Notes under the pieces: generated by a model
The model's input: the letters and a program-made list of their open reading frames with translations, nothing else
What the model was told of the DNA's origin: nothing
The model's database searches: none
Source: Ruminococcus sp.
GTDB lineage: Bacteria > Bacillota > Clostridia > Oscillospirales > Acutalibacteraceae
Direction of reading: 5' to 3'
DNA: 64,000 nt
NCBI GenBank assembly: GCA_004558485.1
Contig: SFCS01000006.1
Span: 14,041 to 78,040, forward strand
Shown here: piece by piece, positions 1 to 64,000 of the stretch
How positions within the stretch are numbered: the first letter of the stretch is position 1
Layout of the letters: every line of letters starts with the position of its first letter
Program-made: the position numbers and the translations under genes

Positions 1-1361
1 TAGTTGCCACCCGTGTTGTAGCCGCAGTGACCGCTCACCGTCATATAGTAGACAGAGAACGGCTGCTTGCCGATATACTGCGGCGCCGTGAAGCGCATCA
101 TTTCCAGATCGCTCTCCGGCCAGGTCGGCTTCACGCCCGCCTCCATGCCGTTGCCCATGCCGATATAGTCGGCATAGCCGAGATTTTTGTGCGTCTTATC
201 TCTGCCGTAATAGGAATAGGTGTGGTCGTGATAGGCGACGCTGAAATAGCCGAGCCGTTTCAGTTGATTGCCCATGGTGAGATAGAGATTGTGACCGATC
301 GTCTGTTTCATGCTGGACACGCCCGCCGTCGGCACAAGCCCCATGACATTGGAGTATTCACCTGTCGAGGTGCTGCCGCCCCATGCGGGCTGATAATAGT
401 CGGTGAATTTGATGCCCTTGTTGGCAAGGCGATAGAGCGTCGGCGTCATTTGCGGGTCGATGACCTCGGCGGAAAACGCCTCCGCTGTGATGAAAATAAG
501 GTTTTTGCCCTTGAAAAGTCCGGTGTATTCGTTCTGCTTCGAGGGGGTGAGTGAGGCGACATAGCGGTGCATCGCCGCGAGCTTTTCGTCGCTCGTCGCG
601 GCGGCAAGCGCCTCGAAATCGAGGTTCATGACATTGTCCCCATACACTATGGGCTCCGGCTCTTGCGGCGGCTCATCCTTCGGCTCGGTGTCCACATCGT
701 CAAATTCGCCGTCGCCGGGGAACAGCAGATGGCCGAAGTCCAGCCGCAGCGCCGCGCCGAGACCGAAACCGCGCACCGCGCCGTCAAAGTCATATTCATT
801 CGTATAGCGGTTTTTGTCAGGGGAGACGGTGAGCGCAAAAATGTGCGCGAGAAGGAACGCGACAACACAGAAAACGCCGAGCGCCAACCGCCGCCGCAGC
901 TTGTTGACGGGGCGCTCTTTTCTGCCGCGGTTAAAGATGCAGAAGAATACGATCGGCGCCGCCACCAGCAAAATGCGCCAAAGCCCGCCGAGAAGGATAG
1001 AAACGATCGTGCCGGAATATTCTCCGACCACGCCGCCCGCGCCGCTGAAGATGGAGCGCGGGGACATGAACATCTTGAAGAAATCCTGCACGAAATATTC
1101 CGTCAGGCAGGCGACGCCGCAGACGGAGGAAATGACGATCGCAATGACCCGCCGCACGGTGACGGTGCGCCCGAACGAGGCGGCAAACGCAAACAGAAAG
1201 CCCGCCGACAGCGCAAAAAGGGTGATGCACACAAAGCGCCAAAAGCTCGCGCCCTGCATGGTGAAAAAGTGCAAAAGCCACTCGTCATAGACGGCGACAA
1301 ACAGCAAAAGCGCCCAGTGAGGGATGCCCACCGTCTGTTCGCGGAAATGTTGTTGTTTCAA
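1..1361 (-). CDS. LTA synthase / sulfatase-family membrane protein, 3'-truncated by the window edge
   Basis: Own minus-strand translation from TTG at 1361 (RBS GGGAGAG): five N-terminal TM helices, then a sulfatase-like domain (…TGEYSNVMGLVP…). Not in the ORF track because it lacks a stop within the window. Confidence 0.6.
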   Translation of the reverse strand, partial: MKQQHFREQTVGIPHWALLLFVAVYDEWLLHFFTMQGASFWRFVCITLFALSAGFLFAFAASFGRTVTVRRVIAIVISSVCGVACLTEYFVQDFFKMFMSPRSIFSGAGGVVGEYSGTIVSILLGGLWRILLVAAPIVFFCIFNRGRKERPVNKLRRRLALGVFCVVAFLLAHIFALTVSPDKNRYTNEYDFDGAVRGFGLGAALRLDFGHLLFPGDGEFDDVDTEPKDEPPQEPEPIVYGDNVMNLDFEALAAATSDEKLAAMHRYVASLTPSKQNEYTGLFKGKNLIFITAEAFSAEVIDPQMTPTLYRLANKGIKFTDYYQPAWGGSTSTGEYSNVMGLVPTAGVSSMKQTIGHNLYLTMGNQLKRLGYFSVAYHDHTYSYYGRDKTHKNLGYADYIGMGNGMEAGVKPTWPESDLEMMRFTAPQYIGKQPFSVYYMTVSGHCGYNTGGN

Positions 1362-1507
1362 GTGTATCTCTCCCTAATATATACTGAAAAATGATTTTTT
1401 TCGACAAGGTCAGTGTAGCACATCCCACCCCGAAAAGCAAGCCGAAAAATCCCGACGGAATGTCGTACAGGCAGGGCGGCATATGGTTTGGTGAAGGGGG
1501 TCATTTT

Positions 1508-2203
1508 ATGTTTTCGGCGCTTTTTGAGCTTTTGTCCGGCGTTTTCTATATGGTGCTGCATGTCGCCACGGGCGGCAGCTTTCCGAAACCGCTCTCCGTC
1601 GAAAAGGAGCGCGCCTATTTTGTCGCGTTTCACGAGATGGGCGACAGGGAGGCGCGCAGCGCGCTCATCGAGCACAACCTGCGTCTGGTGGCGCACATCA
1701 TCAAAAAATACTATGCCGGTGCAAAGGATCAGGAGGATCTCATTTCCATCGGAACGATCGGGCTGATCAAGGCGGTGGACACCTTTGACTATACAAAAAG
1801 CCGCCGCCTGGCGACCTATGCGTCCCGCTGCATTGAGAACGAAATTCTGATGTATTTCCGCGCGGAGAAAAAATATGCGCAGGATGTGTCGCTGTCCGAG
1901 CCGATCGACACCGACAAGGAGGGACACCCGCTGACGCTGCTCGATGTGCTGGCGGACGAGAGCGATCTCGCCGCCAATGTGGATCTGCGGGTGAACAGCC
2001 AGCATCTGGCGCGGTATATCCGCGAATGTCTCACCGATCGGGAGATCGAGATCATCCGCTTGCGCTACGGGCTGTGCGGCGATCCGCTCACACAGCGTGA
2101 GGTCGCGAAAAAGCTCGGCATTTCGCGCTCCTATGTTTCCCGCATTGAGAAAAAAGCGCTCGAAAAGCTGCAAGAGCGCTTTGAACAACCCGACACCCCG
2201 TGA
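1508..2203 (+). CDS. sigK: RNA polymerase sporulation sigma factor SigK (pro-sigma-K), uninterrupted
   Basis: Residues align to B. subtilis SigK (IEHNLRLVAHI, LISIGTIGLIKA, YASRCIENEILM, ISRSYVSRIEKKAL). ATG at 1508 follows RBS GAAGGGGG; a short pro-peptide precedes SFPKPLS. Confidence 0.8.
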   Translation: MFSALFELLSGVFYMVLHVATGGSFPKPLSVEKERAYFVAFHEMGDREARSALIEHNLRLVAHIIKKYYAGAKDQEDLISIGTIGLIKAVDTFDYTKSRRLATYASRCIENEILMYFRAEKKYAQDVSLSEPIDTDKEGHPLTLLDVLADESDLAANVDLRVNSQHLARYIRECLTDREIEIIRLRYGLCGDPLTQREVAKKLGISRSYVSRIEKKALEKLQERFEQPDTP

Positions 2204-2206
2204 GGG

Positions 2207-3166
2207 TCATCCCTCCGTTACCCTGGTACAAAGCCGGGCAAGCTCCTCAAGCGTTGTGAGCTTGCCTGCCTCCACCCGCAGCGCCGCCGCACCCGGCAGC
2301 CCGCGCATATACCAGGCGGCATGCTTGCGCGCCTCCAAGACCGCGACGCGCTCGCCCTTGTAGTCTGCGGCAAGCGCCGTCTGACGGAAAAGCGTCGCCA
2401 TGCGACGGGAAAGCGGCGGCGGGGGCAGCGTTCTGCCCTCGCAGAGCAGGGCATTTATCTCGGTGAACAGCCACGGCGCGCCGAGCGCCCCTCTGCCCAC
2501 CATGATGAGATCGCAGCCGGTGTCCTCATACATGGCGGCGGCGTCCGCCGCCGTGAAAATGTCGCCGTTGGCAATGACGGGAATGGAAACGGCCGCCTTG
2601 ACGCGACGGATACAGTCGCGGTCAACGGGCGGGGCATACATCTGCGCGCGGGTGCGTCCGTGCACCGTCACGGCATCCGCACCGCCTGCCTCGACGGCAC
2701 GTGCGACCTCGACGGCAACATCCTCATCCTTTTGAAAGCCGCGGCGAATTTTTGCCGTCACCGGCACGGGCACGGCATCCTTCACCGCCCGCACGAGCTT
2801 CTCGCAAAGCTGCGGCTCAGCCAAAAGGGCGCTGCCGCAGTGATTGCCGACGATCTTCGGTGCGGGGCAGCCGAGGTTTATATCGATGATGTCGGGGCGG
2901 TATGCCATGGCGAGCTCTGCCGCCTTGGCCATGATGGCGGGATCGTCGCCGAAAAGCTGCACGGCGGCGGGACGCGCCGTGTCGTCCAGCGCCAAAAGCT
3001 CCCTGCTTTTGCGGTCGCCGAAAAGCAGCCCCTTGCAGCTCACCATTTCGCCGACCGTGTACGCTGCGCCGAAATCGACGCAGATTTGCCGAAACGCGCG
3101 ATCGGCGACACCCGCCATCGGAGCGAGTGCCGCCATGCCTTTTATCTCCACATTGCCGATAAACAT
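2207..3166 (-). CDS. dusB: tRNA-dihydrouridine synthase
   Basis: Dus family motifs (LAPMAGV.D, DINLGCP, TVHGRTR) and TIM-barrel FMN-enzyme length. Confidence 0.8.
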   Translation of the reverse strand: MFIGNVEIKGMAALAPMAGVADRAFRQICVDFGAAYTVGEMVSCKGLLFGDRKSRELLALDDTARPAAVQLFGDDPAIMAKAAELAMAYRPDIIDINLGCPAPKIVGNHCGSALLAEPQLCEKLVRAVKDAVPVPVTAKIRRGFQKDEDVAVEVARAVEAGGADAVTVHGRTRAQMYAPPVDRDCIRRVKAAVSIPVIANGDIFTAADAAAMYEDTGCDLIMVGRGALGAPWLFTEINALLCEGRTLPPPPLSRRMATLFRQTALAADYKGERVAVLEARKHAAWYMRGLPGAAALRVEAGKLTTLEELARLCTRVTEG

Positions 3167-3169
3167 ACC

Positions 3170-4201
3170 TTATCTCCCCGGATACCCGTTTTTATATACT
3201 TCACCCGCGACCGCGCCGCCGCGCCGTGCCGCCAAAAGCTCCGGCACAGTCACGAAGGTGTAGCCCTGCGCTTCCAGACGCGGCACAATGATCTTCACTG
3301 CATCCACGGTGGTGCGATAGATGTCGTGCATCAAAACGACGGAGCCGTCCTTGATGCCGCCCCTTGCGGCAAAGGCGGCGCTGACGATCTTGTCTGTGTT
3401 GCGGGACTGCCAGTCCTTGGTGTCCACACTCCAATGCACCAGCGGCAGCCCCATGTCCTTTGCGACCGCCTTGACGGTGTCGTTGGCGTTGCCGCCCGGT
3501 GCGCGCAGCATCACAGCGTCATGCCCGATTGCCGCGCGGATGACGGCATTGCAGTCGTCAATTTCCTTTTTCACACCGTCGGCGGACAGCCGCGGCAGGC
3601 GTGCATGATTTTGCGTGTGGTTGCCGACGGCATGTCCCTCCGCCTCCATGCGCTGAATAAGTGCGGGATACTTTGCGGCATTTCTGCCGATCAAAAAGAA
3701 AGTGGCGCGCACATGATGCTCCCGCAGAAAATCCAGCAGCTCTGCCGTGTATTGTCCCGGGCCGTCATCAAATGTGAGCGCCACCAATTTGGCTTTGTTG
3801 TCTGCGATCTGTCCCGCATCGGTTATCGCGGTCATGCCGTTTGCCGCTTTGAGGGACACCTGCATTTTCAGCTGTTCATTTTCTGCGGCAAGCGCGGCGT
3901 TTTGGCTTTTTTCGCTGCCGAGTTCATCGGAAAGACGGCTGTTTTCGCTCGAAAGACTGTCGTTTTTCTCCTGCAGCGCCGCGTTTTCCTCTTGCTTTTC
4001 GGAAAGCGCGGCACGAAGCCCTGCCTGCGCTTTCTGCAGCTGCACGGTGTACACCAGTCCCGCCGCGAGCGCGCAAAAGAGCACGGCGAGCAAGAGCGCA
4101 AAAACAATCACCCGCCGACGGCGCTGCCCTTTTGGCATATGTACGGGGGATGCGGCGACAACATCCACATCCTCCAAAGGTCCCGTGTCAAAGGTTGCCA
4201 C
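3170..4201 (-). CDS. polysaccharide deacetylase (NodB domain) with N-terminal TM and coiled coil
   Basis: C-terminal NodB-like catalytic region (FDDGP, HxxxH-type motifs). N-terminus has a TM segment and a Q/E/L-rich coiled coil. Confidence 0.65.
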   Translation of the reverse strand: MATFDTGPLEDVDVVAASPVHMPKGQRRRRVIVFALLLAVLFCALAAGLVYTVQLQKAQAGLRAALSEKQEENAALQEKNDSLSSENSRLSDELGSEKSQNAALAAENEQLKMQVSLKAANGMTAITDAGQIADNKAKLVALTFDDGPGQYTAELLDFLREHHVRATFFLIGRNAAKYPALIQRMEAEGHAVGNHTQNHARLPRLSADGVKKEIDDCNAVIRAAIGHDAVMLRAPGGNANDTVKAVAKDMGLPLVHWSVDTKDWQSRNTDKIVSAAFAARGGIKDGSVVLMHDIYRTTVDAVKIIVPRLEAQGYTFVTVPELLAARRGGAVAGEVYKNGYPGR

Positions 4202-4225
4202 TTTTCTTCATCCTTTGCGGTGTCA

Positions 4226-5659
4226 TCAATATCTGTGTCTTTCGATAAAAACAGGCTCGGCAAGCGGGCTGTAGGAACGACGCCGCCTGAACGACAGCAC
4301 CCGTGTCGGTTCGTGCAGATACAGTCTTGCCGCCGCCTCGGTCATGCCCATGAGCAGCATGCAGGTGCACAAAAGGCGCGGAATGAGCAGCGGGAAGTCA
4401 AACACCCCGTGCACACAAAGTGCCAAAAGCGCGCCGATGATGGCAAAGCCGAAGAGCTGTGCCTCGCGGTGCTGCGGCATTTTGAGCAGCGCCGCGCCGC
4501 GCCGCAGCAAAAGCCGCAAAATGCAGCAGAAAAGGAAAAGCGAAAGGATGCCGCCCTCCGAGAGAATTTCCAGAAACAGATTGTGCGCATGCTTGAACGG
4601 CAGACCGTAGCCGGACAGGATGTCCTGTGTGGTCTGTACGCCGACGCCCGCGCCGAAAAGCGGATGCTCACGCACGCTCAGTAGCACCTTTTTCCACATC
4701 ACGAAGCGCATGTGCACCGAATAGTCGTCGGCATAGCCCTCGGACATGATCTGATCGACCGCCTGCGACAGGCTCTCGGGGCGCTCATTTTCACTTTCCG
4801 TGACCGCGGATGCCGATTGCTGCGTGTTCTGCGGCACGGCGGAAAGAAGGCGGTTGCCGATGCAGGGCGGAATGAGCAGCACCACATAAATAACGGTCAG
4901 CACCGTCATCACAAAGCGCTTGCGAATAAACAGTGCGCAGAGCAGCAGCCCGACCGCGATGATCGCCAGATAGCCGCCGCGCGAGAAGGTAAAGCCCAGT
5001 CCGTACGCCGCGATGATGAGCGAAATGCGCGCCGCCGCCTTGGGCTTGGAGCGCGTACCCGTCAGGACGAAGGCGATGGAGAACGGGATGGACAAAACGA
5101 GATAGGCAGCCAGCAGGTTCGGGTTCGAGAAGGTACCCGACATGCGCTCGCCGAAGTTCTCGTTGCTGTACGGAATGTTCAAAAGGCGATAAAAGAAGCT
5201 GTCCGCCGCAAACCACAGCTTGCCGTTGATCTGCAGGTGGAACACTTCCCGCAAAAGATACTGAAGCACCGCCACGCCGCCGACAATACCCGTCACGGTC
5301 GTCATGCACAGCACTGCCGTGCGCAGGCGCTGCCGATCGGTGAGCACCGTCACCGCCGCGACATAGGCGCAAAAGACCGAGACCCACATTATCAGCGACC
5401 AAAAGCTGCCGACGAAATCGGTCGAATAGACAAGGCTGAATGCCATATACAAAAGATAGACCGCCATGAGCAGTCCGAGCTTGCCGAACGCGGGCGTTCT
5501 GCCGTTTTTCTTCGCGTCCCGCAGCGCCAAAAACAACGAGGCAAAGATCAGCGGAAAGCTGACATAGTCGGAGAAAAGCGGCGCCGCCGTCAAGAGCAGC
5601 ACGCTGTAAAACCACGGCTCGCGCCGCACGCTGATATACGCATCCTTCAGCTGACCCAT
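4226..5659 (-). CDS. O-antigen ligase/polymerase family (Wzy_C) membrane protein
   Basis: About 10 TM helices. Wzy_C-like loop motif …HAHNLFLEILSEGGI…. Confidence 0.6.
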   Translation of the reverse strand: MGQLKDAYISVRREPWFYSVLLLTAAPLFSDYVSFPLIFASLFLALRDAKKNGRTPAFGKLGLLMAVYLLYMAFSLVYSTDFVGSFWSLIMWVSVFCAYVAAVTVLTDRQRLRTAVLCMTTVTGIVGGVAVLQYLLREVFHLQINGKLWFAADSFFYRLLNIPYSNENFGERMSGTFSNPNLLAAYLVLSIPFSIAFVLTGTRSKPKAAARISLIIAAYGLGFTFSRGGYLAIIAVGLLLCALFIRKRFVMTVLTVIYVVLLIPPCIGNRLLSAVPQNTQQSASAVTESENERPESLSQAVDQIMSEGYADDYSVHMRFVMWKKVLLSVREHPLFGAGVGVQTTQDILSGYGLPFKHAHNLFLEILSEGGILSLFLFCCILRLLLRRGAALLKMPQHREAQLFGFAIIGALLALCVHGVFDFPLLIPRLLCTCMLLMGMTEAAARLYLHEPTRVLSFRRRRSYSPLAEPVFIERHRY

Positions 5660-5886
5660 CTCTTTGCCTCCTTTCTTTTCATCACACAGGGCACACTACC
5701 CTTATTATGCCTTTATCTTAGCACGGCAAACCGGTAAATACAAGAAAGGTTACAAAACTGTAATAAAGAAAGCCGCTGAAAAATCCGCGGGAGCGGTGTC
5801 AAGCGCCCTTCGGCGTATAAGAAATACGCCACGAAGGGCACTTTCCTCCCTCGCGGTTTTTGAGCGGCTTTTGAAAAATCCGCGGC

Positions 5887-5920
5887 AAAAAGCGGCTGCC
5901 CGCAGGCAGCCGCTTTCAGG
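5887..5920 (-). terminator. rho-independent terminator downstream of apt
   Basis: GC-rich inverted repeat GCGGCTGCC…GGCAGCCGC followed by a T-tract on the minus strand. Confidence 0.5.
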
Positions 5921-5936
5921 ATTCGGAGCTTATGAT

Positions 5937-6461
5937 TTATTTTCCGTCATAGCAGATGACGGACGCCACATCATACTTTTTCAGCTTTTCGCGGGCGTTC
6001 AGCCCCGCAAGCTCGATCAGAAACAGCATCTTGACGATCTTGCCGCCCAGCTCCTCGCAAAGCTCCGCGGCGGCCTTGATCGTGCCGCCGGTGGCGATGA
6101 GATCGTCCACCAGCACCACCCGCTGTCCGGGCTTTATTGCATCCTTGTGCATTTCGATGACGGCAGTGCCGTATTCGAGGTCATATTCCTTTTTCACCGT
6201 TTCGCACGGCAGCTTGCCCTCCTTGCGGATGAGCACAAACGGCTTGTGCAGGTTATAGGCAAGCGGCATGCCGAGGATGAAGCCGCGGGACTCCGTTCCG
6301 GCGATGACATCGAAATCGAGCCCGTCGAGCCTTTTCTGCATCTCGTCGATTGCCAGGTGCAGTCCGTCCGCATCCTGCAAAACACTTGTCAGATCGCGGA
6401 AAATGATGCCCTTTTCGGGAAAATCGGGGATGCTGCGCACATAGTCTTCCAATTTTTTCAT
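5937..6461 (-). CDS. apt: adenine phosphoribosyltransferase
   Basis: Near full-length match to the Apt family; PRPP-binding motif VVLVDDLIATGGT. Confidence 0.9.
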   Translation of the reverse strand: MKKLEDYVRSIPDFPEKGIIFRDLTSVLQDADGLHLAIDEMQKRLDGLDFDVIAGTESRGFILGMPLAYNLHKPFVLIRKEGKLPCETVKKEYDLEYGTAVIEMHKDAIKPGQRVVLVDDLIATGGTIKAAAELCEELGGKIVKMLFLIELAGLNAREKLKKYDVASVICYDGK

Positions 6462-6487
6462 GACAAAGAACGACCTTTCGAAAACAG

Positions 6488-7343
6488 TTATTTCGTAATA
6501 AACAGCACACCCAGCGTGTTCGGTCCGCAGTGAGAAGAAATGGTGCAGCCTGCGCGCGTGACCAAGATCTCGTCAAAGCGCTGATACTTTTTCACAAGCT
6601 CCCGCACCATGTCGATGCGCTCCTCGGAGATGCCGGAATGGGTGATGAAGATGCGCGTGGGAACGATGTCGTCGCGCCCCTCCAGCTGATCGGCAACATA
6701 CTGCTCGAGCGCTTTGTCGAGAGAGCCGCGGTATTTCTTGTCGACGCCCATCGAGCCGTCGGCATTGTCCACGCGGATGGAGGGCTTGAGGCGCAAAAGG
6801 TTTGCGCCGAACATGGCAAGCGCCGAGCAGCGGCCGCCCTTGTAGAGATATTCCAGCGTGTCGATGACAAAGCTGGCGCTCACTCTGCCCGCAATTTCAT
6901 TCAGCTCTGCAACGATGTCTGCCGCCGCCATGCCCTTTGCGATGCGTTCGGCGGCCTCGATAACGAGATGACCCGTGCCCGTGGAAAGGTTGCGGCTGTC
7001 CACGGGATAAACACCGGGCAGCTCCTCTGCCGCCAGCTTGCAGTTGTTGTGCGAGCTGGAGAGCGCCGAGCCGATGTTGATGTGGATGACCTCATTGCCC
7101 GCCTCGATGAAGGGCTTGAAGCAGTTGATATATTCCGAAACATTGGCCGCCGCCGTCTTGGGCAGCACGCCCTTTTCGGCATGGGTGGCATAGATGGTGT
7201 CGGGATCGATGTCTATGCCGTCCAGATAGCTGTTTTCGCCCTCCAGAACATGCAGGGGGACAAGGTGTACATTATACTTTTCGAGCAATTCCTCGCTGAG
7301 ATCACAGGTGCTGTCGGCACAAAGAATGATATTTTTTGCCAAG
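6488..7343 (-). CDS. DegV family fatty-acid-binding protein
   Basis: DegV signatures (ILCADSTCDL, SRNLSTGTGHLV). Start chosen at TTG 7343 after RBS AAGGAAG; the track ORF start at 7462 lacks an RBS. Confidence 0.75.
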
Positions 7344-7477
7344 CGTATCTTCCTTTCGTTCGGTGATGGGTGTGCGCAACAAGGTGAGTATAGCATATTC
7401 TTCCCGAAATTACAAGAAAATGTTGCACAAACCGCGCCGGTGGTGTAAAATACATCTATCAAAGAGGGGGTGGCGTC

Positions 7478-9604
7478 ATGTTTGAAAACGCTAAATGGAT
7501 CACGCGCACGCCGTCGGTGCGCTGGGGCTTTGAGGACGATCCGGCAAAGCTGCCGCCGTCGCCGTATCTCGCCCGTACCTTCACGGTGAAAAAGCCGCTC
7601 AAAAGCGCGACGCTCTCCGCGGCGGGACTGGGACAGGCGGCATATTTCTTAAACGGTGCGCGTCTGCCGGACAGCCACCGCCCGACCGATCCGACCGCCC
7701 CCGTGAGGGCGGTCATCTACCGTTCCTTTGATCTGTCGGCGCTGCTGCACGAGGGGCAAAACCGTTTCGGTGCCATGCTCGGCAACAACGGCTATAACGA
7801 TCCGCGTGTTGTCCGCTTTCGCGGTGTGCCGATGCTCATTGCGCAGATCGACCTTGTCTATACCGACGGCACGACCGATTCGGTCGTCACCGACACCGCC
7901 TTTAAGACCGCCGACGCGCCGGTTCTGTTCAGCTTGCGCCGCTGCGGCGAAAAATATGACGCAAGAAGGGAGATCGACGGCTGGTGTGCCGCGGGTTTTG
8001 ACGACAGCGACTGGGAACATGCGCACATCTGCGCAGGGCCGGGCGGCGTTTTGCGCCCGACCGTCTGCCCGCCGGAGCGCATCGTGCGCCGCATCGCGGG
8101 GAGCGAGATCGCAAAGGGCGTTTTTGATTTCGGTGAAAATGTCAGCGGACATGTCGCCGTCACCGTGCGCGGCAAGTGCGGCAGCGAGATCGAGGTGCGC
8201 TATGCCGAGCTGCTCGCCGCCGACGGTCAGCATGTTGATCAGGGGAATATTTTAGCCGACATCTATAAGCCGATGGCGCACAAGGATGTCTATATTTTGA
8301 GAGGCGACGGCGAGGAGCATTATGCGCCGCTTTTTTCCTACCACGGATTTCGGTATGCCGAGGTGACGGGTGATTTCGAAAGCGTCGCGCTCACGGCGGA
8401 GGTGGCGCACACCGACCTTGCCCCCGCGGCGGCGTTTTCCTGCGATAACGGAACGCTTGCGGCGCTGCACGACATCACGGTGCGCTCCGTGCTCACCAAC
8501 TGCCACGGTGCACTCACCGACTGCCCCCACCGCGAGCAAAACGAGTGGACGGGCGACGGGCTGCTCAGCGCCGAGGCGGTGTGTATCGCCTTCGATGCCT
8601 ATGACTTCTTTTATGAATGGATGCAGAAATTCAAGGAGGATCAGCTGCCGGACGGGCGGCTGCCCTGCATCATTCCGATGAAAAACGGCGTGTGGGAGAC
8701 GGCGTTTGCCAACGGCCCCGACTGGGACAGCGCCATTTTCCATATCCCCTATTATGCTTACCGCTACAGCGGCGACCGCCGCATCGTGGATCTCGTGTGG
8801 GAAAATATGGAGCGCACACTGCGGCACTTTGCCACGCTGTCCGAAAATTGCCTTTTGCGTGCGGGCGTGGGCGACTGGGCATCCTGCGGTGCGACCTGTG
8901 ACAAGCAGATCACCGACACTGCCTATTATGCGATCGACGCGCGCATGATGGCGGAGATGGCGGCAGCGACCGGCAGAGACCCCGCGCCCTTTGCGGCTCT
9001 TTTTGCCCGTATCCGCGATGATTTTCGCGCCGCCTATGTGAAAAACGGGGAGCTGACCGACACACACCAAACGACGCTTGCCGCCGCGATCTTTGCGGGC
9101 TTTCTCACAGAAAAAGAAAAAAAGGCGGCGGGCGATCGCCTTGCCGCCGCACTTGCCGCGGCGGATCACCATTTCATCTGCGGGGTGCACGGACTGCGCT
9201 TTATATTTGATGCGCTGTGTGACACCGGCCACGTGCAGGAGCTGTTTGACACGGTGGTAAACCCCGCCTATCCCGGCTTCGGCAACATCGTTGCGCGCGG
9301 GATGACGACACTGCCGGAGTGGTTCAACTACGGTGCGTCGCAAAATCACCATTTCCGCAGCCCTGTGGACGCCTGGCTGTTTAACTACCTTGCGGGTATC
9401 CGCCCCGTCGGCTTCGGCATGGAAACGGTGCGCATCGCCCCGCAGTTTGTGCGCGGGGTGACGACGCTCAAGGCGACGGTGCACGGCGTGACCGTTTCCT
9501 ATGACGAGAAGACCCTCACGGTGCAAAGCCCCGTGCCGTTCACGCTTTGCCTTAACGGGGAAGAGAAGACATATCCTGCGGGAGAATGGCAGGTGGCGCG
9601 CTGA
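7478..9604 (+). CDS. alpha-L-rhamnosidase (GH78), cytoplasmic
   Basis: GH78 six-hairpin catalytic region with conserved DCPHREQNEWTGDG. 708 aa, no signal peptide. Promoter TTGCAC-17-TAAAAT upstream. Confidence 0.75.
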   Translation: MFENAKWITRTPSVRWGFEDDPAKLPPSPYLARTFTVKKPLKSATLSAAGLGQAAYFLNGARLPDSHRPTDPTAPVRAVIYRSFDLSALLHEGQNRFGAMLGNNGYNDPRVVRFRGVPMLIAQIDLVYTDGTTDSVVTDTAFKTADAPVLFSLRRCGEKYDARREIDGWCAAGFDDSDWEHAHICAGPGGVLRPTVCPPERIVRRIAGSEIAKGVFDFGENVSGHVAVTVRGKCGSEIEVRYAELLAADGQHVDQGNILADIYKPMAHKDVYILRGDGEEHYAPLFSYHGFRYAEVTGDFESVALTAEVAHTDLAPAAAFSCDNGTLAALHDITVRSVLTNCHGALTDCPHREQNEWTGDGLLSAEAVCIAFDAYDFFYEWMQKFKEDQLPDGRLPCIIPMKNGVWETAFANGPDWDSAIFHIPYYAYRYSGDRRIVDLVWENMERTLRHFATLSENCLLRAGVGDWASCGATCDKQITDTAYYAIDARMMAEMAAATGRDPAPFAALFARIRDDFRAAYVKNGELTDTHQTTLAAAIFAGFLTEKEKKAAGDRLAAALAAADHHFICGVHGLRFIFDALCDTGHVQELFDTVVNPAYPGFGNIVARGMTTLPEWFNYGASQNHHFRSPVDAWLFNYLAGIRPVGFGMETVRIAPQFVRGVTTLKATVHGVTVSYDEKTLTVQSPVPFTLCLNGEEKTYPAGEWQVAR

Positions 9605-10479
9605 TGGAAACGCTTTGCTTTTCCGTGCCGCCGGCCTTGGACGGCGTGACGGTGCAGACATTTCTGCGGCAGCACTGCGGGCTTTCGTGGCGCATGGTGG
9701 TAAAGCTCAAGCGGGTGGAAAACGGCATCACCGCCGACGGCGTGCACTGCCGCACCATCGACCGCCTGCGGGCGGGACAAACGGTGGCGGTGACCATGCC
9801 CGCCGACGCGGTGAAGATCGAGGGTGCGGACATGCCGCTTGCGGTTGTTTTTGAGGACGCGCACCTGATGGTTGTGGACAAGCCGCCGTTTTTGGCGGTG
9901 CATCCGTCGGCGGGCAAGCCCGAGCCGACGCTGGCAAACGCCGTTGTCGGCTATTTTGAGCGGGCGGGGACGCCGCTGTCCTTTCGCCCCATCAGCCGCC
10001 TTGACCGCAACACGAGCGGGCTGCTGCCGGTGGCGAAAAGTCCGCACATTGCCTATGCGCTGGCGCGTAAGATCGACAAGACCTATTTTGCCCTGTGCTG
10101 CGGGGAGCTGCACGGCAGCGGGGTCGTGGACGCGCCCATCCGCGTGAAGGAGGGCTGCACCATCACCCGCGAGGTCGGCGCGGGCGGCAAGGAGAGCCGC
10201 ACCCGCTATGAGGCGTTGAAGACCGACGGTCATATCACGCTTCTGCGCCTGCAGACGGAGACCGGCAGAACGCATCAGATTCGCGTGCACATGGCATATC
10301 TCGGGCATCCGCTCGTGGGCGACACCATGTACGGCACGGACGAGACGCTGCCGCGACACGCGCTGCACTGTGCGCAGCTGCAATTCACCCATCCCGTAAC
10401 CGGCGCGGCGGTGACGCTTTCGTCGCCGATCCCCGCCGATATGCAAACACTCATCGACACTTTGGAGGAAACAGTATGA
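9604..10479 (+). CDS. RluA-family 23S rRNA pseudouridine synthase
   Basis: RluA/RluD catalytic motif HQIRVHMAYLGHPLVGDTMYG. ATGA overlap with the upstream stop. Confidence 0.75.
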   Translation: METLCFSVPPALDGVTVQTFLRQHCGLSWRMVVKLKRVENGITADGVHCRTIDRLRAGQTVAVTMPADAVKIEGADMPLAVVFEDAHLMVVDKPPFLAVHPSAGKPEPTLANAVVGYFERAGTPLSFRPISRLDRNTSGLLPVAKSPHIAYALARKIDKTYFALCCGELHGSGVVDAPIRVKEGCTITREVGAGGKESRTRYEALKTDGHITLLRLQTETGRTHQIRVHMAYLGHPLVGDTMYGTDETLPRHALHCAQLQFTHPVTGAAVTLSSPIPADMQTLIDTLEETV

Positions 10480-11141
10480 TCAAGGCCTGCATTTTCGACA
10501 TGGACGGCACCGTGTCCAACACCATCAACAGCATCACCTATTTCGGCAACAAGGCGCTCACGGAAAACGGCCTTTCCGGTTTTGCGCCCGACGACTATAA
10601 ATACATGGTCGGCAACGGCGCGGACATTTTGGTGCGGCGGATGTTTGTGAAAAACGGCTGCACCGACGAGGCGCTGTATAAAAAAGTGCTGAAGGAATAT
10701 AATGAAAGCTATGACAACGATTTTCTGTATCTCACCGCGCCCTATGACGGCATCCTGCCGCTGCTCGACGATCTGCGCGCGGCGGGGATCAAAACGGGCG
10801 TGCTTTCGAATAAGCCGCACTCCACAACGCTGAAGGTGGCGGATGCGCTGTTCGGCGATCGGCTGGATCTCTGCTTCGGGCAGAGAGAGGGGAAACCGAT
10901 CAAGCCCGATCCGACGGTGTTAAAGGAAATGCTTTCGATGCTCGGCATCACGCCCGACGAGTGCCTCTATGCGGGCGACACCGCGACCGACATGCAGACC
11001 GGAAAGGGCGCGGGCTGCTTCACCGTCGGCGTGCTTTGGGGCTTCCGCACCGAAAAGGAGCTGCGCGACAACCGCGCGGACGCGATCGTGGCAAAGCCCG
11101 CAGAAATTTTCAAACTGATAAAGGAGAAAAACGGCAAATGA
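10476..11141 (+). CDS. HAD-superfamily hydrolase (phosphoglycolate phosphatase-like)
   Basis: HAD motif I FDMDGTV at the N-terminus; motif IV GDTATDMQTG. Confidence 0.7.
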   Translation: MIKACIFDMDGTVSNTINSITYFGNKALTENGLSGFAPDDYKYMVGNGADILVRRMFVKNGCTDEALYKKVLKEYNESYDNDFLYLTAPYDGILPLLDDLRAAGIKTGVLSNKPHSTTLKVADALFGDRLDLCFGQREGKPIKPDPTVLKEMLSMLGITPDECLYAGDTATDMQTGKGAGCFTVGVLWGFRTEKELRDNRADAIVAKPAEIFKLIKEKNGK

Positions 11142-12094
11142 AGGTCATGATGATCGGCTGCGGCAGGTGGGGCTCGCTCATCGCGTGGTATCTTTCCACC
11201 CTTTCTCACGAGGTGACGCTGTACGGACGGGAAAGCTCCGCCCATATGCAGCGGTTTTTGCGGGAGCGAAAAAATGATCTGCTGACGCTGCCGTCGTCGG
11301 TGACGCTGACGACGGGGCTTGCGGCGGCACGGGACGCCGAGGTGATCCTCATTTCCGTTCCTGCGCAGTCGCTGCGCGCGCTTTTGCGCGAGCCGACGCT
11401 GCGCGCGCTGCGGGATAAAACCTTCGTTTTGTGCATGAAGGGCATCGAGGTGGAAACGGGGATGCGGCTGTCGCAGGTAACTGCCGCCGAGGTGGATCGC
11501 TCCAATCACATCGCCGTGTGGCTCGGTCCCGGGCATGTGCAGGATTTCTATGCCGGCATCCCCAACTGCATGGTCATCGACAGCGACGAGGACGCGGTGA
11601 AATGCCGCCTCATCGACGCATTTTCCGGCAAGCTCATCCGATTTTATTACGGCGATGACATGATCGGCAACGAGATCGGCGCGGCGGCGAAAAATGTCAT
11701 CGGCATTGCCGCAGGCGTGCTGGACGGGTTGGGGCTGTCCACGCTCAAGGGTGCGCTCATGTCCCGCGGAACGCGCGAGGTGGCAAGGCTCATCGCCGCT
11801 ATGGGCGGCAACGAGCGCTCGGCATACGGGCTTTGCCACCTCGGCGACTATGAGGCGACGCTGTTTTCACCCTACAGTCACAACCGCGCCTATGGCGAAG
11901 GTCTCATCACCGGCGCGCCGATGACAAAGCTCGCCGAGGGACATCCGACCGCGGCGGCGCTGCACAAGCTGGCGGCGGAAAACGGCGTGGAAATGCCGAT
12001 CGTTTCGGCGGTCTACAGCATCCTGTATGAGGGTGCTGCGCCGAAGGAGGCAATCGACCGCCTTTTTGAGCGCCGCCAGGGACAGGAGTTTTGA
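11138..12094 (+). CDS. gpsA: NAD(P)H-dependent glycerol-3-phosphate dehydrogenase
   Basis: N-terminal Rossmann fold MKVMMIGCGRWGS. GpsA-like C-terminal domain (GNEIGAAAKNVIGIAAG). Confidence 0.75.
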   Translation: MKVMMIGCGRWGSLIAWYLSTLSHEVTLYGRESSAHMQRFLRERKNDLLTLPSSVTLTTGLAAARDAEVILISVPAQSLRALLREPTLRALRDKTFVLCMKGIEVETGMRLSQVTAAEVDRSNHIAVWLGPGHVQDFYAGIPNCMVIDSDEDAVKCRLIDAFSGKLIRFYYGDDMIGNEIGAAAKNVIGIAAGVLDGLGLSTLKGALMSRGTREVARLIAAMGGNERSAYGLCHLGDYEATLFSPYSHNRAYGEGLITGAPMTKLAEGHPTAAALHKLAAENGVEMPIVSAVYSILYEGAAPKEAIDRLFERRQGQEF

Positions 12095-13023
12095 CGATGG
12101 AAACGGTCGGACGCTTTGCCCCGACGCCGTCGGGCAGGCTGCATCTCGGCAATGTGCTGTGCGCGCTGCTTTCGTGGCTTTCCGCGAAAAAGCAGGGCGG
12201 GCGTGTGCTGCTGCGCGTCGAGGATCTCGACACCGCCCGCTGCGGCGGCGAGACGCTCACCCCGCTGCTTTTGGACGATCTTGCCTTTTTGGGGCTGCGC
12301 TTTGACGGCGGCTATGAAAAGGAAAACTATCAGAGCCGCCGCACGGCGGTGTATGAAAGCTATTTTGAAAAGCTGCACGCGGCGGGGCTTTTGTATCCTT
12401 GCTATTGCTCCCGCGCACAGCTGCACGCGGCGAGAGCGCCCCATGCCGCCGACGGACAGGCGGTGTATGACGGGCATTGCCGCCGCTATCTGCACGGCGA
12501 GGCGCCGCCTGCGGGGAAAGCGCCCGCCTGGCGGCTGACCGTGCCGGAGGAAACGGTGCGTTTCACCGACGGGCTGCAGGGGGACTATGCGGAAAACCTA
12601 AAGACCGCCTGCGGCGATTTTTTGGTGCGGCGGGCGGACGGCGTGTTTGCCTATCAGCTTGCGGTGGTGGTGGATGACGCGCTCACGGGCGTGAACGAGG
12701 TGGTGCGCGGCAGAGATCTTTTGTCCTCCACGCCGCGGCAGCTCTATCTCTATCGTCTGTTTGGGTTCACGCCGCCGCGGTTTTATCACATTCCGCTGCT
12801 GCTCGACGCGCACGGCAACAGACTTTCGAAGCGCGACGGTGCGCTCGACATGGGTGCGCTGCGGGAGCGCTTTTCCTCGCCGGAGCCGCTCATCGGGCTG
12901 TTGGCGCTGACGCTGGGACTTGTCGATCACTATACCCCGCTGACGGCAGAGGCGCTTTTGCCGCGCTTTGACTGGTCGCGCATCCCGAAAACCGATCTGC
13001 GTCTTGCAGATGTCAAGTGGTAA
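12091..13023 (+). CDS. gluQ: tRNA glutamyl-Q(34) synthetase (truncated GluRS paralogue)
   Basis: Class I aaRS catalytic core (RFAPTPSGRLHLGN … LSKR) at about 310 aa with no anticodon-binding domain. Confidence 0.7.
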   Translation: MTMETVGRFAPTPSGRLHLGNVLCALLSWLSAKKQGGRVLLRVEDLDTARCGGETLTPLLLDDLAFLGLRFDGGYEKENYQSRRTAVYESYFEKLHAAGLLYPCYCSRAQLHAARAPHAADGQAVYDGHCRRYLHGEAPPAGKAPAWRLTVPEETVRFTDGLQGDYAENLKTACGDFLVRRADGVFAYQLAVVVDDALTGVNEVVRGRDLLSSTPRQLYLYRLFGFTPPRFYHIPLLLDAHGNRLSKRDGALDMGALRERFSSPEPLIGLLALTLGLVDHYTPLTAEALLPRFDWSRIPKTDLRLADVKW

Positions 13024-13204
13024 TACATAGGGTCAAAACGCCACGCGAAAGCCTTCGCGCGGCGTTTTTCCGTATTTTACCATACCCCTGCCCGCATTTT
13101 ACAAGGATTTACCGCGCTTTACCGCCGCGGGGAGCCGCAGCCGGCTGCCCTTTTGGAGCTTGCGGAGGACGCATTGGCGGCACAGTACGGCGGGTGAAGG
13201 TCGC

Positions 13205-13252
13205 CCGAAAAAAATCCCTGCACGGCATTGCCGTGCAGGGATAAATTTTTGA
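13205..13252. terminator. bidirectional terminator between gluQ and hydA
   Basis: Perfect hairpin TCCCTGCACGGCATTGCCGTGCAGGGA flanked by A-tract and T-tract. Confidence 0.6.
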
Positions 13253-13265
13253 ACGGTTTTTTTGC

Positions 13266-15008
13266 TTAACGGAACTTCTTGCGGGCGGTGTAGTGCGTAT
13301 GCAGCACTTCGTGCGCCTTGTGGCTGCCGAAGCTCCCAAAGTAATCCTTGTAGATCTCGACGACCATCGGGTTCTGATGCGACTTGCGCAGCGGCATGTC
13401 GCGATCCATGTCATACAGCACCTTGGCACGCTTGGCGCGGTAGTCCTCGAAGTTGCGCACCACGGCGGGCACGATCGGCTGACCGCCGCCGTTGATGCAG
13501 CCGCCGGGGCAGCACATGATCTCAACGAAGGTCCACGGCGCCGTGCCGTCCTTGATCATGCTCATCACATGGTTGGCAGCCGTCAGACCGCTGGCGACCG
13601 CGACTTTGACCTCAAGGCCCGCGATGTTGTAGGTCGCTTCCTTGAGACCCTCCATGCCGCGCACCTCGGTGAAGTCCACAGAGCCGTTGTCCTTGCCGGT
13701 GAGCACGTCGTTTGCCGTGCGTAGCGCCGCCTCCATCACGCCGCCGGTCGCGCCGAAAATGACGGCAGCGCCGGTGTCCGCACCGAGCGGCATATCAAAC
13801 TCTTCATCCGGCAGTGCGGTGAAGTTCAGACCTGCGCGGCGGATCATGCGGGCAAGCTCACGGGTGGTGATGGAAATGTCTACATCCGGCATGCCGGCTG
13901 CGTCCTCATCTTCACGGGTGATCTCGAATTTCTTTGCGGTGCAGGGCATGACCGAAACCGACACGATGTTACGCGGGTCGATGCCGTTTTTCTCGGCATA
14001 ATAGGTTTTCAGAATAGCACCGAACATCTGCTGCGGGGATTTGCAGGTGGAAAGATTGGCGAGCTGATCGGGATAATACAGCTCCGCAAACTTCACCCAG
14101 CCGGGCGAGCAGGAAGTGATCATCGGCAGCACGCCGCCGTTCTTCACGCGGTGGACAAGCTCGGTCGCCTCCTCGACGATCGTCATGTCCGCACCGAAAT
14201 CGGTGTCAAACACCTTGTCAAAGCCCAGTCTGCGCAGCGCGGCAACCATCTTGCCTTCGCAGGGCGTGCCGATCGGCAGCCCGAATTCCTCGCCGATCGC
14301 CGCACGGACGGCGGGAGCGGTCTGCACGAGAACGATCTTGTCCGGATCGGACAGCGCCTCGAACACCTCGGCGGTGTTGTCCTTTTCGCGCAGCGCACCG
14401 GTCGGGCAGACATTGATGCACTGACCGCAGGAGACACAGGGCACATCGCCCAGCGGCTTTTCAAACGCACACGCGATGTGGGTGTCGATGCCGCGGTCGT
14501 TCGCGCCGATGACCGACACGAACTGCTGCTGACAGGCAGCGACGCAGCGGCGGCACAGGATGCACTTGTTGTTGTCGCGGATCATGTGCGGAGAGGACTC
14601 GTCGAGCGCATATTCCGGATGGAAGCCGTCATATTTGCCGTTGTCCTCCACACCGTAGTCGAGACACAGCTTCTGCAGCTCGCAGTTGGTGGAGCGCACG
14701 CAGGAAAGGCACTTTTTCTCATGTGTCGAGAGAATGAGCTCCAGCGTCGTCTTGCGGGCGGCGCGCACCTTGTCGGTGTTGGTCTGAATTTCCATGCCCT
14801 CGGCAACCGGATAGACACAGGCGGTTACAAGGCCGCGCGCACCGGTCGCTTCGACCACGCAGATACGGCAGGCGCCGATCTCGTTCATATCCTTCAAATA
14901 GCACAGCGTGGGGATCTCCACACCGGCAGCGTGAGCCGCTTCCAGAATGGTGGAGCCCTTCGGCACACTGACGGCAATGCCGTTCACTTTTACATTAACC
15001 ATATCCAT
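13266..15008 (-). CDS. hydA: [FeFe] hydrogenase catalytic subunit HydA (bifurcating HydABC type)
   Basis: N-terminal 2Fe-2S plus 4Fe-4S ferredoxin domains. H-cluster motifs TSCSPGW, MPCTAKK and ExMCCPGGCxxGGGQP present. Start at ATG 15008 after AGGAG. Confidence 0.85.
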   Translation of the reverse strand: MDMVNVKVNGIAVSVPKGSTILEAAHAAGVEIPTLCYLKDMNEIGACRICVVEATGARGLVTACVYPVAEGMEIQTNTDKVRAARKTTLELILSTHEKKCLSCVRSTNCELQKLCLDYGVEDNGKYDGFHPEYALDESSPHMIRDNNKCILCRRCVAACQQQFVSVIGANDRGIDTHIACAFEKPLGDVPCVSCGQCINVCPTGALREKDNTAEVFEALSDPDKIVLVQTAPAVRAAIGEEFGLPIGTPCEGKMVAALRRLGFDKVFDTDFGADMTIVEEATELVHRVKNGGVLPMITSCSPGWVKFAELYYPDQLANLSTCKSPQQMFGAILKTYYAEKNGIDPRNIVSVSVMPCTAKKFEITREDEDAAGMPDVDISITTRELARMIRRAGLNFTALPDEEFDMPLGADTGAAVIFGATGGVMEAALRTANDVLTGKDNGSVDFTEVRGMEGLKEATYNIAGLEVKVAVASGLTAANHVMSMIKDGTAPWTFVEIMCCPGGCINGGGQPIVPAVVRNFEDYRAKRAKVLYDMDRDMPLRKSHQNPMVVEIYKDYFGSFGSHKAHEVLHTHYTARKKFR

Positions 15009-15025
15009 GACAGCACACTCCTTTC

Positions 15026-16822
15026 TTAACCTTTTTTGATCGCACCGAAGTTGCAGTTCGCCAAGCAGGCACCGCACTTGATGCATTTATCCTGATGGAT
15101 GACATGCGGCTGCTTGACAGCGCCGGAGATCGCACCCACCGGGCAGTTACGGGCACACTTGGTGCAGCCCTTACATTTCTCTGCGTCAATGGTGAATTGC
15201 AGCAGATCCTTGCAGACGCCGGCGGGACATTTTTTGTCCACCACATGCGCAATGTACTCGTCGCGGAAGAATTTCAGCGTGGACAGCACGGGGTTGGGCG
15301 CCGTCTGGCCGAGACCGCACAGCGAGTTGTTTTTGATGTAATAGCACAGCTCCTCCAGCTCGTCGATGTCCTTGAGCGTGCCGTTGCCCTTGGTGATCTT
15401 GTCGAGCTTTTCAAGCAGACGCTTTGTGCCGACGCGGCAGGGCGTACATTTGCCGCAGGATTCGTCAACGGTGAATTCAAGGAAGAATTTTGCCATGTCG
15501 ACCATACAGGTGTCCTCGTCCATGACGATAAGGCCGCCCGAGCCCATCATGCAGCCGATGGCGATGAGGTTGTCATAGTCCACGGGCGTGTCGATGAGGG
15601 AAGCGGGGATACAGCCGCCGGACGGGCCGCCGGTCTGTGCCGCCTTGAACTTCTTGCCGTTCGGGATGCCGCCGCCGATGTCCTCGATGATTTCGCGCAG
15701 CGTCGTGCCCATCGGGATCTCCACAAGGCCGGTGTGCTTGATTTTGCCGCCGAGGGCAAAGACCTTGGTGCCCTTGGATTTCTCCGTGCCCATGGATGCG
15801 AACCACTCGGCGCCGCGCAGAATGATCTGCGGCACATTGGCGAAGGTCTCAACATTATTTTCAACGGTCGGGGACTGATACAGACCCTTCACCGCCGGAT
15901 ACGGCGGACGCGGGCGCGGCTCGCCGCGGTTGCCCTCGATGGAGGTCATGAGCGCGGTCTCCTCGCCGCACACGAACGCGCCGGCGCCGAGACGGATATG
16001 CAGGTCGAAGTCGAAGCCGGAATTGAAGATGTTTTTGCCGAGCAGGCCGTATTCGCGCGCCTGCTCAATGGCAATCTGCAGACGGGCAACGGCGATCGGA
16101 TACTCCGCACGGACATAAACATAGCCCTCGGTCGCGCCGATGGCATAGCCCGCGATCGCCATCGCCTCGATGACGGTGTGCGGATCGCCTTCCAGGACGG
16201 AACGGTCCATGAACGCGCCGGGGTCGCCCTCGTCGGCGTTGCAGACGACATACTTCTGCGGCGCTTTGTTCGGCGCGGTCAGCGCCCATTTTCTGCCGGT
16301 CGGGAAGCCGCCGCCGCCTCTGCCGCGCAGACCGGAGTCGGTGATCACCTTAATGACCTCCTCCGGTGTCATCTCGGTCAGCACCTTGCCCAGAGCGGCA
16401 TAGCCGTCCATGGCGATATATTCGTCGATGTTTTCGGGGTTGATGACGCCGCAGTTGCGCAGCACGACGCGGTTCTGCGTCTTGTAGAACGCGGTGTCGT
16501 TGAGGGAGACATTGCCCTCGACCGGTTCGTCCGAGCCGGTGTCGTTGTAGACAAGGCGCTCGACGATCCTGCCCTTGAGCAGATGCTCGGACACGATCTC
16601 CGGCACATCGTTTGCCGTCACGCGGCTGTAGAAGGTGCCGTCGGGATGGATGATGACGACCGGACCGAGCGCGCAGAGACCGAAGCAGCCGGTCTGCACG
16701 ATTTTGATCTCTTCGGAAAGACCGTTTTTCTCGATGGCGTCCCTGAACGCCTCCTGGATTGCTTTACTGCCCGAGGAGGTACAGCCGGTACCGCCGCAGA
16801 TCAGCACATGAGTACGAATCAT
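15026..16822 (-). CDS. hydB: NADH-binding flavoprotein subunit HydB (NuoF-like, 598 aa)
   Basis: NuoF-like FMN/NADH-binding domain, SLBB domain and C-terminal 2x[4Fe-4S] motifs. Confidence 0.85.
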   Translation of the reverse strand: MIRTHVLICGGTGCTSSGSKAIQEAFRDAIEKNGLSEEIKIVQTGCFGLCALGPVVIIHPDGTFYSRVTANDVPEIVSEHLLKGRIVERLVYNDTGSDEPVEGNVSLNDTAFYKTQNRVVLRNCGVINPENIDEYIAMDGYAALGKVLTEMTPEEVIKVITDSGLRGRGGGGFPTGRKWALTAPNKAPQKYVVCNADEGDPGAFMDRSVLEGDPHTVIEAMAIAGYAIGATEGYVYVRAEYPIAVARLQIAIEQAREYGLLGKNIFNSGFDFDLHIRLGAGAFVCGEETALMTSIEGNRGEPRPRPPYPAVKGLYQSPTVENNVETFANVPQIILRGAEWFASMGTEKSKGTKVFALGGKIKHTGLVEIPMGTTLREIIEDIGGGIPNGKKFKAAQTGGPSGGCIPASLIDTPVDYDNLIAIGCMMGSGGLIVMDEDTCMVDMAKFFLEFTVDESCGKCTPCRVGTKRLLEKLDKITKGNGTLKDIDELEELCYYIKNNSLCGLGQTAPNPVLSTLKFFRDEYIAHVVDKKCPAGVCKDLLQFTIDAEKCKGCTKCARNCPVGAISGAVKQPHVIHQDKCIKCGACLANCNFGAIKKG

Positions 16823-16839
16823 AGTGTTTACCTCCTCTT

Positions 16840-17211
16840 TTATGCCTGCCCGTTACCGATCGTATAGTCAACGACCGGCTTGCCGCCTTTTAAGTGTTCC
16901 TCAATGACGCGCGCGACCTTGTCGGCGGTCATCTTGACATAGGTCACCTTGTCCTTGCCCGCCTCAAATACCTCCACGATCGGCTCATACTGGCAAAGAC
17001 CGATGCAGCCGGTCTGCGTGACCGTGATGCTGCCGGCAAGACCCGCCGCATTCACGCCCTCGACAAACGCGTTCAGCACCGGACGCGCGCCGGCGGCAAT
17101 GCCGCAGGTCGCCATGCCGACCACCACGCGCTTTTCACCGGAATCGCTGCGCAGCGCGACCTTGTCATGCATCTTATCGCGAATTGCCTGAAGTTCTGCT
17201 AAGGTTTTCAT
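16840..17211 (-). CDS. thioredoxin-like [2Fe-2S] ferredoxin (HndB-like)
   Basis: 123-aa protein with Cys pattern (ATCGIAAG … TGCIGLC) typical of the small HndB/NuoE-like ferredoxin in hyd operons. Confidence 0.65.
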   Translation of the reverse strand: MKTLAELQAIRDKMHDKVALRSDSGEKRVVVGMATCGIAAGARPVLNAFVEGVNAAGLAGSITVTQTGCIGLCQYEPIVEVFEAGKDKVTYVKMTADKVARVIEEHLKGGKPVVDYTIGNGQA

Positions 17212-17235
17212 AGGAATTCTTCCCTTCGTAAGAAT

Positions 17236-17790
17236 TTACTGATTTATAGACTGGTATTGCTCACGCAAATAGCCCTCAATCCATTTGAGTACCTCATAGG
17301 TGTCGAGCGGCACATCCCCCAGCACCTCCCGCAGCTGCCGCGTGTCCAGCGTGACAGTGCCGGCGTCGGTGCGATGGGAAAAGGCAAGCTCTTCTTGCGG
17401 ATGCCCCTGTATCAGGGTCAAAAGCGTCGCGGTCACATCGCCCAGAGGCATACAGTCGATGTGATCGGTGTGAAAGGTCGCGCGCACGGTCGTGCCGTGA
17501 CCGTCGGGACATTGCGCCGCCGTGCGGGAAGTGACGGTGAGCGTTCCGCCCGTCTGCTCCGCCTCCAGCTTCAGGAGCGGCAGCCCCAGCCCCACCCTGC
17601 GGGTGGTGCGGGTGGTATAAAACGGGTCGGTCACCCGACGGACGGTCTCGGCGTCCATGCCGCAGCCGTCGTCCGTAATTTCGATCGTCAGCACATTGCC
17701 CGCCTGCGTCAGCGACACGGTGATGAGCGTTGCGCCCGCCTTCACGGAATTTTCCGCAATGTCGAGAATGTTGAGCGAAAGCTCCTTCAT
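17236..17790 (-). CDS. histidine-kinase-like ATPase domain protein (HATPase_c only)
   Basis: Begins MKELSLNILDIAENS and contains a GxGxG ATP lid (DDGCGMD … GLGLPLL). Start ATG 17790 after GGGAGGGAG; the track ORF extension to 18057 is Arg-rich junk. Confidence 0.65.
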   Translation of the reverse strand: MKELSLNILDIAENSVKAGATLITVSLTQAGNVLTIEITDDGCGMDAETVRRVTDPFYTTRTTRRVGLGLPLLKLEAEQTGGTLTVTSRTAAQCPDGHGTTVRATFHTDHIDCMPLGDVTATLLTLIQGHPQEELAFSHRTDAGTVTLDTRQLREVLGDVPLDTYEVLKWIEGYLREQYQSINQ

Positions 17791-18506
17791 CGGTCTCCCT
17801 CCCGCAAGCGTTCGATGAGCCTTTTTGCCGGATCGCCGTCGGCAAGCTCCAAAGTGTTTGCCTTGTCGCGGATGTCCCACAGATAGTGCGCATCCGAGCT
17901 GATGATCACCGTCTGCGGCAGCGTCATTTTCGCTCGCAGCGGCGGCTCCTTTTCGCCGTCGTGCAGCTCGACGCAGGAAAACCGCGGCGTGTCCGGCAGC
18001 ATGCCGAGCACGGCAAGGATGCCGTTTGCCTCGCGGTCGATGTGCGCAGGATAGCACACACCGTGATATTTTGCCGCGAGCGGCACGCTCTCGTCGAGCG
18101 AAACGCCCGTCGCGTTGGAAAGCAGGTGCTCCTCAACGCCGAGAACATTGTCCGCAGCATCCGTGAGCAGCTGCTCCCCGAAGATGTCGGGGCGGTTTTT
18201 GATCCGCACCCGCCGCGTGTCGATCTCCTCGTCGAATGCCAAAGCGTCCGAGAGCGTCGGGAACAGGCAGACCATGTGGATATCCTCCGCCGTGGTCAGC
18301 TCCATCCCCGCAACGGGGATGATGCCCATTTCCGCTGCCGCCTCAAAAAACGCAGGGCAGTTGCGACAGGTGTTGTGATCCGTCAATGCCATGAGCTGCA
18401 GCCCCGCCAGCTTGCCGACGCCCGCCAGGTTGCGCGGCGTGTTGTCGTTGTCGGCGCAGGGGGACAGACAGGAATGGAGGTGCAGATCGTAATAAAAGCG
18501 GCTCAT
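17787..18506 (-). CDS. PHP domain metal-dependent phosphoesterase
   Basis: N-terminal YYDLHLHSCLSPCA and HNT motifs of the PHP superfamily. Confidence 0.65.
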   Translation of the reverse strand: MSRFYYDLHLHSCLSPCADNDNTPRNLAGVGKLAGLQLMALTDHNTCRNCPAFFEAAAEMGIIPVAGMELTTAEDIHMVCLFPTLSDALAFDEEIDTRRVRIKNRPDIFGEQLLTDAADNVLGVEEHLLSNATGVSLDESVPLAAKYHGVCYPAHIDREANGILAVLGMLPDTPRFSCVELHDGEKEPPLRAKMTLPQTVIISSDAHYLWDIRDKANTLELADGDPAKRLIERLREGDR

Positions 18507-18832
18507 GAGAGCGCCGCGTGCAGCCGCAGAGCGGTCTCATAGGCGCCATAGGTGCTCAAAAGCACATTGACGCCCTTTTCGGCGGCAAGAGCCGCCATGC
18601 CCTCGTCCGGCTGTACACCCTCCGCCAGCACCACACAGGCGGCGTCACACAGCGCCGCCACCGCCGGCACATTGCGGTTGGACATAATGGTGATCCAGAC
18701 ATTGCCCTCGCGGGCACGCCCCATCACCCAACTCAAAAGATCGCCGATATACACGCCGTCGGCAACGCGCTCCGGCTGCGGCAGCGCCGCAGCGGAAAAT
18801 CCCGAAAGCGCCGCAAGCTCACGCACCGTCAT
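18503..18832 (-). CDS. DRTGG domain protein
   Basis: About 110-aa protein with a DRTGG-like core. Start at the second ATG (18832), 10 nt after GAGGAGG. Confidence 0.5.
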   Translation of the reverse strand: MTVRELAALSGFSAAALPQPERVADGVYIGDLLSWVMGRAREGNVWITIMSNRNVPAVAALCDAACVVLAEGVQPDEGMAALAAEKGVNVLLSTYGAYETALRLHAALS

Positions 18833-20090
18833 GGGCATCCTCCTCTTTTTCGCGCCGCGACAGCACACAGCCGTCCGCTGACGCTCTGCCGCACACCACA
18901 TCCTCCGCAAAGGCGCGGCAGGTGGGCGCGCCGCAGGCACCGCAGTCGATGCCGGGCAGGCTGCCCCTGAGCGCCTGAATGTCGGCTAACATCCGCATGG
19001 ACTGTGCCATGCTGCTTGAAAGCTGTGAGATCGGCTGATATTCCGGCATCTCCTCAAAGAAATAGGCGGCGGGGATATACTGCTCATCGGGAGACAGCAG
19101 GTTCTGCGACACCGGCAGATACCGCCGCAGCGTTTGCATGCGCGCTTTGGCGATGAATGGATCCTGAATATTCAGCACACCGCCGACGCAGCCGCCCGTG
19201 CAGGCGTTGAGCTCGACGAACTCCAGCGGCGGGATGTTGCCGTTTTCGATCTGATCGAGCACATGGATGATGTGCTCGATGCCGTCCGCCGCCAGATAGC
19301 GGTCGTTGAACAGCGCGGTCGCCTCACCGCCGGTCGTCGCCCAGCCGATGCCGATCATGCCCGACTCGGAAAGCGAGGCTTCCGGCGCGGTGTGGGACAT
19401 GGCGCCGATCAGCTCAAAATAGATGTCGCTGACCGAAACGACCGCATCCACCTGACTTTTGTAGCCCGCAAAGCCGTTTTTCACATAGCTCACTTTCGCG
19501 GGACACGGCGAAATGAAGCAAACGCCGATGTCGTCGGGGGAAAGCTCCGGGTGCTGCCTTTGCGCCCTCTCGCGGGCAAGCCTTGCCGCGATCTCCATCG
19601 GGGGCAGCATCTGCAAAAGGTTTTCCTTCAATGACGGAAACCGCAGAGCGATCAGCCGCACCACAACGGGGCACGCCGAGCTGATGATCGGTTTTTTGAT
19701 CCCTTCGGTGTTCAGATACAGGCGGGTGTATGCGGACACCAGCTCCGCCGCCTGCGACACCTCATACACATCGTCGAAACCGATGCGCAAAAGACCGCCG
19801 AGCACACAATCCACATCATCGAGATTGTCAAACTGCCCATACAAAGCGGGCGCGGGAAGAGCGATCTTCCATTTGAAGCGCTGCATATCCGACAGCTTGT
19901 TGCACACCGCACGCTTTGCCTTTTGCTGACAGGTGCGGATGCATTCACCGCAATCGATGCAGCGGTTCTCCTTGATGGTTGCGTGGCCGTCCCGCACACG
20001 GATCGCCTCGGTCGGGCAATGCCGGAGGCAGGTGGTGCAGCCGGTGCACTTCTCGGCGTCTAAGAACACGGAATGTGCGTATGTATGCAT
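18819..20090 (-). CDS. HydS-like sensory [FeFe] hydrogenase homologue (2x[4Fe-4S] + divergent H-cluster domain + C-terminal 4-Cys motif)
   Basis: N-terminal CxxCxxCxxxCP pair, then degenerate H-cluster motifs (SSACPVVV, ISPCPAKV, ELNACTGGCVGG). C-terminal CGACGAPTCRAFAEDVVCGRASADGC. No PAS domain. Confidence 0.7.
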   Translation of the reverse strand: MHTYAHSVFLDAEKCTGCTTCLRHCPTEAIRVRDGHATIKENRCIDCGECIRTCQQKAKRAVCNKLSDMQRFKWKIALPAPALYGQFDNLDDVDCVLGGLLRIGFDDVYEVSQAAELVSAYTRLYLNTEGIKKPIISSACPVVVRLIALRFPSLKENLLQMLPPMEIAARLARERAQRQHPELSPDDIGVCFISPCPAKVSYVKNGFAGYKSQVDAVVSVSDIYFELIGAMSHTAPEASLSESGMIGIGWATTGGEATALFNDRYLAADGIEHIIHVLDQIENGNIPPLEFVELNACTGGCVGGVLNIQDPFIAKARMQTLRRYLPVSQNLLSPDEQYIPAAYFFEEMPEYQPISQLSSSMAQSMRMLADIQALRGSLPGIDCGACGAPTCRAFAEDVVCGRASADGCVLSRREKEEDAHDGA

Positions 20091-20123
20091 AAACAGCCCT
20101 CCGTCCGTGCGAAGCGGCACTCC

Positions 20124-20555
20124 TTATGCCGTGGGAATGTCCACGCGCATCAGGATGTCGGTGCCTTCTCCGACACGGGATCGGATCTCCATATGATCCG
20201 TATAGCGTTTCATATTGGGTAACCCCATACCGGCGCCGAAGCCCAAAGAACGGACGACGTCCGGCGCGGTGGAAAAGCCTGCCTGCATGGCCTGCTCAAT
20301 GTCTGCAATGCCGGGACCGTGATCCGAAAGCGCGATCTCGATCTTGTCTTCATCCACCCGCACCTCGGCGATGCCGCCGCCCGCGTGGATGACCATGTTG
20401 ATCTCGCCCTCGTACATGGCGATGGAAACGCGCCGGATAATCTCCGGCGGCAGTCCCAGCTGGCGCAGATTTTTCTTGACCTGCACCGACGCCTGCCCCG
20501 CGGAGGTGAAATCCTCTCCGCCCACATCAAAACGAAAAGTAAGCGTCTCAGCCAT
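20124..20555 (-). CDS. RsbW/SpoIIAB-like anti-sigma-type Ser protein kinase (HATPase_c_2)
   Basis: About 143 aa. Motifs EGEINMVIHA and DHGPGI…GFGAGMGL match the GHKL kinase fold of partner-switching kinases. Confidence 0.6.
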   Translation of the reverse strand: MAETLTFRFDVGGEDFTSAGQASVQVKKNLRQLGLPPEIIRRVSIAMYEGEINMVIHAGGGIAEVRVDEDKIEIALSDHGPGIADIEQAMQAGFSTAPDVVRSLGFGAGMGLPNMKRYTDHMEIRSRVGEGTDILMRVDIPTA

Positions 20556-20556
20556 C

Positions 20557-20913
20557 TTATCGCCTCGCAGTCTTGTTGCCGACAAGACCGTTGCTGTAGA
20601 GAATGCCGCACGCCTCATACATCCGCTTGTCGGTCGCCATGAGCACGATGCCGGCGTCCTGCGCCAGACGGATCATTTCCTCCGTCGGGCGTTTCTCGCG
20701 CACGAAAACGATGCAGATCATGTCCATCATTTCCGCGGTGCGGATGACCTGTGCGTTGACAAGGCCGGTGAGCAGCACCGCCTGATCCTTCACATATGCC
20801 AACACATCGCTCATCATGTCGCTGCCGCAGGCGGAATAGACATGGTCGCCAAGGCGCTCCTCGCAGACAAGAACATCGGCTTGCAAAAGCTCTTTAATGG
20901 TACAGATCTTCAT
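20557..20913 (-). CDS. DRTGG domain protein (second copy)
   Basis: 118-aa DRTGG-like protein (…VLLTGLVNAQVIRTAEMMD…) immediately upstream of the kinase gene. Confidence 0.5.
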   Translation of the reverse strand: MKICTIKELLQADVLVCEERLGDHVYSACGSDMMSDVLAYVKDQAVLLTGLVNAQVIRTAEMMDMICIVFVREKRPTEEMIRLAQDAGIVLMATDKRMYEACGILYSNGLVGNKTARR

Positions 20914-20934
20914 AGTCGGCCCTCGTATGGCGCT

Positions 20935-21432
20935 TTATGCGCCGTATTTTTTCAGAATGTCCGGCACATCGTCTGCGGTCAGTCTGCCGAACACCTCATC
21001 GTTGATGGTGAGCACCGGCGCAAGACCGCAAGCACCGATGCAGCGGCAGGCGGTGAGGGAAAATCTGCCGTCGGGGGTACATTCGTCCGCGCCGATGCCG
21101 AGAATTTCCTGAATTTTGTTGAACACATCGCCGGAGCCCTTGACATAGCACGCTGTGCCCAGGCAGACCGAGATGTTGTAGTTGCCCTTCGGGGACAGCG
21201 CAAACTGCGCATAGAAGGTTGCTACTCCGTAGACCTTTTCGAGCGGCACGCCCATGCCGTCCGCGATCATCTGCTGTACCTCGATGGGGAGATACCCGTA
21301 GATGCCCTGCGCCTCCTGCATGACGCCCATCAGCCGACTTTTGTCGTGCTTGTTGGCATCAATGACCTTCTTTAGTGCCTCTGCCTGCGCAGCGGTACCC
21401 TTGAAGGGCAGATTGCTGATTTTTTTCTGCAT
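20935..21432 (-). CDS. hydC: NuoE-like [2Fe-2S] subunit HydC
   Basis: NuoE family signature (CLGTACYVKG … CRCIGACGLAP). Start ATG 21432 after AGGAGG. Confidence 0.8.
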   Translation of the reverse strand: MQKKISNLPFKGTAAQAEALKKVIDANKHDKSRLMGVMQEAQGIYGYLPIEVQQMIADGMGVPLEKVYGVATFYAQFALSPKGNYNISVCLGTACYVKGSGDVFNKIQEILGIGADECTPDGRFSLTACRCIGACGLAPVLTINDEVFGRLTADDVPDILKKYGA

Positions 21433-21520
21433 ATTGCCTTTCCTCCTTGAAATGTATTGTATCTTCCGCATAACGGGTATGCGAAAAATACATACCGTTC
21501 TCATTATAACAAAGAGTTTT
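21433..21520 (-). promoter_or_regulatory. promoter and leader of the hyd operon: extended -10 TGTTATAAT and leader hairpin CGCATACCCGTTATGCG
   Basis: Minus-strand TGTTATAAT (plus 21504-21513) about 70 nt upstream of hydC. A short inverted repeat in the leader may be an operator. Confidence 0.35.
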
Positions 21521-21563
21521 CAAAAATACCAGTGTTAAATTGCATTTTTTATATAATTATGGA

Positions 21564-21593
21564 GAAAAAAAGCAGTGCCGTCGGCACTGCTTT
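21564..21593 (-). terminator. smpB terminator
   Basis: Hairpin AGCAGTGCCGTCGGCACTGCT followed by a T-tract on the minus strand. Confidence 0.6.
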
Positions 21594-21610
21594 CCCATTT
21601 GGCACAGTTT

Positions 21611-22075
21611 TTATGCGTTTCGTTCCTTAAGCGCGCGCTCTGCCTCCCGTTTCATGTCCCGACGGGCGGCATCCTCGCGCTTGTCATAGAGCTTTTTGCC
21701 GCGGCAAAGCCCGACCTGCACCTTCATGAGCGAGCCCTTGCGATAAAGCGACAGCGGAATGAGCGTCAGCCCCTTCTGCTTTGACAGCCCGTAAAGCCGC
21801 AGAATTTCCCGTTTGTGCAGCAACAGCCGCCGCACGCGCAGCGGGTCGCGGTTAAAAATGTTGCCGTGGTCATAGGGAGAGATGTGCATGCCGTTTATGA
21901 ACATTTCCCCTTCGACGACGCTGCACCAGGCGTCCTTCAGGTTGACGCCGCCCGCGCGGATGGCTTTCACCTCTGTGCCGCACAGCTCAATGCCCGCCTC
22001 GATGCTTTCCTCGACGAAATATTCATGATACGCCTTTTTGTTGGCGGCGATCGTTTGTGTCGCTTGTTGTTTCAT
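21611..22075 (-). CDS. smpB: SsrA-binding protein
   Basis: SmpB family (…NKKAYHEYF…GTEVKA…LLLHKRE…). Start ATG 22075. The upstream 147 residues of the track ORF are antisense junk. Confidence 0.85.
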   Translation of the reverse strand: MKQQATQTIAANKKAYHEYFVEESIEAGIELCGTEVKAIRAGGVNLKDAWCSVVEGEMFINGMHISPYDHGNIFNRDPLRVRRLLLHKREILRLYGLSKQKGLTLIPLSLYRKGSLMKVQVGLCRGKKLYDKREDAARRDMKREAERALKERNA

Positions 22076-22086
22076 GGCGGTTCTCC

Positions 22087-22686
22087 TTACAGCTCCGAGC
22101 GCCCCTCCAGCGAGCGGCGCAGCGTGACCTCGTCCGCATATTCCAAATCGCCGCCCACGGGGATGCCGTAGGCAAGGCGGGTGACCTTGATGGGAAAGGG
22201 TTTCAGCAGCCGCGCGATATACATGGCGGTCGCCTCCCCCTCGACGGTGGGATTGGTCGCCATCACGACCTCCTTGACCGCCTCGTCGGTCAGGCGGGTG
22301 AGAAGGGGGCGGATGCGGATGTCGTCGGGGCCGACCCCGTCCATGGGCGAGATCGTGCCGTGCAGCACGTGGTACAGCCCGCGGTATTCCCTTGTGCGCT
22401 CCAGCGCTGCGACATCCTGCGGATCCTCCACCACACAGATGACCGAGCGATCGCGGTCTGCCGCTGCGCAAACGGGGCAAAGCGCTTTGTCGGTCAGGTT
22501 GCAGCAAACGCTGCATTCGTGGATGTTTTCGCGCGCCTCGCGGATGGCGGAGACAAATGCCGCCGCCTTTTCCTCCGGCTGACGCAGCAGAAAAAAGGCA
22601 AGCCTCCCGGCGGATTTGTGTCCGATGCCGGGCAGCGTTTCGAGCTGCTCCACCAGCCGTTCAAGCGGCGCTACCGTGTATCCCAT
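22087..22686 (-). CDS. recR: recombination protein RecR
   Basis: HhH motif LPGIGHKSAGRLAFFLL, C4 zinc finger CSVCCNLTDKALCPVC and Toprim domain. Confidence 0.9.
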   Translation of the reverse strand: MGYTVAPLERLVEQLETLPGIGHKSAGRLAFFLLRQPEEKAAAFVSAIREARENIHECSVCCNLTDKALCPVCAAADRDRSVICVVEDPQDVAALERTREYRGLYHVLHGTISPMDGVGPDDIRIRPLLTRLTDEAVKEVVMATNPTVEGEATAMYIARLLKPFPIKVTRLAYGIPVGGDLEYADEVTLRRSLEGRSEL

Positions 22687-22694
22687 ACAGCACC

Positions 22695-23042
22695 TCAGAA
22701 CAGCCCCGGCACATTCAAGCCGCCCGCGATGCGGGACATCTGCTGTTCGGCGTCCTCGCTTGCCTTGCGGCTGGCCTCATTGACGGCGGCGATGACCAGA
22801 TCGGCGAGCATTTCGGCATCGTCGGGATCGATGACCTCCGGCTCGATTTTGAGCGCGGTGATCTCGTGCTTGCCGTTCACGGTCGCTTCGACCGCGCCGC
22901 CGCCCGCCGTAGCGGTATAGACGGAGGCTTGCAGCTCCTCCTGCTTTGCAGCAGCCTCCTCCTGCATCTTCTGTGCCTGGCGGATCATGCTTTGCAGGTT
23001 GCCCGGACCGCCGCCCATTCCCTGCGGTAATCTTGCTTTCAT
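22695..23042 (-). CDS. ybaB: YbaB/EbfC nucleoid-associated protein
   Basis: 115-aa protein with the characteristic NLQSMIRQAQKMQE N-terminus. Conserved dnaX-ybaB-recR order. Confidence 0.85.
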   Translation of the reverse strand: MKARLPQGMGGGPGNLQSMIRQAQKMQEEAAAKQEELQASVYTATAGGGAVEATVNGKHEITALKIEPEVIDPDDAEMLADLVIAAVNEASRKASEDAEQQMSRIAGGLNVPGLF

Positions 23043-23058
23043 AGTGTATATCCCCTTT

Positions 23059-24693
23059 TTAGGTTTGTATATCCACGCCGCGTTCCCGATTTTGACGGAT
23101 GAAGGCGGTCAGCGGATCGTTCGGCGTGTCCGCCGACGGTTTTTTCTTGATGCCGATGCGATAGGTGTTCCCCGTAACTTGCTTGATGGTGTTCACCAGA
23201 ATTTGCTTGTTGCCGTCACGGGTGACGAGCGCACGGAAGGTGTCATTGTCGGTGCAGACAAGCACGATGTCGCCGCGCAGCAGCGCCGTCGAGCCGACAA
23301 GCACGCCGCAGAGCGGGGGACATGCCGTTTCGAGCGCCTCCACCACCTCGCCCCAGGAAGAAAACGGCACTTCCGCATTTTCCGCCGCCGGTGCTACCGG
23401 TGCTGCCGGGGCTGCCGGTGCTGCCGGGGCTGCCGGTGCGGGTGCGGGAGCAGGTTCCTGCGCGGGCGCAGATTCTTGCGTCGGTGCGGGCTCTTGCATC
23501 GGTGCGGGCTCTTGCGTCGGTGCCGGAGCAGACGCCTGCGTGGGAGCTGACATCGGTCGGTTGTTTTCCAGTGCCGCTACACGGCGGGTGAGGGCGGCAA
23601 GGTCGTCGGACAATTCCGGACGGCACAGCCGCAAGACCGCCATCTCCATCTCCACGCGGCGGGACACGCCTCCGCGCAGACGGTCGAGCGTCTCCTGCAG
23701 CACCGCCAGGTGATGCAGCACCGTCGCCATATCGGTGGCGGCAGCGGCAGCTCTCAGCTGCTCCAGCTCCTCGGCAGAGACCACGACAAGCGCCGTCGGA
23801 TCCTTGACGGTCTTGACGATCATGATGTCGCGGCAATGCTCCACCCATTCGGCGCACAGCCGTTCCATGTCCTTTGACCCGCGATAGAGCGTGTCGATGA
23901 CGGCAAGCGCCTTTGCGGTGTCGCCGGCGGCGACTGCCGCAGACAATTCGAAAATGTGCGCCCTCCCCGCCAGTCCCGCGGCGGCGGTCACGACCTCGGC
24001 GGTCACCTCGCGGGAATGGGATACGCACTGATCGAGCAGGGAAAGCGCGTCCCGCATCGCGCCGTCGGACAGCCGCGCCAAAAGCAGCGCCGCGTCATCG
24101 GTGACGGAAAAGCCCTCCTTGTCCGCCACAAAGCGGATGCGCGCCGCGATGTCGGCGGGGGTGATGCGGGTGAAATCAAACCGCTGACAGCGGGACAAAA
24201 TCGTTGCGGGCAGCTTGTGCACCTCGGTGGTCGCCAGGACAAAAATGACATGCGCGGGCGGCTCTTCCAAGGTTTTGAGCAGCGCGTTGAACGCACCCGC
24301 AGACAGCATGTGCACCTCGTCGATGATATACACGCGGTATTTTGCGGCGGCGGGGGTGAAGTTCACTTCCTCCCGCAGCTCGCGGATGCTGTCGACGCCG
24401 TTGTTTGACGCGGCGTCGATCTCCACCACATCCAAAATCGAGCCGTCGTCGATGCCGCGGCAGATCTCACACGCGTTGCAGGGATCGCCGTCCACGGGGG
24501 ACAGACAGTTGACTGCCTTGGCAAGAATTTTGGCACAGGTGGTCTTTCCCGTACCGCGACAGCCGGTGAACAGATAGGCATGCGCCGGTGTGCCGTTTTT
24601 GATCTCGTTGCGCAGCGCGGCAGTCACCGTTTCCTGTCCGCAGACATCGGAAAAGGTCTGCGGGCGATATTTGCGATACAGCACCTGATACAA
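23059..24693 (-). CDS. dnaX: DNA polymerase III subunits gamma/tau
   Basis: LYRKYRPQTF, Walker A GTGKTT and zinc module CxxC…CxxC. Start TTG 24693, 8 nt after AAAGGAG. Internal Pro/Ala-rich tandem-repeat linker. Confidence 0.85.
   Translation of the reverse strand: MYQVLYRKYRPQTFSDVCGQETVTAALRNEIKNGTPAHAYLFTGCRGTGKTTCAKILAKAVNCLSPVDGDPCNACEICRGIDDGSILDVVEIDAASNNGVDSIRELREEVNFTPAAAKYRVYIIDEVHMLSAGAFNALLKTLEEPPAHVIFVLATTEVHKLPATILSRCQRFDFTRITPADIAARIRFVADKEGFSVTDDAALLLARLSDGAMRDALSLLDQCVSHSREVTAEVVTAAAGLAGRAHIFELSAAVAAGDTAKALAVIDTLYRGSKDMERLCAEWVEHCRDIMIVKTVKDPTALVVVSAEELEQLRAAAAATDMATVLHHLAVLQETLDRLRGGVSRRVEMEMAVLRLCRPELSDDLAALTRRVAALENNRPMSAPTQASAPAPTQEPAPMQEPAPTQESAPAQEPAPAPAPAAPAAPAAPAAPVAPAAENAEVPFSSWGEVVEALETACPPLCGVLVGSTALLRGDIVLVCTDNDTFRALVTRDGNKQILVNTIKQVTGNTYRIGIKKKPSADTPNDPLTAFIRQNRERGVDIQT
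23381..23545 (-). repeat. in-frame tandem nucleotide repeats encoding a PAP/QEPAPT low-complexity linker inside dnaX
   Basis: Repeats (ccggtgctgccggggctg)x2 and (cttgcRtcggtgcgggct)x3 encode APTQEPAPMQEPAPTQESAPAQEP and (AAP)n. Confidence 0.7.
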
Positions 24694-24704
24694 GGCTGTC
24701 ACTC

Positions 24705-24849
24705 CTTTGCAGAAAAATACCGTAGGCACTCCGGCATACGGACGGACAGGCGGACTGCGGCGCACGGAGACAGCTGCTTAATGCTGCTCGGTTCCCCGCC
24801 TGACATGGTTCACAGCGCACCGTCGCGCAGGACCCATCCGTCCGTATGC
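24705..24849 (-). ncRNA. ffs: signal recognition particle RNA (small 4.5S-like form) with its own promoter
   Basis: Minus-strand promoter TTGACT-17-TATAAT. Long terminal helix (ccggcatacggacgg / ccgtccgtatgccgg). Domain IV motif AUGUCAGGCGGGGAACCGAGCAGC matches GUCAGG-NCCGGAAGGAAGCAGC. Ends in UAUUUUU just before the dnaX RBS. Confidence 0.75.
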
Positions 24850-24909
24850 CGGAATGTATACGGCATCTCTTATTATATGTGTACGGCGGCGAAAAGTCAA
24901 GAGCGCCGC

Positions 24910-24940
24910 GAAAAAATAAGGCTGCGCAAAGCGCAGCCTT
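24910..24940 (-). terminator. rpsT terminator
   Basis: Hairpin AAGGCTGCGCAAAGCGCAGCCTT plus T-tract on the minus strand. Confidence 0.65.
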
Positions 24941-24951
24941 ACAGATTGTCC

Positions 24952-25203
24952 TCACGCATTCGCTTTTTTAGCGAGGGCGGACTTTTTCCTTGCAGCCGTA
25001 TTCTTGTGCAGGAGACCCTTTGCAGCAGCCTGATCGATCTTCTTGACGGCGGCTTTCAAGGCTTCTTCCTTGTTCTCACCGGCAGCGATGGCGGCGTTCG
25101 CGTTCTTGATCTCGGTTTTCAGAGCGGAGCGGGCAGCTTTGTTGCGGGCGGCCTTCACCGCGTTGACCTTCACGCGCTTCTTGGCGGATTTAATATTGGG
25201 CAT
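24952..25203 (-). CDS. rpsT: 30S ribosomal protein S20
   Basis: MPNIKSAKKRVKV… S20 family. ATG 25203, 7 nt after AGGAGG. Confidence 0.9.
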   Translation of the reverse strand: MPNIKSAKKRVKVNAVKAARNKAARSALKTEIKNANAAIAAGENKEEALKAAVKKIDQAAAKGLLHKNTAARKKSALAKKANA

Positions 25204-25344
25204 GGTCACACCTCCTAAACAGCAAATTCAAATCACGCACACAATATAGTAGCACCCTTTTTCAAAAAAAGCAACTGTTTTTTTCGGAATATCCCGATTT
25301 TTTTCACGGATACTAGTGAAAACGAGAAAAAAAGAGGGAGAACT

Positions 25345-26226
25345 ATGCAACTGCGCACCGATCTGGCGCTCGAAGCGGTCGCCATGGCGGGGGAAACACT
25401 GGGGGAGGCGGATCGCACGCTGTTCGAGCAGGAGCGGGCGGGCATCACCGTCACCCGCCTCACGGTCAAAAGCGAAAGGGCGGCGGCGGTGTATGACAAG
25501 CCGTGCGGAGAATATGTGACGCTGGCGCTGCCGCCGCTCTCGGACGACGAAAAAAAGCTGCTCGAGGCGGCGACGCTGGCAGCGGAGGAGATTGGCCGCT
25601 TTTTGCCAAAGGAGGGGACGGTGCTGACGGTGGGGCTGGGCAACCGCGCCATCACGCCGGACGCGCTCGGTCCGCGCGCGGCGGATATGGTGCTTGCCAC
25701 CCGCCACATACAGGGTGAATTTGCCCGCAGTGTGGGGCTCTCCGACCTGCGCCCGTCGGCGGTGGTCGTGCCGGGGGTGCTCGGACAGACCGGCACGGAG
25801 AGCGGGGAGCTGGTGCGTGGGGTGTGCGGCGTGGTGCGCCCCGCCGCCGTCATCGCCGTCGATGCGCTTGCCGCCCGCAGCGTGGCGAGGCTCGGCTGCA
25901 CGGTGCAGGTATCGGACACCGGCATTGCCCCGGGTGCGGGCGTCGGCAACCATCGACTGCCGCTGTGTGCGAAAACGCTCGGCGTGCCGGTCATTGCGGT
26001 CGGCGTGCCGACGGTGGTGGACGCGGCGACGGTCGCCGCCGATTGCGGCGCGGACGCGGAAACGGTCGAGCGCATTGCGCCTGCGGCAAGACGCCTGGTG
26101 GTGACGCCGCGGGAGATCGATCTGCTCATCGGCAGAGCCGCCCGCCTTGTCGCGGCGGCGATCAACGCCGCCCTGCAGCCCGACTATGCACCGCTCGAGC
26201 TGATTTCTCTGGCGCTGGATTCATAA
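25345..26226 (+). CDS. gpr: germination protease (GPR endopeptidase)
   Basis: Aligns to B. subtilis Gpr (RTDLA…, VGLGNRAITPDALGP, LVTRH). Conserved rpsT-gpr neighbourhood. Confidence 0.85.
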   Translation: MQLRTDLALEAVAMAGETLGEADRTLFEQERAGITVTRLTVKSERAAAVYDKPCGEYVTLALPPLSDDEKKLLEAATLAAEEIGRFLPKEGTVLTVGLGNRAITPDALGPRAADMVLATRHIQGEFARSVGLSDLRPSAVVVPGVLGQTGTESGELVRGVCGVVRPAAVIAVDALAARSVARLGCTVQVSDTGIAPGAGVGNHRLPLCAKTLGVPVIAVGVPTVVDAATVAADCGADAETVERIAPAARRLVVTPREIDLLIGRAARLVAAAINAALQPDYAPLELISLALDS

Positions 26227-26245
26227 AATCCGGCGCACACACCAT

Positions 26246-26283
26246 GCAAATTTCCCTTGCCGTCCCCTGACGATGGGCGGCAA
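26246..26283. terminator. bidirectional terminator between gpr and mnmE
   Basis: Hairpin CCCTTGCCG…CGGCAAGGG with flanking T/A runs. Confidence 0.5.
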
Positions 26284-26325
26284 GGGGAATTTGACGGAGG
26301 ATGGGAAGCTTTGTTTCCCGTCCTC

Positions 26326-27699
26326 CTACTTTCCGACACAAAATCTGCGGAATACCTCGTCCACCACCGCCTCGGTGGTGCGCTCTCCCGTGAGGGACAA
26401 AATGGCGGCGACGGCATCGTCGATGCACACCGACACCGCATCCGGCGTCATGCCGATCGCCATGGCGTTTTGCGCCTCCCTGACGGCGGCAAGCGCATTT
26501 TCGGCGCATACACGCTGTCGTTCGGTCTGCAAAAGCGCCGTGTCCGGCTGCAGGCGGCAAACGCCGGTAACCTTCTCCACCGCCGCCCTCAGGCGGTCGG
26601 CGCCGTCTCCCGTTTTTGCCGACAGGAGCACGACGGCGGGCACGGCAGCGGCGATCTCGTCGACCTCGATCACCGTGCCGATATCCGTTTTATTGATGAC
26701 GGCGATCGCGGTTTCATTTTTCAGAGAGGCAAGCAGCGCGCGATCCTCCGCCGTGAGCGGTGCGCCGCCGTCGAACACCGCCAGCACCAGCGCCGCGTGT
26801 GCCATACGGCGGCGTGCCTTTTCGACACCGATCGCCTCAACGGCGTCGCCCGTGTCCCGCAGCCCCGCCGTGTCGGACAGGCGCAGCGTGACCTCGCCCA
26901 GCCGCACCGTTTCCTCCACGATGTCGCGGGTCGTGCCCGCGATGGGGGTGACGATGCTGCGCTCGCAGCCGGCAAGCAGGTTCATGAGCGTGGATTTGCC
27001 GACATTGGGGCTGCCGACGATAACGGTATCGATGCCCTCACGCAGCACCCGCCCCGCGTCGAAATCGGCGAGCAGCGCCGCAAGCGTCTCTTCGGCGTCG
27101 GCAAGGGTGGCGGACAGTGCCGCATCCGAAAGGTCGGGGATGTCGTCGTCGGGATAGTCAACAAAGGCGGAAAACTGCGCCGCCGTCGCAAGCAGGGCGC
27201 TTTTCACGCCGTCAAGACGGCGAGAAACGCTCCCTTCCTTTGCGGCGAGGGCGGTCTTGGCGGCAAGACTGCCGTCGGCGGCAATGAGCGACATGACCGC
27301 CTCCGCGCCGGAAAGATCGAGCTTGCCGTTTTCAAAGGCGCGGCGGGTAAATTCCCCCGCCTCTGCGGGACGCGCGCCCGCTGCATAGAGCGCGCGCAGC
27401 GTGCGGCGCAGCAGATACACGCCGCCGTGCAGCGACAGCTCCACGGTGTCCTCGCCGGTGTAGCTGTGCGGCGCGCGGAAAACGAGCGCCACACATTCGT
27501 CGATGACGCCCTCTTTGTCCGCCACATGCCCGAAGGCGGCGCGCCAGCCGCCGAGGGCGGCAAGCGGCTTTCCCGACACCGCACGGAAAACGCGGTCGGC
27601 AGTGCCGATCGCGTCGCTGCCCGAAATGCGCAAAACGCCCAGTCCCGCGGGCGCGGCGGGGGTGGACAGCGCAGCGATGGTATCCCTTTGCAAATTCAC
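26326..27699 (-). CDS. mnmE: tRNA uridine-5-carboxymethylaminomethyl(34) synthesis GTPase
   Basis: MnmE N-terminal domain, G-domain (GSPNVGKSTL, DTAG, NKTD) and C-terminal CxGK. GTG start 27699 after AAAGAGAGGG. Confidence 0.9.
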   Translation of the reverse strand: MNLQRDTIAALSTPAAPAGLGVLRISGSDAIGTADRVFRAVSGKPLAALGGWRAAFGHVADKEGVIDECVALVFRAPHSYTGEDTVELSLHGGVYLLRRTLRALYAAGARPAEAGEFTRRAFENGKLDLSGAEAVMSLIAADGSLAAKTALAAKEGSVSRRLDGVKSALLATAAQFSAFVDYPDDDIPDLSDAALSATLADAEETLAALLADFDAGRVLREGIDTVIVGSPNVGKSTLMNLLAGCERSIVTPIAGTTRDIVEETVRLGEVTLRLSDTAGLRDTGDAVEAIGVEKARRRMAHAALVLAVFDGGAPLTAEDRALLASLKNETAIAVINKTDIGTVIEVDEIAAAVPAVVLLSAKTGDGADRLRAAVEKVTGVCRLQPDTALLQTERQRVCAENALAAVREAQNAMAIGMTPDAVSVCIDDAVAAILSLTGERTTEAVVDEVFRRFCVGK

Positions 27700-27811
27700 G
27701 GTTTGTCCCTCTCTTTATCGGTATAGTAGAAGTATAGTGGAAAAGGGGACGATTGTAAAGGCATATTTTCGCCGATGGGGGCATATATATTTGGGGAAGG
27801 GGGCGTGTCCG

Positions 27812-28948
27812 ATGAAACGCAGGCAGGTGATAAAACGCATAACGGCGCTTTTTCTGACGGCAGCGTCGGTGTTTCTGATCGGACAAGGCTCTCCCGCCTT
27901 TTGGGCGGGGCTCGGCAACCGTATCGCCCTTTTGGCGGTCGGTCTGCAAAAGCCGGAGGGCGGCGCAGCGGCGCTCAGCGCACAACTGCAGGCAAAGACC
28001 GCTGCGGCTACGCCCGCGACGACCGCTCCCGCCCCGACAACGGCGGCAACGACGGGTGAGACGACGGCACCGACGGATGCCGTACAGGCGGACAGCGCCA
28101 ATGTCACGCGCATCACGCTGCCGTCATGCAATGAGAAAGCGCCCGAAAAGGCGGCAAACGCGGGGGCTGTGTCCGAACAGAAAATCTCCCCCGGCAGCGA
28201 TCCCGTGGAGGGGGTCTGCGTGCGCAACCGCAGCGGCAAAGCATTGGACATCGCTGCCGCGCTGACGAAAACGCCGGACATCCATATCGACCGAAAAAGC
28301 GACCAACCGCAGGTGCTCATTGTCCACACCCACACGACCGAGGGGTATCTGACCTATGATGCGGGATTTTATAATCCGGCGGATGTGGAGCGCACGCAGG
28401 ATCACACGAAAAACATCTGCGCGGCGGGCGAGTCGATCGCCAAAGCGCTGCGCGCGGCGGGCATCGCCACGCTGCACGACACCACCGTGCACGATTATCC
28501 GAAATATACGGGCGCCTACAGCCGCTCGGAGCAGACGGTGAAGGCGGCAATGGAAAAATATCCGACGGTGAAGGTGGTACTGGATGTCCACCGCGACGCG
28601 ATGATCGCAAACGACACGCACACAAAGCCCACTGTCACGGTGAACGGACAAAAGGCGGCGCAAATGATGATCATTGCGGGCGTGGTGAGCACCGCGGCGC
28701 TGCCGCACCCAAACTGGGAGCAGAATTTTCGCTTCGCCGTGCGGCTGCAGCAGTCGCTTGCGACGACCTATCCCGACCTCATGCGCCCGCTGAGCCTGGT
28801 GGCGTCGCGGTATAACCAGCATCTGGCAAACGGCTATCTTCTGGTGGAGATCGGCACGGATGTCAACACGGTGAGCGAGGCGGTATATTCCGGTGAAATG
28901 TTGGGAAAAACATTAGCAAATCTGTTAAATTCAAATTGGGAGCGGTAG
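27812..28948 (+). CDS. spoIIP: stage II sporulation protein P
   Basis: SpoIIP family core (VLIVHTHTTEGY … VLDVHRD … LLVEIGTDVNT). Signal-anchor N-terminus. ATG 27812 after a GGGGAAGGGGG RBS. Confidence 0.8.
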   Translation: MKRRQVIKRITALFLTAASVFLIGQGSPAFWAGLGNRIALLAVGLQKPEGGAAALSAQLQAKTAAATPATTAPAPTTAATTGETTAPTDAVQADSANVTRITLPSCNEKAPEKAANAGAVSEQKISPGSDPVEGVCVRNRSGKALDIAAALTKTPDIHIDRKSDQPQVLIVHTHTTEGYLTYDAGFYNPADVERTQDHTKNICAAGESIAKALRAAGIATLHDTTVHDYPKYTGAYSRSEQTVKAAMEKYPTVKVVLDVHRDAMIANDTHTKPTVTVNGQKAAQMMIIAGVVSTAALPHPNWEQNFRFAVRLQQSLATTYPDLMRPLSLVASRYNQHLANGYLLVEIGTDVNTVSEAVYSGEMLGKTLANLLNSNWER

Positions 28949-28950
28949 GG

Positions 28951-29256
28951 ATGAAAAAAGCAAAGGGATTTTTCGGGGCGTTCACGGTGACGCTGTGCGT
29001 TTTGGGACTGGGTGCGGGGTTATTTGTCGCGGGCTATAATTCCCGCCGCATGGCAAAGGGGAGCGAGAGCGCCGCCTACCGCTTCGACGGCGGTACGCTG
29101 CTTCTGACCGACAGCGCGGGCAACACCGTGCGGCTCATGCCGGTGGCGGAGGAGGATCCGCGCGCGGCACTGCTGCCCGCGCCGCTGCGCGTTTGCGCGC
29201 ACGGGCTGCGGTTTCTTGCCGCTGCTGCCGAAAGGCTCAGCGAACGGCTGGGATGA
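28951..29256 (+). CDS. hypothetical small membrane protein (single TM)
   Basis: ATG 28951 directly after the spoIIP stop, with a GGGAGCGGTAGGG RBS. One TM helix; no recognisable domain. Confidence 0.35.
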   Translation: MKKAKGFFGAFTVTLCVLGLGAGLFVAGYNSRRMAKGSESAAYRFDGGTLLLTDSAGNTVRLMPVAEEDPRAALLPAPLRVCAHGLRFLAAAAERLSERLG

Positions 29257-29287
29257 AAAAACCGCCCGTTGTGAAACGGGCGGTTTT
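29255..29287. terminator. bidirectional terminator
   Basis: AAAAAACCGCCCGTT-GTGAA-ACGGGCGGTTTTT. Confidence 0.7.
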
Positions 29288-30523
29288 TCATTTCAGATAG
29301 GTTTTCGCGTCAAAGTGCGTCAGGCGGATGTGCTTGCGATCGACCGTATAGGACAGATATACCGTGTCGCCCATGACCCGCGCAAACGGATAGAAAAGGC
29401 TTTCTCCCATGCGCACCACCGCAAGCGGGCGGCTGTTTGCGAGGTCGTCCCGATCGATGCGGACGATACCGAAGCCGTCGCGGTCGAGCGGTGCGTGGAA
29501 GAGATACAGCTCTCGGTTATACACGATGAAATCCGACCGCGACTGCGCGTCGCGGATGAGACAGGGCGTTGCCCACTTTTCGGTTTTGAGATCGTAATAG
29601 GTCAAAAAGCCCTGCTTGCAGTCGTCGTCCTGCCGCACGAAATAATACACCCGGTCCTCCAGCACATACACCGCGTTTTCCCACTTGGAAAGGTTCACGA
29701 AGTCCGGCGCAGCCACAAAGGTCCACTCGACAAGATCGCGGCTTTTGATGACGGCGTTGAGAAAACCGGAATACATGCCGGTGTAGTACCATTTCTCGCC
29801 GTTTTCCTCCCGCACGCTCAGCTTTTGCATGATGCCGATGTCGCTGAACATCTGCTTTACGGGGATGCCGTTCGCGGCAAAGGCGGACACGATGCCCGTC
29901 GCGGAAAAATCGTTCACGACCTCGCCCACCCGCAGACGGTTGGGGCGGACAGCGCTCATCGTGCGGCGGGAAAGGCTGAAGGTGCGGTAGAGCCGATAGT
30001 ATTTGTTGTCCACCGATGCCGTCCACGCGATATACAGCGCATCGCCGCCGATATAAAACAGGATGGTGTCATACACGCCTGTGACCGTTTTGCCGTCCAG
30101 CGTGTCGCCCACCTTCTGCACCGTCACGACGGTCATGTCGGCGGGATCGCCCTCGGGGCAGAACGCAAGACGCGCCTCCTGCTGATCTGCGCGCTCCTCG
30201 CCCGTGCCGGTGTTGGCATAATAGGTCATATAGATATAGCCGTCTATCTTCTCAAAGGTGGACACATGTACCATGCGGTCGGGGTCGCTCTGCCCGTTTT
30301 TGGCACAAAACGCCTCGTCGCGCTCAAAGTCCGCGATCCTGCCGCCGACAATGTCCGCCTTGAGCTGATCGCCCGTCGCCAGCGCGGCTTCATCATTGCC
30401 CGGTACGATATACCCGTGATAGCCGTTGATCGGCATATGCGCCTCGCTTTGTGCCGCCTTTGCGCACGGCTGATCCTCCGAAAAAATGTCCGTTGCCGGT
30501 TCTTCAAAAAATACTGTTTCCAT
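29288..30523 (-). CDS. hypothetical cytoplasmic protein (about 411 aa), possibly a beta-propeller glycoside-hydrolase-like enzyme
   Basis: Normal amino-acid composition on the minus strand, whereas the plus-strand ORF is Arg/His junk. No signal peptide. Divergent from an AraC regulator. I cannot assign a family with confidence. Confidence 0.45.
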   Translation of the reverse strand: METVFFEEPATDIFSEDQPCAKAAQSEAHMPINGYHGYIVPGNDEAALATGDQLKADIVGGRIADFERDEAFCAKNGQSDPDRMVHVSTFEKIDGYIYMTYYANTGTGEERADQQEARLAFCPEGDPADMTVVTVQKVGDTLDGKTVTGVYDTILFYIGGDALYIAWTASVDNKYYRLYRTFSLSRRTMSAVRPNRLRVGEVVNDFSATGIVSAFAANGIPVKQMFSDIGIMQKLSVREENGEKWYYTGMYSGFLNAVIKSRDLVEWTFVAAPDFVNLSKWENAVYVLEDRVYYFVRQDDDCKQGFLTYYDLKTEKWATPCLIRDAQSRSDFIVYNRELYLFHAPLDRDGFGIVRIDRDDLANSRPLAVVRMGESLFYPFARVMGDTVYLSYTVDRKHIRLTHFDAKTYLK

Positions 30524-30622
30524 CGCACTCGCCCTTTCGTGGAATATGCTTGCATTATAGGTCAAAAAACGCTATAATACAAGTCAAAAGCAGCCTGTTT
30601 TCGGTCAAAAAACGCTCGGGGT

Positions 30623-31411
30623 GTGGAAAAGTTGGAGTTTTTTCATCAGTATAACAAAGAGGCACTGGTCGTGTGCAACGACCGCATCCGCTATGCGCCG
30701 CATCTGCACAGTGACGCGGAGATCGTCACGCTCTTTGCGGGGCGCGCGACGCTGCTGCTCGACGGTGCGGAATATATCTTGGAGGCGGGGGATTTCGCTG
30801 TTATTTTTCCCAACCGTCTACACAGCTACCGCGCCGACGATGCGGTGACGGTCGGAAAGTTTATTTTCAGCCCCCGCGATCTGCCGCCGCTCACGGAAAT
30901 TTTTGAAACACAGCGTCCGCAAACGCCGGTCATACGGGCAGCAAGGCTGCGCGACAGCGGTATCCCGCAGCTGGCGCAGGAGATCCTTTCGGCATATGCC
31001 GACGCTGCCCCCGCCGTCCGGCGCGCTTATCTTATGCTGCTTTCGGCAAAGCTCGTCACCCTCTGTGCGCCGGAAAAGACGCAGGACGGCGACAACACCG
31101 CCGTTCTCAGGGTGCTTGCCTATTGTGAGAAAAGCTTTGCCGAGCCGCTCACGCTGGACAGCGTTGCCCACGCGCTGTTTCTCAGCAAAAGCTATATTTC
31201 GCACATTTTTTCCGACAAGATCGGGATACCTTTTCGGCAGTATATCAACCGACTGCGGGTGGACGCCGCCGAGCGGCTGCTGCGGGAGACCGACCGCAGC
31301 ATCACCGACATCGCCGCTGCCGCCGGCTTTTCCGGCATCCGCACCTTCAACCGTGCCTTTCACCTGAACACGGGCATGTCCCCGCGCGCCTATGCAAAGG
31401 AGCACCGATAA
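30623..31411 (+). CDS. AraC-family transcriptional regulator with N-terminal cupin sensor domain
   Basis: N-terminal cupin-like fold. C-terminal tandem HTH (…SKSYISHIFSDKIGIPFRQYINRLRVDAAERLL…). GTG/TTG start region. Confidence 0.75.
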   Translation: MEKLEFFHQYNKEALVVCNDRIRYAPHLHSDAEIVTLFAGRATLLLDGAEYILEAGDFAVIFPNRLHSYRADDAVTVGKFIFSPRDLPPLTEIFETQRPQTPVIRAARLRDSGIPQLAQEILSAYADAAPAVRRAYLMLLSAKLVTLCAPEKTQDGDNTAVLRVLAYCEKSFAEPLTLDSVAHALFLSKSYISHIFSDKIGIPFRQYINRLRVDAAERLLRETDRSITDIAAAAGFSGIRTFNRAFHLNTGMSPRAYAKEHR

Positions 31412-31450
31412 AAAGCCGCGGACTTCAAACGAAGTGCGCGGCTTTATTTT
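31411..31450. terminator. bidirectional terminator
   Basis: AAAGCCGCG…CGCGGCTTTATTTT. Confidence 0.55.
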
Positions 31451-31453
31451 ATA

Positions 31454-32800
31454 TCAGTATTGCACGGCAGCCTTGCCGTCGCCGTCATAGGAAACGAGGG
31501 CACGGCTCTGCATAAAGGCGTCAAGCGCTTTGAAATACGCCTCCTTGCTTTCATAGGGCGGCGTGTAGTCCGAGAGAATGGCGTTTGCCGTTTTGGCACC
31601 GTCCCGCAGCAGCTCCGCCGCCATGAGCAGTTGTCCGACAGCAGAGGTCACGCAGGCGCATTCCGCGTCCGCGATGCGATAATCCTCGCCGTGGGGCGTG
31701 CCCCTTGCACCCGCGATGTGCGGATGCAGACAGGGCATAACGCAGCTCACATCGCCGATATCGGAGCAGCCGGTATACCATTCGTTGTGGATGGTGAGCT
31801 TTTCCTCGCCCACCAGTGCCGCCATGCAGCGATGGGCGACATCGATGAGCCCTTTGTTGTTGATAAGCGGGGCATAGCCGGGGCGGTCGTGCACCGTCAC
31901 CCTTGCGCCGAGCGCCAAAGCGCCCGCCGCCAGTGCGCGGTTGACCTTTTTGCTTTCTCTGGCGATCGCCTCGATGGTCGCGCCGCGGACATAGGACTCC
32001 AGCGTGACGCGGGAGGGGATGATGTTCACCGAGGTGCCACCCTCGGTCATGATGGGATGCACGCGGATGTGCTCCTCGTCGCGGAAGGTTTCGCGCAGGG
32101 CGTTGATGCCCGCGAGTCCGACCTCGGCGGCATACAGCGCGTTGATGCCGTGCTCCGGATCGGCGCCGTGGGAGGGCACGCCCTCAAACACCACCGACTT
32201 GGCGATGCAGCCGTTTTGTCCATAGTGGCAGTCGAATACCGTGCCGTCGTCCTGCAGACCGGTGTGAAACATATACGCCATATCCACGCCGTCCATATAG
32301 CCGCGATAGAGAAATTCCGTTTTGCCGCCGAAATAGTGGATCGTGCCTTTTCGGCGCAGCTCCTCGCGGAACTCCACCTCGATCAGCTCCTCCGCCGGTA
32401 CGCACATGAGGCGGATCGAGCCGGAAAGCCCGTCGAGCGCGCCCGGCTCCTTGAGCGCCAGTGCGATGCCGACCATGGCGGCACACTGGGCATGGTGACC
32501 GCAGGCGTGCGCACAGCCGTTCACCGCTTCAAAGTGCCCCTGCACCGCCAGCGCGTCCAGCTCTGCCATGATGAGGAGCTTCGGACCGGGACGGCCGGTG
32601 TCGATGTCGGTGTAAAATCCGGGGATGTCACCCGCCTTATGCAGGGTATAGCCCGCTTTTTCAAAAATCCCCTCCAGATAGGCGGAGGTCTGCCATTCCT
32701 TGAAGCCGGTCTCGGGATGCTGCCAGATATGGCGCTCTGCGGCAAGAATTTCCTTGCGGTGTTGCGCGACGAGCGCGCGGTATTTTTCTGTTTCTATCAT
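31454..32800 (-). CDS. M20-family amidohydrolase (AbgB/hippuricase-like)
   Basis: M20D-type metal-binding motifs (CAHACGHH, …EEL.E…). About 448 aa. ATG 32800 after GAGGGGG. Confidence 0.65.
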   Translation of the reverse strand: MIETEKYRALVAQHRKEILAAERHIWQHPETGFKEWQTSAYLEGIFEKAGYTLHKAGDIPGFYTDIDTGRPGPKLLIMAELDALAVQGHFEAVNGCAHACGHHAQCAAMVGIALALKEPGALDGLSGSIRLMCVPAEELIEVEFREELRRKGTIHYFGGKTEFLYRGYMDGVDMAYMFHTGLQDDGTVFDCHYGQNGCIAKSVVFEGVPSHGADPEHGINALYAAEVGLAGINALRETFRDEEHIRVHPIMTEGGTSVNIIPSRVTLESYVRGATIEAIARESKKVNRALAAGALALGARVTVHDRPGYAPLINNKGLIDVAHRCMAALVGEEKLTIHNEWYTGCSDIGDVSCVMPCLHPHIAGARGTPHGEDYRIADAECACVTSAVGQLLMAAELLRDGAKTANAILSDYTPPYESKEAYFKALDAFMQSRALVSYDGDGKAAVQY

Positions 32801-32810
32801 ATATGCCCCC

Positions 32811-34616
<1,806 letters not shown>

Positions 34617-34717
34617 GCTGTTACCTCGTTTATAGACTTATAGACAGTCTACCACACTTTTTTGCTTGCGTAAAGAAATTTTCTTGTATATAATGGGAAA
34701 AAGATAGGAGTGAGTAC

Positions 34718-35644
34718 ATGGACTGGACCGAAATTTGCATCCGCATCCCGACGGCGGCGGTGGACGCGGCGACGGCGATCGCCAACATGACCGTGCCGTA
34801 TGGGGTATACATTGAGGACTACAGCGATTTGGAGCAGGGTGCGCGGGAGATCGCGCACATCGACCTCATCGACGAGGAGCTGCGCAAGAAGGATCGCAGC
34901 GCCGCAATCATCCACATCTATGTCGAGCCGACGGACAACCCTGCCGAGGCGCTCGCATTTTTGCGGGAGCGGCTGACGGCGGCGGGCATCCCGCACACGC
35001 TGGCGGCGGGAACGGTGCGCGAGGAGGACTGGGCGCACAACTGGAAAAAGTTTTTCAAGCCCCTGCCTGTGGGCGAGCGGCTACTCGTCTGCCCCTCCTG
35101 GGAGGAGGCGGGAGACGCCGCGAAGGGGAGAGCGGTGCTGCGCATCGACCCCGGCATGGCGTTCGGCACGGGTGGTCACGACACCACGCGGCTTGTGCTC
35201 GAAACGCTGCAAAAGCATCTGAAGGCGGGGGACACCCTGCTCGATGTCGGGTGCGGCAGCGGTATTCTCGGCATCGCGGGCTGCCTTTTGGGCGCTGCGT
35301 CGGCGCTTTTGGTGGACATTGACGCGCTTGCGGTCAAGACGGCGGTCGAAAACGGCGAAATGAACGGGCTGCGCGCACCGCGGTATACGGTGGTTTTGGG
35401 CGACCTTGTGGACAAGGTGAGCGGACAGTTCGATGTCATCACCGCCAACATTGTGGCGGATGCCATCATCGCGCTTTCCCCCGCCGTCGAGCCGTTTCTG
35501 AAGCCGGACGGGGTGTATATCGTCTCCGGCATCATCGACACGCGCGAGGCGGATGTGTTGCCCGCGCTCAAGGCGGCGGGCTTTGCGGTCGTCGAGCGGC
35601 ACGCGCACGGCGGCTGGGTGTGCCTCGTGTGCAAACGGGGGTGA
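34718..35644 (+). CDS. prmA: ribosomal protein L11 methyltransferase
   Basis: PrmA family with SAM motif LDVGCGSGILGIAG. Promoter TTGCTT-17-TGTATATAAT upstream. Confidence 0.85.
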   Translation: MDWTEICIRIPTAAVDAATAIANMTVPYGVYIEDYSDLEQGAREIAHIDLIDEELRKKDRSAAIIHIYVEPTDNPAEALAFLRERLTAAGIPHTLAAGTVREEDWAHNWKKFFKPLPVGERLLVCPSWEEAGDAAKGRAVLRIDPGMAFGTGGHDTTRLVLETLQKHLKAGDTLLDVGCGSGILGIAGCLLGAASALLVDIDALAVKTAVENGEMNGLRAPRYTVVLGDLVDKVSGQFDVITANIVADAIIALSPAVEPFLKPDGVYIVSGIIDTREADVLPALKAAGFAVVERHAHGGWVCLVCKRG

Positions 35645-35648
35645 CAAA

Positions 35649-36368
35649 ATGCCGCGGTTCTTTTTGGATGAGGCGATCGGCGACACGGTCACGATCACCG
35701 GCGGCGACGCGCGGCACATCGCGCTTTCCCTGCGTATGCAGGTGGGGGATGCGCTAACGCTGTGCAACGGGTGCGGCACGGACTATGCCTGCCGCATCAC
35801 GGCGCTTTCCCCCGACAGCGTGACGCTGTCCGTCATGGAAACGACGGACAGCAAAAGCGAGCCGTCGGTGGCGGTGACGCTGTATCAGGGGCTGCCGAAG
35901 GGCGACAAGCTGGAGCTTATCGTGCAAAAGGCGGTGGAGCTGGGCGTCACGCGGATCGTGCCGGTGGTGACTGCCCGCAGTATCGCCAGGGAAAGCGCCA
36001 GAGATCAGAAAAAGACCGCCCGTCTGCAAAAAATTGCAAACGAGGCGGCGGGACAGAGCGGCCGCGGCATCCTGCCGACGGTCGAGCCGCCCGTTTCCTT
36101 TGCGGCTGCGGCTGCGCGCATGGCAGGGGAGAACACGGTCGTTTTGTATGAATGCGGCGGCGCGCCGCTGCGGGAGACAGTGAAGGACGCGCCGCGGGCG
36201 CTGTCGCTCTTTGTCGGACCGGAGGGCGGCATCGCCCCCGACGAGGTGGAAACGCTCGTGAAAAACGGCGCAAGGACGGCGACGCTCGGGCCGCGCATCC
36301 TACGCTGTGAGACAGCGCCCATCGCGGCGCTTGCCGCCGTCATGGCGCTGACGGGGAATATGGAGTGA
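35649..36368 (+). CDS. rsmE: 16S rRNA (uracil1498-N3)-methyltransferase
   Basis: MPRFFLDE… RsmE N-terminus and SPOUT fold. Conserved prmA-rsmE pairing. Confidence 0.8.
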   Translation: MPRFFLDEAIGDTVTITGGDARHIALSLRMQVGDALTLCNGCGTDYACRITALSPDSVTLSVMETTDSKSEPSVAVTLYQGLPKGDKLELIVQKAVELGVTRIVPVVTARSIARESARDQKKTARLQKIANEAAGQSGRGILPTVEPPVSFAAAAARMAGENTVVLYECGGAPLRETVKDAPRALSLFVGPEGGIAPDEVETLVKNGARTATLGPRILRCETAPIAALAAVMALTGNME

Positions 36369-36369
36369 A

Positions 36370-36402
36370 AAACGCCGAGGCAGCGCCTCGGCGTTTTTTT
36401 AT
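36370..36402. terminator. bidirectional terminator
   Basis: AAAAACGCCGAGGCAGCGCCTCGGCGTTTTTTT. Confidence 0.7.
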
Positions 36403-37652
36403 GCTTCCGTTTCCGGCTTTTCGTGCACCGTGACCTCGATCTCCGAGGCGCGTTGCTCGTCGGTGGCGGTGACGCGCACGGTGAGATTTTCAAAGTCGAA
36501 GGTGTCGCCGACGGCGGGAATTTTGCCGATGTGGGCGGTCACCCAACCGTTGACGGTGGAGACCTCCGTCTCCTCCTCCACGCCGAACCGCTCGAAAAAC
36601 TCCGAAAGCTCGGTTGCGGCGGGGACGGCAAAGGTGTCCTTGCCGATCTCTCGTATTTCGGCGGCGACGGTGTCGTGCTCGTCCCAGATCTCGCCGACCA
36701 ACTCCTCCACGATGTCCTCGATGGTGACAATGCCCTCTGTACCGCCGAACTCGTCCACGACAACGGCGATGTGTACCTTTTCCTGCTGCAGCCGCTTCAA
36801 AAGCTCGGAAATTTTGACCGATGCGGGAATGAACAGCGCCGGCTGCAGGATGCTCTCAATGGTGTTTTCGGTGTCGCGCAGATGGCGGTGAAAATCCTTT
36901 TCGTTCACAACGCCGACGATGTTGTCGATCGTGTCGCGATAGACGGGGATGCGGGAGAAGCCGGTCTCCTCAAACAGCTCCTGCAGCGCCTTCGGCGTTT
37001 CCTCAATGTCGATGGCGACCACATCGATGCGCGGGGTGAGGATGTCGCCCGCGTCCAGGTCGGTGAACTCGATGACATTGTGGAAAAGCTCCTTCTCGCC
37101 GCTGTCGATACCGCCGTCCTGCTCCGCCTCGTCCACCAGCGTCAAAAGCTCGTCCTCGGTCATGCCGCTGCTTTTTTCCACGCGAATGAGGCGGGAGACG
37201 GCACCTTTCAGGTGAATGAGCAGAAAGCTCAGCGGAAAAAACAGGGTGTTGAGCACCGTGACCGGACCGGAGACCTTCAGCACAAAGCTGTCCGCCGCCT
37301 CCTTTGCCAGGCTTTTCGGCGTGATCTCGCCGAAGATCAGCACCACCACCGTCATCACGACGGTGGAAACGGTGGCGCCGTTGCTTTTAAAAAAGCCGAC
37401 AAACAGCACCGTGGCAATACTGGCGGAGGCAATGTTCACGATGTTGTTGCCGATGAGCACGGTGGCAAGCAGGCGGTCATAGCTGTCGAGCAGCTTCATG
37501 ACGCGCCGCGCGCGGCGGTCGCCGTCGTTTGCCATGTTTTTGATGCGCACGCGGTTCAGCGACATATATGCCGTCTCGGTCGCCGAAAAGAAGGCAGACA
37601 GAGCAACGAGAACGATGAGGGCTATGATAAGCCCGATACTGTGACTGTCCAT
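36399..37652 (-). CDS. CNNM/HlyC-family transporter (DUF21 + CBS pair + CorC_HlyC)
   Basis: N-terminal 4-TM DUF21, tandem CBS and a C-terminal CorC_HlyC domain. Confidence 0.75.
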   Translation of the reverse strand: MDSHSIGLIIALIVLVALSAFFSATETAYMSLNRVRIKNMANDGDRRARRVMKLLDSYDRLLATVLIGNNIVNIASASIATVLFVGFFKSNGATVSTVVMTVVVLIFGEITPKSLAKEAADSFVLKVSGPVTVLNTLFFPLSFLLIHLKGAVSRLIRVEKSSGMTEDELLTLVDEAEQDGGIDSGEKELFHNVIEFTDLDAGDILTPRIDVVAIDIEETPKALQELFEETGFSRIPVYRDTIDNIVGVVNEKDFHRHLRDTENTIESILQPALFIPASVKISELLKRLQQEKVHIAVVVDEFGGTEGIVTIEDIVEELVGEIWDEHDTVAAEIREIGKDTFAVPAATELSEFFERFGVEEETEVSTVNGWVTAHIGKIPAVGDTFDFENLTVRVTATDEQRASEIEVTVHEKPETEA

Positions 37653-37662
37653 AGCGGATGCG

Positions 37663-38334
37663 TTATACCTCTTTCTTTTTTAGATGATGGAGTATGTCTG
37701 CGTTGGTGATGAACAAAGCGGCAGGCTTTTCCGACGCCGCCATTTTCCGAAACCAAAAACGGATGAGCAGCCATGCGGCAACGCCGCACAGCGTGCCGAC
37801 GATAGCACCGCCGACAATGTCGGAGGCATAGTGCACCTGAATGTAGATGCGGGAAAAGCCGATGAGCAGCGCGGGGATATAGGCAAGAAAGCTATACTTT
37901 TTGTTGCCGCACAGGAACACCGCCGTCATCGCGGCAAACGATGCCGTCGCGTGGCCGGACGGGAAGGAATAGATCTCGTTTTCCAGTCCGTGTCCGATCG
38001 CCTGCCAATAGGTGAAAAAGGTACCAAGCTCGTCGGCATAGGGGCGCGGGCGCGCGATGCCGTTTTTGAGCGCGAGGTTCGTGACGAGCAGTCCGAACAG
38101 CAAGGCAATGAGCATGGTCGCGCCGGTGCGCCGCCCTTTCTTGAACAGCAGGCAGACGACCGCCACCGCGATGAAAAAGATGCCGCCGTTGCCGAACAGC
38201 GTCAGAAACGGGAAAAGCCAGTCAAAAAAGCCGCCCGCGGCGCTCTCGTGCAGCGAGAAGGCGAAGTGTGAAACCGTGCTGTCCATGCCGGAAAATGTCA
38301 CATTGAGCCATGCGGCAAATGCCGTCGATCCCAA
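37663..38334 (-). CDS. PAP2-family phosphatase (membrane)
   Basis: PAP2 motifs (KNGIARPRP … PSGH … SRIYIQVHYASD). Confidence 0.75.
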   Translation of the reverse strand: MGSTAFAAWLNVTFSGMDSTVSHFAFSLHESAAGGFFDWLFPFLTLFGNGGIFFIAVAVVCLLFKKGRRTGATMLIALLFGLLVTNLALKNGIARPRPYADELGTFFTYWQAIGHGLENEIYSFPSGHATASFAAMTAVFLCGNKKYSFLAYIPALLIGFSRIYIQVHYASDIVGGAIVGTLCGVAAWLLIRFWFRKMAASEKPAALFITNADILHHLKKKEV

Positions 38335-38450
38335 AAATATCCCTCCAAAAAGTATGTATTACGGATAGAATACCACATATTTTTTATCATTGCAATAGTG
38401 AAAGAAATGTGGTAGAATGATAAAAAACTGTGAAAAAGGATATGTCGGAT

Positions 38451-39398
38451 ATGAAAATTGTGTTATTGGATGTGGACACCGTAACAAACGGCGATGTGTC
38501 GCTTGCGCCGATCGAAAGGCTCGGCGAGGTCGTCGGCTACCCGCTGTTGCCGCCCGAAAAGGTGGCGGCGGCGATCGGCGACGCCGATGCGGTGGTGTGC
38601 AACAAAACGGAGATCTCCGCCGATGTGATCGCTGCCTGCGAAAGCCTCAAATTCATCGGCGTGTTTGCAACGGGATATAATAACATTGACCTTGCGGCGG
38701 CGAAGGCGCGGGGAATCACGGTGTGCAATGTGCCGGGCTATTCCACCGACGCGGTGGCACAGCATGTGTTTGCGATGGTGCTGTCCCTTGCCGGCAGTCT
38801 CGCCGCCTATGACCGCTCGGTGCACGCGGGCGACTGGGTGCGGGAAAAGCGCTTCACCTATTTTCCGTATCCGCTGCACGAGCTGGCGGGAAAAACGCTC
38901 GGTATTTTCGGCTGCGGCGCGATCGGCAAAAAGGTCGCGGCGATCGGCAGGGCGTTCGGGATGGACATTCTGGTCTCGACCCGCACGCCGGCGCACTGCC
39001 CGGGAGAGACCTGCTGCACGCCGGATGAGTTGTTTGCGGCAGCGGATGTGCTGACCTTCCACTGCCCGCTGACGCCCGAAACGCGCGGCATCATCAACCG
39101 CCGCACCCTGTCGCTGATGAAACCGACGGCACTGCTCATCAACACCGCGCGCGGCGGCATCATGGACGAGGTCGCGGTGGCGGATGCGCTGCATGCGGGC
39201 GTGATCGCGGGTGCGGGCATCGATGTGCAGATAAAAGAGCCGATGGCGGCGGACAATCCGCTGCGCACCGCGCCGCACTGCATCCTCACCCCGCACATCG
39301 CGTGGGCGCCCTTTGAGACGCGGGTGCGGCTCATTGACCGCGTCGCCGAAAATCTTTCTGCGTTTCAAAACGGAAATCCCATCAACACCGTTATATGA
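38451..39398 (+). CDS. D-isomer-specific 2-hydroxyacid dehydrogenase (glycerate/hydroxypyruvate reductase-like)
   Basis: NAD motif GIFGCGAIGKKVA and catalytic R/E/H region. Start ambiguous (GTG 38430, ATG 38442, ATG 38451). Confidence 0.75.
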   Translation: MKIVLLDVDTVTNGDVSLAPIERLGEVVGYPLLPPEKVAAAIGDADAVVCNKTEISADVIAACESLKFIGVFATGYNNIDLAAAKARGITVCNVPGYSTDAVAQHVFAMVLSLAGSLAAYDRSVHAGDWVREKRFTYFPYPLHELAGKTLGIFGCGAIGKKVAAIGRAFGMDILVSTRTPAHCPGETCCTPDELFAAADVLTFHCPLTPETRGIINRRTLSLMKPTALLINTARGGIMDEVAVADALHAGVIAGAGIDVQIKEPMAADNPLRTAPHCILTPHIAWAPFETRVRLIDRVAENLSAFQNGNPINTVI

Positions 39399-39413
39399 TA
39401 AAGGAGAATATGT

Positions 39414-40079
39414 ATGAACACTGCCATGACCACAAAAGCCCTTTTCGACCTGTCCCACACACAGGCGGCGCCGCTGCTCGAAAAGCACAGCTATCCCTGG
39501 GAGGCGTTGTCCGAGATCGGCGCGTTCATTTTGACGCTTGGGAAAACGCTGTCGCCCGATGAATATGACCACCCCGCCGAGACGGTGTGGATCCACAAGA
39601 CGGCAAAGGTGTTCCCCTCCGCCTATATCGGTGAAAATGTCATCATCGGTGCGGACACGGAGGTGCGGCACTGTGCGTTCATCCGCGGCAACGCGCTGGT
39701 GGGTGCGGGCGCTGTGGTGGGCAATTCCACGGAGCTTAAAAATGTCATCCTGTTCGACCATGTGCAGGTACCGCATTATAACTATGTCGGCGACTCGATT
39801 TTAGGGTATAAGTCCCACATGGGCGCCGGCTCGATCACCTCCAATGTCAAGAGCGACAAAACGCCGGTCACCATCCGTGCCGATGAGCGGGTGGAGACGG
39901 GGCTCAAAAAGATGGGCGCGGTGCTCGGCGACCGTGTAGAGGTCGGCTGCGGCAGCGTGTTGAATCCCGGTACGGTCATCGGCAGCGGCAGCCAGATCTA
40001 TCCGCTGTCGGCGGTGCGCGGCTTTGTCCCCGCGAACAGCATCTATAAGCATCGGGGCGAGGTCGTGGAGAAACGGTAA
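39414..40079 (+). CDS. left-handed beta-helix (hexapeptide-repeat) transferase family protein
   Basis: Repeated [LIV]G.N..[IV] hexapeptides throughout the C-terminal two-thirds. No nucleotidyltransferase domain. Confidence 0.55.
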   Translation: MNTAMTTKALFDLSHTQAAPLLEKHSYPWEALSEIGAFILTLGKTLSPDEYDHPAETVWIHKTAKVFPSAYIGENVIIGADTEVRHCAFIRGNALVGAGAVVGNSTELKNVILFDHVQVPHYNYVGDSILGYKSHMGAGSITSNVKSDKTPVTIRADERVETGLKKMGAVLGDRVEVGCGSVLNPGTVIGSGSQIYPLSAVRGFVPANSIYKHRGEVVEKR

Positions 40080-40133
40080 TGCACTCACTGCATACAATTC
40101 GCGTGTTTTTTGCGCCTTGCGCAAATTGATCGA

Positions 40134-40356
40134 GATTTTTTATAATCAGCGTACCTACCACGCAAATGCTCCGTGCAGTCCGCAGACTGCACGGAGCATT
40201 TGACCAAGGAAGCGCTCCGCACTTCCTTGCGCCCGCGCGCAACAAGATCATTTTATAATCGGCGCACCCACTGCGCGCAAATACGCCACGCTGCTGCGTG
40301 GCGTATTTGACCAAGGAAGCGTGGGAAGTGCAGAGCACTTCTCACGCTTCCTTGCG
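40134..40356. repeat. tandem pair of about 100-nt structured repeat units (two-hairpin modules)
   Basis: Each unit is TTTTATAATC(A/G)GCG…AAAT, a 10-14 bp perfect hairpin, ATTTGACCAAGGAAGCG, then a second hairpin closing on CTTCCTTGCG. Unit A spans 40134-40230 and unit B 40250-40356. Confidence 0.6.
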
Positions 40357-40420
40357 TTGACAATTATCATGTTTTGTGCTACACTGATTCCGTTCATTTC
40401 AAAGCAAGGGCGGACGAAGC

Positions 40421-41050
40421 GTGAAGGTTTGGTTTGAGAAATATCGACATTTACTGCTGCTGCCGCTGCTGTTCGGCACAGTATCCTTTTTATATTTTCT
40501 GACATCGCACGGGGACGCTGCCGTTTTGGTGCATGTGCCGCTTGACGACAGAATCCCGTTTGTGCCCGCATTCATTTTGCCGTATGTGCTGTGGTATGCG
40601 TATGTGCCGCTGTTGATGCTGACGGTCGGCGTGCGGGATAAACAGGCGTTTTATCGCCAGTGCGCGACGCTGTTTTCCGGCGTGGTGCTGTGCTTGCTGG
40701 TGTTCATCTTTTTCCCGACCGCGATCGATTTCCGACCGACGGCGGAGGGGAAGGGGCTGTGGCTTTGGATCTGCCGCATCGTGTTTGCCAACGATCTGCC
40801 GCGCAATGTCTGCCCGAGCCTGCACTGCTTTGAGGCGGTCATCGCGCACCTGACTGCGTTTCACCATCCGTCGCTGCACAAGCGGCATGGGTGGCGCGGG
40901 CTGTCCGCCGTTGCGGCGGCATGCATCTGCGTTTCCACTGTGTTTGTCAAGCAACATTCGGTCGTGGACGCCGTGTGCGGCGTTTTGTTGGCATTTGCCG
41001 TGTATGGACTGTTCTATGGCGTATTGTGGCGCGAAAAGCGCGCACGTTGA
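40421..41050 (+). CDS. PAP2-like integral membrane protein
   Basis: Six TM helices with PSLH…, …H…D motifs resembling the PAP2_like_2 family. GTG start after AAGGG. Confidence 0.55.
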   Translation: MKVWFEKYRHLLLLPLLFGTVSFLYFLTSHGDAAVLVHVPLDDRIPFVPAFILPYVLWYAYVPLLMLTVGVRDKQAFYRQCATLFSGVVLCLLVFIFFPTAIDFRPTAEGKGLWLWICRIVFANDLPRNVCPSLHCFEAVIAHLTAFHHPSLHKRHGWRGLSAVAAACICVSTVFVKQHSVVDAVCGVLLAFAVYGLFYGVLWREKRAR

Positions 41051-41067
41051 GAAAGGACGGCGGTTTT

Positions 41068-41760
41068 ATGAAGGGACAATGGGGACTTATGCTGCTCATC
41101 GGCATCGTGCTGCTCATTTTGGCGGCGCTTATCATCCTGCTGTCGGTGCGGGGGATCACCTTCCGCGTCAAAAAGGTTGCCTGTGTCGGCGACAGCATCA
41201 CGAAAAACGGCTATTGGGAGGATAACCTCCAAAAATCGCTTTCCACGGAGCGGTATGAGGTCGCGGGGTTCGGCGTGAACGGCGCGACGGCGCTTGCCGC
41301 CGGCATCGACAACGATACCTCCGAAAAGGGATATACGCTGCAGCCGGAATATGACGACAGTCTTGCCTATCAACCCGACATCGTCGTCATCATGCTCGGC
41401 ACGAACGATTCGAAGCCCTTCAACTGGGAGATGCCCGACAACGCCAACGCAGCGCAGTTTCGCGCCGATCTCACGGCGCTCGTCGAGAGCTATAAGGCAT
41501 TGAAGACCAAGCCGCGCATATATCTTGCGCTGCCGCCGACGGCATTTTCCGACTTTGCGCAAATTCAGAACGAGACCGTTGAAAGCGACATCATCCCCGC
41601 CATTCGCGAGGTGGCGGCGGCAACGGGCGCCGCGGTGATCGACACCCACAGCGTCAACAAAGATGCACAGGATGATTTCATCGATGGCGTGCATCCGTCC
41701 TCCGACGCGGGCAGAAAGCTGCTGGCGCAGACGGTGGCAAACGCGATCCTCGGGAAATAA
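41068..41760 (+). CDS. SGNH/GDSL hydrolase family protein (membrane-anchored)
   Basis: N-terminal TM, then GDSIT block I, a GxND block and DGVHP block V. Confidence 0.7.
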   Translation: MKGQWGLMLLIGIVLLILAALIILLSVRGITFRVKKVACVGDSITKNGYWEDNLQKSLSTERYEVAGFGVNGATALAAGIDNDTSEKGYTLQPEYDDSLAYQPDIVVIMLGTNDSKPFNWEMPDNANAAQFRADLTALVESYKALKTKPRIYLALPPTAFSDFAQIQNETVESDIIPAIREVAAATGAAVIDTHSVNKDAQDDFIDGVHPSSDAGRKLLAQTVANAILGK

Positions 41761-41770
41761 GGAGAAAAGT

Positions 41771-42760
41771 ATGGAGACCTATAAGAGCAAATTGGATGTC
41801 CAGGCGACGCAAAACGCGATCCGCATGCTGCGGCATCGCTTTGAGGAGGAGCTGTGCAGCGCTCTGTGCATCACCCGCGCCTCCGCGCCGCTGTTTCTGA
41901 AAAAGTGCAGCGGCCTCAACGACGATCTCAACGGCGTGGAGCGCCCTGTCAGCTTTGATGTGCGCGAGACCGGCGAGGTCGCCGAGGTTGTGCACAGCCT
42001 GGCAAAGTGGAAGCGCGTTGCGCTGAAAAAATACGGCTTTGCCATGCACACGGGGCTCTACACCGACATGAATGCCATCCGCCGCGACGAGGTGTGTGAC
42101 AGCATCCACTCACTGTATGTGGATCAGTGGGACTGGGAAAAGGTCATCGCAAAAGAGGATCGCACGGTCGCGTATCTGAAGGACACCGTGCGCCGCATCT
42201 ACAACGCGGTGCTCGTGACGGCGGACGAGGTGCAGCGGCAATATCCCGTGCTCGACAACTATCTGCCGCGCGACATTGCCTTCACCACCACCTATGCGCT
42301 GGAGGAAAAATATCCGACGCTCACGCCCAAGGAGCGGGAAAATGCCGCCGCGAAGGAATACGGCGCGGTGTTTCTCATGGAGATCGGCGACAGACTGAAA
42401 AGCGGTGAAAAGCACGACGGGCGTGCGCCGGACTATGACGACTGGCATCTGAACGGCGACATTTTGGTGTATAACCGCGTGACCGACGCGGCGTTTGAGC
42501 TGTCGTCCATGGGCATCCGCGTGGACGCCGACAGTCTTGTGCGGCAGCTGACGGCGGAAAACATGCTCGAAAGATTGGAGCTGCCGTTCCACAAGGCGCT
42601 TGCGGCGGGCGAGCTGCCGCTGTCCATCGGCGGCGGCATCGGGCAATCCCGCCTTTGCATGCTGCTTTTGCAAAAGGCGCACATCGGTGAGGTGCATGCA
42701 TCCCTCTGGCCGGAAAGCGAGCTTGTGCGCTGCCGTAAAATGGGTGTGGAACTGCTGTGA
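41771..42760 (+). CDS. asnA: aspartate--ammonia ligase
   Basis: AsnA family (class II aaRS-like fold). Key motifs: SLYVDQWDWEKVI, GGGIGQSRLCMLLL. Confidence 0.85.
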   Translation: METYKSKLDVQATQNAIRMLRHRFEEELCSALCITRASAPLFLKKCSGLNDDLNGVERPVSFDVRETGEVAEVVHSLAKWKRVALKKYGFAMHTGLYTDMNAIRRDEVCDSIHSLYVDQWDWEKVIAKEDRTVAYLKDTVRRIYNAVLVTADEVQRQYPVLDNYLPRDIAFTTTYALEEKYPTLTPKERENAAAKEYGAVFLMEIGDRLKSGEKHDGRAPDYDDWHLNGDILVYNRVTDAAFELSSMGIRVDADSLVRQLTAENMLERLELPFHKALAAGELPLSIGGGIGQSRLCMLLLQKAHIGEVHASLWPESELVRCRKMGVELL

Positions 42761-43074
42761 ATACCTTTGATCGGATCTATGAACAGGTGCGCCGCATCCC
42801 GCGCGGGCGGGTGGCGAGCTATGGACTGATTGCCCTCTTGGCGGGCAATCCGCGGTGGTCGCGGGTGGTGGGCTATGCGCTGCATGTCAACCCCGACCCC
42901 GAAAGCATCCCCTGTCACCGCGTGGTGAAAAAGGACGGTACGCTGTCTGAGGCGTTCGCGTTCGGCGGCAGGGAGGAGCACAGACGGCGGCTTGCCGCCG
43001 AGGGCGTGGCCTTTCTGCCGGACGGCAGAGCGGACATGGAAAAATATTTGGTTCGTGAAGACGAATTGCTTTGA
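42757..43074 (+). CDS. MGMT-family DNA-binding protein (methylated-DNA-protein-cysteine methyltransferase C-terminal domain only)
   Basis: 105 aa with the PCHRVV active-site motif. Confidence 0.75.
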   Translation: MNTFDRIYEQVRRIPRGRVASYGLIALLAGNPRWSRVVGYALHVNPDPESIPCHRVVKKDGTLSEAFAFGGREEHRRRLAAEGVAFLPDGRADMEKYLVREDELL

Positions 43075-43092
43075 AGAAAGGGAGGCGGCATC

Positions 43093-43461
43093 ATGCATTT
43101 GCAGGAATCGGGCGAAATGTATCTGGAGACCATCTATGTTTTGGATAAGGAAAACAACGGCGTGCGTGCCGTGGATGTGGCGGAATATCGCGGGTATTCC
43201 AAGCCCAGCGTCAGCCGCGCGGTCGGCGTGCTCAAAAAGGGCGGCATGCTGACGGTGGACGCCGCCGGTCTTTTGCACCTCACCGCCGACGGAGAGGAGA
43301 TCGCGCGCAAAATCTATGAGCGCCACACCGTCATGACCGATTTTCTCATCCGCATCGGCGTGGACGAGGAAACGGCGGCGACGGACGCCTGCAAGATCGA
43401 GCACGCGCTCAGCGACACCTCCTTTGAGGCGATCAAGCGCCATGTGCGCGGCAAAAAATAA
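43093..43461 (+). CDS. DtxR/MntR-family metal-dependent transcriptional regulator
   Basis: N-terminal wHTH and metal-site region typical of DtxR N-domain-only regulators. 122 aa. Confidence 0.7.
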   Translation: MHLQESGEMYLETIYVLDKENNGVRAVDVAEYRGYSKPSVSRAVGVLKKGGMLTVDAAGLLHLTADGEEIARKIYERHTVMTDFLIRIGVDEETAATDACKIEHALSDTSFEAIKRHVRGKK

Positions 43462-43580
43462 CAGGAAACCTATGGAAACATCCGCTTTTTTTAAAAAAGG
43501 CGGATTTTTTTAAAAAAATGCTTGAAGTTCAAATGAACCTGTGTTACAATCATATTAACACAAGACGAGGAGCTGTGATT

Positions 43581-44144
43581 ATGTATGACAAGCTGGTGCC
43601 GGGAACCGTCATGCCGTATACCGATGTGGCGGGCGGCATGTTCTCCGTCTTTCGACCGATGATCACGGCGACCGACGGATTGACGCTGGGGCAGGTCAGC
43701 GCGCTGACGGGCCTTGAGTATTCCACGGTGCAAAACTGGGTGAAACGCGGCTTTGTCGCCCATCCGGTGCAAAAAAAGTATTATGAACGGCAGCTTGCCC
43801 GCATCCTGCTGATCGCCGCACTGCGCGACTGTCTCAAAATCGAGCAGATCGCAGCGCTGCTCTCCGCGGTCAACGGCGATGTTGAGGATGCGGGCGATGA
43901 CATCATTTCGGAGAGCAGGTTGTATGATTATCTGTGTGAGGCGGTGCGGTTGCTCGACGTCGACCGTTTGTCCGCGGACAAGGTGGACGCCGTGGTCGCG
44001 CAGGTGACGGCGGACTATGTCGGGCCGGACGAAACGGCAAAGGGGCGACTTTCGGCGGCGCTGCGGGTGATGGTGCTCGCCTTCATGGCGGGGTGTCTTG
44101 CCCGCGAGGCGACGCTGGGGCTTTCTGCGCTGCAAAACACATAA
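43581..44144 (+). CDS. DUF1836 domain protein
   Basis: Matches the DUF1836 signature (…STVQNWVKRGFVAHPVQKKYYERQLARILLIAALRDCLKIEQIAALL…). Promoter TTGAAG-16-TGTGTTACAAT upstream. Confidence 0.55.
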   Translation: MYDKLVPGTVMPYTDVAGGMFSVFRPMITATDGLTLGQVSALTGLEYSTVQNWVKRGFVAHPVQKKYYERQLARILLIAALRDCLKIEQIAALLSAVNGDVEDAGDDIISESRLYDYLCEAVRLLDVDRLSADKVDAVVAQVTADYVGPDETAKGRLSAALRVMVLAFMAGCLAREATLGLSALQNT

Positions 44145-44156
44145 GGAGGGGTTACT

Positions 44157-44837
44157 GTGTGGTTTACAAATTGGTGGGAGGGGCTGACGCTTCTGCAGCA
44201 GTGCTTTGCGGTGGTTGCCATCCCTGCCACGGTGATCTTACTGCTGCAGACGGTGCTGCTGCTTTTCGGACTGGGCGGGCATGACGCCGACCACGGTGAG
44301 GTCGACACCGACCATGATTTCGATCACGACATGGATCATGATCTCGATCATGACACCTATCACGACTTGGACCATGATGCAGATCACGACGCCCACGACG
44401 GGGCACATCATGCGGCGGGCATCCGCCTGTTCACGCTGCGCGGCATCGTGGCGCTGTTTGCGGTCGGCGGTTGGCTCGGCGTTGCCATGTGTGATTTGGG
44501 ACTGTCGCCGGCGCTTGCCGGACTGATCGCGGCGGCGGGCGGGTTTGCCGCTCTGGTGATCGCGGCGCTCGTCATCAAATATGCCCTGCGGCTGCAGGAC
44601 AACGGCAACATTGCCGCGAAGAACGCCGTGGCACACACGGCGACGGTCTACATCCCCATCCCCGCCGCCCGCAGCGGCTGCGGTAAGGTGACGATGAATT
44701 TGCAGGAGCGGTTTGTCGAAATGGAGGCGCTCACCGACTGCGACAGAACACTCAAAACCGGTGAAACGGTGCAGGTCGTCGGCGTCACCGACGAAGATAA
44801 ATTGGTTGTCCGACCGCTTTCGGCGGTTAAAAATTAA
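44157..44837 (+). CDS. NfeD-family membrane protein with (His-Asp)n repeat
   Basis: N-terminal TM, an (HD)n tract of about 45 aa, two TM helices and a C-terminal NfeD OB-fold. GTG start after GGAGGGG. Immediately upstream of flotillin. Confidence 0.65.
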   Translation: MWFTNWWEGLTLLQQCFAVVAIPATVILLLQTVLLLFGLGGHDADHGEVDTDHDFDHDMDHDLDHDTYHDLDHDADHDAHDGAHHAAGIRLFTLRGIVALFAVGGWLGVAMCDLGLSPALAGLIAAAGGFAALVIAALVIKYALRLQDNGNIAAKNAVAHTATVYIPIPAARSGCGKVTMNLQERFVEMEALTDCDRTLKTGETVQVVGVTDEDKLVVRPLSAVKN

Positions 44838-44850
44838 AGGAGGAATTGCT

Positions 44851-46242
44851 ATGCCTACATCCGTTATGATTGCGATCACGGTGATCGCGCTGTTCCTGTT
44901 CACAATGCTGCTCGTCGTTTTGGCGCGGTATCGCCGCTGTCCGTCCGACAAGGTGCTGGTCATCTACGGTAAGGTCGGTACGAACAAGGACGGCACCACC
45001 CGTTCCGCCAAATGTATCCACGGCGGCGCGGCGTTCATCTGGCCGGTCGTCCAGTCGTATGAATACCTGGACCTGACGCCGATGTCCATCAACGTCGATC
45101 TCACGAATGCGCTGTCCCATCAGAACATCCGCGTCGATGTGCCGTCTCGCTTTACGGTGGGCATTTCGGTCGAGCCGGGCGTTATGCAGAACGCTGCCGA
45201 GCGGCTGCTCGGTCTGCGGCTGAATGAGATCCAGGAGCTGGCAAAGGACATCATTTTCGGTCAGCTGCGTCTCGTCATCGCCACCATGGACATCGAGGAG
45301 ATCAACACCGACCGCGACAAGTTCCTGGAGGCGGTGTCCCACAATGTGGAGACGGAGCTCAAAAAGATCGGTCTGCGGCTCATCAATGTGAATGTCACGG
45401 ATATCACCGACGAGTCGGGCTATATCGAGGCGCTCGGCAAGGAGGCTGCCGCCAAGGCGATCAACGACGCGAAAAAATCGGTCGCGGAAAAAACGCGCGA
45501 CGGCTCGATCGGCGAGGCGATCGCACTGAAGGATCAGCGCATCAGCGTCGCCGAGTCCAACGCCGCCGCCATCGCGGGTGAAAACGAGTCAAAGGCGCAG
45601 ATTGCCATGTCCGATGCCATGCGCCGTGAGAAAGAGGCGGAAGCGCAGCGCCGCGCCATCGCCGCCGAAAAGATCGCGTCGGCAAAGGCGCTCGAAGAGG
45701 CATATGCCGCCGAGCAGCAAGCCGAAGAAGCGCGTGCCGCGCGTGAATTTGCGACAAAGCAGGCGGACATCATCACCGCTGCCAAGGTCGAAAAGGAGCG
45801 CAAGGAGCTGGAGGCGGAGGCGGAAGCGGAGCAGCGCCGTCGCCGTGCAAAGGGTGAGGCGGACGCCATTTACGCCACCATGGAGGCACAGGCACGCGGT
45901 GTGCAGGAAATTCTTGCCAAGCAGGCGGAGGGCTATAAAAAGGTCGTCTCCGCCGCGGGCGGCGACACCGGTGCCGCCATTCAGATGCTGCTGGTGGATA
46001 AGCTCGAAGAGCTCACCAAGATTCAGGTCGAGGCGATCAAGAACCTGCAGATCGATAAGATCACGGTGTGGGACTCCATGGGCGGCAAAAACGGCGGCTC
46101 AACGACGGCGGACTTTCTGTCCGGCATCATGAAGGCCGTGCCCCCGCTGTCGGACACGCTGAAGATGGCAGGCGTGGAGATGCCCGCCTATCTCGGCAAG
46201 AGCACCGACAAAGACCCCACTCCTCCTGCGACAGAGGAATAA
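44851..46242 (+). CDS. flotillin-like SPFH/band-7 protein (FloT/YuaG-like)
   Basis: N-terminal TM, SPFH domain and a long EA-rich coiled coil (…AEAQRRAIAAEKIA…EAEAEAEQRRRRAKGEADAI…). Confidence 0.8.
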   Translation: MPTSVMIAITVIALFLFTMLLVVLARYRRCPSDKVLVIYGKVGTNKDGTTRSAKCIHGGAAFIWPVVQSYEYLDLTPMSINVDLTNALSHQNIRVDVPSRFTVGISVEPGVMQNAAERLLGLRLNEIQELAKDIIFGQLRLVIATMDIEEINTDRDKFLEAVSHNVETELKKIGLRLINVNVTDITDESGYIEALGKEAAAKAINDAKKSVAEKTRDGSIGEAIALKDQRISVAESNAAAIAGENESKAQIAMSDAMRREKEAEAQRRAIAAEKIASAKALEEAYAAEQQAEEARAAREFATKQADIITAAKVEKERKELEAEAEAEQRRRRAKGEADAIYATMEAQARGVQEILAKQAEGYKKVVSAAGGDTGAAIQMLLVDKLEELTKIQVEAIKNLQIDKITVWDSMGGKNGGSTTADFLSGIMKAVPPLSDTLKMAGVEMPAYLGKSTDKDPTPPATEE

Positions 46243-46256
46243 GCAACGGAAGGAAA

Positions 46257-46293
46257 GAAAAATGCGCGCTGCGAAAGCAGCGCGCATTTTTCT
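46257..46293. terminator. bidirectional terminator
   Basis: AAAAATGCGCGCTGC-GAAA-GCAGCGCGCATTTTT. Confidence 0.7.
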
Positions 46294-46306
46294 GTTTACG
46301 ACGGAA

Positions 46307-46879
46307 TTATTTTATGACCTCGCCCATCGTGCCGGGGGCAACGCAGCCGGCGTTGGACTCGTCGGTGTCGATGTGCATGGCAAGCGCGAACTTGTCGCTC
46401 ACGCGCACCACGACCTCGCCGAAGATCAGCGCTCTGTCGCCGCCGTCGAGCTTGACGCTCACGATGTCCTTGTCCTTGACGCCGAAAACCTCGGCGTCGG
46501 CGGGGGTCATGTGGATGTGCCGCTTGGCGGCGATGACGCCCTCGGTCAGCTCCACCTCACCGCACGGACCGACCAGCTTGCAGGCACCCGAGCCGGCAAT
46601 GTCGCCGGACTCACGGATGGGCGCGACAACGCCGATCGAACGCGCGTCGGTCAGCGACAGCTCGACCTGCGTCGCGTTGCGGCAGGGACCGAGGATGGAA
46701 ACGCCGGAAAGCGTTTTCTTCGGGCCGACCACATCGACGCGCTCCACGCACGCATACTGCCCCGGTTGAGACAGATCCTTTTTCTTTGTCAGCTGATAGC
46801 CCGCGCCGAACAGCGTCTCAAGATCCTTCTCGGTCACATGAACATGACGGGCGGAGGTTTCCACCAAAACTTTTGCCAT
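46307..46879 (-). CDS. pduL: PduL/EutD-type phosphate acyltransferase (phosphotransacylase)
   Basis: Two internal PduL-type half-domains (VETSARHVHVTEKDLETLFG / AAKRHIHMTPADAEVFG). ATG 46879 after AAGGGAAG. Confidence 0.55.
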   Translation of the reverse strand: MAKVLVETSARHVHVTEKDLETLFGAGYQLTKKKDLSQPGQYACVERVDVVGPKKTLSGVSILGPCRNATQVELSLTDARSIGVVAPIRESGDIAGSGACKLVGPCGEVELTEGVIAAKRHIHMTPADAEVFGVKDKDIVSVKLDGGDRALIFGEVVVRVSDKFALAMHIDTDESNAGCVAPGTMGEVIK

Positions 46880-46942
46880 TTTTTGCACTTCCCTTTTCTT
46901 TGTTGGTATCATTGTAGCGCAAAGTGTCCGTTTTTTCAACCC

Positions 46943-47503
46943 CTAAATATTCCACTCCTGCAAGCGGTCACGCAGCGCGAGAAAATCCGCGAAGGCCTCC
47001 GGCTTTTGCGCGGGGTTGCGCAAAAGCGCCGCCGGGTGAAATGTCCCCATGAGCCACACGCCGTTTCGCTCGGTGAAAACGCCGTGCTGACGGGTGACGC
47101 GAAAGTCGGGGGAAATGATGCGGCAGGCGGCAATTCTTCCGAGACAGACGATGACGCGCGGTTTCAGAATTGCCGTTTGCGCCCGCAGCCAGTCGATGCA
47201 GGTGTCCTGCTCCTCGGGGGAGGGGTCGCGGTTTTGCGGCGGACGGCACTTGACGATGTTTGCGATATAGACATTTTTCTCCCGCGACAGCCCGACGGCG
47301 TCAAGCATCCGATCGAGAAGGTTGCCCGCCGCGCCGACAAACGGCTCGCCCGTTGCGTCCTCGTTGGCGCCCGGTCCTTCGCCGACAAAGAGAATTTTTG
47401 CGTCCTCCTGCCCGACGCCGAACACCACCTTCTGCCGGGTGGCGGCAAGCGGGCAGCGGGTGCAGTCAAGGCATTTTTCCCGCAGTGTCGAAAGCGTTTC
47501 CAT
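46943..47503 (-). CDS. family-4 uracil-DNA glycosylase
   Basis: GEGPGANEDATGEPFVGAAG and HPAALLR motifs. ATG 47503 after GGGAGAAAAACG. Confidence 0.8.
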   Translation of the reverse strand: METLSTLREKCLDCTRCPLAATRQKVVFGVGQEDAKILFVGEGPGANEDATGEPFVGAAGNLLDRMLDAVGLSREKNVYIANIVKCRPPQNRDPSPEEQDTCIDWLRAQTAILKPRVIVCLGRIAACRIISPDFRVTRQHGVFTERNGVWLMGTFHPAALLRNPAQKPEAFADFLALRDRLQEWNI

Positions 47504-47562
47504 CGTTTTTCTCCCAAAGTATACAAGGGCTGCGGCATTTGCTGCCGCAGCCCTTAGAATAT

Positions 47563-48459
47563 TCACTGTTGCGCCAAAAGGCTTTTCATGAGCTTCACCG
47601 AGAACGCCGCCGTGTCCTCACACAGCGCCTCACCGAAGAAGTTGAGGTTCACTTCCATGTTGTAGGTCCCCTTGTAGCCGATCTCCTTTAGCGCCTTCAT
47701 GATGTCCTTCCAGTCGAGCGAGCCGGAAAGCGGCGGCTTGTGCTGGTCGGTGAGGGTGTCGTTGTCGTTGAGATGCAGCACCGTGACATCCCCGCCGCAC
47801 ATGCGCAGCACATCACCGGCGGACGGCTGACCGTAGCGCGTCGCCTTGTTGGAGTGTCCTGTATCCACGCAGATGGTGAAATACTTTTTGAAGTCCTCCA
47901 CGGCGCACACCCGATGATAGGACATGAGAAATTCGCGGATGTCGCCGAAAAAGTCGAGACAGTTTCTGCCGGTCGCATCGCCGAAGGTCTCGGTCGCGAC
48001 CTTGACATTATACTGCCGCGCAAACGGCAAAATGCGGGTGAACATGTCGAAATTCAGATCCCGCATGAACTGCGGGTCGACATCGGGGCCGAAGAAGATC
48101 GAGGTGGCGCTGTGCATGACGCACACGGGCGCTTTGAGCGTCGCCGTGGCAAGGCAGTCGATGCGCGCGTCTTTGACGAGCTGCTCGTCCTCGGCCGCAA
48201 TGTTGCGAAAGCCCTTGATCCTGCCGTGCGTCTGTCCGATGATGAGACCGAGGCTTTCCGCCTTTTGCCGCACACGCTCATAGTAGGCGACAATCTCCTC
48301 GTCGGACCTTGCATAAATGTTATCCGACTTTGCGGAAGAGTTTTCGATGAGGTTGAAATCGACGGCGTCCGCGCCGCTCGCTTTGGCAATTTCGAGCGCG
48401 GACATATCGCCGTATTTATGCTGCAATTTGCCGGTGCAGAGACTGACAAGAGCACTCAT
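47563..48459 (-). CDS. sugar phosphate isomerase/epimerase (xylose-isomerase-like TIM barrel)
   Basis: AP-endonuclease-2/xylose-isomerase-like fold. Key motifs: …VCVMHSA…, CVDTGHSN, VLHLNDN. Confidence 0.65.
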   Translation of the reverse strand: MSALVSLCTGKLQHKYGDMSALEIAKASGADAVDFNLIENSSAKSDNIYARSDEEIVAYYERVRQKAESLGLIIGQTHGRIKGFRNIAAEDEQLVKDARIDCLATATLKAPVCVMHSATSIFFGPDVDPQFMRDLNFDMFTRILPFARQYNVKVATETFGDATGRNCLDFFGDIREFLMSYHRVCAVEDFKKYFTICVDTGHSNKATRYGQPSAGDVLRMCGGDVTVLHLNDNDTLTDQHKPPLSGSLDWKDIMKALKEIGYKGTYNMEVNLNFFGEALCEDTAAFSVKLMKSLLAQQ

Positions 48460-48513
48460 TTTTTCTGCCCCTTTTCCACTTTTTTCTCATTTTAGCATGC
48501 GGGGGCGGCGGTG

Positions 48514-50355
48514 TCAATCCTTTTGTTTTTGCAGCATGCGCAGGGCGTTTAAGATCGCCAAAACCGACACGCCGACATCAGCGAACACCGCCGCCCACAT
48601 ATTGGCAATGCCGAGGGCGCTGAGCACCAGCACCAAAATTTTGACCGTCAGGGCAAACACGATATTCTGCCGCACGATGCGCAGTGTTTTGCGTGCAATG
48701 GCGATGGCGGAGGCGATGCGGGAGGGCTTGTCGTCCATGATGACGACATCTGCCGCCTCGATGGCCGCATCCGCGCCTAGACCGCCCATCGCGACGCCGA
48801 CATCCGCGCGCGCCAGCACCGGCGCGTCATTGATGCCGTCGCCGACAAACAGCAGCTTGCCGGTGGGGGAGGTCTCCTTAAGCAGGCTTTCGAGCTTTTC
48901 CACCTTGCCTGCGGGAAGCAGGTCGGTGTATACCTCATCAAGCCCCAATTCCCTGCCGACCGCTTCGCCGACGGGACGGACATCGCCCGTCAGCATGACG
49001 GTGCGCCGCACATGCGCCGCCTTCAGCCCCTTGATGGCGTCGGCGGCGTCCTCCTTCACGGCGTCGGCGATGCAAATGCTGCCCGCGAAGACGCCGTCCA
49101 CCGCGACATAGACCATCGTGCCCATCGCGTCTGCTGCGGGCGGCGTGATGCCGATCTCGCTCATGAGACGGCGGTTGCCGACAAGAACGGTCTTGCCGCC
49201 GATCGTCGCCTTCACGCCGTGACCGGCGATCTCCTGCACATCGGCGAGGGATGCCGTGTCGGGGGACTTGCAGGCATCGAGCAGCGATTTGGCGATCGGA
49301 TGATCCGAACGGCTCTCCGCCGTCGCGGCAAGAGCGAGCAGCGCGTCGGCGTTCATGCCGACAGGCTGCACCGCACGCACCTCAAAGGTGCCCTTCGTGA
49401 GCGTGCCGGTCTTGTCAAAAACGGCAATTTCCGCAGAGGCGAGCGCTTCAAGATAGTTGCCGCCCTTGACGAGGATGCCCGCCTTGGAGGCGCCGCCGAT
49501 GCCGCCGAAAAAGCTCAGCGGCACGGAAATGACCAGCGCACAGGGGCAGGACACCACAAGGAAGGTGCAGGCGCGATAGATCCAGTCGCCGAACGGCCGG
49601 TGCAGAAGAAGCGGCGGGATGAGCGCCAGCAAAACGGCGGCAACCACCACGATGGGGGTATAGACCGCGGCAAAGCGGGAAATGAAGTTTTCCGAACGGG
49701 ATTTGCGCGCACTTGCGTTTTCCACAAGATCGAGGATTTTGCTGACGGTGGACGCACCGAAGGTTTTTTCGACGCGGACGGTGAGCGCGCCGTTCAGGTC
49801 GATGCAGCCGGAGAGCGCCTCGCTCCCCACCGTCACTTCACGCGGCACGGACTCGCCCGTCAGCGCCGCCGTGTCCAAAAGCGCCGTGCCGCTTTCCACC
49901 ACGCCGTCGAGCGGAATCTTTTCGCCCGCGTTGACAAGGATGAGATCCCCGACATGAACGGTGGACGGATCGACCTCCTCGGCAGAGCCGTCGCCGTGCA
50001 GCAGCGTGGCGTGGTCGGGACGAATGTCCATCAGCGCGCTGATGGAGCGGCGGGATTTGTCAACGGCATAGTCCTGAAACATCTCGCCGACCTGATAGAA
50101 CAGCATGACGGCGACCGCCTCGGGAAACTGTCTGACGGCAAACGCGCCGACGGTCGCAAGCACCATGAGGAGGTTTTCGTCGAAGACCTCACCGTGGCAG
50201 ATGTTGCGCGCCGCCTTGCACACGACCTGACGGCCGACGACGAGATACGCTGCGATATACAGCGCCAGCGACGGCCAAAACGCCGCCTCCGCCAGCAGCC
50301 GCGCCGCCATGAGCAGCGCCGCGCCGACGAGGATGGGCGTGAGCTTCTTTTTCAC
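48514..50355 (-). CDS. cadA: heavy-metal (Cd/Zn/Pb-type) P1B-ATPase
   Basis: CPC transduction motif (VSCPCAL), DKTGTLT, GDGINDAP. No fused N-terminal HMA domain. Confidence 0.85.
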   Translation of the reverse strand: MKKKLTPILVGAALLMAARLLAEAAFWPSLALYIAAYLVVGRQVVCKAARNICHGEVFDENLLMVLATVGAFAVRQFPEAVAVMLFYQVGEMFQDYAVDKSRRSISALMDIRPDHATLLHGDGSAEEVDPSTVHVGDLILVNAGEKIPLDGVVESGTALLDTAALTGESVPREVTVGSEALSGCIDLNGALTVRVEKTFGASTVSKILDLVENASARKSRSENFISRFAAVYTPIVVVAAVLLALIPPLLLHRPFGDWIYRACTFLVVSCPCALVISVPLSFFGGIGGASKAGILVKGGNYLEALASAEIAVFDKTGTLTKGTFEVRAVQPVGMNADALLALAATAESRSDHPIAKSLLDACKSPDTASLADVQEIAGHGVKATIGGKTVLVGNRRLMSEIGITPPAADAMGTMVYVAVDGVFAGSICIADAVKEDAADAIKGLKAAHVRRTVMLTGDVRPVGEAVGRELGLDEVYTDLLPAGKVEKLESLLKETSPTGKLLFVGDGINDAPVLARADVGVAMGGLGADAAIEAADVVIMDDKPSRIASAIAIARKTLRIVRQNIVFALTVKILVLVLSALGIANMWAAVFADVGVSVLAILNALRMLQKQKD

Positions 50356-50368
50356 AAAAAACGCCTCC

Positions 50369-50590
50369 TTACAGCGCTTTCAGCACCGCATCCGGCTCCG
50401 TTTTCGTCACGAGACGGGCGATCTCCGCCATGATGGCGTCCTTTTTGTCATCGTCGCCCTCAACGAGCAGCTTCGAGGTCATGAAGTTCAGAGCGGCAAG
50501 GGATACGCCGTCGATCTTTTGGATTTTGCGCTCAAGCTTTGCAGCGCAGTTGGGGCAGTCGATGCCGGTGATGCTGTAGCTTAGTTTCAT
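50369..50590 (-). CDS. heavy-metal-associated (HMA) domain metallochaperone
   Basis: 73 aa with the GIDCPNC metal-binding loop, a variant of the HMA motif GMTCxxC. Confidence 0.75.
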   Translation of the reverse strand: MKLSYSITGIDCPNCAAKLERKIQKIDGVSLAALNFMTSKLLVEGDDDKKDAIMAEIARLVTKTEPDAVLKAL

Positions 50591-50620
50591 GATAATACGC
50601 TCCTTTTTTACACTTTATGG

Positions 50621-50977
50621 TTATTCATAAATATGCTCAAGACCGGCGTCCAGCATCTGTCGGACATGGTCATCGGCGAGGGAGTAATAGACCGTTTTTC
50701 CGTCCCGTCGAAACTTCACGAGCTTTGCCTTACGGAGGGTGGAAAGCTGATGCGAAACGGCGGACTTGGTCATGTCGAGGATGTTGGCGATGTCGCAGAC
50801 ACAAAGCTCGTGCTGCTCCAGCGCCCAGATGATGCGCATGCGGGTGGGGTCGCCCAGCACCTTGAAAAAGGTGGTGACCTGTGCGAAATCGGCGTCGGAC
50901 AGCATTTTGGCGGTGACACAACGCACGGCCGCCTCATGCACCACACTGCAATCGCAGGAAAACGGATTTTTCGACAT
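50621..50977 (-). CDS. cadC: ArsR/SmtB-family metalloregulator (CadC-like)
   Basis: N-terminal Cys cluster (CDCSVVHEAAVRC), wHTH and the CVCD site in the α3 helix. Confidence 0.8.
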   Translation of the reverse strand: MSKNPFSCDCSVVHEAAVRCVTAKMLSDADFAQVTTFFKVLGDPTRMRIIWALEQHELCVCDIANILDMTKSAVSHQLSTLRKAKLVKFRRDGKTVYYSLADDHVRQMLDAGLEHIYE

Positions 50978-50994
50978 GTACGGAACCCCCCCTT

Positions 50995-51052
50995 TTCAGT
51001 TGAACCATCGTTCAACTGTATTATAGTTGAATAACCGCTCAACTGTCAAGTG
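50995..51052 (-). promoter_or_regulatory. cadC promoter (TTGACA/TATAAT) overlapped by two inverted-repeat operators
   Basis: CAGTTGAAccatcgTTCAACTG (50998-51019) and AGTTGAataaccgcTCAACT (51026-51045), with the -10 between them and the -35 at 51044-51049. Confidence 0.65.
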
Positions 51053-51126
51053 CTTTTTGCGATTTTTCTGAAAAAATTTTTTGCGCTGCGCACAAACGGT
51101 TGAAAAAGGAAACCCTTCGCAGGTGC

Positions 51127-51158
51127 GAACCGACAAAAAAGAAACGCTCCGCGGAGCG
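51127..51158. terminator. terminator after the ECF S-component gene
   Basis: AAAGAAACGCTCCGCGGAGCGTTTCTTTTTT palindrome. Confidence 0.65.
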
Positions 51159-51166
51159 TTTCTTTT

Positions 51167-51877
51167 TTATAACCATTTGAAATTGTGTGCGGTGAGGAAG
51201 TCTTTGAGGAAGTAGATATAAAAGAGCACCAGCCCGACCGACAACAGCAGCAGCACCGCGATGAGCGCATAGTGCCGGCGGGAGAGGGTGAGCGTCGTGT
51301 CGGGCGGCAGCAGACGCTCGCGCTTCAGCACCGGCAAAAGCGCTTTGAAAAGCAGCGCGATGAGCAGCGCCTCCACGGGGAACAGGACGAGGCTTTTTAC
51401 GATGCGCACGCCGTTTATGAGGGCATATGCCTCCGCTTTTTCCACGCCGTAGAACACATACAGACTCCACTTATACAAAAGAGAGGTGAGAACAATGTTG
51501 CAGATGAAGTTGACCGTAAATTTGGCAGCGACGGCGCGCGGCACGGTCAGCGGGCGTCTCCAGAAAAACAGCGCAAAAAGAAACGAGCTGCCCATTTCCA
51601 CGCATATAAACGGGAAAAAGTACGGCCCTGTGGGGGCGATGAGACAGCCGAGCGTGTCGGACACCGCACCCACCGCCAGCGCGACGATCGGCCCGTAGAC
51701 CAGCGATCCGAGCGCGTTTACATAACAGTCAAAGGAAAAATACAGCCCCGCGCCGAGCGGGATCTTCAAAAATTTCACCGCCACGCGCAGCGCAATGATG
51801 AGCGCGGCAAAGGTCAAAAGGCGGCGATCGCGGAACGCCCCCGCCGCCGCTTTCCAATAGCTTTTGCTTTCAGACAT
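51167..51877 (-). CDS. folT: ECF transporter S component (folate-family substrate-binding membrane protein)
   Basis: About 237 aa with 5-6 TM helices and S-component topology. ATG 51877 after GGAGGGTG. A THF-riboswitch-like leader upstream supports folate specificity. Confidence 0.6.
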   Translation of the reverse strand: MSESKSYWKAAAGAFRDRRLLTFAALIIALRVAVKFLKIPLGAGLYFSFDCYVNALGSLVYGPIVALAVGAVSDTLGCLIAPTGPYFFPFICVEMGSSFLFALFFWRRPLTVPRAVAAKFTVNFICNIVLTSLLYKWSLYVFYGVEKAEAYALINGVRIVKSLVLFPVEALLIALLFKALLPVLKRERLLPPDTTLTLSRRHYALIAVLLLLSVGLVLFYIYFLKDFLTAHNFKWL

Positions 51878-51879
51878 AA

Positions 51880-52075
51880 AAACACCCTCCGATCTTACAA
51901 AGTCCGACGCCCGCACATGGGCGGCGCTTTGTCCCACGGAGGGAAAACGCCGTATGTACAGTGGGATGCGGCATGTGAACCGCAGCCGCCCGCCCGCGGC
52001 CTTTCGTCCGCGCGGCAACTCCCCGTCCGCGCGGCACTGGTGGAAACTCCACACGCTCACATGCCTACTCTGTAC
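51880..52075 (-). ncRNA. THF (tetrahydrofolate) riboswitch with translational expression platform
   Basis: Minus-strand leader AGAGTAGGCATGTGAGCGTGTGG…GCCGCGCGGACGAAAGGCCGCGGGCGG matches the THF consensus AGAGUAGG…GCGUUAAGUG…CGCGGAACGAAAGCCGG. A downstream CCCTCCGTGGG can pair with the RBS GGAGGG. Promoter TTGCAA-17-TATACT. Confidence 0.55.
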
Positions 52076-52170
52076 CGAACAGTATACATCGAAGGAAAAA
52101 AATTTGCAATAGGGAATTGCGCTGCCCGCGAAAATGTGGTATAATGAACGACAGGAAAGGGAGGGAGTAC

Positions 52171-52347
52171 GGTGAGCGACCCGTGCACATTCTGCACCTA
52201 TTATGTCTATGACGATGATGCCGAGGACTATGTCTGCCTTGTGGATGCGGACGAGGACGATCTCTATCGGTTCTATAGCGGCGCTGCGGATAGCTGTCCT
52301 TTCTTTCGCATGGACGATGAATATAAGATAGTGGAGAAACAGAAATA
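52171..52347 (+). CDS. small acidic 4-Cys protein (58 aa), hypothetical
   Basis: GTG 52171 after GGAGGGAG: VSDPCTFCTYYVYDDDAEDYVCLVDADEDDLYRFYSGAADSCPFFRMDDEYKIVEKQK. Promoter TTGCGC-17-TGGTATAAT. Ends 3 nt before mtnN. Below the ORF-track length cutoff. Confidence 0.4.
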
Positions 52348-52349
52348 GT

Positions 52350-53045
52350 ATGGAATTTGGGATCATTGCCGCCATGCAAAAGGAGGCGGCGCTGCTTTTG
52401 GAAAAAATGCAGGAGAAAACGGAGACGGTCATCGGCGGCGTGACCTACACGGCGGGCGTGCTTTGCGGACGCACGGCGGTTGTGGCGGTGTGCGGCGTCG
52501 GCAAGGTGTTTTCCGCTTTGTGCGCACAAGCCATGATCCTGCGTTTTTCGCCGCGGTATATCATCAACACCGGTGTTGCGGGTAGCCTCAGCACGGCGCT
52601 GCATATCGGTGATCTGGTCATTGCGGACGGTGCGGTACAGCACGACATGGACACCTCCGCCGTCGGCGACCCTGTCGGGATGATCTCCGGCATCAACAAG
52701 ATCCTGCTGCAGACCGACGAAGCACTCACAAAAAAGCTCAAAGCCGCTGCTGCCGCCGCCGGCGCGCGGGCGGTCGGCGGCGTTGTCGCTACCGGCGACC
52801 GCTTTGTGGCGGACGGTGCGGAAAAACGCCGCATCGCCGACACCTTCGGCGCGGTCGCCTGTGAGATGGAGGGCGGCGCGGTGGCGCAGGTATGCTTTGT
52901 GAACGGTGTGCCGTTTGCACTTTTACGGGCGATTTCGGACGACGCCTCCGGCAAGGCACAGACGGACTATCCCGCGTTTGCGGACAGGGCGGCGAGGAAA
53001 AGTGCGGCGCTGCTGCTGACGGCGTTGGAGGGAGAAATATGCTGA
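52350..53045 (+). CDS. mtnN: 5'-methylthioadenosine/S-adenosylhomocysteine nucleosidase
   Basis: PNP_UDP_1 fold. MtnN motifs: MEFGIIAAMQKEA, …VNTGVAGS…, ACEMEGGAVAQV. Confidence 0.85.
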   Translation: MEFGIIAAMQKEAALLLEKMQEKTETVIGGVTYTAGVLCGRTAVVAVCGVGKVFSALCAQAMILRFSPRYIINTGVAGSLSTALHIGDLVIADGAVQHDMDTSAVGDPVGMISGINKILLQTDEALTKKLKAAAAAAGARAVGGVVATGDRFVADGAEKRRIADTFGAVACEMEGGAVAQVCFVNGVPFALLRAISDDASGKAQTDYPAFADRAARKSAALLLTALEGEIC

Positions 53046-53824
53046 AAAACTACCACACGCACACCTGGCGGTGTCATCACGCCTCCGGCACGGAGCAGGA
53101 ATACATCGAGGCGGCGATCGCACGCGGGTTCAAGGTGCTCGGCTTTTCGGATCATGTGCCGGTGCCCAATTTTCCGAACGGCTATCAAAGCGGATTTCGC
53201 ATGAACGCCGATCAGGCGGGGGAGTATGTTGCGACACTTTTGAAATTAAAGCACGCCTATGCGAAGGACATTGACATTCTCATCGGCTATGAGACGGAAT
53301 ATTATCCGGAGCTTTTTGCCGAGCAGCTGGATTTTTTGCGGTCGTTTTCCTTTGACTATCTGCTGCTCGGTCAGCACAATATCAAAAACGAATATGACAG
53401 CGACCGTTCGCTGCACACGCCGACCGCCGACTGCGGACTTTTGCGGGAATATGTCGATCAGGTGATCGAGGGACTTGAAACCGGCGCGTTTGCGTATGTG
53501 GCGCATCCCGATCTCATCCCCTTTGTCGGTGACGAGGACGACTATGCCGCCGAGATGTCCCGCCTGTGCGTCGCCGCAAGGGAGATGAACATTCCGCTCG
53601 AATGCAATCTGCTCGGTGTGCGGGATCATCGCAACTATCCCGATCGGCGCTTCTGGCAGGTGGCGGCAGCGGAGGGCTGCACGGCGATCCTCGGCTGCGA
53701 TGCCCACGGGGTCTCCGGCATTCTCGACACCGACGGTCCGAAACAGGCACGGCGTTTTCTGCGTCGCTGCGGTGTGAAGAACATCACGGAGGATATCCGC
53801 CTTTATAAAGACAAACAGGACTGA
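53039..53824 (+). CDS. PHP-family histidinol-phosphatase-like hydrolase (HisJ family)
   Basis: N-terminal NYHTHTWRCHHA and internal HVAHPD…, GCDAHG motifs of the PHP superfamily. Confidence 0.7.
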   Translation: MLKNYHTHTWRCHHASGTEQEYIEAAIARGFKVLGFSDHVPVPNFPNGYQSGFRMNADQAGEYVATLLKLKHAYAKDIDILIGYETEYYPELFAEQLDFLRSFSFDYLLLGQHNIKNEYDSDRSLHTPTADCGLLREYVDQVIEGLETGAFAYVAHPDLIPFVGDEDDYAAEMSRLCVAAREMNIPLECNLLGVRDHRNYPDRRFWQVAAAEGCTAILGCDAHGVSGILDTDGPKQARRFLRRCGVKNITEDIRLYKDKQD

Positions 53825-54240
53825 GAAAGCCGCTCCGATGGGAGCGGCTCAGACTGTCAAAAAAGTCCGCAGGACGCAAAAGCGTATTCACGCGAAAGGA
53901 CATCTGCAAAAATTTCAGTGAACAAAAGAAGCGTTTCTGCGAAACGCCCGCTTTTGCTGTCGGCGTCAACCGCCCCCTGTCGTATACACATACGCCGACG
54001 GGGGCGGTTTCCTTGCTCCTGCGGTTTTTAGACAGCCTCCCAGTGTGTCAAAAAAACAAGTTTTTTGACACACTGAGCCGCTCCGATGGGAGCGGCTTTT
54101 TATGACAAAAATTGCCAAAATCGGTCGCGCGGCGGAGGAAAAAAACCGCAAAGTTTACGATTTGTAAATTCCACTTGTTTTTTGCTGCAGGGTAGTGGTA
54201 TACTGGTATTGTTAAAGATTTAAGTAGAGTGGAAAATTAT
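53825..54240. repeat. about 415-bp hairpin-dense non-coding region bounded by a 22-nt direct repeat
   Basis: AGCCGCTCCGATGGGAGCGGCT occurs at 53828-53849 and 54067-54088. Between the copies lie GCGTTTC-tgc-GAAACGC, a 13-bp stem CCGCCCCCTGTCG…CGACGGGGGCGG and a perfect 15-5-15 palindrome CAGTGTGTCAAAAAA-acaag-TTTTTTGACACACTG (54031-54065). Confidence 0.6.
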
Positions 54241-54256
54241 GCGGAGGTGTCCTCTT

Positions 54257-55084
54257 TTGTCCTGCGATCTGCATTGTCATACCAAGCTGTCCGACGGCTC
54301 CGTCGGTATTGAGGAGCTCATTTCTCTTGCCAAACGGCGGGGACTGCACACCATTGCCATCACCGACCACGACACCTTTGCGGGGGCGGTGCGCGGCGTT
54401 AATATCGGCAAGCGTGCAGGGTTGCATGTCATTCCGGGCGCGGAATTGTCCGCTGTCGATCCCGCAACCGGCAGGAGGGTACATATTCTATGCTATAACT
54501 GTGCGTCGGCGGCGCGTCTTGAGGGGCTTTGCCGCAGAACGCTTGAGAGCCGAAAAAAGGCGGCGACCGAGATGCTGCGGCGCGTGATGCGGTATTATCC
54601 CATTTCGCCGGAGCTTGTGGTGCGCTGTGCGACCGGCAGCGCCGCCGTGTATAAGCAGCACATCATGCATGCGCTGATGGACGCGGGCTTTGCCGACAGC
54701 ATTTTCGGCGAGGTCTTTGAGCGCCTGTTCAACAAGGAAAACGGCGTTGCCGTTGCCGCGGTGGAATATCCCGATGTGCGGGATGTGCTCACGCAGGTGC
54801 ATGAGGCGGGCGGCATTGCGGTGCTGGCGCATCCGTATGCATATGACAGCACCGAGCTCATGCAGCAGCTCGTGAAGGAAGAGCTGCTCGACGGCATCGA
54901 GGTGCACCACCCGTCGCACGACGAGGCGCGCCGCACGGCGCTCACGGAGTTTGCGACGGCGCATCATCTGCTCATGACCGGCGGCTCGGATTTTCACGGG
55001 ATGTACGGCAAGGGCACGCGCGCCGTGGGCAGCACCGCCATCGACGATGATGCGGCGGCAGCGCTCATGAAATTCAAAAGATAG
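54257..55084 (+). CDS. PHP-domain metal-dependent phosphoesterase (TrpH/YciV family)
   Basis: …CDLHCHTKLSDGS…ITDHDT… N-terminus. Start TTG 54257 after GGAGGTG is preferred; ATG 54239 is an alternative. Confidence 0.7.
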   Translation: MSCDLHCHTKLSDGSVGIEELISLAKRRGLHTIAITDHDTFAGAVRGVNIGKRAGLHVIPGAELSAVDPATGRRVHILCYNCASAARLEGLCRRTLESRKKAATEMLRRVMRYYPISPELVVRCATGSAAVYKQHIMHALMDAGFADSIFGEVFERLFNKENGVAVAAVEYPDVRDVLTQVHEAGGIAVLAHPYAYDSTELMQQLVKEELLDGIEVHHPSHDEARRTALTEFATAHHLLMTGGSDFHGMYGKGTRAVGSTAIDDDAAAALMKFKR

Positions 55085-55095
55085 GATGAGGAAAG

Positions 55096-55350
55096 ATGAC
55101 ACATCATTACCGTACCCACGGCACCTGCTCGCGGGAGATCACCTTTGATATTGAGGACGGCTTGGTCCGCCATGTGCATTTTCAGGGCGGCTGCAACGGC
55201 AACACCCAGGGTGTGTCGCTCCTGGTGGAGGGCATGCCCGCCGCCGAGGTGGTGAAACGGCTTTCCGGCGTCAACTGCAACGGTCGCGGCACCTCCTGCC
55301 CCGACCAGCTGGCAAAAGCGGTGGCAGAGGCGCTCTCCGAGGAACAGTGA
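55096..55350 (+). CDS. TSCPD-domain small protein
   Basis: 84 aa containing the eponymous TSCPDQ motif plus CxR…GxC residues. Confidence 0.65.
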   Translation: MTHHYRTHGTCSREITFDIEDGLVRHVHFQGGCNGNTQGVSLLVEGMPAAEVVKRLSGVNCNGRGTSCPDQLAKAVAEALSEEQ

Positions 55351-55375
55351 ACGACTTTTTGAGGGGGTGAGCGCG

Positions 55376-55900
55376 ATGAACGGTTTTGAAAACGATGCCG
55401 ACATGAAGATCGTCGGCGACGAGAGACCCGCCCCGCCCGACACTGCCGCCAAATGGCAGCAGCAAAAGGCATGCGGCAACATGGACCGCGCACATCGCCT
55501 GGGCGCGGTGCTGGCGCAGCAGCTCATGAACATCGAAGAACCCGACGCGGCACGGCTGCTGCAAAAACAGATGCTGGCAGCGTTCGTGGTGGACGATGCG
55601 CTGCCGGCGTTGGTGCCGGATGAGCTGCTGACGAAAACGGTGCGCGGCACTTTCTATGAACGGCTGCGCGGGCTGCTGCCGAATTTCGAGGACACGCTGC
55701 ATCGACTCGGTGCTTTCACCTTCTATCGCCTGTCCATCGACGGCGACACGCCGGATGCGGCGCGCGTCGGCGCGGTGTTTGCCGCACTTTGCGGCTGCGC
55801 GGAGGACACGGCGACCGAACAGGAGGGCGCAAGGCTCTATCGCGGCTATCATGAGCGGCTCGCCGAAACGGTTGCCATGGTAGATTTCCAAAAAGTATAA
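55376..55900 (+). CDS. hypothetical protein (about 175 aa)
   Basis: Coding-like composition. No domain I can recognise. Follows the TSCPD gene. Confidence 0.4.
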   Translation: MNGFENDADMKIVGDERPAPPDTAAKWQQQKACGNMDRAHRLGAVLAQQLMNIEEPDAARLLQKQMLAAFVVDDALPALVPDELLTKTVRGTFYERLRGLLPNFEDTLHRLGAFTFYRLSIDGDTPDAARVGAVFAALCGCAEDTATEQEGARLYRGYHERLAETVAMVDFQKV

Positions 55901-55964
55901 AAAAATAAAAATATCCGCTTTGTATATTATAAAGCGGATATTTTCATGTAAGGGGGGAAAGAAA

Positions 55965-57341
55965 ATGGAACTGCCCGCGGCATTTTGCCGCCGCATGGAG
56001 CGGCTGCTCGGCGCGGATGATAAGCGCTTTTTTGAAAGCTATGGGACACCCCTGCGGCGCGGCGTGCGGGTAAACTTGCTCAAAACGGACAAAGAGCGGT
56101 TTTTGTCGCTTTTCCCGCTGCCGCTTGTCCCTTCGCCCTTTGCGGCGGACGGATTCTATCTTGACGCACCGCACAAGGCAGGCGGCGATCCGCTGTTTCA
56201 CGCGGGTGCTTACTATATGCAGGAGCCGTCGGCATCGGCGGCGGTGACGGTGCTGTCCCCGCAGGCGGGAGAAAGAATCCTCGACCTTTGCGCCGCGCCG
56301 GGCGGCAAATCGACGCAGATCGCGGCGGCGCTCGGCGGGACGGGGCTTTTGTGGAGCAACGAATATGTCCGCGCCCGCGCGCGCATTTTGGGACAGAATG
56401 CGGAGCGCTGCGGCGTGCGAAACGCCGTGCTTTCCTCCTCGGATGCGGAAACGCTGGCGCGGGGGCTGCCCGCCTTTTTCGATGCGGTGCTGGTGGATGC
56501 ACCGTGCTCGGGCGAGGGGATGTTTCGCAAGGAGCCTGCCGCTCTTTCCGAATGGAGCGAGGACAATGTGGCGCACTGTGCCGCAAGACAGCGGGACATT
56601 TTAGATGCGGCGGCGAAAACGGTGAAGGCAGGCGGCCGGCTTGTCTATTCGACCTGCACCTTTGCGCCGGAGGAAAACGAGTGCACGGCGGCGTGGTTTC
56701 TGGAAACCCATCCCGATTTTGAGCCGCTGCCCATCGCCGTTTCGTTCGGCGAGGCGGGGTTTGCCTTTGATCGCGTGGCGGCGTTCGACAAAACGGTGCG
56801 CGGTGCGCGATATGATGCGGCGGCGTGCAGGCGCATTTTGCCCTGGCACGGCGGGGAGGGGCATTTCATCGCCGCTTTTCGCCGCACGGACGCGCCGCCG
56901 ACCGTGCCCGCCCCCTTTGTGTATCCGAAGGATAAAAACGCCGATGCCGCGGCAGCGCTGTTTTGCGACTGCTTTGCGGGCGAGATGTACGGCGTGCCGC
57001 TGACGGTAGGGGACACCGTGCGGCTGCTGCCGGCGGGACTGCCCGCTTTCTCCGGGCTGCCCGTTCTGTCGGCGGGGGTCGCGCTCGCGGCGGTGTGCAA
57101 AAATCGGCTCGAACCGTGCCACGCCGTGTTTGCCGCCGCAAGGGCGGCAGAGTGCCGGCGGCTTTTGTCGCTGCCGCCGGCGGACGCGCGCCTTGCCGCC
57201 TTTTTGCACGGTGAGGAGCTGCAGACGGACGGGGCTGCGGGCTTCACGGCGGTCGCGGTCGCAGAAATTTCCGTCGGCTTCGGCAAGTGCGCGGGCGGAC
57301 GCCTCAAAAACCGCTACCCGAAGGGGTTGAGAAATTTTTGA
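55965..57341 (+). CDS. RsmB/RsmF-family 16S rRNA m5C methyltransferase (NOL1/NOP2/Sun)
   Basis: SAM-MTase motifs (DLCAAPGGKS, DAPCSGEG) and a C-terminal PUA-like region. ATG 55965 after GGGGGGAAAG. Confidence 0.75.
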   Translation: MELPAAFCRRMERLLGADDKRFFESYGTPLRRGVRVNLLKTDKERFLSLFPLPLVPSPFAADGFYLDAPHKAGGDPLFHAGAYYMQEPSASAAVTVLSPQAGERILDLCAAPGGKSTQIAAALGGTGLLWSNEYVRARARILGQNAERCGVRNAVLSSSDAETLARGLPAFFDAVLVDAPCSGEGMFRKEPAALSEWSEDNVAHCAARQRDILDAAAKTVKAGGRLVYSTCTFAPEENECTAAWFLETHPDFEPLPIAVSFGEAGFAFDRVAAFDKTVRGARYDAAACRRILPWHGGEGHFIAAFRRTDAPPTVPAPFVYPKDKNADAAAALFCDCFAGEMYGVPLTVGDTVRLLPAGLPAFSGLPVLSAGVALAAVCKNRLEPCHAVFAAARAAECRRLLSLPPADARLAAFLHGEELQTDGAAGFTAVAVAEISVGFGKCAGGRLKNRYPKGLRNF

Positions 57342-57349
57342 TATACCCC

Positions 57350-57378
57350 TTGCAAAGTATGGCAAAATCGGTTAGAAT
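57350..57378 (+). promoter_or_regulatory. sigma-A promoter of the pgk operon
   Basis: TTGCAA-17-TAGAAT, about 50 nt upstream of pgk. Confidence 0.5.
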
Positions 57379-57429
57379 AGATACGAAAATCGGCATACTG
57401 CCGGGTTGTAAAGAAAGGGTGCTTACAGT

Positions 57430-58641
57430 ATGAGTTATCTGAGCAAAAAAAGTGTAGAAGATCTCGATGTCGCGGGCAAGCGCGTTCTCGTGCGCTGTGA
57501 CTTCAATGTGCCGCTCAAGGCGGGCGTCATCACCGATGAAAACCGCATTGTCGCCGCACTGCCCACCATTCAGTATCTGATCAATCACCACGCGAAGGTC
57601 ATCCTTTGCTCGCATCTCGGCAAGCCGAAGGGTGAGCCGAAGCCGGAGCTGTCGCTGGCGCCCGTTGCGGTGCGCCTGGCGGAAAAGCTCGGCCGTCCCG
57701 TCGTGTTTGCCGCGGACGACAATGTGGTCGGCGAAAACGCGAAAAAGGCGGTCGCCGAAATGAAGGACGGCGATGTGGTGCTGCTGCAGAACACCCGCTA
57801 TCGCCCCGAGGAGACGAAGAACGGCGAGAACTTCTCGAAGGAGCTGGCGTCGCTTTGCGATCTGTTCGTCAATGATGCGTTCGGTGCGGCGCACCGTGCG
57901 CACTGCTCTACCGTGGGTGTCGCCTCCTTTGTGAAGGAGTCCGCCAACGGCTATCTGATGGCGAAAGAGGTCAAGTATCTCGGCAATGCCGTCAACGACC
58001 CTGCCCGTCCTTTCATCACCATTCTCGGCGGCGCGAAGGTCTCGGACAAGCTGGCGGTCATTGAGAACCTGCTGAATGTTGCCGACACGCTCATCATCGG
58101 CGGCGGCATGGCATACACCTTCCTGTATGCGCAGGGCTATAGCATCGGCACCTCCCTGCTCGATAAGGAAAAGGTCGACTACTGCAGGGATATGCTCGCA
58201 CGCGCCAAGGAAAAGGGCGTGAAGATCCTGCTGCCGGTCGACTGCGTTGCCGCAAAGGCGTTCCCCGATCCGATCGACGCGCCGATCGAGACCAAGGTGT
58301 TTGCAACCGGCGAGGTGCCGGATGACATGATGGGTCTCGACATCGGCCCGAAGACCGGCGAGCTGTTCGCAGCGGAAATCAAGAACGCCAAGACGGTCAT
58401 CTGGAACGGCCCGATGGGCGTTTCGGAGAACCCGGCGCTCGCGAACGGCACGATTGCCGTTGCGAAGGCGATGGCAGCGTCTGATGCCATCACCATCATC
58501 GGCGGCGGCGACTCCGCTGCTGCGGTCAACAACCTCGGCTTCGGAGACAAGATGACGCACATCTCCACCGGCGGCGGCGCGTCCCTCGAGTTTTTGGAGG
58601 GCAAGGAGCTGCCCGGTATCGCCGCAATGACCGATAAATAA
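57430..58641 (+). CDS. pgk: phosphoglycerate kinase
   Basis: Full-length Pgk (…RCDFNVPL…, …[12 protein letters not shown]…). Confidence 0.95.
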
Positions 58642-58713
58642 AACCTGCCATTTTCCGCACGGTGAGCTTTTCACCGTGCGGAAATCGCCGTTATACAGAA
58701 AGGAATGGACAAC

Positions 58714-59466
58714 ATGGGAAAATATGTAATTGCCGGCAACTGGAAAATGAACAAGACGCCCGCCGAGGCAAAGGAGCTGATCGACGCGATCCGCCCGCTG
58801 GTGAGCGACGCGAAATGCGATGTGATCGTCGGCGTGCCGTTCGTGGATCTCCCGACGGCGCTTGAGGCGACGAAGGACACGAACATCGGCGTTGCCGCGC
58901 AGAACTGCCACTGGGAGAAGAGCGGCGCGTTCACGGGTGAAATTTCCGCCGAAATGCTCAAGGCGATGGGCGTCGGCTATGTCATCCTCGGCCACAGCGA
59001 GCGCCGCACCTATTTCGGCGACACCGATGTGACGGTGGCAAAGCGCGTGCGCGCGGCGCTGGATGCGGGGCTCACGGTTATCCTTTGCGTCGGCGAATAT
59101 CTCGAGCAGCGCGAGCAGGGCATCACCGCCGAGGTTGTTGCCATGCAGGTCAAGGTGGCGCTGCAGGGCGTGTCCGAGGAGGAGCTTTCTCGCATCATCA
59201 TTGCCTATGAGCCGGTCTGGGCGATCGGCACGGGCAAGACCGCGACCGCAGGGCAGGCAAACGAGGTCTGCGCGCACATCCGCGCGACCGTCGCCGCGCT
59301 GTACAACGACAAGGCGGCAAAGGCGCTCACCATTCAGTACGGCGGTTCGATGAACGCGGGCAACGCAGCAGAGCTTCTGGCACAGGCGGATGTCGACGGC
59401 GGTCTTATCGGCGGCGCGTCCCTGAAGCCGAACGATTTTGCCACAATCGTCGCCGCTGCGAAATAA
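58714..59466 (+). CDS. tpiA: triose-phosphate isomerase
   Basis: GNWKMN, AYEPVWAIGTG and GGAS motifs. Start taken at the second ATG, 9 nt after AAAGGA. Confidence 0.95.
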   Translation: MGKYVIAGNWKMNKTPAEAKELIDAIRPLVSDAKCDVIVGVPFVDLPTALEATKDTNIGVAAQNCHWEKSGAFTGEISAEMLKAMGVGYVILGHSERRTYFGDTDVTVAKRVRAALDAGLTVILCVGEYLEQREQGITAEVVAMQVKVALQGVSEEELSRIIIAYEPVWAIGTGKTATAGQANEVCAHIRATVAALYNDKAAKALTIQYGGSMNAGNAAELLAQADVDGGLIGGASLKPNDFATIVAAAK

Positions 59467-59481
59467 GAAGAGGTGGACACT

Positions 59482-60999
59482 ATGAAAAAACCGCTGACCC
59501 TTATCATCATGGACGGCTTCGGCATTTCCGATGAGACCTACGGCAACGCCATCAAGGCGGCAAAAACGCCGAACCTCGACAAGCTGTTTGCCGAAAACCC
59601 CTTCACCACCATCGGTGCCTCCGGCATGGATGTCGGTCTGCCGGATGGACAGATGGGCAACAGTGAGGTCGGTCACACCAACATCGGCGCGGGCAGAATT
59701 GTTTATCAGGAGCTGACCCGCATCACGAAATCCATCGAAGACGGCGACTTTTTTGAAAACGAGGCGCTGAAAAAGGCGATGGATGCCGCGAAAAAGGACG
59801 GCGCTGCGCTGCATTTGGCGGGACTTTTGTCCGACGGCGGCGTGCACAGCCACTTCCGCCACCTGCTGGGTCTCTTGGAAATGGCGAAAAGGAGCGGCGT
59901 CAAAAAGGTATTTGTGCACTGCCTGATGGACGGCAGAGATGTGCCGCCCACCTCGGGCAAGGATTTTGTCGCACAGCTGCAGCAGAAGATGCAGGAGATC
60001 GGTGTCGGCAGAATCGCCACGGTCACCGGCAGATACTATGCGATGGATCGCGACAACCGCTGGGAGCGCGTGGAAAAGGCATATGCTGCGATGGTATACG
60101 GTGAGGGCGTCGAGAACGCCGATCCGGTCGCTGCGGTGGAGGCATCCTATGCCGAGGGCGTCACGGACGAATTCATCGTGCCGGTGGTGTGCACCGGCAA
60201 AGAGGGCGTCATCAAGGCAAACGACGCGGTGGTGTTCTTCAACTTCCGCCCCGACCGCGCCCGCGAGATCACCCGCACGCTGGTCGATCCCGCGTTTGAC
60301 GGCTTTGAGCGCAAAAACGGGTTCTTCCCGCTGACCTATGTCTGCATGACGCAGTATGACGCGACCATGCCGGGCGTCGAGGTCGCTTTCCGTCCGCAGT
60401 CGCTGCACAACACGCTCGGACAGTATATCAGTGACAACGGCATGACGCAGCTGCGCATCGCCGAGACAGAGAAATATGCGCATGTCACCTTCTTTTTCAA
60501 CGGCGGCGTGGAAAAGGAATTCGCGGGCGAGGATCGCGCGCTCATCCATTCCCCGAAGGTCGCGACCTATGACCTGCAGCCCGAAATGAGCGCGCCGCTC
60601 GTTTGCGAGGAGGTCGTGAAGCGTATCCGCTCCGGCAAATACGATGTCGTTATCCTGAACTATGCCAACTGTGACATGGTCGGTCACACCGGCGTTTTCG
60701 ACGCTGCGGTGGCGGCTGTGGAGGCAGTGGATGAGTGCGTCGGCAAGACGGTCGCCGCGACGCTAGATATGGGCGGCGTGGCGCTCATCACGGCGGATCA
60801 CGGCAATGCGGACAAGATGTATGAGGCGGACGGCTCGCCGTTCACTGCACACACGACCGCGCTCGTGCCGTTCTGTGTGGTCGGTCATCCCTGCACGCTG
60901 CGCGAGGGCGGCAGACTGGCGGACATTGCGCCGACCATGCTGCAGCTGCTCTCTCTCCCGCAGCCCGCGGAGATGAACGGTGTTTCGCTCATAAAATAA
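59482..60999 (+). CDS. gpmI: 2,3-bisphosphoglycerate-independent phosphoglycerate mutase
   Basis: iPGM family (LIIMDGFG, …SEVGHTN…, …ADHGNAD…). Confidence 0.9.
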
Positions 61000-61013
61000 T
61001 CGGTTGCAAAAAC

Positions 61014-61054
61014 AGCAGCGCCGCCTTTTTTGAAAGGCGGCGCTGCTTTTTTCG
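61014..61054. terminator. bidirectional terminator between gpmI and ddh
   Basis: AAAAACAGCAGCGCCGCC-ttttttgaaa-GGCGGCGCTGCTTTTTT. Confidence 0.7.
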
Positions 61055-61059
61055 GGGAC

Positions 61060-62037
61060 TTACAGAAGATGCGCCCGCAGCTCCTCCGGCGACAGCGGAG
61101 AGAGGTCGGCGGGAGCAATATCGAAAACGGTCTTGCAGCCGCGATCGCCGCGTTCGAACATTTTGCAAAGCGCCCGTGCAAAGGCGCAGAGCACACTGCC
61201 GGTAAATTCGGGGTTGGAGTCAAGCTGCAGAGCATATTCCGCCACATGCGTGTTTTCCCCGTTTTTGCCGGTCCTGCCGGAGCGGATGACAAAGCCGCCG
61301 TGCGGCAGCGCCGCATGGTCTCTTTGCAGCTCTTCCGCGGTGATGAAGGTCACCGTTGTGTCATAGCCCGCAAAATAGGCGGGCATTTCCTTGATCTCCT
61401 TTTCAATGCGTGCGCGGTCGGCGTGCGGTTCTGCCACCACGAAGCACTCTCTGCGATGGCTGCTCTCGGCGGTGAGGTCGGGGCATGCGCCGCTGCGCAC
61501 GGCGTCGACCGCCGCGTTGATCGGCACGGTGTACTGTCGTGCGTCCAGAACGCCGTTGATGCGGCGAATGGCATCGGAATGTCCCTGGCTCACGCCGCGT
61601 CCCCAAAAGGTGTAGCTTTTGCCGCAAGGCAGCACCGCCTCACCGTACAGCCGCAAAAGCGAAAACATCCCCGGATCCCATCCGGCGGAAATAAGCGCGA
61701 TGTGACCGCTCTCCGTCGCCGCCTTGTCGACGGCGGCAAAGTGCTTCGGAATGTCGCGGTGGGTGTCAAAGCTGTCGAGCACATTGAAATGCGCCGCGAG
61801 GGCGGGCATCATTTTCGGCAGGTCGGTCGCGCTGCCGCCGCACACGATGAGCAGGTCAATGTCGTTTGTATACCGTAAAACATCCTCGGCGGCAAACACC
61901 TTGGCGCCGGTCAGCGTTTTGACCGCCTTGGGGTCGCGACGGGTGAACACGCAAAACAGCGACAGGTCGCTGTTTTGCGCAATGGCGAGCTCCACGCCCT
62001 TGCCGAGATTGCCGTATCCGTAAATTGCCAGTTTCAT
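61060..62037 (-). CDS. ddh: meso-diaminopimelate D-dehydrogenase
   Basis: Ddh family (MKLAIYGYGNLG Rossmann fold; …SAGWDPGMFSL…). ATG 62037 after AAAGGAGG. Confidence 0.8.
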   Translation of the reverse strand: MKLAIYGYGNLGKGVELAIAQNSDLSLFCVFTRRDPKAVKTLTGAKVFAAEDVLRYTNDIDLLIVCGGSATDLPKMMPALAAHFNVLDSFDTHRDIPKHFAAVDKAATESGHIALISAGWDPGMFSLLRLYGEAVLPCGKSYTFWGRGVSQGHSDAIRRINGVLDARQYTVPINAAVDAVRSGACPDLTAESSHRRECFVVAEPHADRARIEKEIKEMPAYFAGYDTTVTFITAEELQRDHAALPHGGFVIRSGRTGKNGENTHVAEYALQLDSNPEFTGSVLCAFARALCKMFERGDRGCKTVFDIAPADLSPLSPEELRAHLL

Positions 62038-62165
62038 CAGATCGCCTCCTTTCTCCATCTTAACACAGATCTGTCACCGCCGCAATTCTTTTTTAGTTGC
62101 GCACATTCCCATTATATGGTATACTGGCTTCTGTGAGGGGGGCGTGTGCCTTGAATTTGATGCAT

Positions 62166-63080
62166 ATGAAATACGCGGTGGTGGTCGCCGAAACGCAGTC
62201 CATCAACAAAGCTGCCGAGCAGCTCTATGTCGGGCAGTCGGCGCTGTCCCGTGCCATCAAGGAGTTGGAGAGCGGACTGGGCGTCGTGCTGTTTCGCCGC
62301 AGCGCAAAGGGCATGTTCCTGACGCCGGACGGCGAGCTTTTCATGCGCAACGCGCGCAAGGTTCTGGCGCAGGTGGACGCGATGGAAAACCTGTTCAGCG
62401 CGGGAAAGAGCCGCAAAAAGCAGTTTTCCGTGTCCGTGCCGCGCGCAAGCTATGTGGCAAAGGCATTTGCCGCCTTCGCGGGGAGCCTCGACAAGAGCGT
62501 TGAGGCGGACATCTATTACCGCGAGACAAACGCTCTGCGCGCCATCCGCAATATTTTGCAGGAGGACTACCGCCTCGGCGTCATCCGCTATGCGGAGAGC
62601 TATGATAAATACTATAAGGCGCTCATGGAGGACAAAGGCCTTTGCTGGGAGGTCATCGCGCAGTTTCGGTATGTGCTGCTGATGAATGAAAAAAATCCTC
62701 TGGCGAAAAAGCCGAAGATCACCTATGCCGATCTGCGCGATCACACGGAGATTGCGCACGCCGACCCCTATGTTCCGTCGCTGCCCGCGGCGGAGGTCAA
62801 AAAGGACGAGCTGCCCGAGGATTTTCCCCGCCGTATTTTCGTGTTTGAACGCGCGAGTCAGTTCGAGCTGCTTGCGACAAACACCGACGCCTTCATGTGG
62901 GTGTCGCCCGTGCCGCGGGAAACGCTTGCGCGCTTCGGACTGGTGCAGCGCGCATGTGCGGATATGCAGCGGGAATATACGGATTTGCTCGTTTGCCGCA
63001 AGCAATACCGCTTCACCGACCTTGACAACCGCTTCATCGAGCAGCTCAAGGCGACGAAACGGGAAATTTTGGGAGAATGA
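62166..63080 (+). CDS. LysR-family transcriptional regulator
   Basis: N-terminal HTH (…INKAAEQLYVGQSALSRAIKELE…) and LysR substrate-binding domain. Promoter TTGCGC-17-TATACT. ATG 62160 is an alternative start. Confidence 0.8.
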   Translation: MKYAVVVAETQSINKAAEQLYVGQSALSRAIKELESGLGVVLFRRSAKGMFLTPDGELFMRNARKVLAQVDAMENLFSAGKSRKKQFSVSVPRASYVAKAFAAFAGSLDKSVEADIYYRETNALRAIRNILQEDYRLGVIRYAESYDKYYKALMEDKGLCWEVIAQFRYVLLMNEKNPLAKKPKITYADLRDHTEIAHADPYVPSLPAAEVKKDELPEDFPRRIFVFERASQFELLATNTDAFMWVSPVPRETLARFGLVQRACADMQREYTDLLVCRKQYRFTDLDNRFIEQLKATKREILGE

Positions 63081-63122
63081 CGCCGTACCGCACTCACTGA
63101 CGGCGGTGTCCTGAGCAGTAGG

Positions 63123-63172
63123 AAGCCCTCCGATCGGGTACAGCTTGCCGTGCCTGATCGGAGGGCTTTTAT
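63123..63172 (+). terminator. terminator after the LysR gene
   Basis: AAGCCCTCCGATC…GATCGGAGGGCTTTTATTATTTT. Confidence 0.65.
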
Positions 63173-63548
63173 TATTTTCCGAACAGGCGGGAGAAAAAGC
63201 CGTCTCCGACAGGATGCGAAAGTCGACAAACACGCCGATACCGAGGGCGATCATCAGGAGCACGGAAATGAACTGTGTCTTATACTGGCGCATGGTTCTC
63301 CATAATTTGCGCAGCATTTTTTGAAAAATCGCAAAAAAGCGCATAGGGAAAATGTGTTGACCCGAAAAAGGAGGCACCCCCGATGCGGTATAACAGAATA
63401 TCTCAAACCGCCAAAATGGCGCATAATATCCCTGCCGGAGAAAAGGAAGCCCATGTGCACATACTATGTTCCCCTATACCTTAAACTTGCAAAGATTTAA
63501 TGCTTGCTGCGCCTTGTCTTTTTTGATTATTTGAGTGATATATTTACT

Positions 63549-63748
63549 TTGTCAAAATTTCCAATTGTGTATAGTTGTTATAACTTGACAGTTTTGGGTA
63601 TTGTGGTATATTATAGGTGAGAAGAGTACCATTCGCGACGATCTTTTGCCCTTGCTGATTTACGTCTGCAGCTAAGCCGCGAGCTTATCGAAATCTAATA
63701 TGTGTTCGTTAGCGGCTGACATATGTTTAGCCGCTTTTTGCTTTTTGT
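63549..63748 (+). promoter_or_regulatory. tandem strong promoters driving a short (about 130 nt) terminated transcript in AT-rich DNA
   Basis: TTGTCA-15-TGTGTATAGT and TTGACA-16-TGGTATATT, then the hairpin AGCGGCTGACATATGTTTAGCCGCT and TTTTTGCTTTTT at 63711-63748. Confidence 0.45.
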
Positions 63749-64000
63749 GAGGATCGAATGAGCAAAGTTGTGTATCATTTAAGAGAGTAGACGGAATGGG
63801 ATTTAATTTTTATGAACCTACAATATATACAAGCCGGTTGACAATCCTTTGAGGGATTTTAAGACTTATAAAAAGCGGCGTAAAGGATAGCGATAGTTAT
63901 TCTGCGAACATGTCAGAGAGCGGCAATGAAGAAAATGAGTCCGAGGGTACAACCAAAACGGATATTCCACCCGGTGAAAATATATAATTGTAAAAAATTC

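Follow-up and report, generated by a model that had tools for sequence, protein, structure and literature searches.

A second hydrogenase homologue within a bifurcating [FeFe] hydrogenase operon of Ruminococcus sp. raises the question of what it and its companions do there. In the window (the whole analysed stretch of 64,000 nucleotides), six closely packed minus-strand genes at 17236-20913 lie between hydC and hndB-hydB-hydA, their products being, in order, DRTGG-like 1, a GHKL kinase resembling SpoIIAB, a hydrogenase of HydS type, DRTGG-like 2, a phosphoesterase of the PHP family and a HATPase without further domains. The earlier note had described this six-gene module, assigned the six domains (two DRTGG, RsbW-like, HydS-like, PHP, HATPase-only) and proposed a sensory or regulatory role; the gene map bears out the module, all six assignments hold in HMM and profile searches, and the regulatory reading is judged the best one.

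Operon layout and transcription signals

The features, all on the minus strand, are as follows.

21456..21511, minus: promoter-like region 5' of hydC (sequence reading and consensus scan)
20935..21432, minus: hydC, NuoE-like [2Fe-2S] subunit, 165 aa (PF01257 165.4 bits; NuoE/HoxE NCBIfam matches)
20557..20913, minus: DRTGG-like 1, 118 aa (Pfam DRTGG 23.3 bits)
20124..20555, minus: SpoIIAB/RsbW-like GHKL protein, 143 aa (HATPase_c_2 47.3 bits)
18819..20090, minus: HydS, 423 aa (Pfam: two Fer4, Fe_hyd_lg_C 101 bits, PF04060 FeS 48 bits)
18503..18832, minus: DRTGG-like 2, 109 aa (Pfam DRTGG 31.0 bits)
17787..18506, minus: PHP-family metal-dependent phosphoesterase, 239 aa (PF02811 37.5 bits)
17236..17790, minus: stand-alone GHKL ATPase HATP2, 184 aa (HATPase_c 62.4 bits)
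16840..17211, minus: HndB-like thioredoxin-fold ferredoxin, 123 aa (PF01257 26.5 bits)
15026..16822, minus: hydB, NuoF-like FMN/NADH subunit, 598 aa (Complex1_51K 154.6 bits, NADH_4Fe-4S 118.4 bits, Fer4 domains)
13266..15008, minus: hydA, catalytic [FeFe] hydrogenase subunit, 580 aa (Fe_hyd_lg_C 324 bits)
13214..13242, minus: intrinsic terminator-like hairpin and T-run (terminator scan)

The calls for the ten genes match those of 93%-identical contigs. Successive junctions from hydC to hydB are spaced by +21, +1 (the kinase start lies 1 nt past the DRTGG-like 1 stop), +33, -14 (the DRTGG-like 2 start overlaps the HydS stop), -4, -4, +24 and +17 nt, the PHP gene sharing an ATGA with each neighbour (18506-18503 with DRTGG-like 2, 17790-17787 with the HATPase); the tight and overlapping junctions noticed earlier represent real translational coupling. 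The promoter-like region is preceded by the end of smpB (stop at 21611) and then by a GC hairpin with T-run (~21590-21565); the region itself holds an extended -10, TGTTATAAT, at 21511-21503 and, by the consensus scan, TTCGCA-18-TACAAT at 21485-21456, with neither a Rex box of up to three mismatches nor an Rfam family matched in it. The hairpin at 13214..13242 (13-bp stem, 9 GC pairs, 24 nt past the hydA stop) is the top-scoring site of the terminator scan, which gave no minus-strand terminator of comparable strength inside the operon. The overlapping or abutting junctions, the one promoter-like region and the one strong terminator argue for one operon. In the preferred reading, given a probability of about 55% together with the mechanism proposed below, the ten genes are a single operon that joins an Acetobacterium-type electron-bifurcating HydABC(D) hydrogenase to a portable cassette for H2/redox sensing around a group D HydS.

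HydA is identified by NF040763 (887.7 bits, over the 765 cut-off), and among solved chains it comes nearest to A. woodii HydA1 (7Q4V, E 3.4e-216). The HndB-like protein is similar to the N-terminal domains of HoxF/NfnB/HydB in the PDB, conserves only the cysteines C36, C69 and C73, and in tetrameric enzymes probably fills the HydD position as the fourth subunit.

HydS, the sensor-type hydrogenase

HydS starts at the ATG at 20090, preceded by GGAGGG; the GTG at 20120 was set aside in its favour. The protein carries two N-terminal [4Fe-4S] motifs, the H-domain motifs SSACP, SPCPAK and ELNACTGGC, and a C-terminal Cx2Cx4Cx16C motif, while Pfam gives no PAS domain. The cysteine set, including all four H-cluster cysteines, is invariant in 43 diverse homologues, an argument that HydS keeps H2 chemistry; the H-cluster site is complete, two relay clusters are retained, and the proton-relay cysteine is lost (SSACP). 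[quoted passage not shown] Its homologue TamHydS of T. mathranii both binds H2 and turns it over, the Km lying below the value typical of prototypical [FeFe] hydrogenases, and shows sensor-like kinetics, with low rates and slow but reversible catalysis (PMC8163306).

Companion proteins of the cassette

The kinase aligns with PDB SpoIIAB 1TIL (E 5.5e-8) through the E/N box, DxGxG and GxGxG, which are invariant across 79 kinase sequences; it scores 63 bits against TIGR01925 spIIAB, far under the equivalog cut-off of 135, and its putative role is that of a Ser kinase or of a partner in binding. DRTGG-like 1 falls just short of the Pfam cut-off (23.3 against 25.2 bits), but its homology is secure because its family matches that of DRTGG-like 2 with an hhalign probability of 99.4% and its profile matches PDB 2IOJ (E 7e-4). 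Its invariant motifs are D32-x-M-S35-D-V-L and LTGLxNxQVxRT, while in DRTGG-like 2 an invariant D31-L-L-S34 opens helix 2 and TIMxN lies in the next loop. The shared D-h-h-S motif, at the strand-to-helix-2 junction, is invariant in both paralogues and is not in the generic DRTGG protein 2IOJ; the eponymous TGGDR loop is not retained. Known homes of the DRTGG fold are the nucleotide-regulated region of CBS-pyrophosphatase and HPr kinase. The fold of these proteins is not that of STAS, and any likeness to SpoIIAA is therefore by role only.

The PHP enzyme has invariant H9, H11, D43/H44, E69, H77, H155, D205 and H207 together with a family-specific, invariant S15-P16-C17, and among solved structures it comes nearest to RNase AM 7UG9 (E 1.7e-9), 9ETK, 3E0F and 2YB1. 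Its family was named correctly before, but its pairing with the kinase stands less well: it is closest to RNase AM / pAp-phosphatase-type (3',5'-bisphosphate nucleotidase) enzymes, its gene is missing in some cassettes, and its nearest relatives are nucleotide/RNA phosphoesterases, not known protein phosphatases. HATP2 has ATP-binding boxes, a conserved C-terminal subdomain (D112..P115-x-G117), and no DHp/His domain; it models as a MutL/GyrB/Hsp90-type (GHL) ATPase, not as a histidine kinase, and it travels with hydC-hndB-hydB-hydA when the module splits. Catalytic and ATP-binding residues are invariant in the kinase, PHP and HATP2. The reported absence of PAS, STAS, PP2C/SpoIIE and Rex is true of all ten operon proteins (profile search, E<=0.01), and no output component (DNA- or RNA-binding protein, sigma factor, phospho-target) was found for the cassette.

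The cassette in other genomes

Gene order was compared over loci L001-L083, each judged only to its contig's limit, and the genes follow one another as hydC-DRTGG1-kinase-HydS-DRTGG2-PHP-HATP2-hndB-hydB-hydA in each of the 80 fetched genomes of related Oscillospirales; since this order persists throughout these loci, the arrangement is not due to chance. The view of the module as an unusual variant thus gives way, HydS being standard group D and the ten-gene order common to 80/80 genomes. A split layout, with the cassette upstream of hydC, occurs in seven fetched loci, where HATP2 remains adjacent to hydC-hndB-hydB-hydA.

Natural fusions join HydS to the kinase (607 aa, at least six assemblies, P0154 cluster), to an N-terminal DRTGG1 (534 aa, at least six assemblies; P0155, P0202) and to DRTGG2 (at least six separate clusters, one with 80 members), and imply a putative physical sensor complex of HydS with the kinase and DRTGG proteins. 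Elsewhere the cassette is found upstream of an [NiFe] hydrogenase operon (L089), of a NuoEF-formate dehydrogenase operon in a lineage with a CBS domain fused to the kinase (L090), of an Rnf operon (L091), of an FdhA-Nfn-like operon as the core trio DRTGG1-kinase-HydS without HATP2 and PHP (L093), and with no adjoining hydABC (L087). That it stands ahead of varied redox operons, or with no hydABC beside it, suits a regulator more than it does a subunit.

Comparison with known systems

Both PMC3561251 (2012, with reference to Calusinska 2010) and PMC8163306 (2020) describe group D hydrogenases co-located with protein kinases and bifurcating HydABC, with examples in C. thermocellum (Cthe_0335-0342), Caldicellulosiruptor and Thermoanaerobacter. 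The group D (M2e) members TamHydS, Cthe_0335, Csac_1857, Athe_1292 and Teth39_1463 share with this HydS the two [4Fe-4S] motifs, the H-domain, Cx2Cx4Cx16C, the lack of PAS, the exchanges in the active site (loss of the proton-relay Cys, Met353 to Ser) and a gene adjoining a GHKL "histidine kinase-like ATPase" and trimeric/tetrameric bifurcating HydABC (PMC8163306, PMC3561251). However, the cassette here lies between hydC and hndB and not upstream of hydC, and the AraC-type regulator named as a neighbour in T. mathranii (PMC8163306) is not at this locus.

Group C (M2f) sensors, such as HydS of T. maritima and R. albus and HfsB in hfsABCD of T. saccharolyticum, whose hfsB deletion changes fermentation products (PMC5707799), likewise have a sensor-type H-cluster site, an extra C-terminal [4Fe-4S] domain and a genetic link to Ser/Thr kinase genes and hydrogenase/fermentation control. 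They carry a fused PAS and paired PP2C phosphatases, whereas here PAS is replaced by a DRTGG-like domain (a separate gene, fused in other lineages) and the PHP enzyme stands at the PP2C's place. The R. albus system reportedly also pairs with Rex. The SpoIIAB-SpoIIAA-SpoIIE and RsbW-RsbV-RsbU modules are similar in their small GHKL protein with intact ATP-binding boxes, small alpha/beta partners with, here, an invariant Ser opening helix 2, and a hydrolase gene within the same operon; in contrast, the cassette has no STAS-fold antagonist, PP2C phosphatase or sigma factor, and its kinase role is putative. In HoxBC-HoxJ-HoxA of Cupriavidus necator, a low-activity hydrogenase H2 sensor is also in physical contact with a GHKL-family kinase controlling hydrogenase genes (PMC5707799), although that hydrogenase is of the unrelated [NiFe] class and HoxJ, as a true histidine kinase, has PAS and DHp domains and a response regulator, all absent from the cassette.

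The operon hydC-hydE-hydD-hydB-hydA1 of A. woodii, the source of the HydA1 nearest to HydA here, and C. thermocellum Cthe_0338-0342 have a gene for a GHKL "histidine kinase" after hydC and before the HndB-like gene, the position of HATP2 in the split layout; from gene order, HATP2 is inferred to be the counterpart of HydE and Cthe_0339, with five more cassette genes here between hydC and it. In the literature searched, there were found neither the three HydS fusions, DRTGG2 at the position that carries PAS in group C, nor the cassette ahead of Rnf, formate dehydrogenase or [NiFe] hydrogenase operons; nor were the MutL/GyrB-type nature of the HATPase-only protein, the nearness of PHP to nucleotide phosphoesterases, the non-STAS fold of DRTGG or a discussion of DRTGG, PHP and GHL-ATPase as group D partners.

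Alternative readings

It is possible, though unlikely, that the cassette senses energy charge or ferredoxin/NADH redox state and not H2, HydS being a redox-poised Fe-S protein, with the DRTGG and GHKL modules, joined in some lineages by CBS, reading adenine nucleotides and PHP turning over a signal nucleotide, for example pAp or a cyclic/linear dinucleotide. The known homes of the DRTGG fold, the CBS-kinase fusion, the relatives of PHP, the two ATP-binding GHKL proteins and the NADH and ferredoxin common to all targets (HydABC, Rnf, NuoEF-Fdh, [NiFe] with NuoEF) are consistent with it, but the invariant H-cluster cysteines, the turnover of H2 by TamHydS at low Km (PMC8163306) and the lost TGGDR loop speak against it.

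More doubtful is a role in assembly, cofactor insertion or maintenance, or as loose subunits, for NuoF-type flavin/Fe-S complexes, in which HATP2 would serve as a clamp driven by ATP in the manner of Hsp90/MutL, and flavin or another nucleotide would be processed by PHP. The kinship of HATP2, its place beside hydC-hndB-hydB-hydA in the seven split loci and within the A. woodii and C. thermocellum operons of hydCEDBA type, and the nucleotide-hydrolase-like PHP point this way; however, neither a kinase like SpoIIAB nor a sensor-type hydrogenase of low activity is easily accounted for as an assembly factor, the trio occurs without HATP2 and PHP and the cassette apart from any hydABC, and HydABC(D) enzymes show activity when purified in the absence of the cassette proteins. 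That HydS is a second catalytic module feeding or draining HydABC electrons among unrelated passengers is very improbable: its complete active site and relay clusters and the reversible, though slow, catalysis of TamHydS would allow it, but the lost proton-relay cysteine, the low published rates (PMC8163306), the conserved fusions and the links to non-hydrogenase operons misfit a flux enzyme.

Proposed mechanism

In the preferred reading of an H2-sensing cassette, HydS would bind H2 at its complete H-cluster and, by a turnover made slow, report the H2 level instead of carrying flux, as the replaced proton-relay cysteine and the biochemistry of TamHydS indicate. The fusions and translational coupling suggest that HydS and three of its neighbours form a stoichiometric complex, with the SpoIIAB-like protein and DRTGG-like 1 probably at the HydS N-terminus and DRTGG-like 2 at the C-terminus beside the extra [4Fe-4S] domain, the PAS position of group C. 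Hypothetically, an H2-dependent change in HydS may affect the kinase in its ATP-dependent binding or its phosphorylation of Ser, the leading candidate for the acceptor being the invariant Ser of D-h-h-S at the helix 2 start of the DRTGG paralogues; the PHP hydrolase may reset the state or break down a nucleotide signal; and HATP2, always the last cassette gene beside the target genes, may couple the signal to the downstream NuoF/RnfC-type flavoprotein complex, probably post-translationally, since no DNA-binding component is present.

The context gives good support to the term "H2-sensing regulatory cassette", and "partner-switching" is put forward as a hypothesis. The cassette around a group D hydrogenase is widespread and of a known kind; genome comparison suggests which neighbours may carry the HydS signal, and inside the bifurcating hydrogenase operon the cassette is the putative H2 sensor of this gut Clostridia bacterium.

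Organization of the hydrogenase operon

The gene map was based on the ORF listing, the Pfam and NCBIfam scans and a direct reading of the junctions. Ten genes are arranged in one direction on the minus strand of the window, as follows:

20935-21432, minus strand, hydC, NuoE-like subunit
20557-20913, minus strand, DRTGG-like 1 (DRTGG1), 118 aa
20124-20555, minus strand, kinase, SpoIIAB-like GHKL protein
18819-20090, minus strand, HydS, HydS-like hydrogenase
18503-18832, minus strand, DRTGG-like 2 (DRTGG2), 109 aa
17787-18506, minus strand, PHP, phosphoesterase
17236-17790, minus strand, HATP2, HATPase_c-only protein
16840-17211, minus strand, hndB-like, thioredoxin-fold ferredoxin
15026-16822, minus strand, hydB, NuoF-like subunit
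13266-15008, minus strand, hydA, catalytic subunit

From hydC onward, the directly read junctions are +21, +1, +33, -14, -4, -4, +24 and +17 nt, with both ATGA overlaps found in the cassette, and the gene calls on human-gut contigs of 93% identity have identical boundaries. A promoter-like region precedes hydC, while the sole strong minus-strand terminator in the scan lies 3' of hydA (13242-13214). Upstream of the operon, smpB, recR, ybaB and dnaX follow on the same strand (21565-25300), with rpsT beyond on the opposite one; the gut contigs L001-L003, which are 93% identical, share this synteny, and smpB is terminated by its own hairpin and T-run ahead of the hyd promoter region. An inverted repeat with perfect 6-bp arms (CGCATA-CCCGT-TATGCG) lies in the probable hydC 5' leader (21433-21500), past the extended -10 element and ahead of the ribosome-binding site; it matched no known RNA family. 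No Rfam family was found in 12800-22000 either, so that a leader RNA or riboswitch was rejected, the one sub-threshold CRISPR-DR match, inside hydA, being due to chance. Control by Rex was likewise rejected, with no Rex-box-like site at up to 3 mismatches near the hydC promoter and six such matches across the window, equal to the chance expectation.

The earlier note had described six tightly coupled genes inside the hyd operon, and this is borne out by the ORFs, the junctions and the 93%-identical contigs. Its domain reading of the six genes was also correct by profile searches, for DRTGG1 through homology to DRTGG2, as was its statement on the lack of PAS, STAS, PP2C and Rex, none of which was matched in any of the ten operon proteins (Pfam, E<=0.01).

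HydS as a group D hydrogenase and its HydABC neighbours

In an alignment of 43 HydS homologues, down to 28% identity, the cysteines of the N-terminal ferredoxin part (C15/18/21/25 and C44/47/50/54, with Fer4-family matches), the H-cluster cysteines C140, C196, C297 and C301 of the H-domain (Fe_hyd_lg_C, 101 bits) and the C-terminal Cx2Cx4Cx16C set C383, C386, C391 and C408 (PF04060, 48.3 bits) are all invariant. The L1 motif of HydS is SSACP where HydA from this operon has TSCSP, and therefore the proton-relay cysteine (CpI C299) is lost; the L2 motif is SPCPAK against MPCTAK in HydA, i.e., Met353 is replaced by Ser. The cysteine sets, the missing proton-relay cysteine and the exchange of Met353, for Ser or Thr in the group, are the published hallmarks of M2e/group D, typified by TamHydS of Thermoanaerobacter mathranii (PMC8163306). 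No PAS domain was matched in HydS at E<=0.01, the protein ending 15 residues past its last cysteine, and it is encoded in the same operon as the group A bifurcating HydABC.

TamHydS turns over slowly, tolerates CO and has a Km for H2 that is relatively low, and a sensory role was proposed for it; the sensor-like kinetics of H2 binding are known for TamHydS only, and its signal transduction was called unexplained because of the lack of a PAS domain (PMC8163306). In the 2026 follow-up, H2 did not reduce the C-terminal cluster, and the signalling question was left open there (PMC13104023). Loci of this kind had been listed earlier, such as Cthe_0335 with Cthe_0340-0342, Csac_1857, Athe_1292, Teth39_1463 and Cphy_3798 (PMC3561251). 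The kind being already known, this locus is, by its sequence, an ordinary member of group D/M2e, and the variant circuit claimed in the earlier note was overstated, since the locus is typical of a kind recognised since 2010-2012.

HydA, the NuoF-like HydB and the NuoE-like HydC are encoded in one operon, as in the group A3 type, and HydA is closest to the solved bifurcating enzyme of A. woodii, bifurcation being predicted here from the genes. HydA residues 298-304 read TSCSPGW in place of the textbook TSCCPGW, as in all 46 related HydA proteins. The loss of an H-cluster ligand was ruled out, and the motif is a clade trait rather than a defect, because it is common to the structurally solved A. 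woodii HydA1. Among the cysteines of the HndB-like protein (16840-17211) only C36, C69 and C73 are conserved, with an invariant Met33 in the place of the first CxxxxC cysteine of the N-terminal domain of HydB itself; cluster binding is uncertain because the solved N-terminal domains of HoxF and NfnB share its SCGIAAG pattern.

The kinase and the DRTGG proteins

The putative kinase matched HATPase_c_2 above the cut-off, with 63 bits to TIGR01925 (cut-off 135), and its best PDB match is SpoIIAB (E 5.5e-8), with coinciding E/N, DxGxG and GxGxG boxes that are invariant in 79 sequences. The cassette differs from SpoIIAB/RsbW partner-switching in two defining features, namely the STAS antagonist that is phosphorylated, which is absent here, and the PP2C phosphatase, in place of which a PHP enzyme is present, with no SpoIIE/PP2C match; the partner-switching label of the earlier note does not hold on both counts. 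No sequestered output, a sigma factor or other target, was found in the operon or in the fetched loci with neighbouring genes called.

DRTGG2 scored 31.0 bits against PF07085 (cut-off 25.2), while DRTGG1, with 23.3 bits, remained under this cut-off. By profile comparison, DRTGG1 is unambiguously a paralogue of DRTGG2 (hhalign 99.4%), with a profile-level match to the DRTGG protein 2IOJ, and membership of the DRTGG fold was found. Both paralogues have lost the eponymous T-G-G-D-R loop, which reads TGLVNPQ in type 1 and TIMSNxN in type 2 against TGGDRSD in 2IOJ, and both contain an invariant D-h-h-S motif missing from 2IOJ. In the structure model of DRTGG2 (pLDDT 96.4) this motif lies where strand 26-29 passes into helix 33-39, a plausible candidate for a phospho-acceptor or contact site. 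The literature search for DRTGG together with hydrogenase returned only unrelated work.

The PHP and HATP2 proteins

PHP scored 37.5 bits against PF02811 (cut-off 26.4), and its metal-ligand set H9, H11, H44, E69, H77, H155, D205 and H207 is invariant in 22 diverse members. The nearest solved relatives in the PDB profile search are RNase AM/YciV, pAp-type phosphatases, TM0559 and EndoQ, and also PolC and YcdX; neither CpsB nor YwqE appeared at E<=1, and a protein-tyrosine phosphatase of their type has no support from the sequence. In the PHP family of this cassette (17787-18506), residues 11-19 include an invariant H-S-x-L-S-P-C segment with an unusual S-P-C, and the segment has a 3-residue insertion relative to the TrpH-type enzymes (HxHxxxSDG). 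Cys17, close to the metal site, is invariant.

HATP2 (structure model, pLDDT 91) has no DHp domain and does not have the composition of a two-component sensor histidine kinase (DHp/HisKA with the phospho-acceptor His plus a CA domain). On the model it is best described as a probable minimal GHL-type ATPase, and its ATP-binding residues are invariant in the alignment of orthologues from all compared contexts.

Conservation and portability of the cassette

The HydS family comprises 415 clusters at 50% identity (E<=1e-30), and the search of genome contigs with a diverse profile gave more than 600 matching stretches among GTDB species representatives. The loci compared were the best 80 of the more than 600 matches, all from Oscillospirales, with HydS identities of 55-76%, and the distant contexts were taken from single look-ups. 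As far as their contigs extend, these best 80 share the order hydC-DRTGG1-kinase-HydS-DRTGG2-PHP-HATP2-hndB-hydB-hydA, with seven exceptions (L054, L065, L066, L072, L073, L078 and L081), where hydC is located between PHP and HATP2. The locus-tag spacing implies this split layout for C. thermocellum, where Cthe_0339, within Cthe_0338-0342, is annotated as "histidine kinase", and hydA1-hydB-hydD-hydE-hydC of A. woodii seems to be arranged in a similar way; by position, HATP2 may be the counterpart of Cthe_0339 and of A. woodii hydE.

In distant homologues of 30-37% identity, the cassette genes adjoin other redox operons.

Gene contexts of the distant cassettes
L086: kinase::HydS-DRTGG2-hydC-HATP2-...-HydB(GltD-fused)-HydA, without PHP
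L087, 5941-9955: complete set of seven non-HydABC genes, flanked by a V-type ATPase operon and glycogen genes
L089, 4737-11211: (128 aa)-HATPase-HydS::DRTGG2-PHP-HATP2, then [NiFe] hydrogenase small and large subunits
L090, 122-9552: DRTGG1-CBS::kinase-HydS-DRTGG2-(131 aa)-PHP-NuoE-HATP2-HndB-NuoF-molybdopterin formate dehydrogenase
L091, 7226-15280: DRTGG1-kinase-HydS-DRTGG2-HATP2, then rnfCDGEAB
L092: full cassette
L093, 655-7629: FdhA-Nfn-like genes, then only DRTGG1-kinase-HydS

Across these contexts DRTGG1-kinase-HydS is the core, DRTGG2 and HATP2 are near-constant, and PHP is optional; most of the target operons include a Nuo51-type flavoprotein, i.e., HydB, NuoF or RnfC. The loci L089, L090, L091 and L093 suggest that sensors of a single type are connected to several NADH/ferredoxin enzymes. 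In the gut isolate 'bacterium 210820-DFI.6.37' (GCA_020558355.1, L087), where the hydABC genes are not adjacent, the cassette consists of the kinase, DRTGG2, PHP, HATP2, a DRTGG1::HydS fusion and the HndB-like protein. HydB of about 1010 aa, fused to a GltD/Pyr_redox_2-type domain, is encoded in L086 (11928-14960) and L088 (4176-7202), suggesting a different pyridine-nucleotide specificity of the regulated hydrogenase, and in one distant lineage (L090, 481-1347) the kinase has an N-terminal CBS domain, which hints at an adenine-nucleotide input to the circuit.

Natural fusions

The longer HydS proteins among the 50%-identity representatives are natural fusions of the types HATPase_c_2::HydS, DRTGG::HydS and HydS::DRTGG. 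The kinase::HydS form (607 aa) and the DRTGG::HydS form (534 aa) are each present in at least 6 assemblies, the HydS::DRTGG forms have 563, 561, 545 and 515/537 aa, and a fusion cluster of 533 aa has 80 members. Frameshift artefacts were ruled out and the fusions are genuine, because forms of the same length recur in several independent assemblies. By profile typing, the N-terminal DRTGG fusions are always of type 1 and the C-terminal ones always of type 2, which places DRTGG2 directly behind the extra [4Fe-4S] domain of HydS, where the group C (M2f) sensors have instead their PAS domain. From the fusions we infer a probable complex of HydS with its cassette partners.

Proposed mechanism and alternative explanations

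The best-supported reading is that the cassette is a sensor of H2 (or H2/redox) controlling the co-encoded energy-converting complex. Shown directly are the membership of HydS in its family, the conservation and coupling of the genes, their fusions, the portability of the cassette and its intact active sites. Hypothetically, the kinase would phosphorylate the DRTGG proteins on Ser, PHP would reset the signal state and HATP2 would relay the signal to an output whose nature is also hypothetical. A post-translational output is somewhat likelier than a transcriptional one, because the locus has neither a DNA-binding protein nor a sigma factor, and neither a Rex box nor a known RNA element.

Sensing of nucleotides or of the energy charge is a rival to the H2 sensor. 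The same genes might alternatively serve as assembly factors or as an auxiliary catalytic module, but a SpoIIAB-like kinase and a sensor-type active site, together with the occurrence beside non-hydrogenase operons, make both less likely. In a more far-reaching form of the H2-sensor reading, to which we give a probability of only about 0.2, the cassette would be a portable sensor whose DRTGG paralogues do the work of two other domains, the PAS output domain in group C HydS and the STAS antagonist in partner-switching systems. The kinase would phosphorylate them on the invariant D-h-h-S serine, and with a MutL-type mini-ATPase they would exert direct post-translational H2-dependent control of several energy converters linked to NADH and ferredoxin, namely HydABC, [NiFe] hydrogenase, formate dehydrogenase and Rnf, across anaerobic bacteria.

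Significance for anaerobic metabolism

The partial pressure of H2 sets the split of electrons among H2, formate, ethanol and acids in fermenting and syntrophic anaerobes, in the gut and in bioreactors. The signalling route of group D, which lacks the PAS domain, was called unknown in both the 2020 and the 2026 TamHydS papers (PMC8163306, PMC13104023). The fusion and context data give this mechanistically open kind a testable architecture, and the comparison yields testable partners, with the kinase and DRTGG1 placed N-terminally on HydS, DRTGG2 in the position of PAS and a candidate phospho-serine, while the contexts suggest that the cassette is wired also to the operons of Rnf, formate dehydrogenase and [NiFe] hydrogenase. 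If confirmed, this would be a new signalling architecture and a handle for engineering the H2/ethanol yields, e.g., in C. thermocellum.

Follow-up and report, generated by a model that had tools for sequence, protein, structure and literature searches.

The recognition of group D (M2e) [FeFe] hydrogenases dates from about 2010, and biochemical work on them from 2019. Incorporation of the H-cluster, low rates of turnover, increased affinity for H2, and tolerance of CO have been established solely for TamHydS (PMC8163306), the enzyme of the thermophile Thermoanaerobacter mathranii, which also displays a stabilised Hred state and an H2-induced change in secondary structure. Its sensory role is described as putative even so. 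A Ser or Thr at the Met353 position has been named as a hallmark of M2e (PMC8163306), and the alternative proton pathway of TamHydS, comprised of E252, E289, S249, and D265, is specific to group D and abolishes activity when mutated (PMC10407848). M2e enzymes are encoded upstream of trimeric bifurcating hydrogenases and near kinases (PMC3561251).

The locus described here lies in a window of 64,000 nucleotides (assembly GCA_004558485.1, contig SFCS01000006.1) from a Ruminococcus sp. and, in contrast to the thermophilic host of TamHydS, belongs to a gut/rumen lineage of Clostridia with a GC content of ∼60%. The protein at its centre, HydS, represents no novel type but is an orthologue of the characterised TamHydS, embedded in an operon whose composition is conserved in related bacteria.

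Domain architecture and family assignment of HydS

The hydS gene (18819..20090, minus strand, as are all features given below) encodes a putative sensory [FeFe] hydrogenase of 423 aa, identified from its ORF, Pfam matches, identity with TamHydS, and an AF2 model. The longest ORF at this site (18819..20120) is GTG-initiated and would encode 433 aa. The GTG at 20120 was rejected as a start codon because the Shine-Dalgarno sequence abuts it and leaves no usable spacing, whereas the ATG at 20090 is properly spaced, with a GGAGG ribosome-binding site ∼7 nt upstream; database homologues are likewise 423 aa long. The exact sequence is already deposited in public databases, where close relatives carry the labels “ferredoxin” (a near cluster mate), “4Fe-4S binding protein,” and “RnfB.”

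The domain and motif matches of HydS are far beyond chance. Pfam recognises a 230-residue Fe_hyd_lg_C domain (E 9e-29), a PF04060 “FeS” domain (E 8e-13), and two Fer4 domains, the last of which form an N-terminal F-domain (19929..20048) with cysteines C15, C18, C21, C25, C44, C47, C50, and C54 for two [4Fe-4S] clusters. These eight residues, together with the remaining accessory-cluster cysteines (twelve in all) and the four H-cluster cysteines, are invariant or near-invariant across sets of 42 and 107 relatives. The AF2 model is predicted with high scores (pLDDT 93.4, pTM 0.91), and a fold search with it returned [FeFe] hydrogenases only, at a TM score of ∼0.7 to solved structures. No solved structure from group C or D was found, and the best sequence match in the PDB is of the CbA5H type (E 2e-16).

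Comparison by BLASTP with TamHydS (WP_013150113) yields 45% identity over 414 colinear residues, spanning the full length of the protein (E 4e-125), using a TamHydS sequence taken from the supplementary information of PMC6984386 that contains small OCR errors near residues 27-34 (one residue dropped and one duplicated). The two proteins share length class and domain order. On this basis HydS appears to be a full-length TamHydS orthologue and an ordinary member of group D (M2e), an assignment that rests on signature residues and TamHydS identity, with group C set apart by published criteria rather than by alignment. The family is large and uniform, with more than 8000 matches and 415 clusters at 50% identity (E<1e-30), mostly of 410-460 aa.

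The H-cluster motifs are altered in a manner typical of the group, their core sequences reading SSACPVV, SPCPAK, and ELNACTGGC in place of the canonical TSCCPxW, MPCxxK, and ExMxCxxGC. Motif L1 (ISSACPVVV, residues 136-144, 19659..19685) provides the ligand C140, kept in 105 of 107 relatives, and places A139 at the position of CpI Cys299, which is occupied by A, S, F, or T across the family. Motif L2 (ISPCPAKV, residues 193-200, 19491..19514) provides C196 and places S194 at the Met353 position, where T or S is found in 90 of the 107 relatives. Motif L3 (VELNACTGGCVGGV, residues 292-305, 19176..19217) provides both C297 and C301, with N295 at the Met497 position and E293 corresponding to E289 of TamHydS. 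All four cysteines align with the L1, L2, and L3 cysteines of solved hydrogenases. As judged by alignment, therefore, HydS retains every H-cluster cysteine and has lost the proton-relay cysteine and both framing methionines. Residues T253, E256, and D269 (19284..19334) align with S249, E252, and D265 in the alternative route for protons in TamHydS. None of the 121 close sequences (the window protein and 120 relatives) lacks E256, D269, or E293.

Residues A139, S194, E256, E293, T253, and D269 thus match the group D signature (PMC8163306, PMC10407848), and by sequence HydS appears to agree with every criterion for group D (M2e) given in the literature. The likeness to TamHydS extends to the replacement of Cys299 by Ala and of Met353 by Ser and to conserved interdomain Arg, Glu, and Asp residues (R31, R33, E396, and D397). 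The proteins differ at the Met497 position, which is Asn here and Leu in TamHydS and is poorly conserved according to the literature, and at two positions whose electrostatic residues group D conserves: K35 is replaced by His (H36), and D403 by Gly (G407) with an Asp one residue earlier (D406).

Catalytic group A enzymes (CpI, DdHydAB, and the HydA of HydABC) share the H-domain fold and the four H-cluster ligands. HydS, conversely, is only 17-23% identical to them, has degenerate L1, L2, and L3 motifs, is missing the canonical proton pathway, and has no small-subunit-like C-terminus. Scores against the group A/B models fall far below their cutoffs (79.7 bits for TIGR02512, cutoff 405.95; 127.9 bits for TIGR04105, cutoff 450), which indicates that HydS is not a catalytic group A or B enzyme.

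The original prediction, a HydS-like protein at 18819-20090 with L1-L3 motifs present but altered and no PAS domain, agrees with these results: the coordinates are exactly those of the ATG-initiated ORF, all of the motifs it quoted were located with their four H-cluster cysteines kept, and Pfam finds no PAS domain. A group A classification with conserved L1-L3, which it had named as speaking against it, was not found. Its account of the Met497 position needed correction, as this residue is Asn295, Leu294 being the “x” of the motif. The proposed sensory character is broadly right, but the likeness to group C gives way to membership in group D; the suggestion that the protein binds H2 but turns it over poorly fits the low rates and increased affinity measured for TamHydS (PMC8163306).

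A C-terminal cluster without a PAS domain

The C-terminal PF04060 domain of HydS contains the motif DCGACGAPTCRAFAEDVVCGRASADGC (residues 382-408, 18867..18947; supported by Pfam and by conservation), in which C383, C386, C391, and C408 reproduce the Cx2Cx4Cx16C spacing of a [4Fe-4S] cluster exactly, as in TamHydS. Acidic residues surrounding the motif (D382, E396, and D397) are conserved. The four-Cys motif reported in the original prediction is thus borne out as a conserved Cx2Cx4Cx16C, although the segment holds five cysteines. The fifth, C400, is extra relative to TamHydS and lineage-specific, being restricted to the 23 sequences nearest to HydS, whereas most relatives have K, R, Q, or L at this position.

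In PDB comparisons the domain matches RnfB and the N-terminus of CFeSP (9eri_B and 4djd_C), and the same motif is found in the PF04060 domains of RnfB and AcsC, the large subunit of the corrinoid Fe-S protein. In HydS, however, it is appended to the H-domain after a long helix, and, as a further difference from RnfB and AcsC, the TamHydS cluster of this type is left unreduced by the enzyme's own substrate. No PAS family was matched by Pfam in HydS at E<=0.01, and C408 is followed by just 15 residues.

The HydS of R. albus has the same C-terminal cluster together with a downstream PAS domain. According to the TamHydS papers, so does the group C model TmHydS. Because TmHydS carries both, the motif is not a substitute for PAS, as had been supposed; the PAS domain is simply absent here. 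Nor is the cluster “extra,” being an ordinary family feature common to groups C and D. The further proposal that it acts as an electron relay is contradicted for TamHydS, in which H2 fails to reduce the C-terminal cluster and the C379A variant has wild-type-like activity (PMC13104023). The domain more likely serves as a structural or interaction module than as a relay.

The hydS operon and its relatives

The hydS cassette and the genes for HydABC form one translationally coupled operon. It is headed by hydC (20935..21432, start codon uncertain), assigned by synteny and Pfam (2Fe-2S_thioredx, E 1e-48) to a NuoE-like [2Fe-2S] subunit, which is followed by a gene for a 118-aa DRTGG-domain protein, DRTGG1 (20557..20913), at 23.3 bits just below the 25.2-bit Pfam cutoff. 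Next is a 143-aa SpoIIAB-like GHKL ATPase and putative Ser kinase (20124..20555; HATPase_c_2, E 3e-12), whose sequence shows recognisable N, G1, and G2 boxes; it scores 62.5 bits against TIGR01925, below the cutoff, and matches anti-sigma F factor in the PDB (E 6e-8).

Downstream of hydS, start and stop codons overlap in a chain through the genes for a second DRTGG protein, a PHP protein, and HK2. The 109-aa DRTGG2 (18503..18832; Pfam DRTGG, 31 bits) begins 14 nt within the end of hydS, and the gene for the PHP-family metal-dependent phosphoesterase (17787..18506, 239 aa; E 4e-9, PDB 3e0f) shares ATGA overlaps with both adjoining genes. HK2 (17236..17790, 184 aa) has an ATPase domain of the histidine kinase type (HATPase_c, E 6e-17) but no DHp/His domain, and its PDB matches are the catalytic domains of KinB and ZraS.

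The remaining genes encode a small thioredoxin-like [2Fe-2S] ferredoxin resembling HydD (16840..17211; Pfam, NCBIfam), the NuoF-like FMN/NADH subunit HydB (15026..16822; Complex1_51K and NADH_4Fe-4S), and HydA (13266..15008), located 3.7 kb downstream of hydS. HydA, which scores 887.7 bits against NF040763 (cutoff 765) and matches A. woodii HydA1 (PDB 7q4v) with an E of 5e-216, is the catalytic group A [FeFe] hydrogenase of a HydABC-type bifurcating complex. Its own motifs have an extra Cys in L3 (MCCPGGC) and a Ser in L1 (TSCSPGW); compensation of the latter by the former was considered and rejected, as relatives carry G, A, or C at that place in L3. The TamHydS gene likewise lies upstream of a trimeric bifurcating hydrogenase and adjoins an HK-like ATPase, though the leading position of the NuoE gene in the present operon is a point of difference.

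Searches of the cassette with Pfam and NCBIfam revealed neither a sigma factor nor a response regulator, and likewise no STAS domain or protein that binds DNA; among the ten operon proteins, Pfam found neither STAS nor PP2C. A scan of ten large ORFs elsewhere in the window detected no genes for the HydEFG maturases (13 of 49 ORFs of at least 300 aa were scanned in all). Maturase genes are often unlinked to hydrogenase genes, so this result is uninformative.

The order NuoE-DRTGG-HATPase_c_2-HydS-DRTGG-PHP-HATPase_c-Fdx-NuoF-HydA is intact in all sufficiently long loci among 80 related ones, recovered in a contig scan that reached fairly close relatives (58-76% identity, the T. mathranii locus not among them). 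More distant contexts, taken from contigs encoding individual HydS homologues, retain the core DRTGG/HATPase_c_2/HydS/DRTGG/PHP/HATPase_c at 30-46% identity, where it precedes HydABC, Rnf, or a NuoEF+molybdopterin (Fdh-like) enzyme; the cassette also occurs with no adjoining redox complex. Organisms that carry this cassette include C. thermocellum (Cthe_0335-0342), Caldicellulosiruptor bescii (Athe_1292-1299), and Thermoanaerobacter. DRTGG1 is kept upstream of HydS in the 80 close loci and in most of the distant ones.

Natural fusions of HydS-DRTGG, DRTGG-HydS, and HATPase_c_2-HydS were also identified, DRTGG2 being joined in other lineages to the C-terminus of HydS, and the HydS-DRTGG fusion P0181 was modelled confidently by AF2 (pLDDT 93.3, pTM 0.83). 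Longer relatives of 515-607 aa were considered as PAS-bearing group C proteins and rejected, as they are DRTGG or HATPase_c_2 fusions. A search confined to one literature library returned no paper naming DRTGG together with hydrogenases, and the TamHydS literature as late as 2026 describes the partners of this enzyme as unknown.

Competing readings and a proposed role in H2 sensing

The database labels suggest a plain ferredoxin or RnfB-like electron carrier without an H-cluster, and the PF04060 and Fer4 motifs are indeed common to RnfB. This reading has next to no credibility given the 230-residue Fe_hyd_lg_C domain, the conservation of its four H-cluster cysteines, the predicted hydrogenase fold, and an orthologue, TamHydS, that assembles the H-cluster and turns over H2. 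Somewhat more can be said for a group C (M2f) sensor like those of R. albus and T. maritima that has merely lost its PAS domain. Group C proteins (T. maritima HydS, R. albus HydS, and Thermoanaerobacterium HfsB) share the overall plan, with an N-terminal pair of [4Fe-4S] clusters, an H-domain without the Cys299 relay, and a C-terminal Cx2Cx4Cx16C cluster, and their genes, too, lie near those of catalytic group A hydrogenases as well as kinases or phosphatases; group D has been described as their nearest relative (PMC8163306). It is nonetheless very improbable.

HydS ends 15 residues past its last cluster Cys, lacking the PAS domain that is the defining feature of group C (M2f), and PAS was found in none of the 150 50%-identity representatives inspected among the matches listed. 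The Ser at Met353 and the alternative proton pathway are reported to be specific to group D (PMC8163306, PMC10407848), while TmHydS has Gly and Ser at the Met353 and Met497 positions and a different proton pathway. The neighbours here are PHP, DRTGG, and GHKL ATPase proteins rather than the serine phosphatase (hfsC) reported in the group C-type hfs operon, and no canonical sensor kinase is among them.

A slow catalytic hydrogenase or electron-input module, serving HydABC, Rnf, or Fdh as a ferredoxin-linked H2 valve, is a more serious competitor, albeit an improbable one. TamHydS interconverts H+ and H2 reversibly near the thermodynamic potential (PMC8163306), all cofactor ligands and a dedicated, activity-essential proton pathway are conserved, and across lineages hydS shares operons with Fd/NADH-linked complexes of three different kinds. 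Against this, the published rates of TamHydS are low (PMC8163306). The invariant companions of HydS, some of them fused to it, are of signalling type (GHKL ATPases, DRTGG, and PHP) rather than redox carriers, and the cassette can exist without a neighbouring redox complex. Also counted against this reading, the hydrogenase purified from Caldanaerobacter reportedly consists of HydA-D only. The explanation that best accounts for these observations jointly, with a probability of roughly 85%, is that HydS is a group D TamHydS orthologue within a putative H2-sensing cassette that would tune the downstream Fd/NADH complex.

By analogy with TamHydS, HydS matured by HydEFG would bind H2, split it slowly, and stabilise a reduced state of the H-cluster, with electrons reaching the N-terminal clusters only. 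Synteny and natural fusions suggest that the resulting redox or conformational state may be read by the DRTGG and GHKL-ATPase proteins and reset by the PHP phosphoesterase, and that the ambient partial pressure of H2 could in this way determine how much of the downstream Fd/NADH-balancing complex is made or how active it is. That complex would be HydABC in the present operon and, in other lineages, Rnf or an Fdh-like enzyme.

The DRTGG, ATPase, and PHP neighbours are likely candidates for the signalling partners of HydS. A small SpoIIAB-like GHKL ATPase encoded upstream and a phosphoesterase within the cassette recall SpoIIAB/RsbW partner switching, but the operon has DRTGG and PHP where STAS, PP2C, and a sigma factor would be, and the resemblance is one of analogy only. 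That the cassette is the group D signal-transduction pathway, a partner-switch-like phospho- or nucleotide-relay coupled to H2 with DRTGG in the place of STAS and PHP in that of PP2C, is accordingly a tentative proposal, to which we assign somewhat less than even odds.

The hydS gene alone adds little to what is known of group D, and the interest of the locus lies in its gene context. The conserved, translationally coupled neighbours and the natural fusions nominate concrete partner proteins for H2 sensors that are devoid of PAS domains. If the proposed circuit is correct, it would govern how Clostridia of the gut and rumen apportion their fermentative electrons to H2 or to reduced products, and would be relevant to interspecies H2 transfer and methane formation.

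The hydS gene and its family

The gene under study lies at 18819-20090 on the minus strand, as the original prediction placed it, and encodes a 423-aa protein (HydS). The mechanical ORF extends upstream to a GTG at 20120 (433 aa), a start that was rejected because this codon directly abuts its putative ribosome-binding site and HydS database homologues are 423 aa long; the ATG at 20090, by comparison, is favored by a GGAGG ribosome-binding site ∼7 nt upstream. Every motif quoted from the initial reading was recovered on the minus strand, namely the H-cluster signatures L1 (19659-19685), L2 (19491-19514) and L3 (19176-19217) and the C-terminal cysteine motif (18867-18947). Pfam searches identify two 4Fe-4S ferredoxin motifs (residues 18-68), a [FeFe] hydrogenase large-subunit domain (residues 86-314, E = 9e-29) and the PF04060 "putative Fe-S cluster" domain (residues 388-419, E = 8e-13), and detect no PAS domain. 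HydS scores 79.7 against the NCBIfam model for group A and 127.9 against that for group B1, far below the respective cutoffs of 406 and 450. An AlphaFold2 model computed from an alignment of 42 diverse relatives has high confidence (pLDDT 93.4, pTM 0.91), and the structures that match it best are all [FeFe] hydrogenases (TM ∼0.7, 17-23% identity). No solved structure of a group C or D enzyme was found, and the best PDB sequence match to HydS has an E-value of 2e-16.

The exact 423-aa sequence is already present in NCBI and ENA, where a cluster mate is labeled "MAG: ferredoxin [Clostridia bacterium]". More than 8000 proteins were matched in a database clustered at 90% identity, every one with this Pfam architecture, and there are 415 clusters at 50% identity (E < 1e-30), mostly of 410-460 aa. 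Among genomes, the closest matches are Acutalibacteraceae, Oscillospiraceae and Ruminococcaceae MAGs from the gut and rumen (58-76% identity).

Assignment to group D

Group D, or subclass M2e, is represented by the HydS of Thermoanaerobacter mathranii (TamHydS) and is marked by a two-cluster domain at the N-terminus, an H-domain without the Cys299 proton relay, Ser or Thr in place of Met353, a poorly conserved Met497 position, and a C-terminal Cx2Cx4Cx16C motif with no PAS domain; its genes lie upstream of those for a trimeric, bifurcating hydrogenase of group A and adjoin a histidine-kinase-like ATPase (PMC8163306; PMC3561251). A proton pathway exclusive to this group, E252-E289-S249-D265, was demonstrated by mutagenesis (PMC10407848). 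By BLASTP, the window protein shares 45% identity with TamHydS over 414 colinear residues (E = 4e-125), using a sequence taken from the supplement of PMC6984386 that carries minor OCR errors near residues 27-34.

Residues were compared in an alignment of 107 sequences (the window protein, TamHydS and 105 representatives of 50%-identity clusters) and in a second alignment of 42 sequences, and are numbered as in the window protein. The H-cluster cysteines C140, C196, C297 and C301 are invariant or nearly so in both alignments, and the Cys299, Met353 and Met497 positions (CpI numbering) are occupied by A139, S194 (T or S in 90 of 107 relatives) and N295. The TamHydS proton pathway has its counterparts in E256, E293, T253 and D269, and E256, D269 and E293 are invariant in 121 close sequences (the window protein and 120 relatives). 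The C-terminal motif corresponds to C383, C386, C391 and C408, and R31, R33, E396 and D397 match TamHydS R30, R32, E392 and D393, residues highlighted as interdomain salt bridges (PMC13104023). The protein departs from TamHydS only in minor ways: His36 takes the place of K35 and Gly407 that of D403, with Asp406 adjoining, and there is an additional Cys400. The window protein has the full set of cofactor ligands, together with the proton pathway of group D and the hydrogenase fold, and its sequence places it in group D (M2e) with a probability of about 95%. It is a new and uncharacterized addition to a group that is known and under active study, within a widespread family that already has a name.

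The expectation of a HydS-like protein with degenerate motifs and poor H2 turnover was broadly right and fits what has been measured for TamHydS, namely low rates, a higher affinity for H2 and a stabilized Hred state (PMC8163306). Its "group C-like" label was one step off, as the protein has no M2f-defining PAS domain and its signature residues are of the group D type. Describing a four-Cys motif in place of a PAS domain misread the comparison, since group C enzymes carry the same C-terminal cluster followed by the PAS domain (PMC8163306). The quoted CGACGAPTC...C...C comprises the canonical four-Cys motif and a fifth cysteine, Cys400 (18891-18893, minus strand), that is specific to a lineage: Cys is confined to the 23 closest sequences (at least ∼93% identity) and gives way elsewhere to K/R/Q/L, the next tier of relatives having K or R. 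Sequences bearing it often have Gly for the conserved Asp preceding the last cluster ligand, and together these substitutions may represent a lineage-specific change of the cluster environment. The proposed role of this cluster as an extra [4Fe-4S] relay is contradicted by the data on the orthologue TamHydS, in which H2 does not reduce the C-terminal cluster and activity stays wild-type-like in the C379A variant, leading its authors to conclude that signaling is unlikely to involve the redox state of this cluster (PMC13104023).

A conserved cassette of signaling-type proteins

In order of transcription, the minus-strand operon encodes a NuoE-like HydC (20935-21432), a DRTGG protein (20557-20913), a SpoIIAB-like HATPase_c_2 protein with readable N, G1 and G2 boxes (20124-20555; PDB match to the anti-sigma F factor SpoIIAB, E = 6e-8), HydS, a second DRTGG protein (18503-18832), a PHP protein resembling metal-dependent phosphoesterases that keeps the HxH motif (17787-18506), a HATPase_c protein resembling histidine-kinase catalytic domains but lacking the His domain (HK2; 17236-17790), a small [2Fe-2S] ferredoxin (16840-17211), a NuoF-like HydB (15026-16822) and a group A HydA (13266-15008; NF040763, 888 bits). 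Across 17787-18835 on the minus strand the genes are tightly joined: the end of hydS overlaps the start of the second DRTGG gene by 14 nt, a GGAGG lies within the coding sequence of hydS, and ATGA overlaps join DRTGG2 to PHP and PHP to HK2, which indicates translational coupling of hydS, DRTGG2, PHP and HK2. Pfam detects no STAS, PP2C, response-regulator or DNA-binding domain in the cassette, and the window ORFs that were scanned include no HydEFG maturase gene.

The L1 motif of HydA (13266-15008, minus strand) reads TSCSPGW, with Ser at the CpI cluster-ligand position Cys300, as in A. woodii HydA1 (PDB 7q4v) and 41/41 HydA homologues from the related loci (L001-L080); its L3 motif reads EIMCCPGGC. 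The extra L3 cysteine was rejected as a compensating ligand because its position is not conserved (G, A or C among relatives). The flanks (21600-34616) have the look of a chromosomal housekeeping region from a spore-forming member of the Clostridia: NCBIfam confirms SpoIIP (27503-28948) and LepA (32811-34616), and SmpB-, RecR-, YbaB-, DnaX-, RpsT- and spore-protease-like ORFs were recognized by eye from translations only. In the DnaX-like ORF (23059-24765, minus strand), a low-complexity stretch rich in Pro, Ala and Gln, QEPAPxQEPAP...PAAPAAPAAPAAP, separates the conserved ATPase part at the N-terminus from the C-terminal part.

When the ten operon proteins were searched by tblastn against 80 related loci, gene order was the same wherever the contig was long enough, with one variant (L078) in which NuoE is relocated behind PHP. 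Distant group D loci (30-46% HydS identity) keep the core cassette, while the downstream machine differs. NuoE follows DRTGG-HATPase_c_2-HydS-DRTGG-like-PHP-like in L090 and HydS-DRTGG-PHP in L081, which is cut at its 5' end and begins at HATPase_c_2; NuoE/NuoF and a molybdopterin (formate-dehydrogenase-like) enzyme follow in L082, and an Rnf complex in two lineages (L083 and L088/L089). The six-gene cassette stands alone in L091, and L085/L086 hold only the DRTGG-HATPase-HydS trio. Linkage to hydrogenases is not a fixed property of the HydS cassette. In some distant loci it has no adjoining redox complex, and once lies beside CheW and GGDEF genes. A CBS domain is attached to the upstream ATPase in L082 and L088, which hints at an input from adenine nucleotides. 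Among longer family members, Pfam reveals natural fusions of HydS-DRTGG (P0168, P0181, P0273, P0289), DRTGG-HydS (P0186, P0233) and HATPase_c_2-HydS (P0185), none with a PAS domain. HydS occurs in conserved synteny, is fused to signaling-type proteins in some longer family members, and is translationally coupled to its neighbors.

A possible regulatory role

A regulatory rather than catalytic role for HydS is somewhat the more probable. By analogy with TamHydS, the protein would bind H2 with relatively high affinity and turn it over slowly, stabilizing the reduced H-cluster; H2 would reduce an N-terminal cluster, leave the C-terminal cluster unreduced and induce a change in secondary structure. 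A more tentative model, to which we give slightly less than even odds, is that the DRTGG proteins and the SpoIIAB-like ATPase sense this H2-dependent state through direct contact, that a phosphorylation or nucleotide-dependent switch follows and is reset by the PHP enzyme, and that the switch adjusts the complex balancing Fd and NADH whose genes lie downstream, acting either on transcription, by way of a sigma factor encoded elsewhere, or post-translationally.

It was already stated in general terms in 2010-2012 that M2e genes are located close to kinases and bifurcating hydrogenases (PMC3561251), and the interaction partners of TamHydS were still described as unknown in 2026 (PMC13104023). 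No paper combining DRTGG proteins with hydrogenases was found in the literature searched, and the explicit cassette, together with its natural fusions, is the sole part of these findings that goes beyond that literature.

Follow-up and report, generated by a model that had tools for sequence, protein, structure and literature searches.

Units A and B, two tandem hairpin-rich units in the spacer between an LbH (hexapeptide) transferase gene and a PAP2_3-like membrane protein gene, are read here, with modest confidence, as copies of a lineage-restricted, low-copy, mosaic, hairpin-rich interspersed intergenic repeat. The unit is about 95-125 bp long and consists of an AT-rich box, a small hairpin (P0), a first long hairpin (P1, CAAAT...ATTTG), a TTTGAC(C) linker, and a second hairpin (P2); units follow gene 3' ends, sense to that gene, and form head-to-tail arrays. 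The family occurs at three or more loci and its copy number differs among close strains; entire hairpin modules have been gained or lost at short direct repeats, and the hairpins remain paired while their sequence changes. In kind the family is ordinary, comparable to BIME, BOX, or MIRU elements, and it is not a riboswitch. The literature on this group yielded no description of the family, none of its members matches an Rfam family, and to our knowledge it has not been described before. Throughout, the window is the whole stretch of DNA that was analysed (64 kb), and plain coordinates refer to it; other genomes and contigs are given by their L numbers where they need to be told apart.

Architecture of units A and B

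The LbH transferase gene (39414..40079, + strand; open reading frame [ORF] with Pfam Hexapep and LbH_EIF2B matches) lies upstream of the array and the PAP2_3-like gene (40421..41050, + strand; ORF, 209 aa) downstream. The product of the latter scores 25.9 bits against Pfam PAP2_3, slightly below the 27-bit cut-off, and its homologues have PF01569 and PF14378. The array begins 27 nt past the LbH transferase stop codon, earlier than the initial annotation had placed it, with a degenerate "empty" unit (40106..40134, + strand) from the hairpin catalogue, which is made up of a T-run, a P0-type hairpin TTTGCGC-ctt-GCGCAAA, and TTGATC, and has neither P1 nor P2. The same "empty" module, GCGCAAATTGACC, is also present in L002, L014, and L015.

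Unit A (40136..40231, + strand; covariance model match 79.7 bits) comprises the AT-rich box TTTTTTATAATC (40136-40147), the small hairpin P0 (40149-40163), P1 with an 18-bp perfect stem (40163-40202), the linker ATTTGACC (40198-40205), and P2 with 11 bp and one C.A mismatch, followed by CG (40205-40229). It is separated from unit B by the A/B junction (40232..40250, + strand; CCCGCGCGCAACAAGATCA), at the position of which L015 carries CCCGCGCGCAAATTGACCGAGA, the remnant of an "empty" unit. Unit B (40251..40356, + strand; covariance model match 55.1 bits) has its box at 40251-40262, P0 at 40262-40276, P1 with a 14-bp perfect stem at 40278-40309, the same linker ATTTGACC at 40305-40312, and P2 with 20 bp and one G.T, again followed by CG, at 40312-40354; an inner hairpin GGGAAGTGC-aga-GCACTTCTC is nested within this P2.

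Both units thus show one order of elements, AT-rich box, P0, P1 (CAAAT...ATTTG), GACC linker, and P2 (CAAGGAAG...CTTCCTTG), the third small hairpin P0 (GCGYA-N5-7-TGCGC) sitting between box and P1 in each, while the inner hairpin sequences of unit A differ from those of unit B. Sequence and hairpins are as the initial annotation described them when it recognized two consecutive units of shared architecture with differing hairpins. The direct repeats between A and B are a 26-nt TTTTATAAT box region (spacing 113, 81% identity), a stretch of 28 nt with ATTTGACCAAGGAAGCG at its end (spacing 107, 86% identity), and an exact CTTCCTTGCG; the 17-mer linker ATTTGACCAAGGAAGCG occurs exactly twice, for a chance expectation of 0.21 even with up to three mismatches allowed. 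Arm complementarity is 100% for P1 of both units (18 bp in A, 14 bp in B), 91% for the 11-bp P2 of A, and 95% for the 20-bp P2 of B. Folding of the 227-nt array against shuffles gave z = -15.1 for the + strand and z = -10.3 for the - strand. Overall identity between the two units is only 64%, and Tandem Repeats Finder reported nothing for the pair because the copies are too diverged and contain indels.

A third unit between gpr and mnmE

The element had been reported from nowhere else in the window, but a profile built from the units recovered a third one at 26217-26326, + strand, with an nhmmer E-value of 6.6e-8 and a score of 77.8 bits from covariance model R1. This unit (26220..26326, + strand) occupies the entire 99-nt spacer between the convergent genes gpr (spore protease; ORF, 25345-26226, + strand) and mnmE (ORF, 26326-27699, - strand). 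Its box TTCATAAAATCC (+ strand) overlaps the gpr stop codon and is followed on the same strand by GGCGCACACACCATGC and AAAT, by P1 (26247-26293; TTCCCTTGCCGTCC...GGGCGGCAAGGGGAA, 19 bp with two U.G), by the linker TTTGAC between P1 and P2, and by P2 (26296-26326; GGAGGATGGGAA...TTCCCGTCCTCC). The layout matches that of A and B, both hairpins have other sequences, and the fold reaches -63.9 kcal/mol (z = -8.4). At gpr-mnmE the unit or array is the sole sequence between the two convergent stop codons, and no other terminator is found there.

Searches of the 64-kb window by nhmmer, hairpin descriptor, and covariance model returned no fourth copy, and an HMM of the 5' box alone added none, its match at 8370 lying inside a coding region. 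For a classic interspersed repeat the copy number is low, with two loci in the window, and this tells against the repeat reading. In the window's own lineage the gpr-mnmE spacer is constant at one unit (97-99 nt) in 10 strains. As a separate observation, comparison of 26247-26326 with L057-L066 shows two positions of the P1 left arm that alternate between T and C opposite an invariant G (U.G <-> C-G), and one position of P2 that is a hot spot, seen as T.G, A.G, A.A, and C-G.

Copy number in related strains and a third locus

In close strains the LbH/PAP2 spacer holds one to three units. L008, L010, and L011 are the same as the window, with two units, and L009 and L030 have two units plus an 86-nt two-hairpin module with a 9-bp direct repeat, CTCACTGCA, on both sides. 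In L002 (the same as the contig of L023) a canonical terminator after the LbH gene is followed by one "empty" unit (GCGCAAAT|TGACC, without hairpins) and one full unit; L014 has the terminator as in L002, one full unit, and one unit without P1. In L015 the terminator is precisely deleted between two ACTTTTT repeats, and one empty and three full units are present. Short repeats bound both the terminator deletion of L015 (ACTTTTT, twice) and the extra module of L009 (the 9-bp repeat).

The 86-nt module, which the window lacks, stands just past the stop codon of the LbH gene (2587-2672 in L009; also in L030); 17 nt of it, the CCTCTTTTCACAGAGGG hairpin, are shared with L031 at the equivalent position. 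The canonical LbH terminator of L002 and L014, GTGCGGGAAGTGC-ttt-GCACTYCCGCAC with T5, is also missing from the window lineage, and its core GGAAGTGC...GCACTTCC is the P2 core.

Larger arrays were found in the gpr-mnmE spacer of ten strains of a sister lineage, whose Gpr proteins are identical to one another and 95% identical to that of the window. Their spacers measure 162-445 nt and hold about one to four head-to-tail units, short ones of 98 nt and long ones of 126 nt; in the long units the left arm of P1 is interrupted by an extra hairpin, TTTTGCATCTTTG-ttt-CAAAGATGCAAAA. N-runs lie inside the array in two of the ten assemblies (L035 and L038, about 10975-11210).

A third genomic context is provided by L031, a metagenome contig with two tandem units after a short-chain dehydrogenase (SDR) gene that is not related to the other flanking genes; the units lie convergent with a small ORF. 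All units seen at LbH/PAP2 and in the gpr-mnmE strains are in direct orientation. Unit orientation is that of the upstream gene at three of three loci, and at two of the three the units stand between convergent genes.

These further loci bear on another explanation of the pair, in which terminator and promoter sequences of the spacer were duplicated in tandem on the spot and there is neither a family nor a function. In its favor, the P2 core GGAAGTGC-N3-GCACTTCC is also that of the canonical LbH terminator in L002 and L014, and the A/B junction ACAAGATCATTTTAT resembles, by eye, the promoter spacer ACAATTATCATGTTTTGT. Homologous units of the same layout at gpr-mnmE and in L031, and the 77.8-bit score of the 26-kb unit, argue against it; local duplication as the whole account, the outcome that the initial annotation had named as its own refutation, is largely refuted and hardly credible.

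The reach of the family was delimited with further searches. A strict motif-plus-P2 pattern gave one match in the species-representative genome UMGS1163; in genome and metagenome contigs the same scan returned mostly chance hairpins, with real units only in L002, L030, and L031. Since P2 is not the same at other loci, a strict scan of this kind misses part of the family. No genuine units were found in viral contigs (two pattern scans) or plasmids (distant blastn). Units are absent from a further ~20 kb of the sister lineage (L045), and the SDR locus of L045-L050 is likewise without them. The SDR of L031 has no exact match, and L044, its closest long-contig homologue (85% identity over part of the protein), has no units in the 12 kb around the gene. 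PAP2_3 orthologues of ~60% identity and a Gpr relative of 71% identity have different neighbours and no units. Deep conservation of the units with their flanking genes was rejected on these distant PAP2_3 and Gpr relatives.

Mobilization in trans by a transposase, as a MITE or PATE, was also weighed. The family is dispersed over several loci, and the 9-bp repeat CTCACTGCA flanking the 86-nt module of L009 and L030 looks like a target-site duplication; deletion between repeats explains that repeat equally well. The absence of copies from viral contigs and plasmids, the head-to-tail arrays, the low copy number, and the lack of terminal inverted repeats, by inspection, in the single-copy unit 26220-26326 speak against mobilization, and the MITE was rejected as very improbable. 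An integron attC site was rejected by inspection as well, there being no R''/R' core sites and the flanking genes being core housekeeping genes.

Conservation of hairpin structure

Pairing was assessed for the 16 outer pairs of P1 in alignment A2, which comprises 13 distinct units and spans the three loci. Of the cells in these pairs, 94.2% can pair, as against 83.1% after shuffling, and both sides have changed in 7 of the 16 pairs. The covariation score is 0.249, against 0.098 in shuffles, a value reached by none of 500 shuffles and compared with a maximum of 0.055 in slid controls; this test overstates significance because the units are paralogues related by duplication. Compensatory change with preserved structure, which the initial annotation had read from two copies, recurs in this wider set, and its proposed count of further copies and covariation in relatives has yielded extra loci, variable arrays, and covariation in P1. 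Intrastrand template switching can keep perfect palindromes in the absence of selection on RNA.

The 5' arm of P2 is purine-rich and its 3' arm pyrimidine-rich, and pairing is kept with unrelated sequences at different loci (AAGGAAGCGC, GGAGGATGGGAA, GAAGGGCGGGGAC, and GCAGGAAGCAT). The single-stranded linkers CAAAT and TTTGAC are conserved across loci, and a TAnAAT-like box (TATAAT, TAAAAT, GTAAAT) stands 16-18 nt before AAAT in units of different loci. Conservation of the linkers and the box exceeds what a neutral palindrome needs, and could reflect an RNA or protein-binding function. Mismatches on the + strand were counted by hand as about ten G.T to four A.C, cases that are not independent and a difference that is not significant; the excess of G.T leans weakly toward RNA of the + strand.

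Promoters, terminators, and Rfam families

A consensus scan of 39000-41500 returned one promoter-like site, a predicted sigma-70-type promoter of the PAP2-like gene at 40357..40385 on the + strand (TTGACA-17-TACACT, matching the consensus at 10 of 12 positions, the -10 being preceded by TG). L002, L014, and L015 retain this promoter, and in every strain examined the last unit ends at CTTCCTTGCG, abutting the -35 hexamer TTGACA. Because the predicted promoter lies 3' of the array, the units would not be a leader or riboswitch of the PAP2-like gene.

The TATAAT-like box itself varies among units (TATAAT, TAAAAT, TATATT, TATATC, TATAAC, GTAAAT), and the promoter scan was empty within units, with no -35 or TG partner for the box. 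TATAAT/TTGACC was accordingly rejected as a promoter because of its spacing (~46 nt across P2 and 10 nt in empty units), the variability of the hexamer, and the negative scan, in agreement with the initial annotation, which had not taken it for a canonical promoter.

An intrinsic terminator was taken to be a GC-rich hairpin with a U-tract (5 T or more in 8) immediately after it. No site was called on either strand at 40080-40356, and no U-tract follows P1 or P2 on the + strand, so that any termination by these hairpins is putative; the initial annotation, too, had noted the lack of a terminator T-tract. The only - strand terminator call came from the sister lineage, whose long-type units show TTTTGC after P1 when that strand is read, a terminator-like arrangement for mnmE. 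A canonical terminator separates the LbH gene from the array in L002 and L014, and its presence ahead of the array in these two strains suggests that the array is not required at LbH/PAP2.

The Rfam scan that the initial annotation had proposed matched no family: none reached threshold at LbH/PAP2, the 26-kb unit, the L034 array, or L031, and the best match at the array, Leu_leader on the - strand (35.7 bits against a threshold of 50), reflects generic hairpins only. In the whole window the only matches above threshold were a THF riboswitch (51957-52074, - strand; 74.9 bits) and a small SRP RNA (24741-24839, - strand; 67.1 bits).

Each unit might alternatively be, or encode, a functional structured RNA, either an sRNA transcribed from its own TAnAAT box or an RNA derived from the 3'-UTR of the upstream gene, with a P0-P1-P2 fold in which the SD-like purine arm of P2 (AAGGAAG, GGAGGA) is sequestered by an anti-SD-like partner. 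The position of the hexamer 16-18 nt before AAAT at different loci, the covarying hairpins, the linkers conserved across loci, the mismatches compatible with G.U, and folding z-scores of -8 to -15 speak for such an RNA. Against it, array-internal units have TATATC, TATAAC, or TATATT, in the first two of which the key last T of the -10 is lost; the -35, the TG extension, and a + strand terminator are lacking; one to four copies vary freely, with hairpins present or absent, which is unusual for a selected RNA gene; no Rfam family matches; and the mismatch asymmetry is not significant. We regard this reading as fairly unlikely. The initial annotation had offered a functional RNA or a structured regulatory or mobile repeat: the structured repeat is borne out by more loci, variable arrays, and compensatory change, and the functional RNA is not supported, given the lack of an Rfam match, a box that is not conserved as a -10 and has no -35, the place of the array upstream of the sole good promoter of the PAP2-like gene, and the terminator that stands before the array in two related strains.

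It is unlikely, too, that the units are a structured RNA module (P0-P1-P2 fold, conserved single-stranded CAAAU/UUUGAC linkers, SD-like arm masked in P2) that is tandemly amplified and deleted to tune termination, insulation, or flanking expression. If true, the module would be an RNA device that varies in copy number in the manner of phase variation, and no such device has yet been described in Clostridia.

A regulatory array acting at the DNA level, with binding sites or cruciform-prone palindromes upstream of the PAP2-like -35 and a copy number that tunes or phase-varies expression, would fit the invariable end of the last unit at CTTCCTTGCG next to TTGACA and the variation in copy number among strains; BOX modules have been reported to stimulate or inhibit downstream genes (PMC3049150). 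The same family, however, lies between the convergent gpr and mnmE stop codons, where there is no promoter to regulate, and is in a convergent setting in L031 as well, and more distant PAP2_3 orthologues have no units. The distance between P2 half-sites ranges from 3 to 23 nt, a poor fit to a dimeric protein site, which was rejected on this spacing. A DNA-level array is distinctly unlikely.

Proposed origin and effect of the arrays

Under the preferred reading, an interspersed hairpin repeat, arrays would grow and shrink by unequal recombination or replication slippage between units. Such exchange, together with deletion at short repeats, is suggested by four features: P2 of unit A is a hybrid whose left arm is GCGC-type and whose right arm is GCAC-type; empty units occur; a hairpin is nested in P2 of unit B; and deletions are bounded by repeats. 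Pairing of the arms would be kept either by selection for the hairpin or by intrastrand template-switch correction of quasi-palindromes.

The effect of the units is most likely passive, to judge by analogy with REP/BIME, BOX, and SPRITE: placed at the upstream transcript's 3' end or beyond it, very stable hairpins would halt read-through or 3' exonucleases, and would insulate a neighbouring promoter or convergent gene. A role at the 3' end or in insulation fits gpr-mnmE, since nothing else lies between the two stop codons. If the hairpins terminate or insulate, array length could modulate read-through into the membrane phosphatase gene.

The host belongs to an uncultured gut Oscillospiraceae lineage, in which such repeats are little studied. 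Strain-variable arrays could serve as VNTR-type markers and for strain tracking in metagenomes. The arrays break or collapse short-read assemblies, as the N-gaps in two of ten assemblies show, and they are likely false positives in riboswitch and small-RNA searches because they mimic covarying RNA structure.

Other hairpin elements and variable sequences

Another hairpin-rich spacer lies at 53825-54238 in the window, where AGCCGCTCC-gatg-GGAGCGGCT occurs twice (53828-53849 and 54076-54097) and flanks ~225 nt with further long palindromes, for example at 54041-54075; neither nhmmer nor the covariance model found kinship between this spacer and the unit family. In a distant relative (PAP2_3 of ~61% identity), a different hairpin element of ~75 nt, TTCGGGGACACAGC...GGATAACTGTA...GCTGTGTCC, which has no Rfam match, immediately precedes the PAP2_3 start; L016 (2820-2990) and L018 (330-500) have it twice in tandem, and L017 (720-790) has it once. 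In L032-L041, strains with identical Gpr, the called DnaX (dnaX, ~7370-9422) has lengths between 536 and 596 aa, a spread that points to a variable repeat or a stretch of low complexity within the gene.

Comparison with known repeat systems

The intrinsic (bidirectional) terminators of the window resemble the units in that P1 is a GC-rich stem between AAAT and ATTT, like an A-run, stem, and T-run. They differ in that the T-tract of the unit is only 3 nt, none being called by the + strand scan, and in that ordinary terminators share no 5' boxes or linkers between loci.

In Mycobacterium tuberculosis, the MIRU/VNTR minisatellites are intergenic repeats of ~50-100 bp, set head-to-tail at several dispersed loci, and their copy number varies with the strain (PMC3635867). 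The units described here are likewise arranged head-to-tail at several loci and polymorphic in copy number among strains. MIRUs are not built of long perfect hairpins, and many carry small ORFs that overlap the flanking genes. The unit periods found here (98, 107-113, 120, 126, and 140 nt), by contrast, are mostly not multiples of three, and the units have no conserved ORF.

BOX elements of Streptococcus pneumoniae have the structure boxA-boxB(n)-boxC, in which the number of boxB modules varies, and the interspersed repeat SPRITE resembles a terminator hairpin (PMC3049150). By analogy only, the units share with both a modular, intergenic, and strongly folding character, and with BOX a tandemly repeated module whose number varies between strains, one to three and about one to four units at the two loci here. 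BOX and SPRITE are transcribed together with adjacent genes, whose expression they are thought to influence (PMC3049150). BOX differs in having more than 100 copies per genome, against two loci in 64 kb here, and in the pairing of its terminal modules; in the present family it is the whole unit, not an inner module, that repeats, and P0, P1, and P2 are local hairpins. Unlike SPRITE, the units have no U-rich tail on the + strand.

In the REP/BIME (bacterial interspersed mosaic elements) of enterobacteria, REPs are 20-40 nt long, occur in hundreds of copies, often in alternating orientation (REPIN), and are linked to RAYT transposases through a conserved 5' tetranucleotide. The units differ from REP/BIME in being all direct and, over the 64 kb of the window and the further ~20 kb of the sister lineage, low in copy number, with no GTAG-like signal seen. 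REP/BIME are known to protect mRNA 3' ends, to attenuate read-through, and to bind proteins (PMC3479197, PMC3184786). The likeness, again one of analogy, lies in palindromic units joined by short conserved linkers (CAAAT and TTTGAC(C) here) in combinations that vary among strains, and in placement, both being found after gene 3' ends and between convergent genes.

Follow-up and report, generated by a model that had tools for sequence, protein, structure and literature searches.

In this study, we analysed a window of 64,000 nucleotides, meaning the whole stretch of DNA under examination, from the genome of an uncultured gut Clostridia bacterium of ~60% GC, and found that the AT-rich sequence at its right edge is most likely (with a probability of roughly 0.8) the left 661 nt of a ~1.6-kb, repeat-flanked and decayed remnant of horizontally acquired DNA. 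This insert runs from window position 63340 to ~64950, so that its part inside the window is 63340..64000 (plus strand). A decayed islet of 1.6 kb is a known kind of thing and fairly ordinary; its wider relevance is that a sharp GC cliff at the edge of a window can mimic the border of a prophage or ICE, when the segment in question is 1.6 kb in length, has long been resident and is not to be counted as a mobile-element boundary.

The compositional shift is pronounced. An earlier note on this DNA had described an abrupt change to below 40% GC at the right edge, and this holds: GC falls to 37.6% over the window's final 500 nt and is 37.0% in 63480-64000, against a mean of 59.7% (sd 4.3%) for 500-nt segments across the window, the minimum outside the edge stretch being 47.6%. 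The edge stretch lies ~5 sd under the window mean and is the sole long stretch below 42% GC. Measured over 200 nt, the terminal run below 42% is long and covers 63361-64000, and the six other spots below that value are all short (200-320 nt). The insert has 43% GC as a whole and 39% in the 661 nt inside the window. Its first 140 nt have 48% GC and are inconspicuous by eye; the boundary, previously placed at 63480, lies 140 nt further left, at 63339/63340, as determined by alignment of filled versus empty alleles.

Sequence beyond the window was read from metagenome contigs. The LysR-type regulator is encoded at 62160-63080, and an identical protein is encoded on 14 metagenome contigs. Three loci (L004, L006 and L041) are 99.3-99.6% identical to the last 2 kb of the window and have the gene order LysR, a low-GC segment with a 260-aa gene, and a class IV aminotransferase that clears the NCBIfam cut-offs for the branched-chain aminotransferase IlvE. 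The whole insert and ilvE are spanned by five independent contigs (L004, L006, L034, L035 and L041) from genomes that are at least 95% identical, with 1,633 nt between one repeat copy and the other in L004 and L006. In L004, L006, L034 and L041, GC per 100 nt is 29-50% in the insert and 52-71% from ilvE onward. In L034, a longer contig from a close relative, ilvE is followed by genes for a type III glutamine synthetase (glnA), Amt/PII and an asparagine synthase (asnB). The earlier note had named a prompt rise back to high GC at housekeeping genes as speaking against its own reading, and these contigs show just that (ilvE, and in L034 also glnA, amt and asnB).

Whereas the border of a prophage, ICE or island would be expected to open a low-GC tract of many kb, the tract here is only ~1.6 kb. 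A scan of the 64-kb window for tRNA and tmRNA genes found none, in keeping with the earlier remark that neither a tRNA nor an integrase is visible at the junction, and searches of the insert with Pfam, PHROGs, NCBIfam and PADLOC found no integrase, recombinase, transposase, phage or conjugation genes. The insert had no match in phage or plasmid collections (blastn, distant mode), nor in viral contigs, which were searched via the protein alignment. Integrases usually target tRNA genes or gene 3' ends; the insertion site is between an ABC ATPase gene and the -35 box of ilvE, and is neither beside a tRNA or tmRNA gene nor in the 3' end of a conserved gene. What had been taken for the edge of an island with its contents outside the window is a segment of ~1.6 kb with one intact gene and no mobility genes.

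The native ilvE promoter to the right of the insert is a perfect TTGACA-17-TATAAT. In the region upstream of ilvE (L004 8186-8364, equivalent to window ~64974-65152; L009 2373-2551; L011 10799-10978), the promoter is followed by a conserved AT-rich leader of ~150 nt, with 35-45% GC for the native promoter and leader, and a terminator-like hairpin, GGCAACGG...CCGCTGCC, with a T-run stands at the leader's end, just ahead of the RBS. Searches of Rfam with the ilvE leader returned nothing at E<=1. Judged by this layout, the hairpin is a possible candidate for an attenuator of ilvE.

The insert is flanked by a direct repeat. The left copy, TTTTTTGAAAAATCGCAAAAAAG, is present in the window at 63317..63339 (plus strand), and the right copy lies outside it, at ~64951-64973. 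The repeat is a perfect 26-mer in L034, AAATTTTTTGAAAAAACGCGAAAAAG, and in the window lineage it is 23 nt long with 1-2 mismatches, the copies in L004 being TTTTTTGAAAAAACGCGGAAAAG and TTTTTTGAAAAAATGCGGAAAAG. Two copies are present in every filled locus whose contig covers the insert completely (L004, L006, L034, L035 and L041). By comparison, the repeat sequence is single-copy, directly upstream of the ilvE -35 box, in two loci that are without the insert. The first, L011, is from a sister species (UMGS1163) whose LysR is 93% identical. The second, L009, is a conspecific contig that runs from LysR to ilvE with flanks 98.6-99.9% identical to those of L004. The empty conspecific allele is represented by this one contig, of 3.8 kb. 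Logan assemblies are built with a k-mer of 31, and since the 23-nt repeat is shorter than that, collapse of the assembly in L009 is unlikely.

The repeat is a discrete core, as similarity at the junctions beyond it was not significant, and neither was a longer decayed duplication outside the repeat nor a pair of terminal inverted repeats of the insert, which 40 of 500 shuffles equalled. In the 64-kb window the repeat motif and the insert have a single copy each, and among the 44 loci retrieved both occur nowhere but at this locus; an nhmmer search over all 44 loci and the window sequence returned the known copies only, and the site is the same in all 14 insert-carrying loci. The target is rich in A/T runs, near-palindromic and upstream of a promoter. 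Four independent assemblies have contigs that end at or inside the insert (L001 at window position 63812, L002 at 63790, L008 at 63402 and L010 at 63290), breaks that fit strain-level heterogeneity in the form of filled and empty alleles and an indel of ~100 nt.

The native locus to the left of the insert is itself eroding. The LysR gene ends in an intrinsic terminator at 63122..63179 (plus strand; a 20-bp stem and a T-run) that is native, being found also in filled, empty and sister-species loci. An intact set of genes with native GC lies between LysR and ilvE in L011 and L034, coding for a cupin, a methyltransferase, a small HMA protein, a 759-aa FtsX-type permease and an ABC ATPase. In the window lineage the cupin, the methyltransferase, most of the permease and the ABC ATPase are gone through several separate deletions. 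Comparison of L009 and L004 with L011 by blastn placed the decayed native HMA and FtsX permease genes at 63172..63317 (minus strand), as 30 nt of the HMA 3' end and a 37-nt internal and a 97-nt 5'-end piece of the FtsX-type permease gene, with identities to L011 of 93%, 86% and 90%. The permease gene's ATG is at 63317-63315 on the minus strand, reading MLRKLWRTMRQYKTQFISVLLMIALGIGVF..., and this minus-strand start is there because the 5' remnant of the gene was kept. Since the HMA and permease remnants lie between, LysR and the GC cliff are not truly adjacent, and the shift does not follow directly upon the LysR terminator as had been thought. Very long antisense ORFs also occur in the window, such as 57304-60687 (minus strand; 1127 aa opposite pgk-tpi-gpmI) and 62112-63377 (minus strand), which we rejected as genes and regard as the usual artefact of high GC.

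A source for most of the insert was found in five loci of 40-41% GC (L036-L040), to which its DNA is 74-91% identical in five collinear or rearranged blocks. These donor-type loci have an operon that encodes a Big_14 lipoprotein of 153 aa, a lipoprotein of 296-300 aa and a trypsin-like protease of 317 aa. The blocks are, from left to right, the donor region upstream of Big_14 (63583-63753, 79% identity); a 91-nt Big_14 pseudogene fragment (63754..63844, plus strand, 91% identical to L038 565-656), in which residues ~54-75 are recognisable by tblastn at 86% over 22 aa; a displaced piece of the lipoprotein gene corresponding to the N-terminal linker, codons ~27-60 (63873..63971, plus strand, 84% identical to L038 965-1063); the Big_14 3' end with the intergenic RBS and the lipoprotein start (63981-64137, of which 63981..64000 is in the window, plus strand, 74%); and the rest of the lipoprotein gene, which is outside the window and 83% identical to the donor lipoprotein gene. 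The only intact gene of the insert is that for the 260-aa lipoprotein, which begins at ~64057, just past the window end.

The displaced fragment sits upstream of its gene's own start, and the block is missing in L034. The protein P0003 reads ...DMSESGNEKNASKGTTKTDIPPK... at the point where the intact 260-aa protein has a gap of 34 residues. The 25-aa ORF at 63910-63987 (MSESGNEENESEGTTKTDIPPGENI), the example given when the stretch was correctly described as having only tiny ORFs, runs through this fragment and shares MSESGNE.N.S.GTTKTDIPP with P0003; it is a displaced piece of the lipoprotein gene and not a gene. The insert is derived from the Big_14/lipoprotein/trypsin-like protease operon of a ~40% GC organism and has been cut down by internal deletions and rearrangement to a promoter and leader, two pseudogene fragments and one intact gene. 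The earlier suggestion of acquired DNA is borne out in that the segment is absent in L011 and L009, is flanked by repeats and is 74-91% identical to loci of ~40% GC.

The cargo belongs to a rare family: a set of 5.8 billion clusters contained only five relatives of the 260-aa protein, and one of 1.84 billion contained 17 representative clusters. It is 66-67% identical to P0003 and P0004, both from contigs of ~40% GC, and members of the family always adjoin genes for a trypsin-like protease and/or Big_14, on contigs of 27-44% GC. Its structural model (mean pLDDT 77.6) has a signal/lipobox helix, a disordered linker and two beta-sandwich domains, the best structural matches being Gram-positive pilin/CnaB-type domains, and Pfam gave sub-threshold matches only (CarboxypepD_reg and Big_1). 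The model suggests that the cargo is probably a surface lipoprotein whose partner protease was not kept. Divergent from the leader in L039 are genes (318-2302, minus strand) for a 459-aa secreted and a 202-aa membrane-anchored protein, neither with a precomputed Pfam match on record, and as a whole the donor neighbourhood has the look of a secreted-protease island from an organism of ~40% GC.

The first ~240 nt and the last ~90 nt of the insert had no match among the retrieved loci, and neither tblastn nor six-frame reading of these ends found remnants of donor-locus proteins or of a recombinase. The left segment, 63340..63582, includes a 33-aa ORF with a strong RBS (63383-63484, plus strand), a promoter-like site on the minus strand, TTGACA-18-AATAAT (63555 to 63526, 11/12), and a weak terminator-like hairpin (63386-63374, minus strand). 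The ORF had no match in Pfam, PHROGs or PADLOC, and three of the few differences in it between lineages are nonsynonymous; with no family match and these differences, it is unsupported as a gene. A small RNA on the minus strand (63555 to ~63374) was likewise dropped, as its fold had a z of +0.82 versus shuffles and it had no homolog. There is also a marginal match of 25/32 between the left segment, CAAACCGCCAAAATGGCGCATAGTATCCCTGC, and the native ilvE promoter, CAAACGGCAAAAAGCGCGTATAATAGCCTGC, located ~63-95 nt past the left repeat in L034 (window ~63404-63435), which may be due to chance because 13 of 500 shuffles equal it.

Comparison of the two host lineages indicates that the insert is old. 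Between L004 and L034 it is 95.3-95.9% identical and its flanks are 95.1-97.4% identical (the flanks of L011 being 87-93.5% identical), and since the divergence of the insert equals that of the flanks in two host lineages, it is old and vertically inherited. The insert was already in the common ancestor of the two lineages, which are now ~95-96% identical. On the simplest reading the insert arrived once, after the split from UMGS1163 but before the two carrier lineages parted, and has since been passed on vertically. Since L009 has the private deletions of the window lineage, the simplest account of its empty site is that the insert was lost there secondarily and precisely, across the repeat.

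The lipoprotein gene has 20 nonsynonymous and 12 synonymous codon differences between L004 (7269-8051) and L034 (10001-10783), versus 9 and 28, respectively, in the LysR gene of the same lineages. The excess of nonsynonymous differences indicates relaxed or diversifying selection, and together with the pilin-like fold it hints at a surface function under such selection. The locus illustrates on a small scale the decay of acquired DNA in a gut commensal, from an operon fragment to a single surface-lipoprotein gene, the remnant retaining its foreign GC, promoter and leader beside an eroding native locus and having flanking repeats that permit its clean loss.

We consider the insert most likely to be a decayed integrative element with its att-like repeats retained. 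A larger element would have entered by site-specific recombination at an att-like core of 26 nt, immediately upstream of the -35 box of ilvE. Loss of the recombinase and of most cargo would later have reduced it to a CIME-like remnant, which conspecific L009 would then have lost by precise recombination between the repeats. Site-specific integration is favoured because a unique target has a perfect 26-nt duplication and because the insert was once larger, as its internal mosaic indicates, and mobility genes could have been among the parts that it lost. The 44 loci and the collections (the public ones searched via the cargo protein) contained neither a cognate integrase nor an intact parent element, and since no source was matched for the left 240 nt and the right ~90 nt of the insert, these cannot be shown to be the ends of an element.

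A serious rival, although less likely than not, is that an integrase was never involved, and a short fragment was captured by illegitimate or microhomology recombination or by staggered-break fill-in, the direct repeat being a by-product of repair and the empty site of L009 a repeat-mediated deletion. Such a capture would be consistent with the lack of any detectable recombinase remnant, with a target that is rich in A/T runs, near-palindromic and upstream of a promoter rather than a classical att, and with the proneness of the locus to deletion, four genes having been lost by separate events. However, the perfect 26-nt duplication is, to our knowledge, longer than the target duplications of either transposition or end-joining, and the internal mosaic shows that the insert was formerly larger.

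The insert brought its own expression signals. The imported promoter, TTGACA-16-TGgTATATT with an extended -10 (63585..63612, plus strand), scores 11/12 and is conserved in donor-type loci. It stands back to back with the minus-strand site at 63555, which is also sigma-70-like and scores 11/12. The consensus promoters claimed for this stretch accordingly exist as two near-consensus sites, but they are not perfect, and they are not special to it: near-consensus promoters occur elsewhere in the window at 24900, 48517 and 51049, all on the minus strand, the last scoring 12/12. Two structured RNAs were identified elsewhere in the window, a THF (tetrahydrofolate) riboswitch at 51957-52074 (minus strand; 74.9 bits versus a gathering score of 36) and the bacterial small SRP RNA at 24741-24839 (minus strand; 67.1 bits), the 11/12 promoter at 24900 (minus strand) being just upstream of the latter.

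The promoter is followed by an imported 5' leader of ~125 nt with an intrinsic terminator (63619..63750, plus strand), the terminator stem occupying 63711-63735 and the T-run reaching ~63745. Promoter, leader and terminator are kept in both donor types, 63583-63753 being 79% identical. In L036 and L039, both of donor type, a GGGAG RBS and the ATG of Big_14 come within ~10 nt after the terminator, and the generic layout of an attenuator (promoter, conserved leader, terminator just before the RBS) is found in both. In the window the Big_14 gene after the terminator is gone, and the next intact gene is ~310 nt on. The imported promoter would still fire, and the terminator would limit, and probably attenuate, read-through to the lipoprotein gene.

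Besides the terminator, a consensus fold of the leader has a UUCGCG/CGCGAA helix that spans a long range and a small hairpin in which two pairs are compensatory; 98.9% of cells pair in this fold versus 32-44% in slid controls. The covariation amounts to those two compensatory pairs in just four sequences, and 34 of 500 shuffles were as good; the single-sequence MFE was no better than that of shuffles (z -0.32). An upstream AAGCCGC, as read from the sequences, repeats the 3' arm of the terminator and could pair alternatively with the 5' arm. Rfam 15 at E<=1 gave no match in 63340-64000 or in the donor loci, and for the full insert only a chance-level leu/phe-leader on the opposite strand (24 bits versus 70). 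Further leader homologs for covariation are lacking because a metagenome scan with the cargo protein alignment gave one further locus, which was near-identical.

Could the unit from promoter to terminator (63585-63750) be an independent small-RNA gene, and so explain the AT-rich, ORF-poor stretch? A strong promoter, an intrinsic terminator ~125 nt later and 79% sequence conservation with the donors would suit one, although we think it improbable, as the terminator in the donor loci directly precedes the RBS and ATG of an operon, no Rfam family matches and the fold is no more stable than those of shuffles. A terminator that abuts the RBS and ATG in the donors indicates the layout of an attenuator and not a free-standing small RNA.

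More speculative, and to be held at a low level of confidence as a joint proposal, is that the leader (63619-63750) is an undescribed cis-regulatory RNA and that, separately, the 26-nt repeat is the att of an integrase that targets the ilvE promoter. If this were true, the leader would be a riboswitch or protein-dependent attenuator of a protease/surface-lipoprotein operon in low-GC gut Firmicutes that entered this host together with the lipoprotein gene, and the remnant might still be excisable in trans. As a candidate for a new regulatory RNA, the imported leader is a modest one.

It is quite unlikely that the insert is a still-mobile, non-autonomous element, MITE-like or mobilised in trans, with L009 as an excision product or a site that was never occupied. 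Direct repeats on either side and a site that is precisely empty in a conspecific would fit such an element, but there is a single copy in the 64-kb window, the site is the same in all 14 carrier loci, terminal inverted repeats are absent, and the equal divergence of insert and flanks speaks for long vertical residence; in addition, the cargo family has just 17 clusters among 1.84 billion.

The last two alternatives have very little probability left. The left border of a prophage, ICE or large island extending beyond the window would agree with the genuine GC drop and with the foreign origin of the DNA, but low GC ends after ~1.6 kb with ilvE next in all five spanning contigs, glnA-amt-asnB of native GC follow ilvE where a contig reaches that far (L034), and there are no integrase, phage or conjugation genes, no tRNA and no phage, plasmid or viral match. 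Equally remote is a long AT-rich intergenic, promoter or leader region native to the host, the alternative offered in the earlier note, which is wrong because the segment is an insert: other intergenic DNA of the host is also AT-rich with consensus promoters, but this segment is missing in L011 and L009 despite conserved flanks, is flanked by a duplicated target sequence and has homology to both coding and non-coding DNA from an organism of 40% GC.

The remnant can be compared with several known systems. Like MITEs and IS-derived elements, the insert is small, free of a transposase and bordered by direct repeats; unlike them, it is single-copy, is without terminal inverted repeats and carries a cargo gene. 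The target duplications of IS elements and MITEs are 2-14 bp, far shorter than its repeat of 23-26 nt. With generic genomic islets it shares an atypical GC, presence/absence polymorphism, a single accessory surface-protein gene and conserved housekeeping neighbours, and it differs from them in being an identifiable, rearranged fragment of a donor operon and in being old, not recent. The leader resembles the terminator/anti-terminator leaders of Firmicutes in that the donor loci have a promoter, a conserved leader of ~100 nt and a terminator before the RBS and ATG; it departs from known Firmicutes attenuators and riboswitches in having no Rfam match, no known ligand or protein partner and weak covariation, and the gene that it originally preceded is deleted in this host.

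The closest comparison is with CIMEs, integrated elements that have lost their recombinase and most of their cargo and have kept att-like flanks (PMC5704250). At 1.6 kb the insert is much smaller than these, its target is upstream of a promoter instead of in a tRNA gene or gene 3' end, no cognate ICE or IME that uses the same site was found, and the empty site of L009 is compatible with excision without being diagnostic of it. Nevertheless, the insert resembles a CIME in that it is flanked by direct repeats that are single-copy, and thus attB-like, in the empty genomes L011 and L009, in that it is without genes for integration or transfer and shows pseudogene fragments and rearrangement, and in that a precise empty site exists in the population.
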